Assembly: GCA_040005235.1 (NCBI GenBank)
Contig: JBDTZG010000001.1
Location: forward strand, 64,001 to 128,000
Direction of reading: 5' to 3'
DNA length: 64,000 nucleotides
Source of the DNA: Acidobacteriota bacterium
GTDB taxonomy: Bacteria; Acidobacteriota; Thermoanaerobaculia; Multivoradales; UBA5704
The notes beneath the pieces were generated by a model. The model had not been told where the DNA came from, did not search any database, and saw only the letters and a program-made list of their open reading frames with translations. A program made the position numbers and the translations under genes. Of this stretch, positions 1-64,000 are shown one piece after another (positions within the stretch are counted from its first letter, which is position 1; each line of letters opens with the position of its first letter).

Positions 1-193
1 ATTCCGAGCCGTAGCAAAAGACCGGATGTTTGCCGTGCTCCAGGATGTCGAGCCCGATCAGCGAGATGATCGACTGGTCGGAGCTGAACGGCACCCGGCC
101 GCGCAGCTCAAAAGCGACGATCGAGGTGCTCGCGGCGAGCACGAGCATCAGGGCGGCGATCGCCGGGCGAAGCGGGCGCAGAGGAGAATTCAA
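1..193 (-). CDS. 5' part of a GT-C/ArnT-like membrane glycosyltransferase (runs off the window)
   Basis: Manual translation from TTG at 193: LNSPLRPLRPAIAALMLVLAASTSIVAFELRGRVPFSSDQSIISLIGLDILEHGKHPVFCYGSE. A TM helix is followed by a D..I..L...IL..G.HPVF.YG motif typical of GT-C N-termini. Confidence 0.55.
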   Translation of the reverse strand, partial: MNSPLRPLRPAIAALMLVLAASTSIVAFELRGRVPFSSDQSIISLIGLDILEHGKHPVFCYGSE

Positions 194-244
194 GGTCGGC
201 CGGATTTGATCGTTTAGGGAAGCCTAGCGGCAAGCCCGGAACGC

Positions 245-282
245 AAAAAGGCCGCCCGGCGCGGTAGATCGCCAAGCGGCCT
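245..282 (-). terminator. intrinsic terminator of the 316..774 gene
   Basis: Minus-strand hairpin AGGCCGC...GCGGCCT followed by a T-run. Confidence 0.6.
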
Positions 283-315
283 CATTGCCGCGAACCGGCG
301 CGCCGCGGGAATGCG

Positions 316-774
316 CTACTGGAAGTAGCCGGTGGCGTCGAGGACGACATGCGTCGTCGCCGTGCCGCCGCCGATGCCGTAGACCGCGCGCAAATCCGGC
401 GTGGTCGCCTTGAGCGGCACGATCGCACCGTTGCCGAGGGCGGGCTCGCCCGCGTTGAACGTGAGCGTCGCGACCAGCGGCGGGCTGGCGAGGTTCGAGG
501 GATACAGGGTGAGGAAGCCGGTCTGGGTCGGACCGACGACCGTGACGTTGACCACCACCGCGGCCGCCCCGGAGGGGATGCCACAGACGCCCTGGACCGT
601 AAAGTCGCGCGTGGCGCCGGCGGTCATGATCCCGCCGAAGCCGGAGCGGGTGTCCGCGATGCGGCAGGGCGAGATCGCGTGAAATTGAAAGGGACCGGTC
701 TGCGCCGACGCCGAAAGACTTGCGGCGAACATGCCAGCAGCCAAGAGGATTTTGCCGAATCGCGATGTGATCAT
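316..774 (-). CDS. secreted protein made of a single 'PCR..DTR...HVVLD..GYF' beta domain
   Basis: AAAAGGAG RBS 5 nt before ATG 774, signal peptide MITSRFGKILLAAGMFAASLSASA, and the same domain as the C-terminus of 62381..63664. Confidence 0.8.
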   Translation of the reverse strand: MITSRFGKILLAAGMFAASLSASAQTGPFQFHAISPCRIADTRSGFGGIMTAGATRDFTVQGVCGIPSGAAAVVVNVTVVGPTQTGFLTLYPSNLASPPLVATLTFNAGEPALGNGAIVPLKATTPDLRAVYGIGGGTATTHVVLDATGYFQ

Positions 775-823
775 GACCACTCCTTTTGAACACCCAGAAG
801 GTATCACCAGCGGGCTATAAGCG

Positions 824-2119
824 TCAATCGACTTTATCCCTGAGGCTAGAGGGAAGGGGCATTCCGGCGTTTTTACACCCCCCGGAGCTTCCGAGGTGGC
901 AAGCCTTGCGGTAAAGCTCCTGGGCACGTTCGCTGTCGCCCGGCTCGATCAGGATACCAAGATTATTGCACGCCGCGCCAACCTCACGGCCACACGCCGT
1001 TTCGAACTGTTCGATCGCCCGCCGCGCATCTTTCTCAACACCCCGGCCGTCGCGCAGGAATATGCCGGAATTCAGGCACCCGAGCGGGTCGCCGACGGTG
1101 CAGGGGTCGCCCGCGCAAGCCCGTTCGTAGAGCTTCGCGGCGCGCTCGGGGTTGGCGATCACGCCGATGCCATGGTCGTAGAGGTACCCCAGGTTGGTGC
1201 AGGCCTGGGGGTAGCCCCCCTCGCAGCCGTGGACGTAGCCGAGCAGCATGCGGGCGTCGTTCCGCGGCACGCCGCGTTGTTTTTCGTAGTTGAGGCCGAC
1301 GTTGAAGCAGCCGGCCGGGTCGCCGCCATCGCAGGCGATCTCGTAAAGCCCGGTCGCGCGGCCATCGTCCTGCGTCACGCCGCGGCCCGTCGAGTACAGC
1401 AGGCCCAGATGGGCGCAGGCCGAAGAGAAACCGCCGTCGCACCCCTTTTTCGCCATCTCGGCGGCCCGCTCGGAGTCTTTCTCGGTCCAAGCTTCGCCGG
1501 CCGGATGCCGTTCGAGCAGGTTGCCGGCCAGCTCCGAGCAGCCGGAGGCATCGTCCCCTTGGCAGGCTTGTTCGTAGAGCGCCAAAGCGGCTTCGACCTC
1601 CGAGCCCGAGGTGCTCGATTTGATCCGCCGCCGGCCCAGCTCGGCGCAGGCGTCCGCCTTCCCCTCGCGGCAACGCCGATCGAAGAAGGATTCGCCGTCG
1701 ATCGGCTCGATCTCTATCGTTTCAGTTGATCCCCCAGATCGGACCAGATCGATCGCTACTTTTCGGCCGACCGGCAACCGGTCGATCCGGCGCTCCAGCT
1801 CGCAGGCGGAGGCCACCGTTTGGCCGGCGACGCCGACGATCCGGTCGCCGGCCCGCCAGCCGGCGAGGAAAGCAGGGCTTCCTTCGATCGTGGTCTCGAC
1901 CTCCGCGCCCGGTTCTTCGGCCGGCCACGACAGGTCATCGGGGTGCCGCGGTCGGGCATTGCGGAACGTCGCGCCCAGGCTCGTCCGGGAAATGTTCGGC
2001 GTGGCCCTGCGCGGCTTTGGGCACCAAAGCGCGAGCAGAAAGATGCTAACCAGACTGGTCGCGCCGAGCCACAGGAGGTAACGGGGAACCTTCCCCCTCT
2101 GCCGCTCCTGCACGGTCAC
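824..2119 (-). CDS. membrane-anchored PDZ + Sel1-like repeat protein
   Basis: GTGA overlap with the upstream stop, N-terminal TM, PDZ motif GSPAFLAGWRAGDRIV, and many Cys-rich Sel1 repeats (ACxxLGxxYxxGxGV). Confidence 0.85.
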   Translation of the reverse strand: MTVQERQRGKVPRYLLWLGATSLVSIFLLALWCPKPRRATPNISRTSLGATFRNARPRHPDDLSWPAEEPGAEVETTIEGSPAFLAGWRAGDRIVGVAGQTVASACELERRIDRLPVGRKVAIDLVRSGGSTETIEIEPIDGESFFDRRCREGKADACAELGRRRIKSSTSGSEVEAALALYEQACQGDDASGCSELAGNLLERHPAGEAWTEKDSERAAEMAKKGCDGGFSSACAHLGLLYSTGRGVTQDDGRATGLYEIACDGGDPAGCFNVGLNYEKQRGVPRNDARMLLGYVHGCEGGYPQACTNLGYLYDHGIGVIANPERAAKLYERACAGDPCTVGDPLGCLNSGIFLRDGRGVEKDARRAIEQFETACGREVGAACNNLGILIEPGDSERAQELYRKACHLGSSGGCKNAGMPLPSSLRDKVD

Positions 2120-3096
2120 GGTGCCGGGGTTCCAGAATCCTGTGGCTGCGGCGGCGCCGCTTTCGGCGGGCGATTTGCCCGCACTCGGCGCCAGAGCTTG
2201 CGCAGTAGAAACAGGGCGAGCCAAATCACGAACAGCACGGGCACGCCGACGATCAGAACGAAGATCAGGAAATCCCCCAGGCCACGGAGGAAATTGACCA
2301 GGGTCCGGATGCTGTCGCGCACCCGATCGCCCGGCTGCCATCCGTCGCCGGTGACCGGCCGCGCGGAGGAAACCGGCGAGATCTGCACCTGAAGCGTCGA
2401 ATAGGCGACCTGGCGGTCGAGGCCGACCACCTGCGCGCCGATCTGCTCGATCTGGGTGCGGATCTCGGTCAGCTCGCGGAAGATCGCCATGATCTCCTCG
2501 ACCTTCCGCGCCTTGGCCCGCGACTCGGCGAGCAGCGCCTGGAGCTCCGCCTCGGTCGCCCGTAGGGTTTTGAGACGCGCGTCCAAATCGACCAGTTGGT
2601 CGGTGACGTCCTCGGTGTGCAACTGCTCGGAGAGCACCTTGACCGCGAGCCTCTTCACCTCCGCCCGCGCCGCGTCAAGCTTCTCGACCGGGATCCGCAA
2701 AGTCAAAGTGACCTGCATCGCGCCATCTTCCAGGCGGTTCGCACCGACGCCGGAAACGTAGCCACCGAGCGTCTCGGCGAGCGTTTGAAGAGTCGTCGAA
2801 ACCTCCTCGGGTTTGCGGACCTCGATCGCCATCTCGATCGTCTTGATCAGCTTGCGCGGCGAAGGCCGCGGAGCGGCGGGTGCGGGGGCGTTGGGTTGGG
2901 CGAGCGCGGGCGCGCCGCCCGAGCCCGCTTCCGCCCGGGCCATCTGCGGAGCTACGGATTCCGCGGAATCGGGCGCGCCAATTCCCCCAGAGCCGGTCAT
3001 CCCCTCGCGTTTGGCGCAAGCGACTACGGCGAGAAGGGATGACATGAGGACGCCGATCAGCACACAGCCGGCCCTTTGGGTCGCTCTGGATTTCAT
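2116..3096 (-). CDS. DUF4349 domain lipoprotein
   Basis: Lipobox VVAC, RKLIKT...LTLRIP...EDVTDQLVDLDARL coiled coil, C-terminal TM. Confidence 0.85.
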   Translation of the reverse strand: MKSRATQRAGCVLIGVLMSSLLAVVACAKREGMTGSGGIGAPDSAESVAPQMARAEAGSGGAPALAQPNAPAPAAPRPSPRKLIKTIEMAIEVRKPEEVSTTLQTLAETLGGYVSGVGANRLEDGAMQVTLTLRIPVEKLDAARAEVKRLAVKVLSEQLHTEDVTDQLVDLDARLKTLRATEAELQALLAESRAKARKVEEIMAIFRELTEIRTQIEQIGAQVVGLDRQVAYSTLQVQISPVSSARPVTGDGWQPGDRVRDSIRTLVNFLRGLGDFLIFVLIVGVPVLFVIWLALFLLRKLWRRVRANRPPKAAPPQPQDSGTPAP

Positions 3097-3123
3097 GGCG
3101 GCAAGACTAACCCAGGCGGGCGG

Positions 3124-3618
3124 TCAAGTCTTGGACTCCGAGCCAAGAGCCGCCGTCGCGGCTCGACGAGGTTTCGCCCGGATTGTCGGCGGATCGGCTT
3201 TTTCGCCGAGTGAGTTGGTCCCCGCAGGCGCCAGCTTTTGTGGGCGTGGTTTCCGGGCGACCGGCACGATCGGCTCGACCGAGACCCGCACCTTGGCGCC
3301 GACCGCGAAAGCGAGTTTTGCGAGGCTGTAGAGGGTGAAATTCGCGTTGCCGCCGAGTACCTTTGTGACATACGCCTTCGAGGTCCCGAGTCGCCGCGCC
3401 AGCTCGGCGCGCGAGACCTTCTCCTCCTCCATCCGCGCCCAGAGGGCCTCGGTGAACTCGACGATCGCGCCCTCAGCCCAGTACTCGACGCTCTGTTCGG
3501 CCTCCTCGAACATTTTTCGGTAGCGGTCCAAGTTATCTTTCAATGCTTTCACGGTGACCGCGTGGTCGATCACGGCAAGAACATCCCAGGTTTCACGAGC
3601 GAGTCTCAGAACTCTCAC
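3124..3618 (-). CDS. XRE-family HTH protein (HigA-like antitoxin); the N-terminal ~20 aa may be a toxin remnant
   Basis: HTH VSRAELARRLGTSKAYVTKVLGGNANFTLYSL; GGAG RBS before GTG 3618; lower GC than flanks. Confidence 0.7.
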   Translation of the reverse strand: MRVLRLARETWDVLAVIDHAVTVKALKDNLDRYRKMFEEAEQSVEYWAEGAIVEFTEALWARMEEEKVSRAELARRLGTSKAYVTKVLGGNANFTLYSLAKLAFAVGAKVRVSVEPIVPVARKPRPQKLAPAGTNSLGEKADPPTIRAKPRRAATAALGSESKT

Positions 3619-3642
3619 GTTAATCTCCAGGTTAACTCGCTG

Positions 3643-5172
3643 TCAACCTCGTACCATCCGGCGATCGAGGCTTCGGTACTGAATCGCTTCGGCCAGGTGG
3701 ACGGGTTGGATCGGGCCGCCGCCCTCTAGGTCGGCGATGGTGCGGGAGACTTTGAGCACCCGGTCGAGGGCGCGGGCGGAGAGGCCGAGGCGCTCGAAGG
3801 CGGCTTCGAGCAGGGCGCGTCCTTCGGTCGTGGTGGTGCAGAAGCGGCGCAGCTCCTGGGTGTTCATCGCGGCGTTGATCGGCGAAGGGGACTCCGGGCC
3901 GAAACGGGCGGCCTGCTGCTCTCGGGCACGGCCGATCCGGGCGGCGACGTCCGCCGTGGTTTCGCCGCTCGTGCCGCGCAGATCCTTCAACGAGACCGCA
4001 GGTACCTCGACATGGAGGTCGATCCGGTCGAGCAACGGACCGGACACTCGCGCGCGATAGCGCTCGACCATCGGCGGCGGACAGCGGCAGTCGTAACGGG
4101 GATCGCCCAGATGCCCGCAGGGGCACGGATTCATCGCGGCGAGCAACGCGAAACGGGCGGGGAAGGTGAAGCGAGCCCGGGCTCGCACGACGCTCACCAG
4201 GCCCTCTTCGAGCGGCTGGCGCAGAGCTTCGAGCGTGTCGCGGCGAAACTCCGGCAACTCATCCAGAAACAGCACGCCGTTGTGCGCCAGGCTCGCCTCG
4301 CCCGGGCGCGGCGAGGGTCCGCCGCCGATCATGCCGACCGTCGAGGTTCCCGTATGCGGGCTACGGAACGGCCGTTCGAGCACCAGGCCGGCGGGAGGTT
4401 CCTCGGCCGCGAGCGACCAGATCTTCGTCACCTCGATCGCTTCGGCCAGGGCGAGCTGGGGGAGCAAGCCCGGCAGTCGGCGGGCGAGCATCGTCTTGCC
4501 CGAGCCCGGAGGACCCAGGAACAGCAGGTTGTGGCCGCCGGCCGCTGCGATCTCAAGCGCCCGCTTCGCTCCCGTCTGGCCGCGCACATCCGAGAGGTCC
4601 GGTCTTTTCTTGGTGCCGGTCGAAAAAACAACCTCGCGCGGCGACGCGCGGACCAGCGGCACGCTGCCGAGCGCGTGGTCGATCGCTTCCACCAGGTGGG
4701 CGACGCCGAACACCGGAATGGCGCCGAGCGCCGCGGCCTCCGGGCCGTTCGCGGCCGGCAGGATCACTTCGGCGAGCCCCAGCCGGGCGGCGAGGTCTGC
4801 CACCGCCAGGCCCCCACGCACCGAGCGGACGGTGCCGTCCAGGCCCAGCTCGCCGCAAAACAGGCGGCCGTTCAAGTTCTCTTCCGAGATCTGGCCGTAC
4901 GCCGCAAGCAGGGCGAGCGCGATCGCGAGGTCGAGGTGGTTCCCCTCTTTGCGCAGATCGGCGGGGGCAAGGTTCACTACGATCGACTTCGGCGGCAGGT
5001 CGAAGCCGCAATTTTTGAGCGCCCTCTGGACCCGTTCGCGGCTCTCGCGGATGGAGGCATCGGGTAGGCCGACGATTTGGATCTGGGGCAGGCCGTTGTG
5101 GACATCGACTTCGATCTGGACCGGTTGGGCTTCGATCCCCCAAGGGGTGGCTGCGGTGGCGCGGGCGAGCAT
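3643..5172 (-). CDS. comM: YifB/ComM Mg-chelatase-like AAA+ ATPase
   Basis: IVGLPDASIRESRERV, Walker A GPPGSGKT, RPFRSPH, LFLDELPEF, AAMNPCPCG, SGPLLDRID. Confidence 0.95.
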   Translation of the reverse strand: MLARATAATPWGIEAQPVQIEVDVHNGLPQIQIVGLPDASIRESRERVQRALKNCGFDLPPKSIVVNLAPADLRKEGNHLDLAIALALLAAYGQISEENLNGRLFCGELGLDGTVRSVRGGLAVADLAARLGLAEVILPAANGPEAAALGAIPVFGVAHLVEAIDHALGSVPLVRASPREVVFSTGTKKRPDLSDVRGQTGAKRALEIAAAGGHNLLFLGPPGSGKTMLARRLPGLLPQLALAEAIEVTKIWSLAAEEPPAGLVLERPFRSPHTGTSTVGMIGGGPSPRPGEASLAHNGVLFLDELPEFRRDTLEALRQPLEEGLVSVVRARARFTFPARFALLAAMNPCPCGHLGDPRYDCRCPPPMVERYRARVSGPLLDRIDLHVEVPAVSLKDLRGTSGETTADVAARIGRAREQQAARFGPESPSPINAAMNTQELRRFCTTTTEGRALLEAAFERLGLSARALDRVLKVSRTIADLEGGGPIQPVHLAEAIQYRSLDRRMVRG

Positions 5173-5285
5173 GATGAATCTCCTTTCGCCCTTAAAGGAC
5201 GCGAAAGGGGGGTGGACTTCTCGATGGTTTCTGGAAATTCGCCGGATATCATGCGAATCCGGGATCTCATTTCGCCCTTTCCGCC

Positions 5286-6521
5286 ATGAACCTCCTCTTC
5301 GTCGCCACCAAAGCCCCCTGGCCGCCGATCGACGGCGGGCGCCTGCTGCTCGCGCGGACCCTGGAGGCGCTCGCCGCGCTCGGCCATCGGGCGACGCTGG
5401 TGGCGCCGATCGAGGTCGGGGTCGACCGGGCGGCGGTTCAAGCGGCGCTCTCGGCTTGGTGCCGGCCTCGGCTGGTGACCGCGCCTCCCCGCCGGCCGCT
5501 CGCGACGCTCGCTTATGCCTGGGCGCGAAACGAGCCGTTCTCGATCGTTCGCCACGCCCTGCCCGCCGTCCGGCGAGAGGTCGAGCAGGTCCTGTCCGAA
5601 GAGCGGTTCGATCTGATCCACGCCGAGCAGCTCCAGGCGCTGCCGCAGGCCCTGGGCGCCGCCGCGCCGCACGGCATTCCGGTCGTTCTGCGGGCGCAAA
5701 ACGTCGAAAGCGATCTTTGGTTCGCTTCGGCCCACCGGCGCGAGGGGGCGCTCGCCCGTTGGCTGGGAGGAGAAGGGAAGCGGCTGGCCCGATGGGAAGG
5801 GGCGGCGCTCACCCGGGTCGCCGCGACGGTTGCGATCTCCCCTCTCGATGCCGAACGGCTGCGCGCCTTGGGGGGGCCCGAGGCGCGGGTTCACGTGGCG
5901 CCGGTGCCGTTTCCGGTCACCCTGCCGACGCCGGCCGACGCGTTGCCCGGTTCTCCCGCGGTGGTCGTCCTTGGCAGCGGCGGTTGGTTGCCCAACCGCG
6001 ATGGCAGCCGCTGGTTCGTCGAAGAGGTTTGGCCCGCGGTGCGGGCAGCCTGCCCCGACGCTGTTCTTCATCTATTCGGCCAGGAGCTGCCGGAGGTCGC
6101 CGGCAGCATCGTCGCCCATTCCGCCCCGGAGGAAAGCGCCGAGGCGTTCGCGCCCGGAGCGCTCCTCGTGGTGCCGCTGCGCATCGCGTCCGGCGTGCGG
6201 ATGAAGGTACTCGAAGCCTGGGCGCGCGGCCTGCCGGTGGTGGCGACGCCTGAAGCGCTCGCCGGTCTGGATGTCCGGGACGGCCGGGAGGCGCTGGTCG
6301 CCGTCGATCCGAAGACGTTCGCCCGGGCGATCGCCGCGCTTCATCGCGAACCCGAAACGGCGGCCCGTCTGGTCGAAGCGGGGCGCGAGGCGCTCTCTCG
6401 AACCCACGATCCGATCCGCGCCGCGCGCGAGCTGCTCGCGGTCTACGCGAGCGTCATCGGCGGGCGCCACGGCGCGGTGGGGGTAGAATCTCTCCCCGGA
6501 AACGCTTTCGCAAACTCCTAG
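5286..6521 (+). CDS. glycosyltransferase family 4 protein
   Basis: PWPPIDGGR start, QNVES, C-terminal VPLRIASGVRMKVLEAWARGLPVVAT. Confidence 0.9.
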   Translation: MNLLFVATKAPWPPIDGGRLLLARTLEALAALGHRATLVAPIEVGVDRAAVQAALSAWCRPRLVTAPPRRPLATLAYAWARNEPFSIVRHALPAVRREVEQVLSEERFDLIHAEQLQALPQALGAAAPHGIPVVLRAQNVESDLWFASAHRREGALARWLGGEGKRLARWEGAALTRVAATVAISPLDAERLRALGGPEARVHVAPVPFPVTLPTPADALPGSPAVVVLGSGGWLPNRDGSRWFVEEVWPAVRAACPDAVLHLFGQELPEVAGSIVAHSAPEESAEAFAPGALLVVPLRIASGVRMKVLEAWARGLPVVATPEALAGLDVRDGREALVAVDPKTFARAIAALHREPETAARLVEAGREALSRTHDPIRAARELLAVYASVIGGRHGAVGVESLPGNAFANS

Positions 6522-6532
6522 GAGAACATCCC

Positions 6533-7036
6533 ATGCGCCCATTGCCGATCCTCACCCTGCTGTTCGCCACTTTCGCTACGGTCGCATCCTCGCCGGCCGC
6601 GCTCGTTGCCCAGCCGCCGAAAACTCCGCAGACGGAAGGCGCCTATGGCGCTCCCGTCGCCGTCGAAGGAAAGACTCTTACGGTCGCGAGCGCGCTCGAT
6701 CGCGCGGCCGAGCTGAACGGCAAGGCGGTGCGACTCTCGGGCTTCGTCACCGCCGCCTGCCAGGCAAAAGGCTGTTGGATGGCGCTCGCAGCGGGCGATG
6801 GCCGCGAGATGCGGGTCACCTTCCGCGACTACGGCTTCTTCGTGCCGAAGGATCTCCCCGGCGCCACCGTGATCGCCGAAGGGACGCTTGAGGTGCGTGA
6901 GGTCTCGGTGGACGAACAGCGCCATCTCGCGACGGATGCCGGTCTGCCGAAAGCGGAGATCGAAGCGATCCACGCCCCGAAGACCGAGACCGCGCTGGTC
7001 GCCGACGGCGTCCGCGTCATCGCGGCCGCGCCCTAA
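6533..7036 (+). CDS. DUF4920 domain exported protein
   Basis: Signal peptide; CQAKGCWM and VTFRDYGFFVP motifs. Confidence 0.85.
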   Translation: MRPLPILTLLFATFATVASSPAALVAQPPKTPQTEGAYGAPVAVEGKTLTVASALDRAAELNGKAVRLSGFVTAACQAKGCWMALAAGDGREMRVTFRDYGFFVPKDLPGATVIAEGTLEVREVSVDEQRHLATDAGLPKAEIEAIHAPKTETALVADGVRVIAAAP

Positions 7037-7052
7037 GACGAGGAACCCGCCC

Positions 7053-8138
7053 ATGCGCCCGCTCGGCCGGCTTTTCCTGATCCTGGCGTTCGGCCTCTCG
7101 GGGCTCGCCGGTTGCGCCACCGCGCCTCCTCCGGCGCCTACCTCAGCTTCGGCAAAGTCGGAGGCCTTGGTCCAGAGCAATCTGCTCTGCGGTGAGGGTG
7201 CCGCGTTCTTGTCGTTTGAGAAGCTCGGGGTACCGAAGGACGCGCGGCCGGTCAAATTGGTGAAGATCGGTCCGCGGATCTGGATCCTGTTCGAACCGGC
7301 GCGGCTGCTGCGGATCGATCGCCATGGCGAGGCGGCGGACGTCGGCGTGCGGCTGGGTGGCGAGGGTGAGCATTGGTCCTCGCTCGCGCTCGATCCGCTG
7401 GACGGCTCGTTGTGGCTCGCGGCCCAGGACCGCTTGGCGCTCTGGCACTACGAGGCGACGGGCACGTTGCGCACGGTGCCGCTCCAGAAAGTCGAGGGCG
7501 AAGGAGGTTTCTACGACCTCGCTGTTGGCCCGTCGGGTCTTTTCGTCGAGCCGACCGCCGCCGATCATGCGGTCTGGCGGGTGGGGCGCGACGGGAAGGT
7601 GCTCTCGACCGATTTTGCCGTGTTGCCGATCGATCCGGCGCATTTTGATTCTATTGCGGCCCCGGGCGGAAGCACCGGCGGCGAAACCGGCCTTCCCGCG
7701 GGAGAAGTCCGGTTCGAGCACGACGCCGACGGTGCCGTGCTCGCTTGGTTCCCCGCCAAGAACGAGATCTACCGCGCCGACGCCGCGGGGCAGTGGTCGC
7801 CGGTCGATCCGAAGATCTTCTCGACGGGAACCGGCGATCCCGTTCGGGGAATCGACGTCGGAACGAAAAACGAGCATTGGTACGTCAACGGCCGCGGCGC
7901 GCTGTTCTATTGGAAGGGCACTCCGGTGTTCCTCGGTTCGCACTCGATGCTTGAAAAGCAGGGCAAAACGGGCACGGTGTTCCTTTTTCCCGGCGACCGC
8001 GAGCTGTTCGAGACCTGCAACGGCTGGTTCATCTTCGACGTCGCCACCGACGAGTCGGGATACGCCGCGCTCACCAACCGCGGCGTCGTGATCGGCGACT
8101 TCGCGGGCGCGCCCGAGGGCATTCAAACCAAACCGTGA
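7053..8138 (+). CDS. putative lipoprotein, probable beta-propeller
   Basis: GAGGA RBS, lipobox LAGC, propeller-like segments (LALDPLDGSLWLA). Confidence 0.7.
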   Translation: MRPLGRLFLILAFGLSGLAGCATAPPPAPTSASAKSEALVQSNLLCGEGAAFLSFEKLGVPKDARPVKLVKIGPRIWILFEPARLLRIDRHGEAADVGVRLGGEGEHWSSLALDPLDGSLWLAAQDRLALWHYEATGTLRTVPLQKVEGEGGFYDLAVGPSGLFVEPTAADHAVWRVGRDGKVLSTDFAVLPIDPAHFDSIAAPGGSTGGETGLPAGEVRFEHDADGAVLAWFPAKNEIYRADAAGQWSPVDPKIFSTGTGDPVRGIDVGTKNEHWYVNGRGALFYWKGTPVFLGSHSMLEKQGKTGTVFLFPGDRELFETCNGWFIFDVATDESGYAALTNRGVVIGDFAGAPEGIQTKP

Positions 8139-8236
8139 GCCGGAGGGAGATCCACTGCCGAATGGCGATCTTCCTGGAGATCCGCGACGGCAAGATCGCC
8201 CGGCAGCGTAACTACGACTGTTCCGATCCCTGGTGA
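8135..8236 (+). pseudogene. remnant of a SnoaL/NTF2-like gene (start joined to C-terminus)
   Basis: 33-aa ORF MSRREIHCRMAIFLEIRDGKIARQRNYDCSDPW; the end matches the RDG.I.RQRNYDC..PW C-terminus of this NTF2 subfamily. Confidence 0.7.
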
Positions 8237-9882
8237 GGGGCCGCCCGCGCCAGGTCTAGCGCAAACGCCGCGCCGGACACCGGTCGTTCGACATACCGCA
8301 GATCCCCACCGAAGCTACGCGCCAGACCGCGGCTGAGGGCGAGCCCCAGCCCCAAGCCGGGCGCGCCTTCGGCGGCGGCCTGGGCGGCGGAGCGGCGGAG
8401 AGGACGAAACAGCCGACGGCGCTCCCGGCGGGGAATGCCGGGGCCGTCGTCCATCGCGGTGAGCACGATCGTCTGGCCCTTCTTCTCGGCTTGAATCTCG
8501 AATCCGGCCGGTCCGGTGGACCCTCCGGCGAACTTCGCGGCGTTGTCCGCCAGGTTCTGGAGAATGCGCTCGACCGCCACGGGATCGACCTGCACCGATA
8601 CCCTTTCGAGGTCTACTGGAAGCCGGATCACGAAGTCGAGGCCGCGCCGCTTTAAGTCCGCCGCCAGATGCCGCGCGATCGGATCGAGCAGATCGGCAAG
8701 GGAAACGATCTCCGTGCGGGCGCCAGAACCGCCGCGCTCCAGCCGCGCGAAGGCGAAGACGTTTTCGACTAGTTGGCCCAGCCGCTCGGCTTCGGCGCGC
8801 AGAGTCGTCAGGTACTCAGGCATCTTCTCCTTCGGCACCATCCCTTCGTCGAGCATTTCGGTGTACATCCGGAATGTGGTGAGCGGCGTCCGCAGCTCGT
8901 GCGTCACGGCGGAGACGAAATCGTCCCTCCGTCGGGCGAGCCGCAGTGCCCCCGCGAGCAGCGCGCCGGTCCCTACCGCTACGAGCAGGATCGCGAGCGA
9001 CGCCGCGACGAGACCCCATCGAGCGGCGGTCCAGCCGAAGGCGGGGAGGCTGGGAGGCGGCCCCGGATCGAGCTGCAGCGGCAGGAGAGCGAGCTGGCGG
9101 CCGGGATCGGCGGCATTTCGGGCCGGCAGGAGGGTGGCAGCCGGCAAGAGATCCCGGACCCGGCCGAGCAGACCCGCCTCCAGCGCTTGCCGGTTCAGCC
9201 AGATCCCTTCGAGCGCCTCGCCGTCACCGCGCTCGATTCTCCGCGCGAGGAGAAGCTCCGAGCCGACCCAGATCGGCTGGAGCGGCGTCCGCACCTGGGG
9301 TGCGTTTACCCGGCGCGGGGCGGGTAGGCTCGTGACTTGGTTCGCCGTCTGATTGGCCAGAACCCGCTCGCCAAACTCCGCCGAGTTGAGCGCCATCTGC
9401 CGACCGGCCTCTTCCGCCAGCGGCTCGCTCTCTTTCTTCTCTTTGAGGTTTTTCTTCCCAGCGGTCGCTTTCGTCCTGCCTGGTTTTTCGTTTGGACCGG
9501 CGAGCGGCGCCTGCGCCAAAGCCGCCAGTAGCGCATCCCGCCCCAGGAGGGCGCGTGCTTCGGGCGAGGGGGCGCCCGCCACGGTGGCGAGATTGCCTGC
9601 CGCGTCGATTTCGAAGCGGAGCCGATCGTAGGGCCGTCGCGGATCGCCTCCCGGAAGCGCTCCTCCCACCGGCCGGGCGTTCTCCTGGGCGAGGAATGCC
9701 GAGAGCGCGGAGTCCATCCGCCAGAGCGCCAGGCGGGCGTGCTCCTCGCGGGTGGCAAGCGCGCGGGCTTCCCCTTGGCCGCGCTCCAGCTCGAAGGCGG
9801 TGTGCGCGATCCAGCCGAGCGCGCCGAGGAGGATTGCGAGGGCAAGGGCGAATCCCGCGAGCAGCGGAGCGCGCGATCTCAT
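8212..9882 (-). CDS. sensor histidine kinase
   Basis: Two TMs, H-box VTHELRTPL, N-box NLADNAAKF, DDGPGI, GLGLGL. Confidence 0.93.
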   Translation of the reverse strand: MRSRAPLLAGFALALAILLGALGWIAHTAFELERGQGEARALATREEHARLALWRMDSALSAFLAQENARPVGGALPGGDPRRPYDRLRFEIDAAGNLATVAGAPSPEARALLGRDALLAALAQAPLAGPNEKPGRTKATAGKKNLKEKKESEPLAEEAGRQMALNSAEFGERVLANQTANQVTSLPAPRRVNAPQVRTPLQPIWVGSELLLARRIERGDGEALEGIWLNRQALEAGLLGRVRDLLPAATLLPARNAADPGRQLALLPLQLDPGPPPSLPAFGWTAARWGLVAASLAILLVAVGTGALLAGALRLARRRDDFVSAVTHELRTPLTTFRMYTEMLDEGMVPKEKMPEYLTTLRAEAERLGQLVENVFAFARLERGGSGARTEIVSLADLLDPIARHLAADLKRRGLDFVIRLPVDLERVSVQVDPVAVERILQNLADNAAKFAGGSTGPAGFEIQAEKKGQTIVLTAMDDGPGIPRRERRRLFRPLRRSAAQAAAEGAPGLGLGLALSRGLARSFGGDLRYVERPVSGAAFALDLARAAPHQGSEQS

Positions 9883-10595
9883 GCGAGCCGGTACCCCCGC
9901 CCGCGGACGGTGAGCAGAACGCGCGGTTCGCCCGCGCCTTCGACGCTTCCCGGGGTGCCGCCGTCACGCAGTTTTTTGCGTAGGCGGGCGACCGTCATGT
10001 CGACCGTGCGGGTTTCGATCCGCCGCGGGTCGATCTCCCAGACTCGGACCAGCAACTCGTCGCGCGGCACCAGGCGACCCTCCGCCGCGATCAGATAAGC
10101 GAGCAGTCGTGCTTCGAGGTCCGACAGCTCCTCATGCGAACCGTCGTCGAAGCGAATCTCGCCGCGCGCGAGCTCGATCGAGCCGCCGGGGATGGCGCGC
10201 ATCTCGGGTGCCTCGGCGCGCGCGGGGGAACGGCGGAGGAGCGCGTCGATCCGGGCGAGCAGCTCGCGAATCGAGAACGGCTTCACCACGTAGTCGTCCG
10301 CCCCGAGGCGTAGGCCCGCCACCCGGTCGTCCTCCGCGCCGCGCGCGGTGATCAGAATCACCGGCAGCGCCGGTTTGGCCGCGCGGATCGTGCGCAGCAC
10401 CGCGAGGCCGTCCTTCCGCGGCAGGACGAGGTCGAGCAACACCAGCCGCACCGGCCGTTCGAGCGCGAGCGCCTCGGCGCTCGCGCCGTCTCCCGCTTCG
10501 ATCGTCGCGAATCCGGCGCCGGAAAGCGCATCGACCAGGCCGCGACGAATCGCGAGGTCGTCTTCGACGATCAAGGCAAGATCATGGGACGCCAC
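9879..10595 (-). CDS. OmpR-family response regulator
   Basis: IVEDD, LLDLVLP, GADDYVVKPF, TRTVDMTVARLRKKL, TVRGRGY. Start is GTG 10595 (or ATG 10607). Confidence 0.93.
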   Translation of the reverse strand: MASHDLALIVEDDLAIRRGLVDALSGAGFATIEAGDGASAEALALERPVRLVLLDLVLPRKDGLAVLRTIRAAKPALPVILITARGAEDDRVAGLRLGADDYVVKPFSIRELLARIDALLRRSPARAEAPEMRAIPGGSIELARGEIRFDDGSHEELSDLEARLLAYLIAAEGRLVPRDELLVRVWEIDPRRIETRTVDMTVARLRKKLRDGGTPGSVEGAGEPRVLLTVRGRGYRLA

Positions 10596-10625
10596 GGCGG
10601 GGAGCATAGCCCGAGGCGAAATGGC

Positions 10626-10663
10626 GTAACGCCCGGCGCCACTGCGCGTTACGAAGCCGTTAC
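10626..10663 (+). promoter_or_regulatory. candidate OmpR-type binding boxes
   Basis: CGTTAC direct repeat at 10647 and 10658 (11-bp period) plus inverted GTAACG at 10626, between divergent regulator and target genes. Confidence 0.5.
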
Positions 10664-10717
10664 CGAAGGCGAGCTCTTAATGCCCTACCCTGTGCAGGTC
10701 CTTAAAGGAGGACCCTT

Positions 10718-12091
10718 ATGAACGCCAGACTCTTTCTGACCGCCGATCGCCGCCGACTGGGGTCCGCGTTGATTGTTTTCGGCCTTCTGCTCTCGGCGCA
10801 CCCGGCTCCCGCTTCCGACGCCGGCGAGGGATCCGGCCGCCCCGAATCGCTCGAAGGACTCGCCTTCAAGGCGCTGTGGAACTATCCGGAATCGGCCGCC
10901 GTCGCGATTCGAAAACTGCGCATCGCCGGCCCTTCAGGGGTCGAGGCTCTCCTCGCAGAGAACCGGACGCGTGGGGATCGGACGATCGGCGACGCTGAAT
11001 TCGGCCAAGTGCTCGACAAGGTCTGCGCCCAGCGCGATTGCACCGCTTCCCACCTTTATTGGTACACGGACCTCACGGCTGCGCGCGTTGCGGCGCAAGC
11101 GGCGGGCAAACCGATCCTCTCGCTCCGCCTTCTCGGCCGGCTGGATGAAGATTTCTCCTGCGCCAACAGCCGCTTCTTCCGCACCGTGCTCTACGCCGAT
11201 CCGGCGATCTCCCGCCTGTTGCGCGAGCGATTCATCCTTCATTGGCAGTCGGTGCGGCCGGTGCCGCGGATCACGATCGACATGGGGGATGGCCGGAGCC
11301 TCTCCGGGACGATCACCGGCAACAGCATCCACTACGTGCTCGACTCGCGCGGCCGCCTGCTCGATGCGCTGCCGGGCTTGATCGGGCCGGCCGCTTTCCT
11401 GCGCGATCTGAACGATCTCGACCGGGTCGCTAAAAAGGCGGCCGGATTCGCCGACGTGGTGCTGCCGCTGTTCTCGGACGAACGCCACGCCGAGCAGGCC
11501 ATTGCCCTCTCCGGAACTTTGAGCGCCGATCTCGATCGGTATGAGAAGTGGCTCAAGGGTCCCGCGCGGAATCGGAATTCGAAAGCGGCCGCCCGGGTAG
11601 TCCCAGCCAAGCTGGCCGGCGATCCGCCGACCGCGGTCGAGGCCTCGACTCTCGCTATGAGCAAGAGTGGAATTGAGGTACGTCTGTTGAGCGCGATGTT
11701 TCCTCCGACTCCCGGCGCGCAATGGGGAGCCGGTATCCCTTGGGTAGGAGTGGCCAACTACCATCGCAACGACTGGCAGCTCGACGACGCGGCCCGCGAA
11801 CGGCTGCGGAAGAAGATGGGGCTCGGCGCCGGCCCGGAGGCCGAGCGGATGGCGGCGAATTTCGAGAGCCTTCTGGCGCTCGACACCGTGCGCAACGAGC
11901 TGGGCCTCCGCGCCGTGCTCCACGACTGGCTGGCGAACGAAGGCGGCACGGTCGATCTCGACGCCTTCAACGAGCGGGTCTATGCGGAGCTTTTCCTCAC
12001 CCCAAGCACCGATCCATGGCTGGGTTTGAACCCGGACGACGTGTTTACAGGGCTGGCGCCGCAGATGGCGGTGGCGGAGGGAAATCAGTAG
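10718..12091 (+). CDS. exported protein with a thioredoxin-like (SelN-like) domain
   Basis: AAAGGAGG RBS, signal peptide, HLYWYTDL...KPILSLRLLGRLDEDFSCANSRFFRTVLY. Confidence 0.75.
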   Translation: MNARLFLTADRRRLGSALIVFGLLLSAHPAPASDAGEGSGRPESLEGLAFKALWNYPESAAVAIRKLRIAGPSGVEALLAENRTRGDRTIGDAEFGQVLDKVCAQRDCTASHLYWYTDLTAARVAAQAAGKPILSLRLLGRLDEDFSCANSRFFRTVLYADPAISRLLRERFILHWQSVRPVPRITIDMGDGRSLSGTITGNSIHYVLDSRGRLLDALPGLIGPAAFLRDLNDLDRVAKKAAGFADVVLPLFSDERHAEQAIALSGTLSADLDRYEKWLKGPARNRNSKAAARVVPAKLAGDPPTAVEASTLAMSKSGIEVRLLSAMFPPTPGAQWGAGIPWVGVANYHRNDWQLDDAARERLRKKMGLGAGPEAERMAANFESLLALDTVRNELGLRAVLHDWLANEGGTVDLDAFNERVYAELFLTPSTDPWLGLNPDDVFTGLAPQMAVAEGNQ

Positions 12092-12168
12092 GTGCATCAC
12101 GGTGGCTCCGCGCTATGCTGCGCCTTCACCCGACACGTCGGACGGCAGGACCGGAGGAGCAGCACCGC

Positions 12169-12642
12169 ATGAAAACGCCGCACCTTTTGCGCGTCGAGCA
12201 GGCCGCAACGGAGTACGCGCCTCTGTTCGACGCGGCGCGCGCACTCGGCCTGCGGCTCGGCTGGATGGAGCTGGGCGACTCCGTTCCCGGGGCGGTTCCG
12301 CCGAGCCTCGAAGCTGCGGCGGGGGAGGGGGCGCTCCGGGCGGTCGCGGTGGGGGGCGGTCGGACGGTTTCGATCAAGCCGATGAAGGGGGCGCCGGTGC
12401 TGCGCGATCTGCTGCGCGAGCACTTTCGCGGCTGCGCGTTGGTGCTCGTGTTCGGCGGCGGCGCGGCGGAGCTGCCGAGCCTCTCGCGCGATGGCGAGGT
12501 CTATCGGGTGGCGTCGGGGTCGGTCGTTCGCACCTTCAGCGCGGCGCACTTGGCGGAGGCGGTTCGTCGGCCGCGGCCGTTCGAGCCGGAGACCGCCGCG
12601 ACCGCTTCGACGGTGGAGGCGGCTCCGCCCGAGAAGCGATGA
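12169..12642 (+). CDS. hypothetical protein (possibly degenerate MobB-like)
   Basis: GGAGGAG RBS; ATGA overlap with the next gene; no P-loop. Confidence 0.65.
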   Translation: MKTPHLLRVEQAATEYAPLFDAARALGLRLGWMELGDSVPGAVPPSLEAAAGEGALRAVAVGGGRTVSIKPMKGAPVLRDLLREHFRGCALVLVFGGGAAELPSLSRDGEVYRVASGSVVRTFSAAHLAEAVRRPRPFEPETAATASTVEAAPPEKR

Positions 12643-14006
12643 GCGAGCCCGCTGCGTTGTCTCCTCCGGCGCGCACCACGTTCGCGCGCCGCCTGGGTCC
12701 GTGGGATGCCGCGATCATCGTGATCAGCGGCATCGTCGGCTCGGGGATCTTCGTCAATCCGTACGTCGTCGCGGGGCTGGTCCAGACGCCGGTGCTGATC
12801 CTCGCGGTCTGGGCGGCGGGCGGGGCGATCGCTCTCTGCGGTGCGTTCGTTTTCGCCGAGCTTGCGACCGTGGTGCCGAAGGTCGGCGGCCAGTATGCGT
12901 TCTTTCGCGAGGCGTTCCATCCGCTCGCGGCGTTCCTGCACGGCTGGTCGATGCTCTGGATCGTCCAGTCGGGAGCGACCGCGGCCGTTGCGGTGGCCTT
13001 CGCCGACTATCTGGTGCGCTTGGTAGGGATGCCCGCCGGATCGACCGTGCCGGTGGCGGTCGCCGTGCTGGTGGCGCTCGGTGCGTTTCATGCGCTGGGG
13101 ATCAAACCGGGGGCGGTGCTGCTGAACGTCGTCACGCTCGCCAAGATGCTCGCGCTCGCGGTGCTGATCGTCGCGGCGTTCGTACTCGCGCCGCATTCCG
13201 CGATCGTGTGGCGGCCGGCGCTGCCGCCGGGCATTCTCGAATCGCGCGGCGGCTTCGGCCTGCTCTCGGTGTTCTTGGCGGCGTTGGCGCCCGCGATGTT
13301 CGCCTATGGCGGTTGGCAGAACGTCAACTACATCGCCGAGGAGGTCCGCGAGCCGGAGCGCAATCTGCCGCGGGCGATCCTGTGGGGCGTGGTCTGCGTG
13401 ATTTTGATCTACCTCGGCGCGAACTTCGCCTATCTCCACGTGTTGGGCGCCCCGGCCCTCGCGGCGAGCCGGACGCCCGCGGCGGATGCGGCGGCGCGGC
13501 TGTTCGGCGAGACCGGCGCGAAAACGATCTCGCTCCTGGTGGTCGTCTCGACCTTCGGATTTTTGAATCTCGCGCTGCTCTCCGCGCCGCGGGTCTATTA
13601 CGCGATGGCGGCGGACGGCTTGCTGCCGGAGCGCTTCGCGGTGCTCAATCCGCGCTTTCGGGCTCCTACCGCGGCGATCCTGCTTCAGGCTGCCGTTGCG
13701 GCGCTGCTCGCGACGACCGGAGCTTACGGACGGCTGCTGAACTACGCCGTGTTCGCCGACTGGGTGCTGTTCGCGGCTTCCGGCGTTGCTCTATTCGCGC
13801 TGAGGAAAAAGCTGCCCGACGCGGCGCGGCCGTTCGCGTCGCCCGGTTATCCGTGGGTGCCCGCGGCGTTCGTGGCGGCTGGGGCGGCGATCGTGGGGAA
13901 TCTGTTCGTGGCCGATCCGGCCAACGCCCTGCGGGCCACTTTGGTGATCGCGGCAGGGGTGCCGGCGTATTGGCTGTTGCGGCGTGCGGGGATTCGCCGG
14001 AGGTAG
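12639..14006 (+). CDS. APC-family amino acid permease
   Basis: GIVGSGIF, FAEL...P..GGQY, FAYGGWQN...EEVREPERNLPRAI; about 12 TMs. Confidence 0.93.
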   Translation: MSEPAALSPPARTTFARRLGPWDAAIIVISGIVGSGIFVNPYVVAGLVQTPVLILAVWAAGGAIALCGAFVFAELATVVPKVGGQYAFFREAFHPLAAFLHGWSMLWIVQSGATAAVAVAFADYLVRLVGMPAGSTVPVAVAVLVALGAFHALGIKPGAVLLNVVTLAKMLALAVLIVAAFVLAPHSAIVWRPALPPGILESRGGFGLLSVFLAALAPAMFAYGGWQNVNYIAEEVREPERNLPRAILWGVVCVILIYLGANFAYLHVLGAPALAASRTPAADAAARLFGETGAKTISLLVVVSTFGFLNLALLSAPRVYYAMAADGLLPERFAVLNPRFRAPTAAILLQAAVAALLATTGAYGRLLNYAVFADWVLFAASGVALFALRKKLPDAARPFASPGYPWVPAAFVAAGAAIVGNLFVADPANALRATLVIAAGVPAYWLLRRAGIRRR

Positions 14007-14026
14007 TCGGTTCGGTCGGCCATAGA

Positions 14027-14056
14027 TTGACACCTTTGCATACCGACACCTATACT
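14027..14056 (+). promoter_or_regulatory. sigma70 promoter of rpsA
   Basis: TTGACA-N18-TATACT. Confidence 0.75.
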
Positions 14057-14172
14057 CGATGGCCCGAGATTCCGACGAGTTAGAGTTCCGTTGAGCTCGG
14101 CGCCCCCACCCAGGGCCTCAACAGGCGCGCCGTTTCCGCCTGAATCCAAATACCAAGGAGGTAGCACCCTTT

Positions 14173-16029
14173 ATGCCGTCCCACTTTGACCAGGACCAGC
14201 CTTCCGCTGAGTCCAATACCGACCAGGAGATGGACTACCAGGCGCTCCTGGCGCTCTACGACGAGAGCATGCGGAACTTGACCGAGGGCGAGATCGTCCC
14301 GGGCCGCGTGATCGGCGTCACCGCTAACTCGGTGATCGTCGATGTCGGCTACAAGTCCGAGGGTCTGGTCCCCATCGACGAGTTCCTCGACCGCGACGGC
14401 AAGCTGTCCGTCAACGTCGGCGACGAAGTCGACGTGCTGCTGGAGAAGACCGAGGACCAAGAGGGGCACGTTCTTCTCTCCCACACCAAGGCCCTGCGCA
14501 TGCGCAGGTGGACCGAGGTCGATCGTGCGTTCAAAGAGGGTCGCGTGATCAAGGGGCGGGTGATCGAGCGGATCAAGGGCGGTCTTACGGTGGACGTGGG
14601 TCTGCGCGCCTTCCTTCCCGGTTCGCTGGTCGACATCAAGCCGGTGAAGAACCTCGAAGCGCTGCGCGGCATGGAGCTCGAATTCAAGGTCATCAGCCTG
14701 GACCGGCGGCGCAACAACATCGTGCTGTCGCGCAAGGCCGTGCTGGAAAAAGAGCTCGAGAAGAAGAAGACCGAGACGCTCAAGCGTCTCGAAGAGGGGG
14801 CGCGCCTCCCGGGTATAGTCAAGAACATCACGGACTACGGCGTCTTCGTCGATCTGGGCGGCATCGACGGGCTGTTGCATATCACCGACATTTCGTGGGG
14901 CCGGGTGAACCACCCGTCCGAGCACTTCAAAGTCGGCGACGAGATCGAGATCGTGGTCTTGAAGTTCGACCCCGAGACCGAGCGCGTCTCGCTCGGCTAT
15001 AAGCAGCGTTCCGAAGATCCGTGGCATCTGGTCGACAAGAAGTATCCGATCGGCTCGCGGGTCTCCGGCCGGGTCGTGTCGCTGGTCGATTACGGCGCGT
15101 TCGTCGAGATCGAAGAGGGCGTCGAAGGCTTGATCCACGTGAGCGAGATGTCGTGGACCAAGAAGGTGGTCAACCCGGCGAAGATCCTCGAAGTCGGTCA
15201 CGAGGTGGCGGCGATCGTCTCCGAGCTCGACATGGACCAGCGGCGGATCTCTCTGTCGCTGCGCCAGACCGAGCGCAATCCGTGGGAGGAGCTGGCCGAC
15301 AGCCATCCCGTGGGCAGCGTGATCGAAGGCAAGGTGCGCAACCTGACCGAGTTCGGCGCGTTCGTCGAGATCACCGACGGCATCGACGGCCTGATCCACG
15401 TCTCCGACATGAGCTGGACCAAGCGGGTCAAGCACCCGAGCGAGGTGCTCAAGAAGGGCGACACGGTCAAGGCGCGGATCACCAACATCGACGTCGAGAA
15501 CCAGCGCGTCTCGCTGTCGATCAAGGAGTTCATGCCCAACGAGTGGGAAGAGTTCGCCGACAAGCACAACCCCGGCGACCTGCTCGACGGCAAGGTGGTC
15601 AACGTCACCGACTTCGGGCTGTTCATCGACATCTACAACGGCCTCGAAGGTCTGGCTCACGTGAGCGAGATCGACGTGGTCGCAGGGCAGCGTCTGGAGG
15701 ATCGTTTCGCGGTCGGCGAATGGGTGCGCGCGCGCATCCTGCGCATCGAGGAGGGGGACAAGAAGGTCGGTCTCTCGCTCCACGGTGTGTCGCAGCCGGA
15801 AGGCGAAGAGCTCGATGCCTTGAAGGACGATGCGAACCGGCGCGCCGCCGATGCCGGCAAGTCGACGCGCGAAGCGGCGATCCGTGCCGGCGTGGTCAAG
15901 CCGAGCGAGGAGCCGGAGGGCAAGCGCGGCACGGGTGCCGATTCGGATGCGGATGGTGATGCGGCGGATGCCGAGGGGGACTCCGATTCCGGAGCCGCCG
16001 AGGAATCTTCCGAAGCTCCGAGCGCCTAA
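14173..16029 (+). CDS. rpsA: 30S ribosomal protein S1
   Basis: Six S1 domains (DVGYKSEG, AFLPGS, DGLLHITDISW, GLIHVSEMSW); AAGGAGGT RBS. Confidence 0.98.
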   Translation: MPSHFDQDQPSAESNTDQEMDYQALLALYDESMRNLTEGEIVPGRVIGVTANSVIVDVGYKSEGLVPIDEFLDRDGKLSVNVGDEVDVLLEKTEDQEGHVLLSHTKALRMRRWTEVDRAFKEGRVIKGRVIERIKGGLTVDVGLRAFLPGSLVDIKPVKNLEALRGMELEFKVISLDRRRNNIVLSRKAVLEKELEKKKTETLKRLEEGARLPGIVKNITDYGVFVDLGGIDGLLHITDISWGRVNHPSEHFKVGDEIEIVVLKFDPETERVSLGYKQRSEDPWHLVDKKYPIGSRVSGRVVSLVDYGAFVEIEEGVEGLIHVSEMSWTKKVVNPAKILEVGHEVAAIVSELDMDQRRISLSLRQTERNPWEELADSHPVGSVIEGKVRNLTEFGAFVEITDGIDGLIHVSDMSWTKRVKHPSEVLKKGDTVKARITNIDVENQRVSLSIKEFMPNEWEEFADKHNPGDLLDGKVVNVTDFGLFIDIYNGLEGLAHVSEIDVVAGQRLEDRFAVGEWVRARILRIEEGDKKVGLSLHGVSQPEGEELDALKDDANRRAADAGKSTREAAIRAGVVKPSEEPEGKRGTGADSDADGDAADAEGDSDSGAAEESSEAPSA

Positions 16030-16131
16030 TTTTGCGGTAGTCTTGGTCGGCGGTCCTTTTCTGGACCGCCGTTTTCATCTCTGGCAATCTTCTCTGGCAA
16101 CTGGGGGTCGACGGTGTTCGCACGAGACGGA

Positions 16132-16413
16132 ATGACCAAGGCCGAGCTGGTCGAAGAGGTCGCCCGCACGACGCAATTGACCAAGAAGCAGGCGGAAATC
16201 ATCGTCAACGAGGTGTTCGACAGCATCGTTCTCTCGCTCAAGTCGGGGGAAAAGATCGAGCTGCGCGGCTTCGGCAGTTTCCGAATTCGCCATCGCGGGG
16301 CGCGCACCGGGCGCAATCCCAAGACCGGCGACAAGGTCGACGTGCCGCCGAAACGAATTCCGTATTTCAAGCCGGGCAAAGAGCTGCGCGAGCTGCTCAA
16401 CGACGAAGCGTAA
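16132..16413 (+). CDS. ihfB: integration host factor beta / HU family protein
   Basis: MTKAELVEEV...IELRGFGSF...GRNPKTG...PYFKPGKELRE; conserved position after rpsA. Confidence 0.9.
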   Translation: MTKAELVEEVARTTQLTKKQAEIIVNEVFDSIVLSLKSGEKIELRGFGSFRIRHRGARTGRNPKTGDKVDVPPKRIPYFKPGKELRELLNDEA

Positions 16414-16417
16414 AGGA

Positions 16418-16834
16418 GTGGGAGTGACGGAAAGCGAAGCTCCGGCGGCCTCGGGGCCGAACCTCGGGACCGGCACGGCGATCGCCGCTGCGGTGATCGC
16501 CTGGTTGATTCCCGGCGGCGGCCATCTTTATCTGAAGCGATGGCAGCGGGGGCTGGCGTTTTTCGTCCTGATCGCCATTTCCGTGTTTCTGGGGCTCAAG
16601 CTCGAAGGGCATCTCTATCGCCCTGTTCCCGGCGAGCCGCTCGCGACTCTCGGCACGATCGGCCAGGCGGGAGTAGGGACGGTCTACGGCGTCTTGCGCT
16701 TCGGCACCCACTATGAGGGCGACGTTCGCGGTCCGGGGTTCGAGTACGGCACGGCGTTTCTGCTCACCGCGGGGCTGATGAACCTGCTGCTGATCTTCGA
16801 CGCCTGGGACATCGCGTTGGGCAAGAAGGACTAA
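16418..16834 (+). CDS. DUF6677-like membrane protein
   Basis: AWLIPGGGHLY and EYGTAFLLTAGLMNLL.IFDAWD. Confidence 0.75.
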   Translation: MGVTESEAPAASGPNLGTGTAIAAAVIAWLIPGGGHLYLKRWQRGLAFFVLIAISVFLGLKLEGHLYRPVPGEPLATLGTIGQAGVGTVYGVLRFGTHYEGDVRGPGFEYGTAFLLTAGLMNLLLIFDAWDIALGKKD

Positions 16835-16846
16835 GGGGCGCCGCCG

Positions 16847-17044
16847 ATGATGATCAGCCACTTCCTTCTAATGGTGGTCTTCGCTCTGATCGTGAGCGTC
16901 TTCTTCAGCCTGCTCTGGCGCCGGGAGCGCAGCGCCCAGATCCGGCTGTTCTTCCAGCTGTTTCTCGGCATGGTGCTCGGAGGCTTGGCGATCGCCTGGC
17001 TGATGTATCCCTTCCCCCAGGGGCCGCCGGCGCCCATTCCATGA
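16847..17044 (+). CDS. small two-TM membrane protein
   Basis: SHFLLMVVFALIVSVFF...AWLMYPFP; overlaps the lpxB start. Confidence 0.75.
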   Translation: MMISHFLLMVVFALIVSVFFSLLWRRERSAQIRLFFQLFLGMVLGGLAIAWLMYPFPQGPPAPIP

Positions 17045-18201
17045 GTTTGCAGCTCCTCGCGGTCGCCGGAGAGGCCTCGGGCGACCTGCATGCCGCGCGG
17101 CTGCTGACCGAGCTGGCGCGGATCGAGCCGAGCGTCTCGGTCTTCGGGTTGGGGGGCGACGAAATGCGCGCGGCCGGGGTTTCCACGGTCGCCGATTCCT
17201 CAGAGATCTCGGTCGTCGGCCTGGTCGAGGTGCTGAAGATTCTCCCCCGGGCTAGAGCGATCTTTGCCGCCCTGCTCGCCGAGGTGGAGCGCCGGAAGCC
17301 CGCCGCCGCGCTGCTGGTCGATTTTCCCGACTTCAACCTACGCCTCGCCAAGGAGCTGGCCCGGAACGGCGTGCCGGTGGTCTATTACGTCAGCCCCCAG
17401 GTGTGGGCGTGGCGCAAGCGCCGAGTCCACGCGATCGCCCGCGACGTCACCCGCATGCTCGTGCTGTTTCCTTTCGAGGTCGAGTTCTACCGTCGCCATG
17501 GGGTGGACGCGGTCCACGTCGGCCATCCGTTGGTCGACGAGGTACCGCAGTTGCCGCAGGTCTGGGATGACCCGGAGCCGCACCCGCTCGGCGAACCGTT
17601 CCGGATCGCCCTGCTGCCCGGCTCGCGCCGCTCGGAGGTGGACGTCCTGCTGCCGCTCCAGCTGCGCGCTCTCGCGGCGCTCGCGGCCCGGGTGCCGGTG
17701 GTCGGCCGGATCATCCAGGCGCCGACCATCCCGCGCGAGTCGATCGACCGGCATCTGGCGACTGTCGGGCTCGGAGCCTACACCACGCCGGCCGTCGAGA
17801 TCGTCGATTCCGAGCGTTTCGCGGCGATCGCCGATTCGCACCTGGCGCTCTGCGCCTCCGGCACCGCGACGCTCGAAGTGGGCCTCCTGGGCACGCCGAT
17901 GATCGTCTGCTATCGCCTCTCGGCTTGGACCTACGCCCTAGCGCGCCTGCTGGTGAAACTGCCCCACGTCTCGCTGGTCAACCTGGTGCTGGAGCGCTCC
18001 GCGGTGCCCGAAAAGCTCCAGCACGAAGCCGACCCCGCGCACCTGGCCGCGGAGGCCGAGCGGCTGCTCGGCGATCCGGCCGCGATCGCCACGATGCGCG
18101 GCCACCTTGCCGAGCTGCGCGGCCGTCTCGGGGTGGGCGGCGCGAGCGGCAGGGCGGCGCGGGAGCTGGCCGGCGTTCTCGAACGAAGGGCGGCGGGATG
18201 A
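17041..18201 (+). CDS. lpxB: lipid-A-disaccharide synthase
   Basis: AGEASGDLHA, DFPDFN, YYVSPQVWAW, VGHPL, LLPGSRRSE, SGTATLE. Confidence 0.96.
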   Translation: MSLQLLAVAGEASGDLHAARLLTELARIEPSVSVFGLGGDEMRAAGVSTVADSSEISVVGLVEVLKILPRARAIFAALLAEVERRKPAAALLVDFPDFNLRLAKELARNGVPVVYYVSPQVWAWRKRRVHAIARDVTRMLVLFPFEVEFYRRHGVDAVHVGHPLVDEVPQLPQVWDDPEPHPLGEPFRIALLPGSRRSEVDVLLPLQLRALAALAARVPVVGRIIQAPTIPRESIDRHLATVGLGAYTTPAVEIVDSERFAAIADSHLALCASGTATLEVGLLGTPMIVCYRLSAWTYALARLLVKLPHVSLVNLVLERSAVPEKLQHEADPAHLAAEAERLLGDPAAIATMRGHLAELRGRLGVGGASGRAARELAGVLERRAAG

Positions 18202-20102
18202 GCTCGTTTGCGTTCTTCTGGCGCTACGTCCGGCGCTATACCGGCTGGGCGGTGCTTGCGGGCGTCGGCATTGTGACGTTCGCCGCCGCCACCGGCGGCA
18301 TCGTCTCGCTGATCGAACCGGTGTTCGGCGAGGTGCTGCTGGCCAAGGAAGGTGCCCCCGCCGTGTTCGGGGTGCAGATCGGTCAACCGAAAGAAGGCGG
18401 CCCGAAGGACGACTCTGCGGCGCAACGCCCCAGCGCGACTCCCGATTGGCTGAAAGGTCTGCAACGCAAGCTCGACCTGGAGCACAAGATCCAGAAGAGC
18501 TACGAGTCGCTCAAGCGGAACTTGGGGATCGGCGACCGCGAGGTCATCTGGTTCGTGCCGCTCCTGTTCGTCCTGGTGTTCCTGCTCCGGAGCTTGTCGG
18601 ATTTTCTCGCCGGCTATTCGTTCCAGCACATCGGCTTGGGGGTCACCACCAACATTCGGAACGATCTCTACCGGCGCATCCTGGAGCAGTCGAGCCGCTT
18701 CCACGCCGAGCACCCCTCGGGCGAGCTGGTGGCGCGGGTGATCAACGACGTCGCGATGATGCAGAGCGCGGTGTCGAACCGGCTGCTCGACCTTTTCCAG
18801 CAGTCGCTCACCCTGGTCGTGCTGCTCGGACTGCTGCTTTCCACCCATTTGAAGCTCGCGATGATCTGCCTGATCGTGGCTCCGGTGCTGGTCTATCCGA
18901 TCATCCGATTCGGCCGCGGCATGAGGAAGACCAGCCATCGCAGCCAGGAGAGGATGGCCGATCTCGCGAGCCTGATGAACGAGGGCATCCGCGGCCATCG
19001 GGTGGTGAAGGCGTTCGGCATGGAGGATTTCGAGCTCGGCCGGTTCGAGGTCGCGACCCGCCGCCATCTGCGCACCAACCTGCGCGCCCAGCTGCTTTCC
19101 AACGCCTCCGGGCCGGTGGTCGAATCGATCGCGGTGATCGGCGCCGCCGCGCTCCTGATCTACGCCGGCCGCGCGATCCGCGCGGGCGAGCTGACCGCTC
19201 CGGAGCTGATCAAGTTCCTGACTACCGCTCTGATGATGTACGACCCGATCCGCAAGCTGAACAAGGTGAACCTGGTCCTCCAAGAGGCGCTCGCCGCCGG
19301 CCAGCGGGCGGTGCGCCTGCTCGCGATTCCCGACGAGGTGCAGGAGAAGCCGAACGCCCAGGTGATTGACGGCGTGCGCGACCGGATCCGTTTCGAGGGG
19401 GTCGAGTTCGCCTACCAGGACCGGCCGGTGCTGGTCCATCTGGATCTCGAAATCCGCCGCGGCGAGCTGGTCGCCCTGGTCGGCCCTTCGGGCGCGGGCA
19501 AATCGACGCTGGTAAACCTGCTGCCCCGTTTCTTCGATCCGGTCGCAGGGCGCGTGACGCTCGACGGCGTCGATCTGCGCGATTTGACCCTCGCCTCGCT
19601 GCGCGCCCAAATCGGCATCGTCACCCAGGACACCCTGCTATTCAACGACACGGTGCGCAACAACATCGCCTACGGCCGCTCCGATCTCCCGATCGAGCGC
19701 GTACGCGCGGCGGCGACGGCGGCCTACGCCGACGAATTCGTCCGCGAGATGCCCGAGGGGTACGACACGGTGATCGGCGAATCGGGCAGCCGCCTGTCCG
19801 GCGGCCAGCGGCAGAGGCTCGCGATCGCCCGCGCGCTGCTTAAAGACGCGCCGATTTTGATCCTCGACGAGGCGACCTCGCACCTCGACACCGAGTCCGA
19901 GGTGCTGGTGCAAAAGGCGCTCTACAACCTGATGCAGGGCCGCACCACACTGGTGATCGCCCACCGGCTGTCGACGGTGACCAAGGCCGACCGGATCATC
20001 GTGCTCGAAGGAGGGCGGATCGTCGAGGAGGGCTCGCACGCCGCGCTGCTGGCGCGCGCGGGGTCGTACAAGCGCCTCTACGACCTGCAATTCCAGGTGT
20101 GA
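18198..20102 (+). CDS. msbA: MsbA-like ABC exporter (fused permease and ATPase)
   Basis: TMD plus GPSGAGKST, LSGGQRQR, ILDEATS; directly after lpxB. Confidence 0.88.
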   Translation: MSSFAFFWRYVRRYTGWAVLAGVGIVTFAAATGGIVSLIEPVFGEVLLAKEGAPAVFGVQIGQPKEGGPKDDSAAQRPSATPDWLKGLQRKLDLEHKIQKSYESLKRNLGIGDREVIWFVPLLFVLVFLLRSLSDFLAGYSFQHIGLGVTTNIRNDLYRRILEQSSRFHAEHPSGELVARVINDVAMMQSAVSNRLLDLFQQSLTLVVLLGLLLSTHLKLAMICLIVAPVLVYPIIRFGRGMRKTSHRSQERMADLASLMNEGIRGHRVVKAFGMEDFELGRFEVATRRHLRTNLRAQLLSNASGPVVESIAVIGAAALLIYAGRAIRAGELTAPELIKFLTTALMMYDPIRKLNKVNLVLQEALAAGQRAVRLLAIPDEVQEKPNAQVIDGVRDRIRFEGVEFAYQDRPVLVHLDLEIRRGELVALVGPSGAGKSTLVNLLPRFFDPVAGRVTLDGVDLRDLTLASLRAQIGIVTQDTLLFNDTVRNNIAYGRSDLPIERVRAAATAAYADEFVREMPEGYDTVIGESGSRLSGGQRQRLAIARALLKDAPILILDEATSHLDTESEVLVQKALYNLMQGRTTLVIAHRLSTVTKADRIIVLEGGRIVEEGSHAALLARAGSYKRLYDLQFQV

Positions 20103-20800
20103 GCAACGAGCCCGTTTCCGTTCGCACGAGCGGCTCCGAGCGGAGCGAGCGCCCCGACCGAAGCGACCGCAGGGTTGGACCGATCTCGTGGCTCGCCGCG
20201 ATGTTCATCCGGGCGCTCCGCGCCACCTGCCGGTTGGACTACCGAAACGACGGCGAGATCCGGCGCCGCGAGCAGGCCGGCGAACGTTTCCTGCTCGGGT
20301 TCTGGCATCGGCATCTGTTGCTGATGCCGTACGGCTATCGCGGCCAGAAGATCTCTGTCCTGATTTCGAGCAGCCGGGACGGCGAGCTGATCGCGCGCAC
20401 CGTCTCCCGGCTCGGCATCGATGCGAGCCGCGGCTCGACCACGCGGGGCGGCGCGGCGGGGTTGCGCGAGCTGCTGCGCAAGGCCAAGGCGGGCTTCGAT
20501 ATCGCGTTCACCCCCGACGGCCCGAAAGGGCCGAGGGGTAAAGTCCAGGCCGGCACGCTGCTCGCCGCCGCGGCGACCGGCTTTCCGATCGTCCCGGTAG
20601 GGCTCGCGGCAAGTCGCGCGAAACTGCTGCGTTCGTGGGACCGGTTCGTGGTGCCCTGGCCGTTTTCGCGCGTCGTCTTCGTCTACGGCGAACCGCTCGA
20701 AGTCGAGCGCGGCGCGCCGCTCGAACTGTACGGCGAAGAGCTGGAACGCCGGCTCGACGCCTGCGAAGCCGAGGCGGAACGAATCGTCAATCGACGTTGA
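20099..20800 (+). CDS. DUF374 lysophospholipid acyltransferase family protein
   Basis: FWH, ISSSRDGE, RGSTTRGG, TPDGPKGP, SWDRF.VP.PF. Confidence 0.9.
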   Translation: MSNEPVSVRTSGSERSERPDRSDRRVGPISWLAAMFIRALRATCRLDYRNDGEIRRREQAGERFLLGFWHRHLLLMPYGYRGQKISVLISSSRDGELIARTVSRLGIDASRGSTTRGGAAGLRELLRKAKAGFDIAFTPDGPKGPRGKVQAGTLLAAAATGFPIVPVGLAASRAKLLRSWDRFVVPWPFSRVVFVYGEPLEVERGAPLELYGEELERRLDACEAEAERIVNRR

Positions 20801-20802
20801 AT

Positions 20803-20829
20803 GTAGGGGCGGCCCCCCGTGGCCGCCCG
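20803..20829 (+). repeat. GTAG-type REP-like palindrome
   Basis: GTAGGGGCGGCCCCCCGTGGCCGCCC: GTAG followed by a GGGCGGCC/GGCCGCCC stem. Confidence 0.5.
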
Positions 20830-20846
20830 CCTTGAGGAGAATCACC

Positions 20847-21731
20847 ATGCGCAGCATGACCGGATCGGGCCAGGCGACGGCGGAGAACGCACGTTACGCG
20901 ATCACCGCGACGCTCCGCGGCGTCAACCACAAAATGCTCGATGTCCAGGTACGGCTCGACGAGGCGTATCGAGCGATGGAGCCCGACCTCCGCGAGCTGC
21001 TCGCGGCCCAGCTGCAACGCGGCCGGGTGGAGCTGCGGCTCGATGTCCGGTCGCTCGGGACGATCCCCGCCGAGGTGAAGATCAACCCGGGCATCGTCGA
21101 GGCGGCGCAGGCCGCGGTGCGCGATCTCGCCGCCCGCGGCTGGGTGACCGGCGAGCTTTCTGCCGGCGATCTCCTCCGCCTGCCCGAGGCGTTCAAAGTC
21201 GAGGTGGCGGCCCGCGACTGGACCGACGACGACCGCGAGCTGCTGCGCGAGACGACCCGGGCGGCGCTCGCCCAATTGGTGGCGGCGCGCGCCCTCGAAG
21301 GAGGCAAACTCCGCGCCGTGCTGATCGGCCGTCTCGGCGAGCTGGGCGAACGGATCGCCCGGATCGACGCGCTCCGCGGTCCCGTCCTCGCCGAAGCCAA
21401 AGCCGCGCTCGACCGCCGGCTCACCGAGCTGCTCGAAGCGGCGGGAGCGGCACTCGATCCCGCGCGCCTCGCCCAAGAAGCTGCGATCCTCGCCGACCGT
21501 AGCGACGTTTCCGAAGAGATCGACCGCCTCCACGCCCACCTCGAACACTTCCGCGAGCTCGCAGAAGGCGACGCCGCGGTCGGCAAGCGCCTCGACTTCC
21601 TCACCCAAGAGATCTTCCGCGAGCTGAACACCCTGGGCGCCAAATGCCGCCACCCGGAGGTGGTCCGCATCGCACTCGACGCCAAGGTGCTGTGCGAGCA
21701 GATTCGCGAGCAGGTGCAGAATGTGGAGTAG
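20847..21731 (+). CDS. yicC: YicC/YloC family endoribonuclease
   Basis: MRSMTG, DVSEEIDRL.AH, GKRLDFLTQEIFRELNTLGAK, EQIREQVQNVE. Confidence 0.95.
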   Translation: MRSMTGSGQATAENARYAITATLRGVNHKMLDVQVRLDEAYRAMEPDLRELLAAQLQRGRVELRLDVRSLGTIPAEVKINPGIVEAAQAAVRDLAARGWVTGELSAGDLLRLPEAFKVEVAARDWTDDDRELLRETTRAALAQLVAARALEGGKLRAVLIGRLGELGERIARIDALRGPVLAEAKAALDRRLTELLEAAGAALDPARLAQEAAILADRSDVSEEIDRLHAHLEHFRELAEGDAAVGKRLDFLTQEIFRELNTLGAKCRHPEVVRIALDAKVLCEQIREQVQNVE

Positions 21732-21747
21732 GGGGGCGGACGTTGAC

Positions 21748-21782
21748 TTGCCACCTCGGGACCGGATTGGCTAGTCTAGCCA
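21748..21782 (+). promoter_or_regulatory. TA promoter with palindromic operator
   Basis: TTGCCA-N18-TAGTCT; perfect inverted repeat TGGCTAG-T-CTAGCCA (21768-21782) over the -10; ATG 6 nt after the -10. Confidence 0.65.
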
Positions 21783-21783
21783 T

Positions 21784-22083
21784 ATGAAGACAGCTACTCT
21801 CACCGAAACGAAGAACCACCTCAGCGCACTGATCGATCAAGTCCGTCACGGTGAGACCATACTGATTCTCGATCGGGGTCGTGCCGTGGCACGGCTGGCA
21901 TCCGTGCTGTCTGAGGAAAGCAATTCTCCGGAAGGGCGGATTGACCGCCTGGAGCGGCAAGGACTCCTGCATCGCGCTCAGGCGCCCAAGCCCCCGGATC
22001 TCTTCGCTCGGCCGAGGCCGCAGGCGCGCGACGGCGTGAGCGTTCTCGACGTCCTTTTGGAGGAACGCAGGAGCGACCGGTGA
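21784..22083 (+). CDS. vapB: Phd/YefM-family antitoxin
   Basis: TETKNHLSALIDQVRHGETILILDRGRAVARL; GTGA overlap with the PIN gene. Confidence 0.9.
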   Translation: MKTATLTETKNHLSALIDQVRHGETILILDRGRAVARLASVLSEESNSPEGRIDRLERQGLLHRAQAPKPPDLFARPRPQARDGVSVLDVLLEERRSDR

Positions 22084-22514
22084 GATTTTGGGACAGCTCC
22101 TCCCTGGTGCCGCTGCTGGTTACCGAAGCCACGAGCGAGGCCTTGCAAACCCTGTTTCAGGATGACCAGGGTGTCACGGTGTGGTGGGGCACGGAGGTCG
22201 AGTGTTCCTCCGCGGTGGCACGGCTCGAACGGATGGGTAAGATTACCCCCGACGAGGCAAGCGATGTGTTTCAGCAGGTCCAAGAGATTGCCAAGGTCTG
22301 GAACGTGATCGATCCGGTGGAGTCGATCCGCGTATCCGCCAAGCGATTTCTCCGCGTCCACGACCTCCGCGCCTCGGATTCGCTGCAACTTGCGGCCGCA
22401 TTTCTCGCGGCAGAAGGCCGTCCCGCCAGCCTGGAAGTCGTCTGTCTGGATGACCGACTCGTAACCGCCTCTCGGAAAGAGGGCTTCAAGGTCATCGACC
22501 GTTCGGCCTTGTAG
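22080..22514 (+). CDS. vapC: VapC PIN-domain toxin
   Basis: FWDSSSLVPL, EVE, LRASDSLQLAAA, CLDDRL; acidic catalytic residues intact. Confidence 0.92.
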   Translation: MRFWDSSSLVPLLVTEATSEALQTLFQDDQGVTVWWGTEVECSSAVARLERMGKITPDEASDVFQQVQEIAKVWNVIDPVESIRVSAKRFLRVHDLRASDSLQLAAAFLAAEGRPASLEVVCLDDRLVTASRKEGFKVIDRSAL

Positions 22515-22776
22515 GCGCGACCGTTTTGGCGAGGTCCTCAAGGTCGCGTCGGAGTTCGGACGCCTAGAAAACCAGGTCGCCCTGGCCAGAGTCAATCGAG
22601 AGACGTACGAGTCTTGGTTCGGAGGTTCCATCGCCCCGCGACCCGCCGGGAACCGTTCCCTCCCTCCGCCGGTCCAATCCGCAGGAGGTGCCTAACGCCG
22701 AATCGCGCCGCACCTCCGACACCGCCGGTTTCGTTTTGCCAAGGGCCGGTGTCCAACGTAGCGGAAGGAGGTTCCC

Positions 22777-23544
22777 ATGTTCGAGACCTCGTTGATCGAC
22801 ATCCAGAAACCCCGTCGCACCCCGCGTATTTTGGCCACTTCGGCCGGTATTCACTTCGCAATCTTCGCCACGGTGGCGAGCGCCGCTTACTGGCAGATCG
22901 GCCAAGTGGCCGCACCGATGGAAGTCATGAGTCCGATTCATTTGGTGCTGCCGCCTCCACCTCCGAGCGCCGGCACCCGGGTCCGGCCCCAGACTCCGCC
23001 GAAGCCGGCGGCTCCCGTCAAGGAGACCGTGCAGCCGAAGGCCGAGGACGTGGCAGAGGACATTCCGAAGGCCCCCGTTCTGACCACTCCGACCACTCCG
23101 ACCGCGCCGAGCGCTCCCGTGGACCCGAATGCGAATTCGGAATCGGACAGCGGCCGGAACACCTCCGGCGGACCCGGAACCGGCGACGGACCGAACTACG
23201 GCTTGGACGGCCCCAGTCATGGGGAGTTGACGGGACCGGGGGTGGTGAGCGACCAGCCCTTCAAGCTCACCGGCGCGATTGCGCGGCCGGTGCTGGTCTC
23301 CCGGGTCGAGCCGCTCTATCCGGAGACCGCTCGCCGGTTGCACCAGGGGGGCACGGTGATCCTCCAGACCGTGATCGACGAGAGCGGCCGGGTGATTGAC
23401 GTCGAAGTGGTCAAGGGTCTTGGCTTCGGGTTGCAGCAGGCGGCGATCGACGCGGTTTCGAAGTGGCGCTTCCAGCCCGCGACGATGAATGGCCGAGCGG
23501 TCAAGGTGTTCTTCAACCTGACGGTGCAGTTCTCGCTGAACTAG
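22777..23544 (+). CDS. tonB: TonB-family energy transducer
   Basis: TM with S.GIH, Pro-rich linker, TonB_C domain (P.YPETARR...GTVILQTVIDESG...WRFQPA). Confidence 0.88.
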   Translation: MFETSLIDIQKPRRTPRILATSAGIHFAIFATVASAAYWQIGQVAAPMEVMSPIHLVLPPPPPSAGTRVRPQTPPKPAAPVKETVQPKAEDVAEDIPKAPVLTTPTTPTAPSAPVDPNANSESDSGRNTSGGPGTGDGPNYGLDGPSHGELTGPGVVSDQPFKLTGAIARPVLVSRVEPLYPETARRLHQGGTVILQTVIDESGRVIDVEVVKGLGFGLQQAAIDAVSKWRFQPATMNGRAVKVFFNLTVQFSLN

Positions 23545-23553
23545 ACCCGGGAT

Positions 23554-23644
23554 AAGGGGCGGCCCCACGGAGGACCGCCCCTTGCGCTTTCTCGGCCCTT
23601 GCTGGTAAAGACGGGGCGTCTCTTGCCGCGAGACGCCCCTTTTC
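23554..23644 (+). terminator. two tandem GC hairpins (terminator-like) after tonB
   Basis: AAGGGGCGG/CCGCCCCTT stem (23554-23583), then GGGGCGTCTC/GAGACGCCCC stem plus TTTTT (23613-23644). Confidence 0.55.
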
Positions 23645-23645
23645 C

Positions 23646-24779
23646 ATGTCCGCAACTGCACCGCTCCCGCCGGCCCGCGTCCTGCTCTCCTGGGGCGAGC
23701 GGGTGTTCGCCCTCGCTCTGCTCGCGGTGGGCGTGGCGTTCGGAGGTGCGCTCGTGCCGCGCGCACCTTTGCCGTTGCCGGCCGTCCAGCGTGCCCGGGC
23801 GGCGCTTCAGGCGGCTCGCGTCGCCTCTGCCGGTCGGACCTCGCCGGAGCTGACGCGCGCCGAGGAGTCGGCGCGGCAGCTCGAATCGCGCTGGGCCGAA
23901 GAGGCCGCCGTGCGCTGGCGGCCGAAGCGGAGCGACGAGATCGCGAGCCTCGCGGCCGAGACCGAGGCGGCGGCGCAGGTTGCGAGCGGCGCGATGGCGA
24001 CCGAACGGATGCGCTTGGTGAATCAGCTCGGACCTCGGCTGCGCGAGGCGGAGGACCGGTTGGACGCCGCCGAGAGCGCCGTCGCCACCGACCGCGAGCT
24101 GCGCGCCGCGGCCCAGACCGCGCGGGTCGACCTTGCCGCAGCGAACGACGCCGCCGGGCGCGGCGATCTGGCCGCCGCGGAGTCGCTGCTCGCCTCGGCG
24201 TCCACCGCGCTCGAAGAGCTAGATCGGCGCCTCGACCGGCGCGAAGAGCGGCTCTCCGATCCCGCCTGGAAGCGGCGTTGGCAAACCTGGGTGGACGAGA
24301 CGATCGCGGGGACGGTGCCGGACGGCCATGCCGTGGTGGTCGACAAGGCGCGCCACCGCGGTTTCCTGGTGCGCGGCGGCCGGGTGGTTCTCGGTTTTCC
24401 TGTGGAGCTCGGCGCCCGCGGCATGCTGCGGAAGCTCTGGGAAGGAGATGGCGCCACCCCCGAAGGGCGCTATTCGATCACCGCCAAGAAGGACCTCGGC
24501 GCGAGCCTTTACCACCGCGCGCTGCTGCTCGACTATCCGAACGCGAGCGACCGGCGCGACCATGACGAGGCGGTGCGGCGCGGCTTGGTTTCCGGCCGCC
24601 GCGGGCCGGGCGGGCTGATCGAGATCCACGGCGACGGCGGGCGCGGCCAGGACTGGACCAACGGCTGCGTGGCGCTCTCCGACGCCGATATCGACCGGCT
24701 GTTTCCCAAGGTCGAGGTCGGTACCGTCGTGACCCTCGTCCCCACCGCGATCCTGCGCGAGGCGCCGGGCAGCCGATGA
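23646..24779 (+). CDS. L,D-transpeptidase (YkuD) with coiled-coil stalk
   Basis: VVDKARH, EGDGATPEGRY, LDYPN, IEIHG...WTNGCVAL. Confidence 0.88.
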   Translation: MSATAPLPPARVLLSWGERVFALALLAVGVAFGGALVPRAPLPLPAVQRARAALQAARVASAGRTSPELTRAEESARQLESRWAEEAAVRWRPKRSDEIASLAAETEAAAQVASGAMATERMRLVNQLGPRLREAEDRLDAAESAVATDRELRAAAQTARVDLAAANDAAGRGDLAAAESLLASASTALEELDRRLDRREERLSDPAWKRRWQTWVDETIAGTVPDGHAVVVDKARHRGFLVRGGRVVLGFPVELGARGMLRKLWEGDGATPEGRYSITAKKDLGASLYHRALLLDYPNASDRRDHDEAVRRGLVSGRRGPGGLIEIHGDGGRGQDWTNGCVALSDADIDRLFPKVEVGTVVTLVPTAILREAPGSR

Positions 24780-24789
24780 GAATCTTGCG

Positions 24790-25593
24790 ATGAGACCCGA
24801 CCCGACGAGATCCGCTTCCTTGGGGTTGGAACCCTTGGGATCGATTGCCGAGGTCCTCGACCCGGAGCGGGAAGCGCCTGCGCTCGATACGCTCCTGGTG
24901 CCCACCCTTTCCCAGGATCGAGGGTGGGCGGCGGTCGGCCGGCGGCGGTTCCACCTGTCCGACCTACCCGATTTGCGCCGCCTGATCGGCCCGCTCGCGC
25001 TGGCGGCGCTGGTCGCGCTGCTGCTCGGGCTCGGCTTTGGTTTCTCCTACGGGGATCTCTCCGCGATGCCGCTGCCGAGCCGCGTCACGCTCGCCGCGGC
25101 GAGTCCGCGCGCGCTCGCCAGGGCCGGCCAGAAGCTCGCGGCCGGCGCGCCGCACGGTGTGCGCATCGAGGTCGACACGATCGCCAACCGGCTGTTTTTG
25201 AAGCAGGGGGACAAGATCCTCCGCGAGGCGGTCTGCTCGACCGGCACCGGCGGCTTGTTGGTCGATCCCCACTCCGGGCGGCGCTGGGTGTTCGAGACGC
25301 CGCACGGCGTCCACCGCGTGCTCGACAAGAAGAAAGACCCGATCTGGAACAAGCCCGACTGGGCGTTCGTCGAAGAGGGGACGCCGATCCCCAAGAACGA
25401 AGCCGAGCGGCTCGACCCCTATTCGCTCGGCGATTACGCGCTCTATCTGGGCGGCGGCTATCTGATCCACGGCACGCTCTACCAGCGGCTGCTCGGCCGC
25501 AGCGTCACCCACGGCTGCATCCGCCTCGGCGACGAGGATCTGGCGGCGATCTTCAAAGCGACCCCGGTGGGCTCGCGGGTCTACATCTATTGA
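24790..25593 (+). CDS. L,D-transpeptidase (YkuD)
   Basis: TM, CSTG, FETPHG, PIW.KPDWAF, YLIHGT...VTHGCIRL; start uncertain. Confidence 0.9.
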   Translation: MRPDPTRSASLGLEPLGSIAEVLDPEREAPALDTLLVPTLSQDRGWAAVGRRRFHLSDLPDLRRLIGPLALAALVALLLGLGFGFSYGDLSAMPLPSRVTLAAASPRALARAGQKLAAGAPHGVRIEVDTIANRLFLKQGDKILREAVCSTGTGGLLVDPHSGRRWVFETPHGVHRVLDKKKDPIWNKPDWAFVEEGTPIPKNEAERLDPYSLGDYALYLGGGYLIHGTLYQRLLGRSVTHGCIRLGDEDLAAIFKATPVGSRVYIY

Positions 25594-25603
25594 GCGGGCC
25601 GCT

Positions 25604-26464
25604 GTGACCGGCGTTTATCGGACCAGTGGCGGGCGCGGGCCGCGTCTTTCCCGACTTCCGGAGTTTCGCTGGACGGCGGGACGGCGCTGGGCGCTCGTCC
25701 TCTTGCTCGTGGCGCTCCTGGCTCTCGCCTTGAGTGCGGGGGCTCCGGCAGGTGCCGGAGGCGGCTCGGCCGTCCCGTTCGCCCTCGGCGCGCCGCCCAG
25801 CGCCGAGGAGCAGGCGGCGGCGCTCGCCGCCGAGATCGCCGCGGCCAAGACGCACGCGATCTATCTCGCGCTCGATCCGCGCAGCGGCCATCTCGATCTC
25901 AAAGTGGACGGGCTGCTGCTGCGCCGCTTCGCCGTCGAGCGCGGTCTGTTCGGCCGGCCGCGCTTCAGCGGCGGGGGAGGGCTCGCGGCCGATCGCTTCC
26001 GGCTGGTCACCGAGCTGCCCGAGCCGGAACGGCCGTTGATCCCGATCCGTTCGCCCGAAGGGGCGGGCGCCGGATCGAGCAGCCTCGCGGTCTCCGAGGC
26101 GCGGGCCGAATCGATGGCCCAGATGCCCACCCACTACCGGCTACGGTTCGAGCCGCCGCTGGAGCTTTCGGTGCGCGGCGAAAGCGGGGTCGCGACCCCC
26201 GACGAATCCGCGCTCGATGGCCTTTGGCGCCTGCGCTTCCGGCTTTATGAAGGGTGGCAGGCGGTCGGTCATCGCCTGATCGGCCAGGCGGTGCCGCCGC
26301 GGATCGTGCTCTATCTCGCGCCCGAGGCGGCGCAACGGCTGTTCATGACGCTCGACCCCGCGATGCAGCTGGTGATCGCGGCGCCGCCGGTCCCCGCGGT
26401 GGCCCCAGGGGCCCTTGGGGTCCCCGAGGTGCCGAGGGCGGCCCCTTCGGTTCCGGCGCGTTAG
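25604..26464 (+). CDS. YkuD-like protein lacking the catalytic His/Cys
   Basis: TM, IYLALDPRSGHLDLKVDGLLLRRF and a YkuD-like C-terminus, but no HG or GC motif. Confidence 0.6.
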   Translation: MTGVYRTSGGRGPRLSRLPEFRWTAGRRWALVLLLVALLALALSAGAPAGAGGGSAVPFALGAPPSAEEQAAALAAEIAAAKTHAIYLALDPRSGHLDLKVDGLLLRRFAVERGLFGRPRFSGGGGLAADRFRLVTELPEPERPLIPIRSPEGAGAGSSSLAVSEARAESMAQMPTHYRLRFEPPLELSVRGESGVATPDESALDGLWRLRFRLYEGWQAVGHRLIGQAVPPRIVLYLAPEAAQRLFMTLDPAMQLVIAAPPVPAVAPGALGVPEVPRAAPSVPAR

Positions 26465-27044
26465 GCAGGCGCGGCTCGCGCGCGTCTTTTCCCGGAGGCC
26501 GCCCTTCGCGCTTCGGCGCCGGCTCCTCGGGCTCCGAGCTGAAGAACGTCGCCAGCGCGTGGAGCAGACGGCCGAGCGCCCGGTTGATCGGGTGGGTCCG
26601 GGGCAGGAACGACAGCGTCGGCTGCCGACGTAGGCCGAGCTTCTTCTGAAGCGCCTGGAGCTGCTTGTCGTTGCGGTCGACCCGCAACCCTTCGCGCAAC
26701 GTCCGGTAGGCGCCCGAGCGGTCGTTGGCGAGCAGCTGGGTGCGCGCCAGGTTCAGGTGGTTTTCCGGCTCGAACAGTTGCAGGCGGACGGCATGGCGGC
26801 AGAGCGCGAGCCCCTCGTCGACCCGTCCCTCCTTGAGCGCCAGGCCGTATCCGAGAAACGAGAAGACGATCCCCGGCAGCGCGCCGCGCTCGGCGCTCGC
26901 CGCCGCCTGCGCCAAATGGGAGACCCCGCCGGTCCAATCCCCCCGGCGGCACTGCTCGATCCCCTGAAGCGCCTGCTGAAATTCCGGCGAACGCACGGCG
27001 CGCGCACGACCTGAAGCCCCGAGACTGCCGATCCACGAGCTCAT
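26343..27044 (-). CDS. TPR-containing protein
   Basis: SFLGYGLA...EGLALCRHAV...PENHLNLAR TPR helices; the 3' end overlaps the convergent gene. Confidence 0.75.
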   Translation of the reverse strand: MSSWIGSLGASGRARAVRSPEFQQALQGIEQCRRGDWTGGVSHLAQAAASAERGALPGIVFSFLGYGLALKEGRVDEGLALCRHAVRLQLFEPENHLNLARTQLLANDRSGAYRTLREGLRVDRNDKQLQALQKKLGLRRQPTLSFLPRTHPINRALGRLLHALATFFSSEPEEPAPKREGRPPGKDAREPRLPNAPEPKGPPSAPRGPQGPLGPPRGPAAPRSPAASRGRAS

Positions 27045-27150
27045 CTTCGGCAAATGTACAAAAATCTATGAGTTGGCGCAATCGCCTGCCGCCGAAAAGC
27101 CCGCCTCTCGGCCCGGTTCCCCTGGTACAATCGGAGCGAGCTTAACCGCC

Positions 27151-28935
27151 ATGGCCGCGATCGAACCGCATACCGACCTCGAAACCCTGCTCGAGCTGGC
27201 GCGTCGGCTCTCCGAGCGCGAGTTGTTCGAAGAGGCGGCGGAGCTGTTCCTGGTCGCGCTGCGCCTGGAGCCCGCGAACTTAGGGATCAAGCTCGGTCTC
27301 GCCGAGGTGCGCAAGCGTCAGGCGGCTCGTCAGGGCAAGCCGCCGAAGGGCCTGCGAGAGCGGCTTCGCGAGCAGCACCGGAGGAACGCGATCGACGCCG
27401 CGCAGTTCGTCGGCCTCGCCCACCTCTACGCCGAAAAAGGGGAGAGCGCCCGCGCTTTCGAGTGCCTGGAGATGGCGCGCGCCAAGGACGACGCCGGCCC
27501 CTCGCGCCACAAGCTGCTCGGCCGCCTGCAGTTCCGCAAGAAGGAGCACGAGGCGGCGGCCGAAGAGCTGCAGCAGGCGCTGCGCTTCAACCCGTTCGAC
27601 CGCGAGACCGCCGAGATGCTCGGCCGCGCCGAGCTGGAGCGCCAGCAGCACGAGCACGCCCTGCGCGCTACGATCCACGCCTTCCTGCTGCTCAACGAAG
27701 CCGACCATGACGGCAGCGACCGCCTGCGCCGCCGCATCCAGACGCTCAAGCAGATCCTCGGCTGGGGCACCCGCGAGCTGGCCGAGATGTTTCACGAGCG
27801 GCAGGACGCGCTCCACGTCGCGTTCGACCGCCTGGAATGGCACCGCGAGCGCCAGCTCGAAGCCGACGGCCTCCTGCCGCGGGGGATCGCCGGGCTGGGG
27901 GCTCTGCCGCGCCGCATGCCGGGGGGCCAGATCGAGGTGGCCGCGCGCCTGCGCCGCATCCGCCTGCTCGCCCACCTGCCCGACGAGCTGATCTTCAAGC
28001 TCACCCGCGCGGTCGAGGACGAGACGTTCGAGATCGGCAGCCTGATCTTTGCCCATCATCACGAGGGGCGGGACCTCTACCTGATCGACGAGGGGGAGGT
28101 GACGATCCAGCGCCCGACCTCCTACGGCACGTTCGTGCTCGGCACCCATGGCGTGGGCGAGATGTTCGGCGAGGCGAGCTACGTCACCGGCCATGAGCGG
28201 ACCGGCGACGCGATCGCCACCCAGGCGACCCACCTGCTGCGGATCGACGCGGCCGCGCTCGACGCGCTGATCGAAGATAGCCCGGAGCTGGGCAGCCAGC
28301 TCGCCTGGATTCTCTGGCACGCGCTCGCGCGGAAGCTGCGCGGCACCAACGAGCAGCTCAAGGGCTTCTTCAACCAGGAGTCGCAACCGGAAAACTTCCT
28401 CCGTCTGCGCCGCCCGTCCGCAAGCGGCGCGGTGATCGGCGCGATCGGCGCGGTCACCGTCGACAGCTCGGACAAGATCCGCCTGTTCCGCGAGCAGGGC
28501 TTGTCGCGCCGCGAGCTGATGACGCTCGCCACCTTTTCCAAAGAGGTGCGCTATGCGGCCGGCGCCTACGTCTTCCAGGAGGGGGACCAGGGCGCCGAGA
28601 TGTACGTCATCCTCGAAGGCAAGGCGATGATCAGCAAATTCATCCCCGGCGGTGGCGAAGAGGCGTTGGCGATCCTCGACCGCGGCGATTTCTTCGGCGA
28701 GATGTCGCTGATCGACGGCCAGCCCCGCTCGGCCGACGCCCGCGCCCACGGCGGCCCGCTGACCGCTCTCGCGCTCAACCAGGCGACCGTGCGCGAGGTG
28801 CTGGCGATGGACCCCCACGCCTCGCTCGAATTCCTCCAGCTGCTCTGCCGCCTGATCGCCAACCGCCTGCGCGAGATCGACGAAAAAGTCATCGGCTGGC
28901 GCATCATGTCCGGCGAACGCACGGCCACCGCCTAA
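27151..28935 (+). CDS. TPR protein with two cyclic-nucleotide-binding domains
   Basis: N-terminal TPRs; cNMP motifs GEMFGEAS...RTGDA and GDFFGEMSLIDGQPRSADA. Confidence 0.85.
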   Translation: MAAIEPHTDLETLLELARRLSERELFEEAAELFLVALRLEPANLGIKLGLAEVRKRQAARQGKPPKGLRERLREQHRRNAIDAAQFVGLAHLYAEKGESARAFECLEMARAKDDAGPSRHKLLGRLQFRKKEHEAAAEELQQALRFNPFDRETAEMLGRAELERQQHEHALRATIHAFLLLNEADHDGSDRLRRRIQTLKQILGWGTRELAEMFHERQDALHVAFDRLEWHRERQLEADGLLPRGIAGLGALPRRMPGGQIEVAARLRRIRLLAHLPDELIFKLTRAVEDETFEIGSLIFAHHHEGRDLYLIDEGEVTIQRPTSYGTFVLGTHGVGEMFGEASYVTGHERTGDAIATQATHLLRIDAAALDALIEDSPELGSQLAWILWHALARKLRGTNEQLKGFFNQESQPENFLRLRRPSASGAVIGAIGAVTVDSSDKIRLFREQGLSRRELMTLATFSKEVRYAAGAYVFQEGDQGAEMYVILEGKAMISKFIPGGGEEALAILDRGDFFGEMSLIDGQPRSADARAHGGPLTALALNQATVREVLAMDPHASLEFLQLLCRLIANRLREIDEKVIGWRIMSGERTATA

Positions 28936-28960
28936 ACTTCCACCAAGACCGCTTTTCCCC

Positions 28961-29029
28961 GGGACCGCCGAGCTCCAGCTCGGCACCGAATCGGCCGCGA
29001 TCGCCAAAACGGCCGAGCCCCTGCTCGGC
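28961..29029. repeat. pair of REP-like hairpins
   Basis: GCCGAGC-TCCA-GCTCGGC (28967-28984) and GCCGAGC-CCCT-GCTCGGC (29012-29029) between convergent genes. Confidence 0.6.
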
Positions 29030-29049
29030 ACCCCTTGGAAAAAGACCGC

Positions 29050-30687
29050 CTACTTCCGCAATTTCGCCCAAATTTTCTCGCTCGAAAACCCGGCCACAAA
29101 GCCGGTGAGCGCCGTCCCCGTCAAGCTGGTGGCGGGAAGCTTTGCGAGCGCGGCCCAGACCCCTCCCTCGGGCAGCAGCTTTTCGAGCACCGAGAGCAGG
29201 CCGAAGCTGGCCAGCGCGAGTGCCAGCAGCCCGGCGATCGCGGCGCCGCCCAAGAGGCGCGCCGTCTTCTGCCAAGCGGTGGTCTGCGGGTTGCGCGGCC
29301 GGTGGGAGACCAGGCTGCCCAATAGCCCGGCGCCCGCGGCGATGGCGATCAGCGTCCAATCGAGCCGGTAAGAGATCGGCAGCGTTCCATTGGCGATGCA
29401 GGCGGAGCTTACGGTGACCGAGTAGTCGCCGTGGCGTTCGAGGTCGATCGTCGCCGAGCCGCTGTTCGTCTCGGGGTCGATCGTGACCGTCTGCGGTTTG
29501 ACCGGCACGGGACCGGTCACCTCCAGCAGCACCGGGATCGCTTTGTCGACCGGCAGCGGCAGGGCCGGGTTCTTCGGATCGACCAGCCGAAGCGTCACGG
29601 TCGTGTGCGCCACCGCGAGGCCGCGGATCGTCGAATCGCCCTTGACGTCCAGCCGACCGGGATCGGCGACGATGTCGATGCCGATCGGTTCGGCCGATTC
29701 GCTCCCCGCCGCGAGGGCCTCGACTTCCAGCCTTCCCGCCGCCAGCCCCTTGACCGCGACGGGGGATGCGCTCTGGAAGCCGTTCGCGGGAATCGTAAGG
29801 GCGCTCGGATCGATCGACCCTCCCCGCCCTTTCGCCGTCAGGCTGATCTCGATCTTCTCGGGAGTCTTCGTCGGCTTCTTGCCGACCATCCAGAACGCAT
29901 CGATCCGTGCCGGCCGCCAGCCCCCCGGACCGCAAATCACCTCGGCGGGAGAGGCGCGCAGGATGACCTGGCCGATGGCCTCCGGTACCGAAGAGGTCGT
30001 CGGCGGTCCCGGGAGTGGCACGGGTGGGGGAGGAGGGGGCGGGATCTCGGTGCTGCCGGGCAATTGCGGTGATGCTGTCGATGGCGCTCCGAAGCCATCG
30101 GCGGCCCCGAGCGGCAGATTGATCGGCCGGAGCGTCGAGGTTTCTTTCAGGATTTCGGTCCAACGCCCTTCGGGGCGCGCCCTCACGTCGTCGAGGCTCA
30201 GCTGATTGATGCTCATCGCGGTGGTGAGCGGCGTGGCTCCCACCGGCGCCGCCACCTTCGCTTCCTCCGCCACCGGGACAAGGGTCGGCTTCGGCGCTTC
30301 GAGCGTCGCCGCGGTCGCATAGGCGGGATCGAGGCTCTCGTCCTTCACCCGCGCCTCAATGTCGGACAGCCCCGCCGCGGAGGGATTGGCCGCCACGTCC
30401 ACCCCCGCGCTTCCCGCCGCGATCTCGACCGACTCCGGCAGGCCCAATCCCGCGGCGCTCGCCAGCTCGACCGTCAACGCCTTGTCGGTCGGCGCGGGAT
30501 GCCCTTCGGCGTCGATCAGCCGAACCTCGATCTGCCCTGGCTGCCCGGCCACGAAACCCTGCTCCGGCAAGCGGATCTCCAGCCGCGAAGCGGGCGCGCT
30601 CGCGTTCTGCGGGCTGTACGCCATCTTCTGGCAGGCGAAGAGCGCACAAAAGGCGACGATCGAAGCGAGCGAAACGGCACGACGCAT
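29050..30687 (-). CDS. putative lipoprotein with Ig-like beta domains and C-terminal TM helices
   Basis: GGAGG RBS, lipobox-like LFAC, beta-rich repeats, Pro linker, three hydrophobic segments at the C-terminus. Confidence 0.7.
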   Translation of the reverse strand: MRRAVSLASIVAFCALFACQKMAYSPQNASAPASRLEIRLPEQGFVAGQPGQIEVRLIDAEGHPAPTDKALTVELASAAGLGLPESVEIAAGSAGVDVAANPSAAGLSDIEARVKDESLDPAYATAATLEAPKPTLVPVAEEAKVAAPVGATPLTTAMSINQLSLDDVRARPEGRWTEILKETSTLRPINLPLGAADGFGAPSTASPQLPGSTEIPPPPPPPVPLPGPPTTSSVPEAIGQVILRASPAEVICGPGGWRPARIDAFWMVGKKPTKTPEKIEISLTAKGRGGSIDPSALTIPANGFQSASPVAVKGLAAGRLEVEALAAGSESAEPIGIDIVADPGRLDVKGDSTIRGLAVAHTTVTLRLVDPKNPALPLPVDKAIPVLLEVTGPVPVKPQTVTIDPETNSGSATIDLERHGDYSVTVSSACIANGTLPISYRLDWTLIAIAAGAGLLGSLVSHRPRNPQTTAWQKTARLLGGAAIAGLLALALASFGLLSVLEKLLPEGGVWAALAKLPATSLTGTALTGFVAGFSSEKIWAKLRK

Positions 30688-30754
30688 GGCGTAAACCTCC
30701 AGAGAAGACTCAGAAATCGTGCGGAGAGGCTAGAAAAATCGCGAACGTTGCGCA

Positions 30755-31057
30755 AGCGCCACGGGCAACGTTCGAGGTGAGACCAACGTCATCAATCCGA
30801 AGGACTCCGGCAATCCTGCGTGGACCACGCTAGAGCTGGTCGTCAACGGCGGACCGGGCGGTCTGGGCGTTGGAACCGTCGCAACGCAGTATCGGCAGGT
30901 GCGGACGACCGGCGCCACGACGGCCATCTGTGTAGCCGTCGCACCTTCCACCGGCGTAACTTCGACCACCACGTGCGGGTTCTCGGGCAGTACCTTCGAC
31001 TTCGCCAACAACAACTACTTCGTCTTCCTATCGTTGAGCCGTTCCACCCGGTTATGA
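30755..31057 (+). pseudogene. start-less fragment of a secreted beta-rich protein gene
   Basis: Open frame SATGNVRGETNVINPKDSGNPAWTTLEL...ICVAV...TCGFSGSTFDFANNNYFVFLSLSRSTRL* with coding-like codon usage; in-frame TAG at 30731 and no start codon. Confidence 0.55.
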
Positions 31058-31071
31058 GCGTGAGGTGTGCC

Positions 31072-31100
31072 TTGAAAGAGGCGGTATATGGCCTTATGAT
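31072..31100 (+). promoter_or_regulatory. sigma70 promoter of the second TA locus
   Basis: TTGAAA-N17-TATGAT, with ATG 6 nt downstream. Confidence 0.65.
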
Positions 31101-31106
31101 TCGGGT

Positions 31107-31385
31107 ATGGCCACCGCAACCGTAAAGTCGACCTATGCCCTCGATGTCGAGACGGTTCGCGCGCTGGAGGAGATGGCCCGCGGCTGGGGAGTGTCCAAGT
31201 CCGAAGCGCTACGGCGAGCGATTCGAGCTGCCCGCCTCAAGCCGGCCACCGGGACGCCGACAGCGCTCGCGGCCCTGGATGCACTGCAGCGTTCACTCGA
31301 TCTAACGAGTGTGACCGCTGGGCGCTGGGAAAAGAATGCGCGAGCGGAGCGTCGCGCGGCCTCTCTCCGGCGCGAAGTTAGATGA
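31107..31385 (+). CDS. CopG/RHH-family antitoxin
   Basis: STYALDVETVRALEEMARGWGVSKSEALRRAI; ATGA overlap with the PIN gene. Confidence 0.85.
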   Translation: MATATVKSTYALDVETVRALEEMARGWGVSKSEALRRAIRAARLKPATGTPTALAALDALQRSLDLTSVTAGRWEKNARAERRAASLRREVR

Positions 31386-31606
31386 TTCATCTCGCGACCC
31401 GAGTGGTATCGCAACGCGTGGCGTTTCTCGAGGAAGACTCTGTGACCAGCGCACGCCTGTTCAACGAGACCGGACGGCGACGCGGTTCTCTGATCGACTG
31501 CATGATTGCGGCGAGTGCTTTGCGCGCACGGGAGCCTCTCGCGACCGCGAACGGTAATGATTTTCGGCGCTTCGCGGCTTTCGGACTCGCCATTCTCGAA
31601 GCTTGA
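31382..31606 (+). pseudogene. vapC: internally deleted VapC PIN toxin
   Basis: MIHL joins directly to the C-terminal half (RRRGSLIDCMIAASAL...LATANGNDFRRF); the D-T-S and AE segments are missing; only 74 aa. Confidence 0.75.
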
Positions 31607-31731
31607 TATCAGGCGGAAGTCCGCCCGACGCGAAGCTTCTTTCCCCTGTAGAGATGGCGCTCTCCCGCTCGTAGACTGTCTATCTGCGGCGTGAATGGAT
31701 CTGCGCGCGTTGCAATTCCCCCGCGGCGGCC

Positions 31732-32006
31732 GAGCGGCGCTACAGCTCGTGGAAAGCGGCTATCGGCCGTGTAGAGCGGCTGGCGGCCGTGGACGGCCGC
31801 TATCCAGCGCTGGATTCCGCCATCCGCGCAGACATCGCCGCATTCGGCCGCCGATAGCCGCTATCGCTTTCCGTCGAGCCGTCCCTAAGCGCCGATAGCC
31901 GCTTTCCACGGCCGGATCTCGGCGATCCTCCGGCTATAGCGGCTCTACAGCGGCGCTGGCGGCTATCGGCGGCCGCAAGCCGACTGAGGCGCCGGAATTA
32001 GCTATC
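31732..32006. repeat. phased tandem array of quasi-palindromes, 20-21 bp period
   Basis: 14 consecutive units with consensus GATAGC-S-GCTATC; includes a perfect 20-bp inverted repeat (31748-31767 / 31891-31910). Confidence 0.75.
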
Positions 32007-32145
32007 GCGGCGGGCTTTCGGCTCGTTCTTCGAGCGCTCGCTTTGCTGTGCCGGCGAAAGAGTCGTTCGGGCTCGCAGCGAGCTTCTTCAGCTCGGAGAG
32101 CACGTTTCGTCGAGGCTTGGCGCGTCGTGCCGTAGGATGCGCGGC

Positions 32146-32721
32146 ATGTCAACGACTTTCCCCTCGCGCGCAAGGATCATCCTCATCGCGTGCGGCGTGG
32201 TTCTTCTCGCCCTTCCGCTTGCCGCCCAAGATGTCTCGGGCGGCGACCCCCACCGCCTGACCGCCCCTACCTCCAAGACCTGCGAGCTGCGCGTCGAACG
32301 CAAGGATCCCCTCGATCCGTCCGAATCGTGCTGGTCGCTCGCGTGCCAGGGAAAACGAACGACGAAGATCGGCTGCGGCGTCACCGCGCTCAGCGAGGTG
32401 GGGGAGATCAGCGTCTCGCCCGATCGTAAATGGCTCGCCGTCGTCTCCGTCGGCGAAGGGCACCCGATGCTCGAAGTCGTCGATCTTCTGCGCTTCACCG
32501 AAGTTCACGTCTACGAACCCCTGACGACGGTCAATCCCTACCCGGGAACGATCAACCTCGCCGGCTGGGAGACTCACACCCTCTTGGTGTCGAGCGAGAT
32601 GCCGCTCGATCTCCTGCCGCTCGCCAAGGGCGAGGTCGAATCCGCGATGCTCGAAGAGCCGCTGGTCTACCGGATCGCGGTTCCCGGCTGGAAGATCACG
32701 GCCTCCCCGGCCAGGCATTGA
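32146..32721 (+). CDS. exported hypothetical protein
   Basis: Signal peptide; SVSPDRKWLAVVSVGEGHP, TVNPYPG. Confidence 0.7.
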   Translation: MSTTFPSRARIILIACGVVLLALPLAAQDVSGGDPHRLTAPTSKTCELRVERKDPLDPSESCWSLACQGKRTTKIGCGVTALSEVGEISVSPDRKWLAVVSVGEGHPMLEVVDLLRFTEVHVYEPLTTVNPYPGTINLAGWETHTLLVSSEMPLDLLPLAKGEVESAMLEEPLVYRIAVPGWKITASPARH

Positions 32722-32788
32722 AGCCGTCGGGTGGCCAATTCCTGCGATAGGCCAATCTCCTCAAGTTCTGCTACGTTACCACCCCGGG

Positions 32789-33358
32789 ATGAACGTCATA
32801 CTCGAAACGACGCGGCTCTCTCTACGGGAGCTGGTTCCCGACGATCTCGACTTCGTCGCCGAGATGCTCGCCGACCCGGAGGTCATGCGGTACTACCCGA
32901 AGACCTATAGCCGTTGCGAGGCGCAGGGCTGCATGGCGGCGCAAATCGAGAAATACCGGAGCGACGGCTACGGCCTCTGGCGGGTCTCTCTGCTGGGTTC
33001 GCCCGCGCCGATCGGCCTGGTCGGTTTGGTGCGCCAAGAGGTCGACGGCGAGACGTTCCACGAGATCGGCTACCTGATCCACCGGCCTTACTGGCGGCGC
33101 GGCTATGCCACCGAGGCGGCCCTCGGCGTGCGCCGTTTCGCCTTCGAGGTCTGCGGGTTGCCCCACGTCGTCTCGCTAGTCCGCCCCGAAAACGTCCCTT
33201 CGGTGGCGGTCGCCAAGAGGCTGGGCATGGCTCCCGAACGCGAGATCCGGTTTGGGGGGTTCCAGCACCTGGTCTACGGCCTATCGAGCGTGACCTACCT
33301 TGCTTCAACCGCGCCGATAGACCTCCGCCCCGGATGCGTCGCGGAGGGCTGCGCGTAA
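32789..33358 (+). CDS. GNAT (RimJ/RimL) N-acetyltransferase
   Basis: ETTRLSLRE, EIGYLI...YWRRGYATEAA, PENVPS.AVAKRLGM. Confidence 0.9.
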   Translation: MNVILETTRLSLRELVPDDLDFVAEMLADPEVMRYYPKTYSRCEAQGCMAAQIEKYRSDGYGLWRVSLLGSPAPIGLVGLVRQEVDGETFHEIGYLIHRPYWRRGYATEAALGVRRFAFEVCGLPHVVSLVRPENVPSVAVAKRLGMAPEREIRFGGFQHLVYGLSSVTYLASTAPIDLRPGCVAEGCA

Positions 33359-35164
33359 GGCTCTTGTTTCCAGATCGAGCGCCATCACGAACGCCTCGCC
33401 GGGGAGAAGCTCGCCGAGGGCATTGATGATTCGCTGGGCGTATTGGGTGTAATAGGCACGGCTCTTCAAGTTGACGCTCAAGCGGATGCCGAGAATCAGA
33501 AGCGGCCGGTCGGGCAGGTCGTTGTCCACCTTGCGCACCAGGTAGGCCGTTTTCAGCTCGGGAAACTGCGCGAGCGCAACACGGAGAGCCTCGACCGCCG
33601 CGGCGTCGAGGCCGTTGGGCCGGAAGGAGTCGCCCGGCGCGATCCGGTTGCGCCGTCGTTCGGCCTCGGTCAGACGTTCGACCTGTTCGCTGAGCTGGAG
33701 ACCCGCGAGGGCGGCGCCCTTCGCGTCACCCTTACTCTGGAAAAGCAGGGAGAGGAACGCCAGGCCGGCGATCTCGTACTTCCGGTCGAGCGAGATCGCT
33801 TTTTCAAGGTGTGCTTGGGCTACTTTGTCGCCGCGGCCCGCGAGGATGCGGCCGAGCGCGAAATGCGCTCCGGCCAGCTGATCGGAGAGGGCGAGCGCCG
33901 CCTGGTACAGCGGCAGCGCCGCCGCTTCGCCGTCGAGCGATTCAGTCAGCTCGGCGCGCCGGAGGGTCTGCTCCGGCGTAGGGTCGCCGCGGCCGGCCAG
34001 CTCCACCAGCTCGGCGCGCTCGCGCGTCGCTTCGCCGTGACGCTCGCGCCAAGCGGGTGAGCCCGCGGCGAGCAGGGTCGATTCAAGCTCCTCGGCGAGT
34101 CCCGGAAGCGCCGCTCCCAGGTAATGCTCGGCGGCGTTTACTTCCGGCACGCCGGGAACGCGCGGGGCGACGTGGAGGGCGCTCAAGCGTTGGGCGAGGC
34201 TCGGATGCGTGTCTTCAAGGCCGGTCGCTTCGGCGAGCGCTTCGTCGAGCCGGGTTGCCGCCTCGCCCGAGACCGCTTCCCTGCCGGTCGTACGCCAGAG
34301 GTCGATCAATCCGTGGCGGGGCGGTTCGGGCAGGTGCTCAGCCTGGCGCCAGAACGCCGGCAGCAGCTCACGGCCGAGGGCAGCATCTCCGAGCCGCAGG
34401 CGGACCAGCGCGTCGCCGAGGGCCTCGGCGCCTGCGATCTCCGCGGCATGGCGGTCGGCCTCGTACTCCTGCTGGCGGGAGAGCACGAAGGCACGCGACG
34501 AGAAGCGGGGGAGGAACCAGGCGAAAAAACTGCGAAACAGGAAGGTCGACTTCGAGTTGCTTTTCGCCAGCTGCTCGCCGAGTTGGTCCCAGGTGGTACG
34601 GGCCCGGTAGAGCCAGGTGCCGGTCCGGCCGTGCGCGCGCGAAAGGTGGCCCAGCTCGTGGGCGAGCACGGCGCGAATCTCGTCGGGAGAGAGGGCGTAG
34701 AGCAGCGGCAGGCCCAGGATCAGGTGATTGCGCTGCCACCCGAGGAGGCCGAGCCGCGGCACCTGGGCGATCGCGGCATTGAAGTCCGGCACGAGCAGCA
34801 CCCGGTGGATGTCCGGCGTGCGCAGCTTTTTGCGCAGCGCGTCGAGCCCTGAGAACAACTCCGGGACGCGGGCGCGATCGAGAGGTAGCCCCTGGGGCGG
34901 CTCTATCCGCACCCAGAGCGAACGGAGCACCATGGCGGCGAAAGCCAGGAGAAGAATCTCCAGCTTGATCAGTCCGGCATTGAAATGGACCCGAATCATC
35001 CCGACCAGGAGCCCGACCGCCAGGGCGAGCGCGCCGAGACCGATCGTCAAGACGTAGCCGTAGCCGAGCGCGGCGAGCGCCACCACCTTCCGGCGGTAGC
35101 CGGCGGGATGGCGCGCCGCTTCGGCGGCGAGCCTGGCGAAGTCTTCGGGGGAGATCGAATTCAT
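33305..35164 (-). CDS. M48-family zinc metalloprotease with TPR
   Basis: TMs, DFNA, VLAHELGH, SRQQEYEAD, DTHPSL. Confidence 0.9.
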   Translation of the reverse strand: MNSISPEDFARLAAEAARHPAGYRRKVVALAALGYGYVLTIGLGALALAVGLLVGMIRVHFNAGLIKLEILLLAFAAMVLRSLWVRIEPPQGLPLDRARVPELFSGLDALRKKLRTPDIHRVLLVPDFNAAIAQVPRLGLLGWQRNHLILGLPLLYALSPDEIRAVLAHELGHLSRAHGRTGTWLYRARTTWDQLGEQLAKSNSKSTFLFRSFFAWFLPRFSSRAFVLSRQQEYEADRHAAEIAGAEALGDALVRLRLGDAALGRELLPAFWRQAEHLPEPPRHGLIDLWRTTGREAVSGEAATRLDEALAEATGLEDTHPSLAQRLSALHVAPRVPGVPEVNAAEHYLGAALPGLAEELESTLLAAGSPAWRERHGEATRERAELVELAGRGDPTPEQTLRRAELTESLDGEAAALPLYQAALALSDQLAGAHFALGRILAGRGDKVAQAHLEKAISLDRKYEIAGLAFLSLLFQSKGDAKGAALAGLQLSEQVERLTEAERRRNRIAPGDSFRPNGLDAAAVEALRVALAQFPELKTAYLVRKVDNDLPDRPLLILGIRLSVNLKSRAYYTQYAQRIINALGELLPGEAFVMALDLETRALRAALRDASGAEVYRRG

Positions 35165-35197
35165 TTTCGCACCACCGACGCACCGCCGGGCGGGCCG

Positions 35198-36001
35198 TTA
35201 CTCCACCACCACCCCCGACAGATCCTCGTCCGGCTGAGGGTCCTGGATCTTCATCGCTTCGAGCGCTTCCACCAGGGCGGTCGCGACCACCAGGTTGCGG
35301 AACCATTTGCGGTTCGCGGGCACCACGTACCAGGGCGCCCAGGGGGTGGTGGTCTTCTCCAGCGCATCCTCGTAGGCGGCCTGATAGTCGTCCCAGAGGG
35401 CCCGGTCTTCGAGGTCGCCGGTGCGGAACTTCCAGCTCTTGAGCGGGTCGGCGAGCCGCGCCTCCAGCCGTTCTTTCTGTTCGTCGCGGTCGATGTGGAG
35501 GAAGAATTTGAGGATCGTCGTACCGTTGTCGGCGCAGAGCTTCTCGAACTGGTTGATCTGCTCGTAGCGCGCCTTCCAGATTTTCTTGGGCGCCAGGCTG
35601 CGCACGCGGACCACCAGCACGTCCTCGTAGTGGCTGCGGTTGAAGATCACCATCTCGCCCTTGGCCGGCATCTTCGGGTGGACGCGCCAGAGAAAGTCGT
35701 GGGCGCGCTCCTCTTCGGTCGGCGCCTTGAACGAGGCGACGCGCACGCCCATCGGGTTCACGCCGTCGAAGACATGGCGGATCGTGCCGTCCTTGCCGCT
35801 CGTGTCCATCCCTTGAAGGACGATCAGCACGCCGCGCTCCCCTTCGGCCCAGAGCTTCTCTTGCAGGACCTCCAACCGGTCGTTGAGCTGGTCGAGCACG
35901 GGCTGGACCTTCTCCTTGCCCCCTTTGAACCCCGCGGTCAATCCGGCGTCCCAGCGGGAGAGGTCGACCGGCTTGCCCGGTTCCAGGCGATAGCGCTTCA
36001 T
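35198..36001 (-). CDS. ppk2: polyphosphate kinase 2 family (class III-like) phosphotransferase
   Basis: QGMDTSGKDG, SFKAPT, HDFLWR, FNRSHYEDVLVVRV, APWYVVPAN.KW. Confidence 0.95.
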   Translation of the reverse strand: MKRYRLEPGKPVDLSRWDAGLTAGFKGGKEKVQPVLDQLNDRLEVLQEKLWAEGERGVLIVLQGMDTSGKDGTIRHVFDGVNPMGVRVASFKAPTEEERAHDFLWRVHPKMPAKGEMVIFNRSHYEDVLVVRVRSLAPKKIWKARYEQINQFEKLCADNGTTILKFFLHIDRDEQKERLEARLADPLKSWKFRTGDLEDRALWDDYQAAYEDALEKTTTPWAPWYVVPANRKWFRNLVVATALVEALEAMKIQDPQPDEDLSGVVVE

Positions 36002-36116
36002 CGTGCGTCCTCCGTAAACGGTGCGTTGGAGAGCTTATCGCCTTTCTTCTCTCACACCTTTTGCTTCCTTCGCGGTCTATGATTCCACCACCGTTTTTGC
36101 GAAAGGTAGGAACCCG

Positions 36117-38648
36117 ATGCGTCCCATTCGCGTACTCCTCGCCGTGCCCGTGTTGGCGGCCTCGCTGCTGTTCGGCTTTGCCGGAATCGCATGGCCTGAG
36201 TCCGGCGCACCGTCCGAGGGGCCGAAAGATCCCGTCTACGCGGCGCTCCGCGCGGCCAAGCCCGACGGCCGGACGCTGGCCGTCACTAACCTGGTGCTCG
36301 AACGCGACGTGTTCCGATTCGAATTCGCGAGCGGCACGTTTCATTTTCTCGCCCCGGTAGAGGGCCGGACGATCGGCGCGGTCTTCCTCGGCCAGGGGAC
36401 GTTCCGGCTGACCCCCGCCACTCCCGGCGAGCGGCGCCGGCTGGCTCTCGACTCGGGCGGCGATCCGAAGACGTTCGAGACGCTCACCGACAGCTTCACC
36501 CGGCTGGTCCTGCTGTTCGGCGACGACACCGCGGCGGAGCTGCAGTTGGCGGCGCCGATCCAAACCGGCACCCCCAACCGCGAGGCGCTCGACGCGTGGG
36601 AAGCGCACATGAAGCGGGAGAGGAAGGACTACCACGTCAATTTCCACCTGCGCATCCTCGCCGACCTGCTCGACGTCCCCGGCCTGACCAGCGGTGCGTT
36701 CCTGGCATTTTTGGAGGGGCAGAAGATCGGCCCGGCACTCGCCGCGGTCGATCCCCGCGGGGCGGAAGCGCTCGGGGTGGGCGCGGGCGGCAAGGAAGAC
36801 GCGATGCTCTACGTCGTCGACGAGACCAAGGGGGGCTCCTGGTACGAATCGGAGAGCGCCGCCGAGATCAAGGGCGGACGGCGAACCTCGCTCTGGCGCT
36901 CGACCGACGCCACCCACTACGACGTGGAAACGGCGGTCGCCCGGGACGAGGACGTCGCCGGCACCACGACGATTCATTTTCAGGTGACCACGGCGAAGCT
37001 CCGCGTGCTGCCGGTCAACCTTCAGCCGGAGCTGCGCCTCCGCTCGGCGCGCTTTGCGCCCGAAGGGGAGGAGCGCTGGACCGCCCTACCGTTCGTCCAG
37101 GAAACCGAGAAGGAAGACGCCAATAGCGCCGTGATCTTCCCGCGCACGCTCTCCAAGGGAGAAAAGATCCGGCTGGAGCTGGCCTACGCCGGAGACAAAG
37201 TGCTGATCGACATGGGCGAGAAGAACTACGCCGTCCTCTCGCGGGTCGGCTGGTACCCGAACCTCGGCTTCTTCACCGATCCGGCGACTTTCACGCTCAC
37301 CTACCGGGTGCCGGTAGGCAACGAGATCATCTCGGTGGGCAACCCGGTCGAGACGCGGACGGAAGGTAAGCAGACGGTCTCGATCTGGAAGGCGGAGACG
37401 CCGATCCAGGTTGCCGGCTTCAACTACGGCAAATTCAAGAAGCACTCGAAGAAGGACGAGATCTCCGGCATCGAGGTCGAGGTCTGGACCAACCCGGGCA
37501 CGCCGGACGTGGTGCGCTCGATCAACAACGCGCTCGACAGAATCTCGGACGGCGAGAACGACGAGATCGATCCGGATGGACTGCTCGGCCCCGGCACCCG
37601 ATTCGGCGAGGGGATCGGCAATGTCAACACCGAGAAACTGGCCGATTCGGCGCTCGCCGACGGATTGAACTCCGCCCGGCTGTTCACCACCTATTTCGGG
37701 CCGATCCCGGCGACCCGGGTGGCGATCACGCAGCAATCCCAGTGGACGTTCGGCCAATCCTGGCCGGCGCTGATCTACATGCCGTACATGAGTTTTCTCA
37801 ACGGCACCCAGCGCCAGCGCGTGGGGCTGGGCGGCGCCAAGGATTTCGTCGCGTCGGTCGGCTATCACGAGTTCGCCCACCAGTGGTGGGGCCACCTGCT
37901 CGGCTGGGAGAGCTACCGCGACCAGTGGCTGTCGGAAGGCTTCGCCGAATTCTCCGCGGCCCTGGCCCTCCAGCACACGGCCGGCTGGGGCGCCTACGAC
38001 AAGTTCTGGCGCGAATCGAGGAAGCGGATCCTGGAGAAGACCCCCGGCAACGCCTTCGCGCCGTGGGAGGCCGGTGCGATCATCGACGGCTACCGCTCGG
38101 GCTCCTCGCGGGCGCCTTCGGCTCCTTTCTCCTTGATCTACGAGAAGGGAGGCTACGTCCTCCACATGCTACGCATGGCGATGTACGACGGTCGCTCGAA
38201 AGACCCAGACGCTCAGTTCATCGCAATGATGAAAGATTTCACCTCGACCTACGCGGGCAAGAACCCCTCGACCGCCGACTTCGCTGCGATCGTCGAAAAA
38301 CATCTGACACCCTCGTTGAACGCCACCCAGGACGGCAAGATCGCCTGGTTCTTCAACCAATGGCTCTACGGCAACGAGATGCCGAAGCTCACCTCCGACC
38401 TGAAGATCGAAGGCGCCGCCGACGGCGGTTGGCGCATCCACGGCACGATTACCCAGGCCGAAGTGGGGCCGGACTTCCGCACCCTCGTGCCGATCTATCT
38501 GGAGCTGGACAAAGGCCAGAACGTCCAAGCCGGCCTGCTCGCCATGGTCGGCTCGGCGACCAAGCCGGTCGACGTGGTGCTCAAACCGCCGAAGAAACCC
38601 CGCCGCGCGTTCGTCAACGCGCGCGGCGAGGTGTTGGCTCGGGATTGA
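36117..38648 (+). CDS. secreted M1-family aminopeptidase
   Basis: Signal peptide; HEFAHQWWG...WLSEGFAEF; YEKGGYVLHMLR. Confidence 0.9.
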   Translation: MRPIRVLLAVPVLAASLLFGFAGIAWPESGAPSEGPKDPVYAALRAAKPDGRTLAVTNLVLERDVFRFEFASGTFHFLAPVEGRTIGAVFLGQGTFRLTPATPGERRRLALDSGGDPKTFETLTDSFTRLVLLFGDDTAAELQLAAPIQTGTPNREALDAWEAHMKRERKDYHVNFHLRILADLLDVPGLTSGAFLAFLEGQKIGPALAAVDPRGAEALGVGAGGKEDAMLYVVDETKGGSWYESESAAEIKGGRRTSLWRSTDATHYDVETAVARDEDVAGTTTIHFQVTTAKLRVLPVNLQPELRLRSARFAPEGEERWTALPFVQETEKEDANSAVIFPRTLSKGEKIRLELAYAGDKVLIDMGEKNYAVLSRVGWYPNLGFFTDPATFTLTYRVPVGNEIISVGNPVETRTEGKQTVSIWKAETPIQVAGFNYGKFKKHSKKDEISGIEVEVWTNPGTPDVVRSINNALDRISDGENDEIDPDGLLGPGTRFGEGIGNVNTEKLADSALADGLNSARLFTTYFGPIPATRVAITQQSQWTFGQSWPALIYMPYMSFLNGTQRQRVGLGGAKDFVASVGYHEFAHQWWGHLLGWESYRDQWLSEGFAEFSAALALQHTAGWGAYDKFWRESRKRILEKTPGNAFAPWEAGAIIDGYRSGSSRAPSAPFSLIYEKGGYVLHMLRMAMYDGRSKDPDAQFIAMMKDFTSTYAGKNPSTADFAAIVEKHLTPSLNATQDGKIAWFFNQWLYGNEMPKLTSDLKIEGAADGGWRIHGTITQAEVGPDFRTLVPIYLELDKGQNVQAGLLAMVGSATKPVDVVLKPPKKPRRAFVNARGEVLARD

Positions 38649-38658
38649 TCACTCTCCC

Positions 38659-39693
38659 TTACGGGACGATGTAGGCTTCGAAGATCGCGTCCCAGTTGAG
38701 CGAGGAGCTGCCCGGCTTGGCCGAGTTGAACGAGTAGGCATAGACCTGCCAGTCGTTATCGGGGTCGGGGATGTTCCAGATCGAGACCCAACCCGAGTCG
38801 GGGGTGCCGGTGATGTCGATCAGGTTCACCACGTGGTCGAAGCGGAAGGTCAGGTCGGCCACGAGAGTTCCGTCCTCGCGGTAGCGCTTGTACGGATAGG
38901 TTTGGTCGCAGGTGCCGAGCGCCTGGCAGCGGGCCGACGGCCCTCCGGTCTGGTGGGTGTTCCAAGTGAAGATGACCATGCGGCTCTTGCCCGCGAGCGG
39001 CGTCGATCCGAACTGGCGCAGCTGAATGCGGTCGATCAGGGCGTTGGAATCGCCCGTGCATGGAGTGGTGCCCTTGACCAGCTGGTCGGCGCACTGGCGC
39101 GCCGAGGCGTCGATCTCCTCGCGTCGGCCAAAGCTGTAGAAGTCCCGCAGGAGCGGGTCGAGGGTCGCCGGCACCACTTCGAGCGGCACCATGGCGATGC
39201 CGTTGGCCGAGCCTTCGGACAGCCGGGTGTAGTAGATGTAGCCTTCGAGAAAGTTGACGAAAAGAAACGGGAAGGCAGCCTGCTCCGGATTGAGGCTGGT
39301 CGCCGCCGAGACGCCGTCGATGGTGACGAAGCCGTGGTAGAAGGCGCCGTCCGTGAGCTGGGTCTTGGTAGCCGTGGAGGCCAGGGAGATCAGGTCGCGC
39401 ATCGCGGCGCTCCAGGTCTGCGTCGGACTCAGCGTGACATTGCCTTGGAGTGTGGTGGCGACCCCGTCGATGTCCCAGACGTGGTAGTGGATCACTCGCG
39501 CCGTGTTGCTCTGGTTGTTCACCGCGAGCAGCGTGTCGTGCGGATTCACCCCAGAGTCGATGCCGGTCTCAAAAAACGGCACGATCAGCGAGGCGGAGGG
39601 CACGTGATCGGGAGTCCCGGGAATCGCCAGAAGCGCCGCGGGAATGGCGAGGACGGAGAGGAAGAGCGTAAGCAGAAGGGGAAGCTTGCGCAT
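38659..39693 (-). CDS. secreted hypothetical protein ('PSASLIVPFFE' family)
   Basis: GAAAGGAG RBS, signal peptide, beta-rich body with two Cys pairs. Confidence 0.8.
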   Translation of the reverse strand: MRKLPLLLTLFLSVLAIPAALLAIPGTPDHVPSASLIVPFFETGIDSGVNPHDTLLAVNNQSNTARVIHYHVWDIDGVATTLQGNVTLSPTQTWSAAMRDLISLASTATKTQLTDGAFYHGFVTIDGVSAATSLNPEQAAFPFLFVNFLEGYIYYTRLSEGSANGIAMVPLEVVPATLDPLLRDFYSFGRREEIDASARQCADQLVKGTTPCTGDSNALIDRIQLRQFGSTPLAGKSRMVIFTWNTHQTGGPSARCQALGTCDQTYPYKRYREDGTLVADLTFRFDHVVNLIDITGTPDSGWVSIWNIPDPDNDWQVYAYSFNSAKPGSSSLNWDAIFEAYIVP

Positions 39694-39805
39694 GAAGTCG
39701 TTTCTCCTTTCAGGGAGGTCGTTCAGGTTAGCCGGGCAACGGCGCTGCCGCCACCGGAAACTTTTGCCGGAGAAACCGGGCCGGAGGCGTGCCCTGGCTT
39801 ACCGG

Positions 39806-39821
39806 AGCAAGCGCGATGCCC
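39806..39821 (-). promoter_or_regulatory. candidate sigma54 (-24/-12) promoter
   Basis: Minus strand GGGCATCGCGCTTGCT = GG-N10-GC, resembling TGGCAC-N5-TTGC. Confidence 0.5.
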
Positions 39822-39824
39822 GGC

Positions 39825-40499
39825 TTATCGAATCTGCCGGTACAACCGGACCAGCCGCTCGGGCGACACCCCGAAGGCGAACAGCAGCCAGATCAGCCAG
39901 TTGGTGGCGATCGTCTTGGTGATTCCGCCCTCGACGAAGCGGCGAGCGGCGGTGACCGCCGGGCCGGGGAGCAGCGCCAGGCCATGAGCGCGGTTTAAGC
40001 GACCCGCGAAATCTAGGTCTTCGAGGATCGGCCAGTCGCGATAGCCGCCAAGCTGCTCGAACACATCGCGGCGGACGAACTGCGCCTGATCGCCGAGCGG
40101 GCGCTTGGTGATCCGGGTACGCAGGTTGACAATCCGGTTTCCCAACCTGAATAGCGGCCGGTCGGCGTCGAAGCGGACGAAGAACGCCCCGCCCGCGGCA
40201 CCGGCTTCGATCGCCCGTCTAATGGCGCCGCCGCTCCCTGGCGGAAGCACCGTGTCGGCATGAAGAAAGAGCAGAATGTCGGCGTTGGGGGCCGCCGCCG
40301 CGCCGCGGTTGAGCTGCACCCCTCGACCAGGAGATCCGATCACGACCGTCGCCCCCATTTCGCGCGCGATGTCGAGCGTAGCGTCGGTGCTGCCGCCGTC
40401 CGAGACGATCAGTTGATCGGCCTCGGCGCGCGCCCGGGCGAGGTAGGCGCGAACCGCGCGTTCCTCGTTCAAGGTCGGGACGACGATCGCGAGACGCAT
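39825..40499 (-). CDS. GT2 glycosyltransferase (TIGR04283-like)
   Basis: VPTLNEE, DGGSTD, GRGVQLNRGA, FLHADT, GDQAQFV, LED. Confidence 0.9.
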   Translation of the reverse strand: MRLAIVVPTLNEERAVRAYLARARAEADQLIVSDGGSTDATLDIAREMGATVVIGSPGRGVQLNRGAAAAPNADILLFLHADTVLPPGSGGAIRRAIEAGAAGGAFFVRFDADRPLFRLGNRIVNLRTRITKRPLGDQAQFVRRDVFEQLGGYRDWPILEDLDFAGRLNRAHGLALLPGPAVTAARRFVEGGITKTIATNWLIWLLFAFGVSPERLVRLYRQIR

Positions 40500-40604
40500 A
40501 GGGTTCAGGATGCCGAGGAATGTTAGCATGCGCCGCGCGCTCTCCTGGCGCGCAACTCCTTGATCCTACGCACGATGTCTCAACCTGGATGCGGAGACTC
40601 CCCG

Positions 40605-41096
40605 ATGGGATCGACCCCGTTTTCACATCTCGACGGCGACGGCGCGGCGCGCATGGTGGACGTCTCCGGCAAAGAGATCACCCGCCGCGTGGCCGAAGCC
40701 TCCTGCCGAGTGATCCTCTCGCCCGACACCGTGCGCGAGCTCTCCCGCCTGCCCAAGGGCGATGCCCTGGCAGTCGCCCGGCTCGCCGGCATCCAAGCCG
40801 CGAAGCGGACGGCCGAGCTGATCCCGCTCGCGCACCCGCTGCCGCTCGACCAGGTGGAGGTCGAGATCCGTTCGATCGAAACCGGAGTCGAGATCACGAG
40901 CCGCGTCGTCACGACCGCACGCACCGGCGCCGAAATGGAGGCGCTCACCGCCTGCGCGGTCGCGGCACTCGCGCTTTACGACATGGTGAAATCGGTAGAG
41001 AAGGGGGCCGTGGTCACCGACCTCCGCCTGGAGGCGAAAAGCGGCGGCAAGAGCGGCGACTTCGTTCGGGACGAATCCCGGCGAGAGGAAACGTAA
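40605..41096 (+). CDS. moaC: cyclic pyranopterin monophosphate synthase
   Basis: ARMVDVSGK, KGD, AGIQAAKRT..LIPLAHP, TGAEMEAL, LYDMVK, KSGGKSG. Confidence 0.96.
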   Translation: MGSTPFSHLDGDGAARMVDVSGKEITRRVAEASCRVILSPDTVRELSRLPKGDALAVARLAGIQAAKRTAELIPLAHPLPLDQVEVEIRSIETGVEITSRVVTTARTGAEMEALTACAVAALALYDMVKSVEKGAVVTDLRLEAKSGGKSGDFVRDESRREET

Positions 41097-42271
41097 TGAG
41101 CAAAGTCCTCAGCGGCCTCGACCGGCTGCTCGCCGATCCCGCGCGCCTCGCCGGCCGGCGCTTCGGCGTCCTCGCCCACGGCGCCTCGATCGACGCGCAC
41201 GCCCGGCCGATTCACCTGGCGCTCGCCGCCGCGGGCCATCCGGCGGCCAAGCTGTTCGGCCCGGAGCACGGCTTCTACGGTATCGAGCAGGACATGGTGG
41301 CCTCCGCCGGAGGGCTCGACCCGTGGACCGGTGCGCCGCTCGAATCGCTCTACGGAGATTCGGAGAGCACGCTCCGCCCAGACCCCTCGGCGTTCGCCGG
41401 CCTCGACCTGCTGATCGTCGACGTCCAAGACATCGGCTCGCGCTACTACACCTATGCCGCGACAGGAATCTGGGCCGCGGAAGCCGCGCGCAAAGCGGGC
41501 TGCGAAGTCTGGGTGCTCGATCGGCCGAACCCGCTCGGCGGAGAAGTCGTCGAAGGCAACCTCCTCGCCCCAGGTTTCGAATCGTTCGTCGGCGCGTTCC
41601 ATCTGCCGGTGCGCCACGGCCTCACGCTCGGCGAGCTGTTCCGGCTGCGGGCGCAAAGGGAGGGCGGGGAGCCGCAGGCGCAAGTCTGGACGATGGACGG
41701 CTGGCGCCGCGACATGGCCTGGGGCGAGACCGGTCTCCCCTGGATCGCCCCGTCGCCCAACATGCCGACTCCGGCCACCGCGATCGTCTACCCCGGCGGC
41801 TGCCTGATCGAAGCGACGGAGCTGTCCGAAGGGCGCGGCACCACGCGGCCGTTTCATCTGACCGGAGCCCCCGGCCTCGACCCGCTCGCGTTCGCCAGCG
41901 AGTTGGAGAAACGCGACCTGCCAGGAGTCCGTTTCGTGCCCACCTGGTTCAAGCCGCAGTTCCAGAAGCACCGGGGAGAGATCTGCGGCGGAATCGAAAT
42001 GGTGGTCGAAGACCCCGCGGCGTTTCGCTCCTACCGCACGGGCATCGAGATGCTCGACGTCGTCGCGAGATTGGGAGCGCTCACCTGGCGGACGGCGCCC
42101 TACGAATTCGTCGAGGACATCCCGGCGGTCGATCTGCTCACCGGCGGAACAGAGTGCCGGAAGGCGATCGAGCGCGGGGAGGGCCTCGACGAATGGATGG
42201 GCACGTTCGCAGCGGAGGAAGAGGCTTTTCGGGTGGAGCGGCGGGAGATCCTTCTCTACCCGGAGGGGTGA
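41096..42271 (+). CDS. namZ: exo-beta-N-acetylmuramidase NamZ (DUF1343)
   Basis: FGPEHG, SLYG, DVQDIGSRYYTY, LDRPNP, RHGLTLGE, PSPNMP, SEGRGTTRPF. Confidence 0.93.
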   Translation: MSKVLSGLDRLLADPARLAGRRFGVLAHGASIDAHARPIHLALAAAGHPAAKLFGPEHGFYGIEQDMVASAGGLDPWTGAPLESLYGDSESTLRPDPSAFAGLDLLIVDVQDIGSRYYTYAATGIWAAEAARKAGCEVWVLDRPNPLGGEVVEGNLLAPGFESFVGAFHLPVRHGLTLGELFRLRAQREGGEPQAQVWTMDGWRRDMAWGETGLPWIAPSPNMPTPATAIVYPGGCLIEATELSEGRGTTRPFHLTGAPGLDPLAFASELEKRDLPGVRFVPTWFKPQFQKHRGEICGGIEMVVEDPAAFRSYRTGIEMLDVVARLGALTWRTAPYEFVEDIPAVDLLTGGTECRKAIERGEGLDEWMGTFAAEEEAFRVERREILLYPEG

Positions 42272-44583
42272 TTTCGTCGGGGCGGTTCCTCCGGCCCAAA
42301 AATCTCGCCAACCTCGGCCGGGCTCATTTCCTGGGACCGCCGCCGTCTCGGCGGCGCGGGCGCCGAACGGTCTGTCACGGCACGTTCTTGCCGCACTCGC
42401 AGATCGGCGCGCTGCTGTTCGAGAAGGAGGACGACGGCTCTGGCGCTTCGGCCCAGGATCTCGTCCCTGCCGACCGGCTCGGCAATCTCCTCGCGAGCTA
42501 CCGCATCCCGCTCGTCTTGTTTGAAGCTTGCCGTAGCGCCACGGTGGGCAAAGCTGCCGTTTTCCGGTCGGTGGCACCGCGTCTGATCAAAGCGGGGGTG
42601 GGCAGCGTCCTGTCGATGAGCTACGCGGTCCACGTCGAAGCTGCGCGCCTGCTGCTCGACCGCTTCTATCGCGAGCAGGCGCGGGGAACCACGATTGGTC
42701 ACGCCGTCGCCGAGGCGAGGAAAGCGCTCTTATTGACTCGCGCTCGATGGATCGAGACAGGTCCGAACGGACGCCGGATCGATTTGCGCGATTGGTTCCT
42801 GCCTCACCTCTATCAGCGCGCGAACGACGACTCGCTCGTTCCTCCCGATGCGGCGGCGAAGAGGCCACTGCGGTTGTTCGATGTCTTCCTCTCTCACCAG
42901 TACAATGACCTGGCGCGAGTCGAAACGCTCGCCCGGGCGCTGATGGAGAAGCACGGCCTGCGGGTCTGGCTGGACAAGTGGCAGGTTGCCCCAGGAACGC
43001 TGCGGGACCTGTGCGAGGAAGGAATCCGCGCCAGCCGCTTCACGGTGGTCGCGGTCTCGGAAGATGCGCTCGGCTCCAACTGGGTGAAGTGGGAGGCGGC
43101 GAAGCACGCCGAGATCTACCCGCAGGGCGACCGGATGATCCCGATCAAGCTCGAGCCGCTCAACATGCCGCCGGAGTGGAACTCTCTCCTCTGGGTCGAT
43201 TTCACCGATCCGGCGAAAGATGTCGAACAGGCCGCCTATCTCGCCTCGCTGATCCGCACCGCCGACGCCGAAGACGCCCGCCGCCATCGCGGCTTTCGAA
43301 GCCCTCCGGGCCGCGGCGAGCCGGGGGCGTTCCCCCCGCCGCCCGCGTTCGGCTTCCAGGGTCGGGCGCTCGAGCTGTACGACCTCGAACGCTGCTTACG
43401 CACTTCGCGCGGCATCGTGCTCCACGCGATGGGCGGAATGGGAAAGACCGCGCTCGCAGCCGAGGCGGCCGACTGGTGGACACGTAGCGGCCTGTTTCGC
43501 GACGGTGCCTGCTTTCTCTCTTTCGAGCAGTTCGCGAGCGCCGACCGGGCGGTCCAGCTCTTCGGTTCGTATCTCGAAGGCCCGCGCTTCGAACAGCTCC
43601 CAGCCACCGAGCAACGCCGCCGGGCGATCGAGTTGCTGCGAGACAAGGAAGTGCTCTTCGTTTGGGACAACTTTGAGAGCGCGCTCCCACAGTTCGCGGA
43701 GGAAGTGGCCGGAGCGGCAAGCCCGTACACGGACGAGGAGCGCCTCCGCCTCGCCGAGTTGTTCCGAGATCTCACCGCCGGCCCAGGGAAGGGCCGCATT
43801 CTCGTCACCTGCCGCCCCGGAGAGACCGGATTACCCAACGCCGAGCGCTTCGAACTCTTCGGCCTCGCCCGCGCCGACAGCCTCTGGCTCCTTGCGAGCA
43901 TCGTTCAACGCGATGGCTTGACACTCGCCGATCCGCGCTTCGCCCGCGCGCGGCTCGATCCGCTGCTGGCCGATCTCGCCGACCATCCTCTCTCGCTGGA
44001 GCTGGTCGGCCCGCACCTCCGCACGCTTACTCCGGAAGCGATCCGGGCGGATTTCGGGACGCTGCTGGTTGAGGCCCGGCAAAAAGCTCACGAAGGGAGG
44101 AACGAGTCGCTCCTCGCGTCGCTGGAGTTCTCCAAGAAGCATTTGAGCCCGGCGGCCCGTGAAGCATTGCCCTGGCTAGGACTGCTCCACGGCGGGGTGT
44201 TCGAGCAACGGTTGCTCGACGTGAGCCAGCTCACCCCGGTAGAGTGGAAGCCGATCCGCCGCAAGCTTGAAGGGATCGCGCTTCTACGGGTGGTGGATGG
44301 CATCCAGGTCGCGGCGCGGAAGCGCGACGAGTTGCTCGAAGAGCTGAAGCGTCGCGCCGGAGGGAGCAGCACCAGCCTGCCACCCGCGACGCTGCGCGCC
44401 TTACAGGCCCTCACGATCGCCTGCGCTCAGGCGGGCAACGGGGAGGGTGCTCTCGGCCCTGCCGAGGAAGAGTCTCTGGCCCAGCTGGAGCAGGCCCCCG
44501 CGCCGAATCCTGCCTTCGCCGGGTTTCTTCGCGATGTCGCCGCGGGGCGGGTGCTGCGCGAGGAGCTGCACGGCGGCGCGTAA
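42268..44583 (+). pseudogene. truncated CHAT-TIR-STAND NTPase (NLR-like) gene
   Basis: CHAT HG...EACRS; TIR FDVFLSH...VWLDKW...SNWVKWE; NTPase FQGR..EL, GGMGKT, VWDNFE, LVTCR; no N-terminus and no TPR array. Confidence 0.75.
42331..42356 (+). repeat. REP-like palindrome
   Basis: CTGGGACCGCCGCCGTCTCGGCGGCG; related copies at 61916 and 28961. Confidence 0.55.
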
Positions 44584-44651
44584 CTTCCCCCGGCGCCAAC
44601 TGCCGCCGCCCTCCACGAGGGGAAGGACCTGCGCTCGACGTCGGTGCTTGC

Positions 44652-44678
44652 TGAAACGGGGGCGTCGCCGCCCCCGTT
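44652..44678 (-). terminator. hairpin terminator between convergent genes
   Basis: AACGGGGGCG-TCGC-CGCCCCCGTT. Confidence 0.55.
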
Positions 44679-44709
44679 CTCCAATCCGATCAGAAAAGAA
44701 GGTTTCGCC

Positions 44710-45372
44710 TCAGTGGCCGACGGTGATGATGTCTGCCGGGAAGCGCGGATCGATCTCGTAGTGGGTGTCGAACTGGCTGCTGAAGCCGGAAATCGAGACG
44801 AGCTGGTTGAGGGAGAGGGCGAACGCGTCGATCCCGGTCTGGGTATTGATGAAGATCTGCACCTCCCCCGAGCCGTCGTCGACCGCGAGCTTGTAGCCGT
44901 ACGGCAGATCGCTCGACGGCGCCTGGCTGACCCGGCCGATGACGCGGACGAGCCGCCCTTCGGTCGCTTCGCTGACCGCGGCGGTCTGCACCCAGACGGG
45001 GTGCACTGGCAAGGTGAGCCCAAGCAGGTGGACGTCGCTCGGATTGGCGGGCACGAGAATCAGCAGTCCGAAGCTGTCGGCGAGGACGCCGGTCACCCGG
45101 GCCCGGCGCAGGATGCCGACGTGAAGGTCGGTTTGCAGGCTGATGAAGATGCCAGCGTTGCCCTGCTGGAGGCCGAAGCCCTTGTCGAAGAAGCTCGACT
45201 CGAAAGCGTCCGAGGGGGTGCTGATCGTCCCCTCGACGGTGACGACGGTGCCGAGCGGTAGAGTTCGAGCGTGGGCGATCGTCGTCGTCACCGCGGCGGC
45301 CGGAGCCGCGACGGACAGGAGGGCGAAGAGGGCGAGGACGGACAACAGCACCGGTCGGGTGGCTCGGATCAT
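44710..45372 (-). CDS. secreted protein with two OB-fold-like domains
   Basis: Signal peptide; TIAHARTLPLGTVVTVEG, EGRLVRVIG, VDDGSGEV, YEIDPR...DI. Confidence 0.8.
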   Translation of the reverse strand: MIRATRPVLLSVLALFALLSVAAPAAAVTTTIAHARTLPLGTVVTVEGTISTPSDAFESSFFDKGFGLQQGNAGIFISLQTDLHVGILRRARVTGVLADSFGLLILVPANPSDVHLLGLTLPVHPVWVQTAAVSEATEGRLVRVIGRVSQAPSSDLPYGYKLAVDDGSGEVQIFINTQTGIDAFALSLNQLVSISGFSSQFDTHYEIDPRFPADIITVGH

Positions 45373-45545
45373 CGGGTTTGAACCTCTCTAGGAAAGTGGG
45401 GCGAGAAAAGAGATGCCCCCCGGCGCGTGTCGCCGGGCGGGTCGTGTGTACTGCGTTGCTATAAGAGTGGGTGCGAAAAGGTGGGGAAAGCGCGACAATT
45501 GGAAAGGCACCCATTCGCCCGTCGAGGCCGTGCTCGATCCGGCCG

Positions 45546-48089
45546 CTAGGGCGGGGGAGCGGCAGGCGGCGGTGGCTCCGGAGCAGGTTCGGCGGGCGGC
45601 GGCGGGGCGACCGACGGCGGGGCCTCTTCCGCGGTTCCTTCCTGGCCCGGCGGTGCCGCGACCGCTCCCGGCTCTGGGGGGCGCTGGGTCATCTCTTCGC
45701 CCTCTTTCGGCACGTAGAACGACTTCTGCTGGAACCAGGGGAGCGTCATCACGGTCGACCATTTCGGATCGTATTCCTTGAGCGGCTCGGTGCCGTTGAC
45801 AAACGCCTCATCCACCGTCCGGCTGCTCCCTTCGCTCGGACGGAGGCCCGAGTAGTACTCGACGGGCCGCTGGGAGACCCCCGCCGGCACCGCGAACGTC
45901 TCGCCTTTCTGCACCCAGCCGTCGGCCAACCCCGACTTGACGATCGAAATCCAGGTCGGCAGCGAAGCGATCGCGCCGCTCATCCCCGAACCGAGCGAGC
46001 GCTTGGCGTCGTAACCGGTCCAGGTGAGGATCGTGTAGTTCGGCGTGAAGCCGACGAACCAGGCGTCGGAGTAGTCGTCGGTGGTGCCGGTCTTGCCCGC
46101 GAGATCGAGCGGCAGGTCGTGCGCTTCGTAGGCGGTGCCGTGGTCGATCACCCCTTCGAGCATGTGGGTGAGCACGAAAGCGACCGCCGGGGCCATCGCG
46201 GTCTGGGCATTCGGCACGTGGCTTTCGAGCGTCTGTCCTTCGCGGCTGGCGATCTTCTCGATCAGGTAGGGTTCGACGTGAGTGCCGAGGTTCGCCACCG
46301 TCGCGTAGGCGGTCGCCAGCTCCATCGGGGTCAAATCCGCCGAGCCGAGCGCGAGGCTGGGGTAAGGCGGGAGCGGCGACTGGACGCCACAGCGGCGTGT
46401 GAAGTCGATCACCCTTTGCACGCCCACCAGGTCCATCAGCTTCACCGTCGCCACGTTCACCGACTGCTCCAGCGCGCGGCGGAGCGTGATGATGCCGTAA
46501 TACTTCTTGTAATAGTTGTGCGGTGTATAGCTCAATTTGCCGTCGGCGCCCTTGAAGGCGGTCGGCACGTCGAGCAGGGTGTCGGCCGGGGTCCAGCCGT
46601 TCTCGATCGCGGACCCGTAGACGAACGGTTTGAACGCCGAGCCGACCTGGCGCCGGGCCTGGGTGATGCGGTTGAACTTGTTGCGGTCGAAGTCCCAGCC
46701 GCCGACCAGGGCGCGGATCGCGCCGGTGCGCGATTCGATCACCACGGCGGCCGATTCCATCCGCGGTTCCTGTTCGAGCATCAGGATCGGCTCGGCGACC
46801 TCCTCCGGCTTGTCCTTGGCGGCTTTGCCAGGCACCAGACGGAACCAGGCGACGGCGCCTTTCGGCAGCACGGTGGACGCGAGAGTGCGGCCGGTCCATT
46901 CGAAACCCTTCTTGCCGAGGGTGTAGACCTTTTCGCCGATCTTCACCCGCGCCTGGACCTTGTCGCTGTCGAGCACGATGCCCTGATACCAGCGGCCGAT
47001 CTGCGGATCGCCCTGGCCCCAGGTCGGCCGCGTCTGATCTTCCAGGTGCTCGACGTCGAGCTGGGCGAGCGGCCCGCGCCAGCCGCGCCGGTGATCGATC
47101 CGGCGCAACCCCTCGTCCACCGCCTTTTCGGCCGCCAACTGGATTTGCGGATCGAGCGTGGTGGTGACTTCCAGACCCTGCTCGTAGAGCGCGGTGGCGC
47201 CGTACTTGGTTTCTAGATACTTCCTCACCTCTTCGGTGAAGTAGGGGGCGGCCTGCTCTTCCGTCCGGCGCGGGGCGACGCGTAAAGGTTCGGCGTTCGC
47301 ATGGTCGAACTGCGCCTGGGTGATGAAGTTCTCTTCGAGCATGCCGCGCAGCACCCGATTGCGCTGCGAGAGCACCTTGTCGGGCGTGCGGTACGGGCTG
47401 TAGCGGCTGGGCGCGGGGATGATCCCGATGAGGGTCGCCGCCTCGGCGAGGGTCACATCCTTGGCTGACTTTTCAAAGTAGTAGCGCGACGCGGCCTCGA
47501 CCCCGTAATTGCCGTGACCCAGGTTCACCAGGTTCAGATAAAGCGTCAGCAACTGCTGCTTGCTGTACTTTTTCTCCAGCTCGACCGAGATCAGCGCCTC
47601 TTCGACCTTCCGGCGCCAGGTTTTCTCGCGCGACAGGAACAGCGTCCGGGCGAGTTGCATGGTGATCGTCGAAGCGCCTTCGACGATGTGGCCGGAGCGA
47701 AGGTTCTTCACCTCGGCGCGCAGAATGCCTTGCAGGTCGATACCGCCGTGGGAAAAGAAGTTGCGGTCCTCCGAGGCGATCACCGCCCGGCGCAGCACCT
47801 CGGGAATCTCCGCCTGCGAGAGCATCATCCGGCGCTCGCGGGCGAAGGTCGCAAACTGCGCGCCCTTCCGATCGAACAGCTCGGTCACCAGCCGCGGCGT
47901 ATAGGAGGAGACCTCTTCCACCTGCGGCCGGCGGATCACCGCGGCGATGCCGACCCCCCCCGCCGCGCCGAGCACGGCGGCGATGCAAAGCGGGGCAAGC
48001 CAGCGCAGCAGGCGCTTGCCCGGGCGGGAGCGCATAGGGGTGCCTAACGAGGGGCCGATCGTGCGCGGGGGGAGCGGGTCGTAGTCCAC
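45546..48089 (-). CDS. mrcA: penicillin-binding protein 1A (class A PBP)
   Basis: EDRNFFSHGG, GASTITMQL, RK..E, YLN; transpeptidase S.FK, S.N, KTGT. Confidence 0.95.
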   Translation of the reverse strand: MDYDPLPPRTIGPSLGTPMRSRPGKRLLRWLAPLCIAAVLGAAGGVGIAAVIRRPQVEEVSSYTPRLVTELFDRKGAQFATFARERRMMLSQAEIPEVLRRAVIASEDRNFFSHGGIDLQGILRAEVKNLRSGHIVEGASTITMQLARTLFLSREKTWRRKVEEALISVELEKKYSKQQLLTLYLNLVNLGHGNYGVEAASRYYFEKSAKDVTLAEAATLIGIIPAPSRYSPYRTPDKVLSQRNRVLRGMLEENFITQAQFDHANAEPLRVAPRRTEEQAAPYFTEEVRKYLETKYGATALYEQGLEVTTTLDPQIQLAAEKAVDEGLRRIDHRRGWRGPLAQLDVEHLEDQTRPTWGQGDPQIGRWYQGIVLDSDKVQARVKIGEKVYTLGKKGFEWTGRTLASTVLPKGAVAWFRLVPGKAAKDKPEEVAEPILMLEQEPRMESAAVVIESRTGAIRALVGGWDFDRNKFNRITQARRQVGSAFKPFVYGSAIENGWTPADTLLDVPTAFKGADGKLSYTPHNYYKKYYGIITLRRALEQSVNVATVKLMDLVGVQRVIDFTRRCGVQSPLPPYPSLALGSADLTPMELATAYATVANLGTHVEPYLIEKIASREGQTLESHVPNAQTAMAPAVAFVLTHMLEGVIDHGTAYEAHDLPLDLAGKTGTTDDYSDAWFVGFTPNYTILTWTGYDAKRSLGSGMSGAIASLPTWISIVKSGLADGWVQKGETFAVPAGVSQRPVEYYSGLRPSEGSSRTVDEAFVNGTEPLKEYDPKWSTVMTLPWFQQKSFYVPKEGEEMTQRPPEPGAVAAPPGQEGTAEEAPPSVAPPPPAEPAPEPPPPAAPPP

Positions 48090-48223
48090 GGGGTAAGTTT
48101 ACGTTACCTGGCACTCCTGGCCTACCCTGGCCCCGCGCGTCTCCGCTTGCCGCGTGTCTTGGCGGGTGATACAAACCCGGCGCACCCTGCACCTGTCTTT
48201 CGGATCGCCGCGGAGGGGTCGAC

Positions 48224-48751
48224 ATGTCGGAACCTTTGGAATTTCCACCGCCGCCGTTCACTCCCGCGCCGCTGGAGCCGTCCGAGCGCTCGGGATGCCG
48301 CAAGGCGCTGCTGTTCGGCTGCGGCGGGGTATTCCTGATCCTCGCGCTCTGCTTGGTCGGGATGGTCGTCAAGGCGCCGGAGATCATGCGCGCGATGCTC
48401 GGCTATCTCGAAGACGATTACACGGGCAAGCTCGCGCCGAACATTCCGGCGGCGGACCGCGAGCGGCTCCATCGCGCGTTTCAAGGCGCGCGGTCCGATC
48501 CGACGAAGTTGATGCAGGATCGAGCGGCGCTGGAAGCGTTTCAAGCCCAGGTCATGGACCTGGGGGCGAAGCCCCAGCTTTCGCGAGAGGACGTGGTCGG
48601 GCTTGCCGGGGTGCTCGAAAGGTTGAGCGGAACGGCCGCCCCGCCCGCTCCCGGCCCGTCGGCTCCGGTTCCCGCGCCTTCGCCCTCCCCCCCGTCGGAT
48701 GCGGCGCCCGCGCATTCGAGGGCCGGTGGAGCGCTTCCGCCGACGACCTAG
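48224..48751 (+). CDS. hypothetical membrane-anchored protein
   Basis: GGAGGGG RBS; GC...GCGG plus TM; Pro-rich tail. Confidence 0.7.
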   Translation: MSEPLEFPPPPFTPAPLEPSERSGCRKALLFGCGGVFLILALCLVGMVVKAPEIMRAMLGYLEDDYTGKLAPNIPAADRERLHRAFQGARSDPTKLMQDRAALEAFQAQVMDLGAKPQLSREDVVGLAGVLERLSGTAAPPAPGPSAPVPAPSPSPPSDAAPAHSRAGGALPPTT

Positions 48752-48754
48752 CCT

Positions 48755-49669
48755 CTACCCGAGCCCCGCAACCCGTGGTGCCACCGCGAGGAGCGCGCGG
48801 GGGAGCGCTCCGGCTCCCGCGAAGTGAAACCAAGCCTGCCGGTGGGGCAGGGGGACGAGCAGCCAACAGCCGTCGGGTCCGGGGTAGGAGGCGACGTGCG
48901 AGGAGAGGCCGCGCGCGAGGAGCTGGGGTGGGGGAAAATTCCTGAGGATATCGACCTGGCTCGCGAGGTCGGAGAGCCGTTCCAGCGCCGACGAATCCGG
49001 CGCGGTTCGCCATACGGTGGGATAAAGGGTCCCGTCGGTCTCCCGCTCGAGGATCAGGGCCTGGTCGCATTGCCCGGCGAGGTGCTCGAACAACGAAGTG
49101 GCTAGATCCGGCGCGGAGATGTCGAGCGTACGCACCGCCCGCAAATACACCTCCAAGGGGGAAAAGCTCATGTCGGGGTCGAAGACGCCGGTATAGCGCG
49201 CCGTGCAGCGCAGCTCGATCGAAGTGCCGGCGGCTGCCCAGGCGAGGCCCAGAATCCCCTTGACGGTATGGGCGAGCAGGAACTCGCGAACCTGCTCGAA
49301 CGACGCTTCGGGGCTCGCGCGGACAAGCGAGGAAAAGGTGGCGAAGCGCCCGTGGGCCGCCCGGGTGAGGCGGCCGATGAGTGCCAGCATGTCCGGGTCC
49401 TCTTGCGAGAGCAGCGCGGTCGCCTCGGCGCCGACGCGAGATCGTTCGACGTAACAGATCTTGCCGTTCTGCACGAGGAGGGCGGAAAGCTCGCGGCCAT
49501 CGGGGTGGACGAGCGCCATCCGCGCTGCGCCGCGCAAGCTCTCGATCGGCGTGAGCAACCGCATCAAGAAGGCCGGCAGCGGCTCGGGGAGCAGAGGCCG
49601 ATCCGGGGCTGCCGCATTCGACCGCGGGTCTACTGGCAGCAGATACGACGGAAACGACACCGAAGGCAT
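48755..49669 (-). CDS. hypothetical protein
   Basis: About 304-aa ORF with protein-like composition; start uncertain. Confidence 0.55.
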   Translation of the reverse strand: MPSVSFPSYLLPVDPRSNAAAPDRPLLPEPLPAFLMRLLTPIESLRGAARMALVHPDGRELSALLVQNGKICYVERSRVGAEATALLSQEDPDMLALIGRLTRAAHGRFATFSSLVRASPEASFEQVREFLLAHTVKGILGLAWAAAGTSIELRCTARYTGVFDPDMSFSPLEVYLRAVRTLDISAPDLATSLFEHLAGQCDQALILERETDGTLYPTVWRTAPDSSALERLSDLASQVDILRNFPPPQLLARGLSSHVASYPGPDGCWLLVPLPHRQAWFHFAGAGALPRALLAVAPRVAGLG

Positions 49670-49875
49670 GAACACAAGACCCCGCGCTAAAGCTGCTCTA
49701 GGTAAGTATCGCTTATTTTCGGTAGGTGGCAATAGGTCAATGTGGCGGGGCGGGGGTCCCGGTTTGGGAGGGTTGCGGTGGTTTGATGCGGGTTGGCGTA
49801 GAGATGCCGGCTCAATATAGTCACGAAGCAACGCCCAGGCTAGCGCACCGCCGCTCCGAGTGAAGGGAGATACCT

Positions 49876-51243
49876 ATGGGCCAATCCAAAGCTGGGCGCA
49901 ACGACCCTTGCCCCTGCGGAAGCGGCAGGAAATACAAGCACTGCTGCCTGGCGGATCAGCGCCCGCGGCCGAGCCAGCTGCCTTCATCCGGCGCCGGCAT
50001 CGCGATCGATTGGCTTTGGGAGAACCACCCGAGCGCCGTAGGCGCGGCGATCGACAGGGGTTTCTTCGGCGTGTTTGGTCCGCAACAAATCGAGGAGCTG
50101 TTCGGGTCGATTCCTGCCGACCTTACCGAGGTGATCGAGCACACCATGAACGAGTGGCTGCTGGCCGAAGCGGTGCTGGAGCTGGAAGCGGGCCGGATTC
50201 GCACGGCGGATCTCTTCCTCGGTCCGGGTGGCCCGCGGCTCGACGTGGCTCAGCGGGAGTGGCTACTAACTCTCGCCTCCTGGCCGCTCACGGTGTACGA
50301 AGTGGTCGAAAGCCGGCCCGGCGAGGGGATGGTGCTCAAGAGCGCCCTTTCGGCCCGTTCGCCTCGGCTCGAAGTGCGTGAACGCTTGGCCTCAGAGCAG
50401 CTCGTTCGCGGATCGGTCTTTGGCGGACGTCTGCTCCCGATCGGGGACGAAAGGTGGGAGCTCAGCGGCATCGTCTATCCGCTGGAGCATCTCGACCTCG
50501 ACATCCTCCGTCGTGCGGTTCGGAGGAAGCGCCCGACCGCCGTGTCCGAGACGATTCGCGATCTCTGGCTCCAGCGGGTTGCCCAGCCCTTTTCGCCGCC
50601 CAACCTCGTGAGCGCCGCCACCGGCGAACCGATGCTGATGGTCACTGACCTGTACCGAATCACCGATTGGCCCGGTCTGGTTCGAGCGCTCGCTAAAGAG
50701 CCCGATGTCGAAGGCGATCGCGACGACGGCTGGATTCGGTTTATTGATCCCGAGGCGGAGATCCTGCGTCCGCGGGTCGCGCTAAACCCGGGGGCTGAAC
50801 CGGATCAGCTGGAGCTGTTCGCCCACACGCTGGGACTCGCCGACGAATCCCGCGATTGGTTCCGGAAGGTGGCCGGAGTTCGCGCCCGATTCCTCGACCG
50901 GCGGATCGTCGATCCGGTGAGCGAATTCTTAAGCCAACGGGAAGGCTCCCAAGCCGATCACCCGGCTCGCCCCGTTTCACCGCCTCTCGAAGTAAGCCAG
51001 GAGTTCCTTCAGAAAGCGATCGAGGCGCATTACCATCATTGGGCCGACCAGGATGTACCCGCCCTCGACGGCTTGACGCCGCGCGAGGCACTCGCAACTC
51101 GAACGATGCGCCAAAGAGTGATCGACCTGCTCAAGATGTACGAGCACAAGGAACTCGAAGCCGCCCACCGAGAGGGGCGCGAATCCGCGAGCTACGAGTT
51201 TCTCTGGAAATCGGTCGGCCTGAGCCGTGGGCGGTATATCTAG
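49876..51243 (+). CDS. SEC-C motif protein with C-terminal MbcA/ParS-like domain
   Basis: [18 protein letters not shown]; [14 protein letters not shown]. Confidence 0.85.
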
Positions 51244-51356
51244 TTCCAGGCACTCCCGGGGCGCTGTGCAAGTCGAATTCTATCCGCCGTGGGGAGGCAG
51301 TCTCTAGCAGAGTCTCGGAGCACGGCTGCACCCCCGAACCGCTACAATCTCCGGTC

Positions 51357-53348
51357 ATGGACCACTTCCAAGTCGTGTCTCGTTTCGAGCCCCAGGGCGA
51401 CCAGCCGGAGGCGATCCGACAGCTCTCCGAGGGCATCCTCGCGGGGGAAAAAGAACAGGTGCTGCTGGGCGTCACCGGATCGGGCAAGACCTTTTCGATC
51501 GCCAAGGTGGTCGAGCGGGTGAACCGGCCGACGCTCGTGCTGTCGCACAACAAGATCCTCGCCGCGCAGCTGTTCCAGGAGTTCCGGAGCTTTTTCCCCA
51601 ACAACGCGGTCGAGTACTTCGTCTCCTATTACGACTACTACCAGCCGGAGGCGTACGTCCCTCAGTCCGACACCTACATCGAGAAAGAGACCAACATCAA
51701 CGAGGAGATCGAGCGCCTGCGCCTGCGCGCGACCAAGGCGCTGTTCGAGCGGCGCGACGTGCTGATCGTCTCCTCGGTCTCGTGCATCTACGGCCTCGGC
51801 TCGCCGGAGTCGTTCTTCGGCATGCTCCATTTCTTCGAAAAAGGGAGCGAAGAGGGGATGGACCTGGTTCTTCGCCGGCTGGTCGACATGCAGTACCAGC
51901 GCACCCAGATGGACCTCTACCCCGGCACCTTCAGGGTGCGCGGCGACGTGCTGGAGATCTTCCCCTCCTACGACGAGATCGGCTTGCGGATCGAATACTT
52001 CGGCGACGAGATCGAGCGGATCACCCGCTTCGACCTGCTGCGCGGCGAGGCGTTCGAGGAGGTGGAACGGATCGCGGTCTTCCCGAAGACCCACTACGTG
52101 ACGCCCAAGGACCGGATGATCCGGGCGATCGAGACGATCAAGGTGGAGCTGCAGGAGCGGCTCGCCGAGCTGGAGGTGCAGGGCAAGCTCCTGGAGCGGC
52201 AGCGGTTGGAGCAGCGGACGATGTTCGACCTCGAAATGCTTCAAGAGATCGGCTCCTGCCACGGGATCGAGAACTACTCGCGCCACCTCTCCGGCCGCGC
52301 CGCGGGCGAGGCGCCGCCGACGCTGCTCGACTATTTCCCCGACGATTTCCTCCTGGTGGTCGACGAAAGCCACCAGACGATTCCCCAGGTGCGCGGCATG
52401 TACCACGGCGACCGGTCGAGGAAGCAGACGCTGGTCGATTACGGCTTCCGGCTGCCTTCGGCACTCGACAATCGGCCGCTCCAGTTCCCGGAGTTCGACG
52501 CCCGCGTCGGCCAGCGGATCTACGTCTCGGCCACCCCGGCTCCCTGGGAGCTGGAACGTACCCACGGCGTGATCGCCGAGCAGTTGATCCGCCCGACCGG
52601 GCTGATCGATCCGGTGATCGACGTCCGCCCGGCCAAGGGCCAGGTGGACGACCTGGTGGGGGAGATCCGGAAGACCATCGAGCGAGGCGAGCGCGTACTG
52701 GTGACCACCCTCACCAAGCGGATGTCGGAAGAGCTGTCCCAATATTTGAAAGAGATCGGGATCAAGGTTCGCTATCTGCACAGCGACATCGAGACGCTCG
52801 AACGGGTGGAGATCATCACCGGACTGCGGCGCGGCGAGTTCGACGTCCTGGTCGGCATCAACCTCCTGCGCGAAGGGCTCGATCTGCCGGAGGTCTCGCT
52901 GGTGGCGATCCTCGACGCGGACAAAGAGGGATTCCTGCGCTCCGAGACCTCGCTGATCCAGACCTCGGGCCGCGCCGCGCGAAACTTGAACGGCCGGGTG
53001 ATCTTCTACGCCGACGCAATGACCAACTCGATGCAGCGCGCCCTCTCCGAGACCGCCCGCCGCCGGATCAAGCAGGAGGCCCACAACGTCGAGCACGGCA
53101 TCGAGCCGCAATCGATCTTGAAGGACATCCACAGCCCGCTCGTCCAGATGGCGAACCTCGACCTCTACTCGACCGGCGTCGGCCGCCTCTCCGAGCTGGC
53201 CGACCGTTCCGACCTGCCGCTCTCCGAGCAGATCGCCCTGGTCGAAAAGCAGATGCGCGCCGCCGCCAAGCGCCTGGAATTCGAAGAGGCCGCGATGCTC
53301 CGCGACAAGCTGAAGGAGCTGCGGGACGTTCAGGTGTTCGCGGGGTAG
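51357..53348 (+). CDS. uvrB: excinuclease ABC subunit B
   Basis: [43 protein letters not shown] domain LEFEEAA.LRD. Confidence 0.98.
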
Positions 53349-53369
53349 GGGAGGGCTGGCCGAACCCGA

Positions 53370-53480
53370 CCCAGGCCTTCAGCCTGGGCTAACGTGACAC
53401 GGCCCTTCAGGCCGAAATCATCGATCGGAGCGCGGCGGCCCAACGGGCCGCGTCACGTTAGCCCAGGGCAACGCCCTGGG
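53370..53480. repeat. inverted pair of REP-like units (REPIN/BIME-like)
   Basis: Left arm CCCAGGCCTTCAGCCTGGGCTAACGTGACACGGCCC matches the reverse complement of the right arm GGGCCGCGTCACGTTAGCCCAGGGCAACGCCCTGGG. Confidence 0.75.
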
Positions 53481-53518
53481 TTGCGGGGATCGCGGGGTCG
53501 GGTGGCCGGAGGTACGCC

Positions 53519-54358
53519 TCAAGCCAATCGCGGATCGGGCAAAATCTGCCGCAGGTAAGGCTCGATTCCTTGGCTCTCGTCCCAGTTCTGGGGGTAGCCG
53601 AGCGACACCTCTTCGAAGCGCACGCCGTCGCGGAAGTGGGTGGCGCGGATGTGCAGATGGCCGAAGATCACGCACTGGGCCTTGAAACGGATGTGCCAAT
53701 CCTCCGTCCGCCGGGTGCCGCACCAGACCGAGAAGCGGGGCACTCGCGGCAGGATCGCGAGATCCCGCTTGAGCGGCCAGTGGTTGATCAGGATCGTCGG
53801 CCCGCGCTCGGCCGCCGCGGTCAGACGGCGCTCGGCGTCGAGGCAGCGAGCGGCGCACCAGGCCGAGCGGCTGGGGTAGGGATCGGGGTGGAGCAGCACC
53901 TCGTCCGAGCAGAGGATGTCCTCTTCGGCGGCCCATTGGACCGCTTCCTCTACGGGGATGTGATCGGGGCGGAAGGAGTAGTCGTAGAGCAGGAAGAGCG
54001 GTGCGAGCACAGGTGCCGGGCCGTCCGCCGCAGAGCCTCCCGTCCAGGTGATGTAGGGATCTTCCGGGGTCAGCACGCCGAATGAGCGGCAAATTTCGAC
54101 CATCCGCCGGTATTTCCGTTCCCCGCGCGGCTCATCCGGATGGGATGGGATGGTCCATAGGTCGTGGTTGCCGGGGACCCAGAGCAGGCGAGCGAACCGG
54201 CGTGACAGAACGGTGAGCGCGAAGCGCAGATGCTCGTCCGTTTCGCCCACGTCGCCGGCCACGATCAGCCAGTCCTCCGGATGCGGCGCGAGATTCAGCA
54301 GCGCCTTGCGGTTGGATTCGTGGCGGAGATGGAGATCGCCGAGCGCGTAGAGCTTCAA
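53519..54358 (-). CDS. PptH-like metallophosphoesterase (phosphopantetheinyl carrier-protein hydrolase family)
   Basis: TTGA overlap start; DLH, DWLIVAGDV, WVPGNH, LLYDYSF, WCGT..T.DWH, GHLH, DGVRFEEVS.GYP. Confidence 0.85.
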   Translation of the reverse strand: MKLYALGDLHLRHESNRKALLNLAPHPEDWLIVAGDVGETDEHLRFALTVLSRRFARLLWVPGNHDLWTIPSHPDEPRGERKYRRMVEICRSFGVLTPEDPYITWTGGSAADGPAPVLAPLFLLYDYSFRPDHIPVEEAVQWAAEEDILCSDEVLLHPDPYPSRSAWCAARCLDAERRLTAAAERGPTILINHWPLKRDLAILPRVPRFSVWCGTRRTEDWHIRFKAQCVIFGHLHIRATHFRDGVRFEEVSLGYPQNWDESQGIEPYLRQILPDPRLA

Positions 54359-55152
54359 TGGATCGACTCTAGGGGAGGCGTGCCTAAATCGGCGCCCTCG
54401 ATCTCGCGAAGGTAGTCCGGCCGCTCCGGCGGCGTTTGCGGGTCGACCGGACCCTCGCCCGGCAGCAGGAGGGTCTGGACCAACTTGCCCTCGGGGCCGA
54501 CGTAGACCTCGGTTGCCGGATGGCGGATCGGCTCCAGCGAATAATCGGGGTGGTAGACCAGACCGCCGCCGGTCGGGATGCCGATCCCCTTGACGTGCTC
54601 GCCCGCCCGCGGCACGACGCGATGGAGCATCGGCCAATCGGGCTCGGCATGCGCGTCGATCACGAACGGCACGACCCGGAAGGTGTCGAACAGCCGATCG
54701 CTCCCTTCGTCCAGACCTTTGAGCCCGAGCTGGATCGCGCCGGCCGAGATGCCGACCAGGAGCGCCCCGGCGTAATAGCGGGCAAAGATCTTCGCGCCGA
54801 GGTCGTTGGCGTCGAACGCATCCCAACCGCGGCGGACGTCGCCGCCGGCAAACAACAGCAGGTCGGCCTGCTCGATGAACGCGAGATCGTCGGAGCCCAA
54901 GCGCGCCGGGATGTGGCGGCAATTCCGGATGCCGATGCCGTCCATCGCCGCGAGGAACAGCTCGTAGAACTCCGGTGCGTCGCCGTTGGAAGCGCCGAAA
55001 TAGGCGGCCGACAAAGGCCGCGAAGACCCTTCCGCGGGGTCGAGATCCTCGATCAGAAGGTCGCGCAAGCGCTCTAGAAACAGACGCTCGCCGTCGCGCC
55101 AGAACAGCATCTGGGAGTCGGAGAAGAGGTAGACCGGTTTGATCGTAGCCAT
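54355..55152 (-). CDS. peptidase S51 (PepE/cyanophycinase-like) family protein
   Basis: GASNGD, FAGGD, nucleophile GISAGA, DAHAE. Confidence 0.8.
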   Translation of the reverse strand: MATIKPVYLFSDSQMLFWRDGERLFLERLRDLLIEDLDPAEGSSRPLSAAYFGASNGDAPEFYELFLAAMDGIGIRNCRHIPARLGSDDLAFIEQADLLLFAGGDVRRGWDAFDANDLGAKIFARYYAGALLVGISAGAIQLGLKGLDEGSDRLFDTFRVVPFVIDAHAEPDWPMLHRVVPRAGEHVKGIGIPTGGGLVYHPDYSLEPIRHPATEVYVGPEGKLVQTLLLPGEGPVDPQTPPERPDYLREIEGADLGTPPLESIH

Positions 55153-55180
55153 GGCGTGGCGCCAAGGATATCAGGCCCGT

Positions 55181-55915
55181 TCAGGGTGTCTCCGTCTCCG
55201 CCCGCCGATAGACCCAGCGCACGGAGACCGGCGGCAGCGGGCCGTAGCCTTCGAGCGAGACGACGACGATCAGCTCGGGCTTGCCGTCGATGCCGGCGGC
55301 CACGCGGTAGAGCTCGCTCCGCTCCGGGCCGCGGGTGGGGCTCTCGTAGATCGTCAGCTCGCCGTCCTTCCAGGTCGCCCAGCTTTTGATCGCCGTGCCG
55401 TCGGGGCGCTCGCGCTTGGTCTTCTTGGCGTTGGGCGCGATCGAAAGCGGGGGAGCGTGGAGCAGCGGATCGGACGCCTCCGGCTCGGTCGAGATCGTAA
55501 AGGTGCCGTTCGCGAAGGCGATTTTCTGTTCGAGCGGCGCCTCCATCCGTCCGGAGAGCTTGGCCATGTCCGGCGCTTCGACCGGCGGCCGGAAGCCGCT
55601 GTTGCCGGTCCCCGGAGGGCCGCCGCCGGGCCGCCCGCCTCCGCCGCCGCCTGGCCCGGAAAAACCACCGTCCCGCGCATGGCTGTGCGCCTCGCGCATC
55701 GCGCTCCGGAAATCTTGGCTGCGATCCGAGTCGAGCTGCCAGCTGCCGAGCAAGGGCTGGACCGCCGCCTCCGTCGGAGGAGGCGCCGCCGCTCCGACGG
55801 GACCCGCGGTCAACGCCAGCATGAGTCCCAGCTCGAGGCCTAGGCCCGATCCGAGAATTCGCCGCCGAAATCCTTGCCGTCCCTGCGGTCCATTGGGTGC
55901 TTTCAGTTCGCTCAT
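55181..55915 (-). CDS. exported hypothetical protein
   Basis: Signal-like segment, GSWQLD.DRS lipocalin-like start, Gly-rich loop. Confidence 0.7.
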   Translation of the reverse strand: MSELKAPNGPQGRQGFRRRILGSGLGLELGLMLALTAGPVGAAAPPPTEAAVQPLLGSWQLDSDRSQDFRSAMREAHSHARDGGFSGPGGGGGGRPGGGPPGTGNSGFRPPVEAPDMAKLSGRMEAPLEQKIAFANGTFTISTEPEASDPLLHAPPLSIAPNAKKTKRERPDGTAIKSWATWKDGELTIYESPTRGPERSELYRVAAGIDGKPELIVVVSLEGYGPLPPVSVRWVYRRAETETP

Positions 55916-56018
55916 GCGTTCAGTTTACCCCGGCCCCCCGCCGAAGAACTTGTAAGCGATGTAAGAAACTGCCGCCTCCCGCCGTCGCCCGAAGCGCCCC
56001 TTGCTAAGCTCTCCTGCG

Positions 56019-57965
56019 ATGTCGAAACCCGCCCGATCGAAGCCCGGCACCGGCGCCGCCGCAGCGAGCGCCCGCTCGTCGCGCCTGGCGGTAGCCGCGC
56101 TGGTGGGGCTGCTCGCCCTGCTCGGCGTGCTCCAGTGGCGCTGGATCGGCGAAGTGAGCCGGCTTGAAAGGGAACGCACGCGACGCTCGCTCTCCGAAGC
56201 GGGGGAGGGGCTGGTCGCCGATCTCGATCGCGAGCTGCTACGGGTGTTCTTCTATTTTCAGCTCGGCCCTCACGCGTTGCGGATGCACCTCGATCCGCAG
56301 CTGAATCTGCCGGTCCCGCCGCCTTCGGGAGCCGGTGCCCGCGCGACCGATCCGGCCGATCTCGACACGAGGGTGGCGAGCCAGCTGGCGCTCTGGCGCC
56401 AGAATGCTTTCTATCCGCGCCTGGTGCGCGCCGTGTATCGGGCGAGCGGCCGCCCGGCGGAGCTGTCGCTCTGTTCGACCGTTCCGCCGGTCTGCCGGCC
56501 GGTCCTTTGGCCGCCCGATCTCGCCGCGGCGCGACAGCGGATCGACGCCGGGCTCACCGGGCCGGAGGTCGAGCCGCGCGCGCCGGCCCTTCTGCTGCCC
56601 CTTTCTCTGGCTCCCCATGGCGGACCGCTCGGACCGTTTCCCGGGATGGCGGAGCCTTCGCCCGGCGCGCCGCCCGGAACTCGCCCCGGCGGCACGCCGG
56701 GAACGATCCTGGTAGTGCAGTTCGATGCGAATCTGATGGCTCACGAGATCCTGCCGCAGCTGGCGGAGCGCTATTTTCACCTGACGAAACGGCCGGAGGT
56801 GCGTCTCGCCGTGGTCGGGCCGAACGGGGTCCTCTATCGGTCCGATCCGGGGTTTACGCCGAAATTCGATTCCGGCGACGATCTCTGGCTGCCGATGCTC
56901 GAATTGCGCGGGCCGGTCGAGTTCCACCGCCTGTTGCCCGAGCTGCTGCATGGCGCAAAATTCGAGCTGCCGGTGCCGGGGCACGGGTCGGAGCGTGGGC
57001 CGCAGCACGGCCGAGCTCACCGAGAGCTGCGGCAGGCGTTCCTGTTTCGCAGTCCGGATCCGCCGTCCGGCGCGGCCGGCACCTGGGCGCTCGCGATCTC
57101 CGACCGCGCGGGCTCGCTCGAAGCGGCGGTGGGCCACGTGCGCGCACGCAATATGGGAGTGAGCCTCGCGATCCTCGCTCTGCTCGGGGCGAGCCTGTTC
57201 GTCCTCGCCCGCTCGGCCGCCCGGGCGCACCGGCTCGCCGAGCAGCGGCTCGAATTCGTCGCCGGGGTGACCCACGAGCTGCATACGCCGATCGCGGCGA
57301 TCCGCGCCGCGGCGCAGAACTTGGCCGACGGCGTAGTCGCCGAGCCGGCCAAGGTGCGCGAGTATGGCGGCCTGGTCGATCGCGAAGGGGCCCGGCTGTC
57401 GTCTCTGGTCGCCCAGGCGCTGGAGCTGGCGGGGATCGAGTCGGGCACCCGGGCGTTTGCCCCGGAGGCGCTCGCGGTGGCAGAGGCGATCGATCGCGCG
57501 CTCGAAGACGCCGGCCCGGCGCTCGCCCGCGTGGGACCCCCGGGCATCACCGTGGAGCGCGACGCCGACGCGGAGCGCGCGATCCCTTCGGCGTTCGCCG
57601 ACCGGGCCGCCCTCCGGCTCGCCCTGCGCAACCTGATCGAAAACGCGGCGAAATACGCCGCCTCCGGTGGCTGGGTGGGTATTCGCACCGCCGCCTCGTC
57701 CGGCGCGATCACGATCCGGGTGGAAGATCGCGGCCCCGGGGTGGCGGCCGAGGATCGGCCCCACCTGTTCGAGCCGTTCGTCCGCGGTCGCGCCGCGTCG
57801 AGCGCGGTCGGCTCGGTTTCGGGCGCGGGCCTCGGCCTTACGCTCGCCCGACGGGCGCTCGAAGCGACGGGCGGAACCGTCGAGTTGCGCGAAGGACCGG
57901 GTGGCGTCGGCAGCGCGTTCGAAATCCGGCTGCCGGTGGCCGTTAGGGGAGACCACGAACGATGA
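56019..57965 (+). CDS. sensor histidine kinase
   Basis: Two TMs; VTHELHTPI, NLIENAAKY, DRGPGV, GAGLGL. Confidence 0.93.
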   Translation: MSKPARSKPGTGAAAASARSSRLAVAALVGLLALLGVLQWRWIGEVSRLERERTRRSLSEAGEGLVADLDRELLRVFFYFQLGPHALRMHLDPQLNLPVPPPSGAGARATDPADLDTRVASQLALWRQNAFYPRLVRAVYRASGRPAELSLCSTVPPVCRPVLWPPDLAAARQRIDAGLTGPEVEPRAPALLLPLSLAPHGGPLGPFPGMAEPSPGAPPGTRPGGTPGTILVVQFDANLMAHEILPQLAERYFHLTKRPEVRLAVVGPNGVLYRSDPGFTPKFDSGDDLWLPMLELRGPVEFHRLLPELLHGAKFELPVPGHGSERGPQHGRAHRELRQAFLFRSPDPPSGAAGTWALAISDRAGSLEAAVGHVRARNMGVSLAILALLGASLFVLARSAARAHRLAEQRLEFVAGVTHELHTPIAAIRAAAQNLADGVVAEPAKVREYGGLVDREGARLSSLVAQALELAGIESGTRAFAPEALAVAEAIDRALEDAGPALARVGPPGITVERDADAERAIPSAFADRAALRLALRNLIENAAKYAASGGWVGIRTAASSGAITIRVEDRGPGVAAEDRPHLFEPFVRGRAASSAVGSVSGAGLGLTLARRALEATGGTVELREGPGGVGSAFEIRLPVAVRGDHER

Positions 57966-58666
57966 GCGGCGAGCGCATCCTCCTGGTCGAAGACGAGCCG
58001 AGCCTGCAGCTCACGCTCTCCGATCGACTGAAGAGCGAGGGCTATCGGGTCGAACCGGCGATCACCGGCGACGCCGGAGAGGCGCGAGCTCTCGCCGAAT
58101 CGTTCGACCTGATCATCCTCGACGTCATGCTGCCGGGGAAAAACGGCTTCGACGTCTGCCGAGACCTGCGCCAGCGCGGCCTCGACGTGCCGATCCTGAT
58201 GCTTACCGCCCGCACCCAGGTGGTCGACCGGGTGGTGGGCCTGAAGCTCGGCGCCGACGACTATCTGAGCAAGCCGTTCGAGGCGATCGAGCTGCTCGCG
58301 CGAATCGAGGCGCTGCTCCGGCGGGCGCGGCCGAAAAATGCCTACGGCAACGGCGGGCCGCCCCCGGACACGTTCCGTTTCGGCGACGTCGAGATCGATT
58401 GGAAACGCGCCGAGGTCCGGCGCGAAGGCGTGCCGGTCTCGCTCTCCGCTCTGGAGCTGAAACTACTGCGATATCTGATCGAGCGCCACGGCGAAGTGAT
58501 CGGACGCGACGAGCTGCTCGACCGGGTCTGGGGCTACGACGCCACGGCCCAGACCCGCACGGTCGACGTCCATATCGCGTCGCTGCGCCAGAAGCTCGAA
58601 CCGGTCCCGGCCCATCCGCGTTTTCTCGTCACCGTCCACCGTCTCGGTTACAAGTTCGTGGAGTAG
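57962..58666 (+). CDS. OmpR-family response regulator
   Basis: LVEDE, ILDVMLP, GADDYLSKPF, TRTVDVHIASLRQKL. Confidence 0.95.
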   Translation: MSGERILLVEDEPSLQLTLSDRLKSEGYRVEPAITGDAGEARALAESFDLIILDVMLPGKNGFDVCRDLRQRGLDVPILMLTARTQVVDRVVGLKLGADDYLSKPFEAIELLARIEALLRRARPKNAYGNGGPPPDTFRFGDVEIDWKRAEVRREGVPVSLSALELKLLRYLIERHGEVIGRDELLDRVWGYDATAQTRTVDVHIASLRQKLEPVPAHPRFLVTVHRLGYKFVE

Positions 58667-58804
58667 CCTGAAGAATCTCGCTTTACATCCTTGACGTTAC
58701 CTTTGCGTCCGCTTGAAGACTTGGGGGAGGAGCGCGACCTATCCTGCCCTCACCGTCGGCGCTAACCCGGCCGGCCGCAACGAACTTTCCGAGGAGACTA
58801 AGCC

Positions 58805-59341
58805 ATGAAGCGTTGGATTTTCCTGATCGCCCTCGCCGCTTTGCTCAACCCGATCGCTACGGCCTCCGCCGCCACCCCGGCCGACAAGCCGGTGGTGGAA
58901 AAGAACGTCGTGTTCATCGGCCGCCCCGGCATGGATGGCCACGGCATGCACCGAATGATGTGGAAAGGCGACGGCCCGCCGCCGATCGTCGACATGTTGA
59001 AGACCCAGCTCGACTTGACCGCCGACCAGGAAAGCGCCGCCCGCGACCTCGAAACCACGTTGCGCGAAACGATGAAGCCGCTTCACGATCAGCTCGCTGG
59101 GCTCCAGGCAGACCTCGACAGAGCCCTCGATTCCGGGGCCGATGCCGCGACCGTCGGCAATGCCGCGATCGCCGTCCACAAAATCACGAAGCAGATGGAA
59201 ACCGCCCACCAGGAGTTCCATCAGAGCTTCTCGGACCTGTTGACCGCCGATCAGAAAACGAAATTCGAAGCGTTCCACCAGAGGTTCAAGTTCCGGGTCG
59301 GCGGCCCGGGAATGCTTCCCCCGCCAGGCGACGAGAACTGA
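58805..59341 (+). CDS. Spy/CpxP-family periplasmic protein
   Basis: GAGGAG RBS, signal peptide, two LTxxQ motifs (LDLTADQ, LLTADQ). Confidence 0.85.
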   Translation: MKRWIFLIALAALLNPIATASAATPADKPVVEKNVVFIGRPGMDGHGMHRMMWKGDGPPPIVDMLKTQLDLTADQESAARDLETTLRETMKPLHDQLAGLQADLDRALDSGADAATVGNAAIAVHKITKQMETAHQEFHQSFSDLLTADQKTKFEAFHQRFKFRVGGPGMLPPPGDEN

Positions 59342-59423
59342 TCCCGCCTTGCTCCTGTGACCCAGGAGCGTGAACCCCATAGAGCGCGCCGTCCGGAGCG
59401 AACCCAGGCGGCGCGCTTTCCAC

Positions 59424-61193
59424 TTATGTCTTGGCCGAGATCCGCACGAGCGCCTCCGTCCGATCCGAATGCACCAGTAGGATCAGAAGATCCCCCGCCT
59501 CCGCGATCGCGAGCGCCAAATCCACCCCCGCAAGCTCCGTCCCGCTCGGCCAAATCTCCATCACGCCCAACCGGCGCAGCTCCCCCGCGAGAATCGCCGG
59601 AACCTCGCCCGGTGGCCGGCCGCGGAGCATCGAAGGCATGTCTTTTACGATTACCAGATCCGGCGCGAATTGCACGGCCGCCGCCGCGAGGTCGCGGAGC
59701 GCCTCGTCGTCGCGGTCTCCGGCCTGGCCCAATAGAAGGATGCGGCGCTTCGCGGGGAGGCTAAGGACGAGGGGGCGCAGCGCTTCGAGACCGTGGGGGT
59801 TGTGGGCGTAGTCGAGCAGGACGGTGGCGCCGTTCCCGAGCGGGATCAGGTTTGCCCGGCCGGGGTTGTCGGCGGGGGAGGTGCCGATCGCGGCCAGACC
59901 CTCGCGCAGGGCGGCGGGGGAGATGCCTAAAGAATCGCCAAGCAGGATCGCGGCGAGGGCGTTCGAGAGGTTGTGCCGCGCGGCGCCGCCGTAGGCGAGG
60001 GGAAAATCCGCGATCCGGATGATCTCGATTCGCTCGGCGGGTTCGGCAAGTTCGGAGCCATGCGCGAGGATGAGCGCGTCGCCTTCGAGGTAGGCGGCGG
60101 TTCCGCCCGAGGTGACGTGCGCGGCGAGCGGCTCGGTCCTTGATTCGAGCGAGAACCAGCCGAGCGTCAACTGGAAGCGCTCCGCGACCGCCCGGCCGCG
60201 GGCCGCCAGCTCGGGATCGTCCCCGTTCAAGACCAGCCGGCTGCCGGGGGTGAGCGTGTGGGCGACCGAGAGCTTCGCCTCCGCGAGGCTCGCCACGTCG
60301 AAGACGCCGTATTCGCCGAGGTGGTCGGCGGCCACGTTGGTCACCGCCGCGGCGGTCGCTCGCGAAAGCGGCACGCCCCGCCGTAGCAGGCCGCCGCGCG
60401 CCAGCTCCAGAACGCCCAGCTCGACCCGGGGATCGCGCAACGCTTTTCGTGTTCCTTCCGGTCCCGAATAGTCGCCGCTCGCGACCTTCTCGCCGCCGAC
60501 CACCACGCCGTCGGTGGAGGAAAGGCCGACCACGAACCCTGCCGCCCGGCCGATGCTCGCGAGCAGACGCACGGTCGTCGTCTTGCCGTTCGTGCCGGTG
60601 ACTACGGCGTGCGGGATGTCGTGGATCTGGGTCCAGTCGACCGGCGGATAGGAAATGGGCTTCCCAACCCTCACCCCCAGCCCCTCTCCTAAGGGGGGTG
60701 AGGACTCCGGTCGCTCGAACGTCCGGCTACCCGTCCCCAACCCGACCGTCACCGCCTTGTCGTCGATCAGAAACGTCACGCCGTGGGCGAGCGCTCCGTC
60801 GCGCAGGGCCACGAGCTGCGGATCGCGCTCGGCGTCAATCGCCTGGCGGAGCGCCTCCCGAATCGGTGCCGGATCCTGTTCCGCCTCTCCCGCCCGCGCC
60901 GTGACCGCCGTGATCGCCGCCACCGCCGCCGTCCAGGCCGCCTCCGCGACGTCGCAGGCGGCGAACAGAGCATCGAACGGCGCGGTGATCGCGAGACTCG
61001 CCCCGCCCGAGAAAGGTCGGACCGAGATCGTTTCATCGGCCCAGCCCAGCGAGTCGAGCAGTCGGCGGACGCGCTCCCGCCAGAGCTTGACGACGTTCTC
61101 TTGCCATGGATCGAAGGACACGTCGATCACCGCTCCCTCGCGGTCGAGCAGGAGACCGGGTCCCGTCAGGCGGCGCGAATCGATAAGCTCCAT
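59424..61193 (-). CDS. CphA-related Mur ligase family protein (no ATP-grasp domain)
   Basis: CphA-type N-terminus DSRRLTGP; VTGTNGKTTT, ARGGLLRRG, TNVAADHLG, PGRAN, DYAHNPHG. Confidence 0.85.
   Translation of the reverse strand: MELIDSRRLTGPGLLLDREGAVIDVSFDPWQENVVKLWRERVRRLLDSLGWADETISVRPFSGGASLAITAPFDALFAACDVAEAAWTAAVAAITAVTARAGEAEQDPAPIREALRQAIDAERDPQLVALRDGALAHGVTFLIDDKAVTVGLGTGSRTFERPESSPPLGEGLGVRVGKPISYPPVDWTQIHDIPHAVVTGTNGKTTTVRLLASIGRAAGFVVGLSSTDGVVVGGEKVASGDYSGPEGTRKALRDPRVELGVLELARGGLLRRGVPLSRATAAAVTNVAADHLGEYGVFDVASLAEAKLSVAHTLTPGSRLVLNGDDPELAARGRAVAERFQLTLGWFSLESRTEPLAAHVTSGGTAAYLEGDALILAHGSELAEPAERIEIIRIADFPLAYGGAARHNLSNALAAILLGDSLGISPAALREGLAAIGTSPADNPGRANLIPLGNGATVLLDYAHNPHGLEALRPLVLSLPAKRRILLLGQAGDRDDEALRDLAAAAVQFAPDLVIVKDMPSMLRGRPPGEVPAILAGELRRLGVMEIWPSGTELAGVDLALAIAEAGDLLILLVHSDRTEALVRISAKT
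60668..60703 (+). repeat. REP-like palindrome inside a CDS
   Basis: CCCTCACCCCCAGCCCCTCTCCTAAGGGGGGTGAGG, translated as SSPPLGEGLGVR in the Mur ligase. Confidence 0.65.
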
Positions 61194-61338
61194 CGGAGCG
61201 CGCAGAGTATCCCGCCGAGGCGCAATCGATCCAGGATCTCGATCGCGGGATTTTTCGGGCACCAAATCGGCGTTGGAAGTGTCTAAGAGGTCATCGTGTG
61301 GAGGGGTGAGGCTCGCCCGCTCGAAGCGAGGAGGTTCG

Positions 61339-61842
61339 ATGATCGACCCGGGAGTTTCCGCGTCGCTGTTCGCCCGCATCCTGCCCATGTCGGCAGGGTC
61401 GGCGCCGGCCGTGCCGACCGGGCCCGACGTAGGCCAGATCTCGGTGGTCGCGACACTCTGCGCGCTGTTTTCGATCGCCCTGATCGTCCGGCCGCGAGAG
61501 GCGACGGTCGACCTCTTCGCCCCCGCCTCCTCGCCGCCGCGCGCCGCCACCTGGGCGGTCACTCTCGGAGTCGCCGTCTCCGCCCTCCACCTATTAGGAG
61601 CCGCGCTGCTCGTCTGCGGCGTCCTCGGAGCCGGAGGCTCCAGCGGAATGCGCGCCGCCGGCTGGCTGATCGTCCCCGGCCTCGCCGGAATGCTCGCCTT
61701 CACCATGCCCTTCGCCAACGCCATCGCCTGGCGCCGAGGCTGGTGGAGCCCCGAATTCCGCCTCTGGTACGCCCTGCTCTCTTTTGCGGCGGTGGTCTTC
61801 GTCGGCTGGCTGGTGCCCTGGTCGATGGCCGGCTTGCGGTAA
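61339..61842 (+). CDS. small membrane protein (3-4 TM)
   Basis: GAGGAGG RBS; WRRGWWS...RLWYALL resembles C-terminal membrane domains of serine hydrolases. Confidence 0.65.
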   Translation: MIDPGVSASLFARILPMSAGSAPAVPTGPDVGQISVVATLCALFSIALIVRPREATVDLFAPASSPPRAATWAVTLGVAVSALHLLGAALLVCGVLGAGGSSGMRAAGWLIVPGLAGMLAFTMPFANAIAWRRGWWSPEFRLWYALLSFAAVVFVGWLVPWSMAGLR

Positions 61843-61915
61843 GCCGTCGGGGTGCCTGCCGCCGCGGTCAGCTGTACCCGTTGGTTTGAGGAACGCCCCC
61901 TCGGTCGCGCTCCCC

Positions 61916-61946
61916 CTGGGACCGCCGGCGTCTCGCCGGCGTTTTT
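61916..61946 (+). repeat. REP-like palindrome / terminator
   Basis: CTGGGACCGCCGGCG-TCT-CGCCGGC-GTTTTT. Confidence 0.6.
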
Positions 61947-62366
61947 CTACTCCGGATTCGTCTCCTGCGTCGGCACCCCGCCTTCGATGCCGCTCGTCAT
62001 ACCCGGGTTCCCGCCGGTCAGCTCACGCAGTGCCTGGTCCAGCTGCTTCTGCTGCGGTGCGGAGATCTGAGGAACCTGAGGAGCGTTGCCGGAACCGGGA
62101 AACATATTCGCGACCGCGCCATGGAGAAGGTAGAAAGCGAAGCCCGCTCCGAGGCAGAGAACGGCGGTGACGAAGAGCGGGCCGAGGAGCGAACGCTCGG
62201 CAGCCGTAGGGCCGGTGGGTGGCAACAGCGGCCCGCCGGCTTCGGCCTGGGCTTCGCGGCGGCAGAGCACGCAGCCGGTCATTTTCGCCGGGTCGTAGTG
62301 GAGCCCGTGCTTCTCGCACTTGGCGAGGGGCGCGCGTTCTCGGGTGTCGGTCGTGGGTTCGGTCAT
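61947..62366 (-). CDS. membrane protein with N-terminal CxxH...CxxC zinc finger
   Basis: CEKHGLHYDPAKMTGCVLC, then a TM. Confidence 0.7.
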   Translation of the reverse strand: MTEPTTDTRERAPLAKCEKHGLHYDPAKMTGCVLCRREAQAEAGGPLLPPTGPTAAERSLLGPLFVTAVLCLGAGFAFYLLHGAVANMFPGSGNAPQVPQISAPQQKQLDQALRELTGGNPGMTSGIEGGVPTQETNPE

Positions 62367-62380
62367 GGCCCGCGGGTCGC

Positions 62381-63664
62381 CTACTGAAAATACCCCACGA
62401 CGTCCAACACCAGATGCACCGTGCCGGAGGACTGCACCGCGCGCAGCGAGAGGGAGCCGGCGGCGAGGGGCAGGATGGCGTTGTTGGTGCGGGTCTGATT
62501 GGTGGAGTAGCTGATCGCGGTGGCGACGGGTAAGGGCGTACCGGTCGGCCAGGCGCGCAGCTCGCCGCTTCGGGTGGGGGAAACGACGCTCAGGTTGAAC
62601 GCGACGGACTCGGCGTCGGCCGGCACGCCGCAGAGGCCGGCGATTTGGAATCCCCGGTTGACGTTCGCGGCGAGCGCCGGGCCTCCGGCGGGGCCGTTGG
62701 CGTTCCGGGTATCGATCGCGCGGCAGGGGGTGACGGCGTGGAAGCGCGAGGCCGAGCGGTGGCAGACGCCGGAGCCCGAGTCGGTGAAGGTGCCGCCAGG
62801 GACCTTGACGAAGCGCCAGTCGTAGCCCGTGCGCCGAAGGGTTAACTCCAACAGGCCGAAGTCGGTCGATTGCGCGGCCTCGCGGTTGGCGTGCGTAGGC
62901 TGGAGCGTGTAGAGGATCTTGCCGCCCGTGCCGACCACGAATTCGCGCAGGCCGTTTGCCGGATCGGCGACTCCCGACGGCCCCTGCGGTGCGAAGCGCT
63001 CGTAGATGTGGTCGTGGCCGTTCAAGATCACGTCGGCATGCGCGTCTTGAAGTGCCTGCCAGAGGGGTTGAGTCATCGCATCGTCGCCGTGCGGCCCGGA
63101 GGAGAATCGGGGGTGGTGCCAGGCGGCGAGCGTGCAGACGCCGGGGTTGGCCGCGAGGTCGGCGCGCAGCCATTGCTCCTGCGGCGAGCCGGCGCCGCAG
63201 CCGCCGATCAGGGCGCAGTTCGAATTGAGCACGATCAGGTGCCAGCTGCCGAGGTCGAAGCTGTACCAGCCCTTGGCCGGATCGCCTGCGGCGGCGCCGA
63301 AGTATTGGTAATAGCCGGCGGCGTTCGGGGTCACGTATTCGTGGTTGCCGGGGACCGGATGGGTGACCGACTTCACCCGCCCCCAGGTCGGATCGTACGA
63401 AGCTTGGAAGTTGGCGAACGAGCCGTCTTCGTACTGCACGTCGCCGAGCGGCAGCACCGCTTCGTAGTGCCCCGCGACCGCGAGGTCCGAAGTCGCCTTC
63501 ATCCGGCAGGCGGCGGCGGTGCCGAGACCGTTGTTGAAGTTCGGGTCGGAGGGGGCGCAAGCGATGTCGCCGACCGCGGCGATCGTCGCGGCGCCCGCCG
63601 AAACGGGTGCAAGGGCGAGCAGCGCGGCGCCAAAGAGCGGGCGAAGGCGCGTTCGCAGGCTCAT
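62381..63664 (-). CDS. secreted metallophosphoesterase (acid/alkaline phosphatase-like) with C-terminal 'PCR..DTR' domain
   Basis: AVGDIAC, LGDVQY, PGNHEY, WHHPRFSSG.HG, GHDHIYERF, VGTGG. Confidence 0.9.
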   Translation of the reverse strand: MSLRTRLRPLFGAALLALAPVSAGAATIAAVGDIACAPSDPNFNNGLGTAAACRMKATSDLAVAGHYEAVLPLGDVQYEDGSFANFQASYDPTWGRVKSVTHPVPGNHEYVTPNAAGYYQYFGAAAGDPAKGWYSFDLGSWHLIVLNSNCALIGGCGAGSPQEQWLRADLAANPGVCTLAAWHHPRFSSGPHGDDAMTQPLWQALQDAHADVILNGHDHIYERFAPQGPSGVADPANGLREFVVGTGGKILYTLQPTHANREAAQSTDFGLLELTLRRTGYDWRFVKVPGGTFTDSGSGVCHRSASRFHAVTPCRAIDTRNANGPAGGPALAANVNRGFQIAGLCGVPADAESVAFNLSVVSPTRSGELRAWPTGTPLPVATAISYSTNQTRTNNAILPLAAGSLSLRAVQSSGTVHLVLDVVGYFQ

Positions 63665-63993
63665 GGCGCGGGCGCGAGAATCGCGAGCACCACTAGGTTC
63701 TCGCCGCCGTCGTTGCGGATGCCGTGTGGCGCGTCCGAAGGGGCGATCAACATGTCGCCCGCGACCATCGGCCGCTCGCCGTCGGCGAGCAAGAACAGCC
63801 CCGACCCGGCGAGCACGTGGTACACCTTGTCCATCCCGGCGTGGGCATGCAGCCGGTGCTCCTGCCCGGGCTGGAACGTGTTCAGGCCGACGAGCAACCG
63901 ATCGGATTGATACAGGGTCGCCTTGCCCATGCGATCGGCCGAAAACTTGGCGTGATCGAGAGGACGGAACACCTCAGGGGGCAAGGGGGCCAT
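63661..63993 (-). CDS. cupin domain protein
   Basis: PGQEHRLHAHAGMDKVYHVLAGSG...PHGIRN. Confidence 0.88.
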   Translation of the reverse strand: MAPLPPEVFRPLDHAKFSADRMGKATLYQSDRLLVGLNTFQPGQEHRLHAHAGMDKVYHVLAGSGLFLLADGERPMVAGDMLIAPSDAPHGIRNDGGENLVVLAILAPAP

Positions 63994-64000
63994 GGTTCCG

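Follow-up and report, generated by a model that had tools for sequence, protein, structure and literature searches.

The frame downstream of namZ and its domains

The 64,000-nucleotide stretch of Acidobacteriota DNA analysed here (the window) carries on its plus strand a single open frame of 771 codons (42268-44583), which the initial annotation took for a two-effector NLR-like immune gene built without a sensor. This raises the question of whether the frame is such a design or the remains of a larger gene, and what its intact relatives do. The frame does combine a CHAT catalytic dyad, a TIR domain and a STAND NTPase, as had been proposed. The Pfam CHAT match (aa 35-158, E 4.5e-14) reaches only from position 149 to position 270 of the 289-position profile, and the dyad is kept as His37 at 42376 and Cys88 (EACRS) at 42529. 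TIR_2 was matched at aa 206-320 (E 3.5e-20). The NACHT match at aa 384-520 scored 26.3 bits, just below the 26.7 cut-off; the Walker A Lys393 (43444) and the Walker B Asp467 (43666) are present. The Pfam scan of the 771-aa frame found no TPR, in agreement with the initial annotation. The features are collected in Table 1.

Table 1. Features of the locus in the window (positions 5' to 3').
Feature	Position	Strand	Evidence
Exo-beta-N-acetylmuramidase gene namZ, upstream flank	41096..42271	+	Pfam NamZ_N and NamZ_C
Non-coding filler, in frame within the ORF	42272..42373	.	Comparison with G003
REP-like palindromic repeat, ending at the 5' deletion junction	42329..42372	.	~22 hits on core; hairpin -21.4 kcal/mol
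CHAT protease, C-terminal half (separase/Csx29-like), equivalent to P0002 aa 227-385	42376..42852	+	Profile, alignment, model
Complete TIR domain; catalytic-type Glu276 at 43093 (WVKWE)	42871..43272	+	Pfam TIR_2; homologue conservation; fold match
STAND NTPase; Walker A GGMGKT, Walker B WDNFE, sensor-1 Arg, HPL motif	43330..44097	+	Pfam, alignment, model
Winged-helix region, truncated ahead of wing strand two and the invariant FHPTL	44098..44313	+	Model mapped on alignment
Internal deletion junction, 1503 bp (501 codons), in frame	44313..44314	+	Comparison with G003; ~1 bp microhomology
C-terminal helical domain native to the family, equivalent to P0002 aa 1374-1452	44314..44550	+	Alignment, models
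Decayed brnA antitoxin gene, last 11 codons and stop	44548..44583	+	Comparison with G003
Conserved OB-fold protein gene, downstream flank	44710..45372	-	Pfam, synteny

Three deletions separate the frame from an intact orthologue

An intact orthologue occupies the same site in the congener G003, and comparison with it indicates that the window frame is the remnant of a CHAT-TIR-STAND-TPR gene of ~1475 aa rather than a sensor-less design, three clean deletions (834, 1503 and ~316 bp) having shortened it. At the 5' side the filler replaces 834 bp of G003 comprising the intergenic region, the ATG and codons 1-225. With these codons over half of the separase-like protease was lost (the pseudo-protease domain and strands 157-162, 192-197 and 221-225). 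Thus, the dyad had been recognised correctly, but most of the protease fold ahead of it is deleted, and the complete caspase-hemoglobinase fold, present in intact P0002, is missing from the window copy. The REP-containing sequence reported upstream of the His is real: its core (42330-42355) occurs twice in the window compared with no occurrence in 100 shuffles, and genome-wide ~22 hits are stacked on it. The internal deletion, which is the abrupt jump noticed earlier near 44310, removed P0002 aa 873-1373 (the winged-helix end, the helical region and all TPRs), and with them the complete winged helix and repeat sensor of the STAND architecture. The "short helical tail" that follows is the C-terminal domain native to the family and shares 89% identity with P0002 1374-1452; the last 11 codons of the frame come from the BrnA antitoxin C-terminus, to which the 3' deletion fused the gene end. 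The 5' loss probably preceded the other deletions, because a sensor-less STAND-TIR, if made, would be misfolded or toxic.

The site named for the intact-family gene is flanked in the window by namZ upstream and the OB-fold gene downstream. Other congeners vary. G007 holds a remnant with different deletions (gene nt 1-83, 3391-3638 and 4056-4428), and the gene is absent at this site from G001 and G002. A five-copy tandem array of TIR-less members occurs in G013. The dS to G003 was 0.635 for the gene compared with 0.17-0.36 for four flanking genes, a raised value that would fit a rapidly exchanged accessory gene.

The window copy is very likely a recent pseudogene

We consider it very likely that the window copy is a recent pseudogene. 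When the G004 gene was used as outgroup, 31 nonsynonymous and 50 synonymous changes were assigned to the G000 side and 18 and 62, respectively, to the G003 side, a marginal signal of relaxation with this one outgroup (Fisher p=0.04). Six changes at columns conserved at 90% or more (V274L, L275F, H309Y, L327Q, F830L and E856K) were found in P0001 and not in P0002-P0004; in total, P0001 deviates at 16 conserved columns and P0002 at 13. Against decay, the 646 core codons contain no stop or frameshift, the overall dN/dS is 0.109, all motifs are intact, and both a start codon and the internal deletion keep to the reading frame, a coincidence with a chance of about 1 in 20 by a rough post-hoc estimate. 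Heavily frameshifted copies (L021, L039, L040, G374 and G377) were left out of the decay count because sequencing errors are possible in them.

The continuity of the frame could alternatively mean that read-through from namZ yields a 771-aa product, which has been retained as a TIR-STAND protein lacking a sensor, constitutive or dominant-negative, with its protease part dead. The in-frame internal deletion, the intact TIR and NTPase motifs, a dN/dS of 0.08-0.13 across TIR and STAND and a GGAGG just 5' of the GTG speak for this. However, the GGAGG lies merely 1 nt from the GTG. The GTGA overlap proposed to start such a product exists, the Gly and stop codons of namZ forming GTG/TGA with the frame, but an identical GTGA stands at the namZ stop of both G003 and G004, and nothing begins at it there; it is simply the conserved end of namZ, and we rejected translational coupling through it as a sign of selection. 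Moreover, no stop interrupts the frame through namZ as far back as 41323, and therefore open frames are cheap in this 67% GC DNA. In a translated product the protease would lack the pseudo-protease domain along with three core strands, and the winged helix would stop short of FHPTL. Its architecture (half-CHAT, TIR, STAND and tail) was found in the window protein alone among the 120 shorter homologues listed, of which P0210 has an internal deletion of another kind, and the congener G007 lost other parts. A promoter scan of 39500-45600 gave 0 sigma-70 sites with 0.3 expected and is uninformative. Taken with this evidence, a kept product appears quite improbable.

It is extremely improbable that the deletions are artefacts of a metagenome-assembled genome, since two separate runs (X1 and X2, depth ~16 and 11) each gave one contig across 40500-46500 with 0 differences and 0 gaps and without a joint at any of the junctions, and a search of genome G000 did not recover the 2.2 kb of coding sequence that the gene lacks; this evidence consists of contigs from one study, which is possibly the source of the window DNA itself. 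Misassembly of the junctions, a concern from the outset, is accordingly unlikely, and the window copy is treated below as a pseudogene.

The intact family combines two effectors on one STAND chain

The search for full-length homologues proposed in the initial annotation returned at least 223 long members of an intact CHAT-TIR-STAND-TPR family. Their architecture comprises a pseudo-protease plus an active CHAT protease, TIR, STAND NTPase, winged helix, a helical/TPR superhelix and a small helical tail, the C-terminal helical domain being found in 104 of 120 homologues. H227, C278, E466, K583, D657 and R706 are each invariant in 120/120 aligned members, as are T584 and H763-P764-L765, and all are kept in the window copy. 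The intact proteins have the winged helix and the repeat sensor (TPR_12 E 1.5e-26; model pLDDT 88.8), and the strand-helix order of STAND was seen in the model. P0002 scored 30.1 bits for NACHT (cut-off 26.7), and its relatives gave weak NB-ARC matches. The TPR region (mean column identity 0.76) is conserved to nearly the same degree as TIR (0.79) and shows none of the variation expected from an arms race.

In fold comparison, the modelled P0002 1-385 matched the protease domain of separase (5fc2; Z 20.1, rmsd 3.7, 307 aligned), Craspase TPR-CHAT (8d9f; Z 19.5, rmsd 3.4, 290 aligned) and DdvA (8rw5, Z 16.1). The NCBIfam HetF match was weak (E 6.7e-5, far below the cut-off). The TIR fold resembled the TIRs of SPARTA and AbTir (Z 14-16), and by this fold and its helix C Glu it is of the enzymatic type, with putative NADase activity. 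The best Foldseek match was the tetramer of the plant TIR-NLR RPP1 (7crc, E 3.4e-8, with a TM of just 0.18). The sensor fold search retrieved generic TPR superhelices (LGN/Pins); no Avs chain was among the matches listed, which excludes nothing. In the ESM Atlas the nearest clusters were CHAT, TIR and TPR proteins with automatic names. The placement of a TIR between CHAT and STAND had been called unusual, and our literature search indeed found no description of the CHAT-TIR-STAND-TPR order of this uncharacterised family.

Several known systems share parts of this design. Like the Avs1-21 proteins described in PMC13581612, the family has an N-terminal effector, a STAND NTPase and a TPR-like sensor in a single chain that stands alone; it differs from them in two tandem effectors, CHAT then TIR, in a weak defence neighbourhood and in giving no Avs match in PADLOC 2023, a version which predates Avs7-21. 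The all-in-one NLRs of bacteria that use CHAT or TIR2 as effector (10.1101/2020.01.06.895854) and the metacaspase-NACHT/NB-ARC proteins (PMC3501461) place the same blocks on a NOD and a repeat domain. As described in those two sources, they have one effector each, whereas the family has both, with TIR inserted in the CHAT-STAND linker. In the plant TIR-NLRs RPP1 and Roq1 the TIR likewise lies directly ahead of the nucleotide-binding domain, and the Roq1 TIR gave a sequence match; however, the family has a TPR instead of an LRR sensor, an extra protease in front and ~15% identity. The pseudo-protease plus active protease fold and the His-Cys dyad are common to Craspase TPR-CHAT (Csx29) and separase as described in PMC9729208 (Z 19-20), but the family protease would be gated by STAND and not by a CRISPR effector or securin, and no csx30-like substrate gene was found nearby. 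Type IV Thoeris also joins a TIR and a caspase-fold protease in one system; according to its description (10.1101/2024.10.24.620036) it consists of two genes with an obligatory small-molecule relay, whereas the family is one chain with STAND and TPR in which the TIR appears dispensable.

Distribution, neighbourhood and probable TIR loss

A near-full-length one-piece match was present in 12/91 genomes of the same family and in none of 300 other genomes of the phylum sample; members are labelled in several other phyla too. CHAT matches number 25-57 per genome here, many of which may be signalling proteins. The neighbours of family loci are mostly housekeeping genes. The PADLOC and neighbourhood check suggested with the initial annotation found plausible defence genes among 8/140 neighbours (~5/52 loci, no background control), a weak sign of linkage to defence islands, but none of the PADLOC or NCBIfam system models describes the protein over its full length. 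No conserved partner gene emerged from 575 neighbour genes at 76 loci, which gave generic ABC and two-component genes and small clusters of near-identical loci, and 9 further loci (3 duplicates) added none. No relative was found on viral contigs, and in the plasmid collection 12 records matched the CHAT part alone at <40% identity.

The tree (54 rows, quick search) places a 9-row TIR-less clade (SH-aLRT 96) within the clade of nested-TIR proteins, and another TIR-less group, a pair, beside nested-TIR members; its root is unsure, with the long-branch rows L041, L036 and L089. A single gain of the nested TIR followed by at least two losses is the probable history. The TIR-less linkers retain eroded remains of the post-TIR helix, one TIR-less clade has expanded in tandem, and in 33 TIR-less proteins the His motif was detected in 28 and the Cys motif in 30 by regular expression (misses uninspected). 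Loci scored with custom domain profiles have TIR or nothing in the CHAT-STAND slot, and in L093 and L098 the TIR lies at the N-terminus of the same scaffold. With at least two losses, the TIR would therefore be an add-on to a protease NLR and not its obligatory trigger; we infer that it is dispensable and that the protease is the ancestral output.

Proposed function of the intact family

The window copy is a probable pseudogene, and the intact members of its family are candidates for an immune system. An immune or cell-death role for the family seems likely, and the explanation as a whole, a recent pseudogene of a single-chain STAND receptor with the mechanism that follows, appears on balance probable. 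If it behaves like Avs proteins and plant TIR-NLRs, the intact protein at rest would be ADP-bound with its TPRs folded back. The TPR groove would bind a ligand that is conserved and most probably a phage protein, and nucleotide exchange would lead to oligomerisation. The oligomer would cluster the TIRs, which adjoin the NTPase as in plant TIR-NLRs, for NAD+ cleavage, and would bring the separase-like proteases into an active state, with cell arrest or death as the outcome. The two outputs would run in parallel and not from TIR to protease, because the tree suggests an ancestral protease and a dispensable TIR. The protease substrate is probably a host protein, since no substrate gene travels with the family.

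The solitary position among housekeeping genes with little defence context, the conserved, non-variable TPRs, the weak HetF match, the DdvA fold match and the many CHAT genes per genome would also suit a different role for the intact family, the window copy again being a pseudogene: a signalling or developmental regulator in which STAND gates a site-specific protease, as with CHAT proteins of the HetF and DdvA type, and the TIR makes a local nucleotide signal. Moreover, PMC13581612 describes STAND clades in which defence and non-defence roles are interspersed. However, the patchy presence, the loss of the gene more than once at a single site within one genus, the allele exchange seen as high dS and the G013 array are more like conflict genes, and the invariant TIR Glu fits an NADase output. 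We therefore regard a regulator as unlikely, though it deserves consideration.

A bolder form of the immune proposal is doubtful. In it, one STAND oligomer would fire two coupled death outputs, a site-specific protease of the separase type together with the NADase of the TIR, in an undescribed stand-alone immune receptor, and the protease could cleave itself, releasing a CHAT-TIR fragment. A candidate self-cleavage motif, D523-A-E-D-A-R-R-R-R-G-F-R534, lies between TIR and NTPase. Its acidic-then-Arg pattern resembles the separase ExxR site and is conserved in a large subclade including the window gene; it was found in 96/120 TIR-bearing and 4/39 TIR-less proteins, but the TIR-bearing members that diverge most do not have it.

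The cooperation of TIR and caspase-like protease described for type IV Thoeris (10.1101/2024.10.24.620036) and the invariance of both active sites in the family could point to a single-chain version of that logic, in which a cADPR-type messenger made by the TIR switches on the fused protease in cis and STAND/TPR senses phage. Such a scheme is very improbable: the TIR was lost at least two times while the protease dyad was mostly kept, one clade without the TIR has expanded in tandem, the TIR can sit N-terminally on the same scaffold, and the protease is of the two-domain separase/Csx29 type and not a short caspase.

The window copy itself, as a decaying gene, is of little import. The immune receptor proposed for its intact relatives belongs to a protease-STAND-TPR scaffold that occurs with the TIR nested, in front or absent, the nearest pairs being 60-70% identical, and thus offers a natural experiment on what a bacterial NLR gains from a second effector, be it redundancy, a relay or another outcome. 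It also bears on the targets of a separase-type protease that has no linked substrate gene. P0094, from a named betaproteobacterial species, is a tractable member with which to start.

The window frame and its intact relatives

The stop-free frame behind namZ encodes 771 residues (P0001), and translation and Pfam placed its CHAT, TIR and NTPase motifs where the initial annotation had them. Residues 35-158 correspond to the C-terminal half of a CHAT domain (profile positions 149-270 of 289) and residues 206-320 a complete TIR_2 domain (E 3.5e-20); the NACHT-like NTPase scored slightly below the Pfam cut-off, and no TPR was found by Pfam in this protein. A search for longer relatives returned 223 proteins of at least 1351 residues, and the 120 of these that were listed are about 1475 aa long, carry CHAT, TIR and TPR matches and share 63-89% identity with the core, so that the anticipated full-length homologues exist. 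H223, H227, C278, E466, K583, T584, D657, R706 and HPL 763-765 (numbered on P0002, the intact G003 orthologue) were invariant in the 120 aligned members. The C-terminal half was predicted to form a winged helix, a TPR superhelix and a four-helix tail (pLDDT 88.8), and the structural matches listed for it are all generic TPR proteins. This half is conserved nearly as well as the TIR (0.76 vs 0.79), suggesting that the putative TPR sensor binds a conserved ligand. The intact CHAT-TIR-STAND-TPR family is real and conserved, a novel variation on bacterial NLR-like receptors with a putative receptor role. The initial interpretation is supported in part, for the existence and architecture of the family; antiphage defence is a candidate role, and the window copy is most likely a pseudogene. 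Two members have extra N-terminal regions, one encoded at L060 and the other being P0114 (1837 aa), with AAA_22/AAA_35 ATPase matches ahead of CHAT.

Full-text searches of openly accessible papers found no description of this domain order. The accessible part of PMC13581612 reports 90 or more STAND families in defence, some of them Apaf-1 orthologues that bear caspase-like effectors; within the accessible material, 'CHAT' and 'caspase' do not occur in seven supplements, and three larger ones may list this clade. As far as their accessible parts go, other sources describe NLRs carrying CHAT, TIR or metacaspase effectors (10.1101/2020.01.06.895854; PMC3501461), a two-gene TIR-caspase system (10.1101/2024.10.24.620036), CHAT-separase likeness with an ExxR site (PMC9729208) and conflict systems that deploy caspase or TIR effectors (PMC7159879), while Avs and stand-alone TIRs are left aside by 10.64898/2025.12.03.692087.

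Coordinates of features in the window and at related loci
Sequence	Position	Strand	Feature	Remark
Window	36021-38648	+	M1-peptidase-like gene	presumed
Window	38659-39693	-	Secreted protein	presumed; no Pfam match at cut-off
Window	41096-42271	+	namZ	upstream flank
Window	42268-44583	+	Family gene, window copy	
Window	42330-42355; 61915-61940		REP family copies	
Window	42871-43272		TIR variant	W-Q not W-E at 429, Trp at 494
Window	44548-44583		brnA C-terminal remnant	
G003 (congener)	L016:3934-4050		brnA C-terminal remnant	
Window	44710-45372	-	OB-fold protein gene	downstream flank
Window	48755-49831	-	358-aa ORF	
Window	49876-51243	+	SEC-C-motif protein	presumed
G013	C3:7360526-7379669 (L024)		Five tandem TIR-less CHAT-STAND-TPR paralogues	61-68% identical to P0002
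L060	338-5656		Family member	extra N-terminal region
L031	3330-6047		Guanylate-cyclase/AAA/TPR gene	immediately upstream of intact member
L120	3914-4366		Candidate REP-associated transposase-like ORF	presumed from sequence; adjoins family member

Three deletions in the window copy

The best long relative, P0002, is encoded at the same site in G003, after namZ and before the OB-fold gene, and base-level comparison with G003 revealed three deletions in the window. In the first, a 101 bp filler that separates the His codon from the end of namZ takes the place of 834 bp in G003 (intergenic region, ATG and codons 1-225), and the REP-containing sequence reported there was confirmed as a REP-like palindrome with about 22 matches genome-wide. 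The second removed 1503 bp in frame (aa 873-1373). The third took about 316 bp from the 3' end and joined the gene to 11 foreign codons, which also occur downstream in G003 and originate from a decayed brnA antitoxin gene; since the four differences between the two brnA remnants are all synonymous or stop-to-stop, a BrnTA module stood here until recently. The abrupt jump and the absence of TPRs were borne out, but the 'short helical tail' is 89% identical to P0002 1374-1452, the domain with which intact family members end and which 104 of 120 homologues possess. The lost coding parts were not found across the rest of the genome. A single contig in each of two runs covered 40500-46500 with 0 differences and 0 gaps, which argues against misassembly of the junctions, although both runs belong to one study, possibly the source of this DNA, and hence are not independent.

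Status of the window copy

We regard the window copy as most likely a young pseudogene, and its remnant is probably not functional. In the P0002 1-814 model (mean pLDDT 73), residues 1-385 align with the two-part protease of separase (Z 20.1) and Csx29 (Z 19.5), whereas the window copy is missing the pseudo-protease portion together with three strands of the core, one of which runs up to the catalytic His. The in-frame deletion interrupts the wing of the winged-helix domain, ahead of the invariant FHPTL motif, which we take to be the counterpart of the MHD motif in NB-ARC proteins. The GTGA overlap, previously proposed as a translation start, is the Gly-stop of namZ; it is the same in G003 and G004 without serving as a start there, and GGAGG lies 1 nt from the window GTG. 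Among congeners, G007 has at this site a remnant with other deletions, retaining TPR pieces and neither effector, and the gene is absent in G001 and G002. The window architecture occurred only in P0001 among the 120 shorter homologues listed. With the G004 gene as outgroup, the window branch had 31 nonsynonymous and 50 synonymous codon changes vs 18 and 62 on the G003 branch (p=0.04). It is quite improbable that the frame yields a retained TIR-STAND product, despite an overall dN/dS of 0.109, 646 codons free of stops and frameshifts, every motif intact, and deviations at conserved columns nearly as frequent in P0002 (13 vs 16); the low dN/dS and intact frame and motifs fit recent decay as well.

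Probable gain and loss of the TIR

The scaffold occurs with a nested TIR, without TIR and with an N-terminal TIR (39, 14 and 1 of the 54 rows, respectively, in a quick tree built on the CHAT plus STAND regions, which excluded duplicates L028, L030, L046, L049 and L053 and whose root is uncertain). Nine TIR-less rows, including four of the five G013 tandem copies, fell inside the nested-TIR clade (support 96); another TIR-less pair was placed next to nested-TIR members. Degraded traces of the post-TIR helix persist in the linkers of TIR-less proteins, and these proteins largely retain the dyad motifs (His 28/33, Cys 30/33). In our reading the TIR was gained once and lost at least twice, subject to the uncertain root. 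A 1360-aa TPR-CHAT-TIR gene precedes the G013 array; L081 carries an array of two copies, and L036 three more distant ones.

Synonymous divergence from G003 was 0.635 in the core vs 0.17-0.36 in four flanking genes, and identity to relatives shifts segment by segment, which together point to allele exchange. P0001, P0002 and P0003 share a TIR variant found in 2 of 120 homologues, and their post-TIR linker is 96% identical to that of P0004, which marks this as a mosaic gene.

Distribution and neighbourhood

The family gene is patchily distributed: one-piece near-full-length matches occurred in 12 of 91 other same-family genomes and in 0 of 300 other genomes sampled across the phylum, and further members are labelled Planctomycetota, Gemmatimonadota, Thermodesulfobacteriota, Verrucomicrobiaceae and Aquincola. 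No relatives were found among viral contigs, and plasmid records matched the protease part only. The namZ-OB-fold site is a hotspot of gene turnover. At the namZ 3' end, G001, G004 and G007 (L017, L026, L025) carry an isoamylase-CBM20 gene that G000, G002 and G003 lack; G001 and G007 have an 18-bp tandem repeat array ahead of the OB-fold gene. In G377, from another genus, a family member lies near namZ in opposite orientation (L123).

No recurring partner gene was seen among the neighbours of the loci examined. PADLOC matches (E<=1e-8) were obtained for 15 of the 140 neighbours scanned (from 154 called nearest neighbours at 52 loci; simple gene calls, counts without background control). NCBIfam marks four of them as housekeeping look-alikes (ABC transporter, beta-galactosidase, RpoH, endonuclease III); another three are generic, which leaves eight plausible defence genes spread over about five loci. 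Named neighbours are mostly core metabolic genes.

Proposed mechanism

Ligand binding to the TPRs would release the STAND module for oligomerisation. The TIRs, which adjoin the NTPase as in plant TIR-NLRs (RPP1 was the top Foldseek match), may then cluster and cleave NAD+, and the separase-type proteases would be switched on to cut a host substrate. Self-cleavage at the DAEDARRRRGFR linker is a bolder and rather unlikely option; this linker occurs in 96/120 TIR-bearing vs 4/39 TIR-less proteins, and the most divergent TIR-bearing members lack it. CHAT matches number 25 in G000, 29 in G003, 33 in G004, 46 in G007 and 57 in G013, compared with any match at all in 1 of 14 controls, so that CHAT genes have expanded greatly in this acidobacterial family; with 25-57 matches in each of these genomes, a signalling role for the receptors is possible. 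Because the TIR is dispensable, the protease and TIR outputs more probably run in parallel than as a relay of the type IV Thoeris kind.
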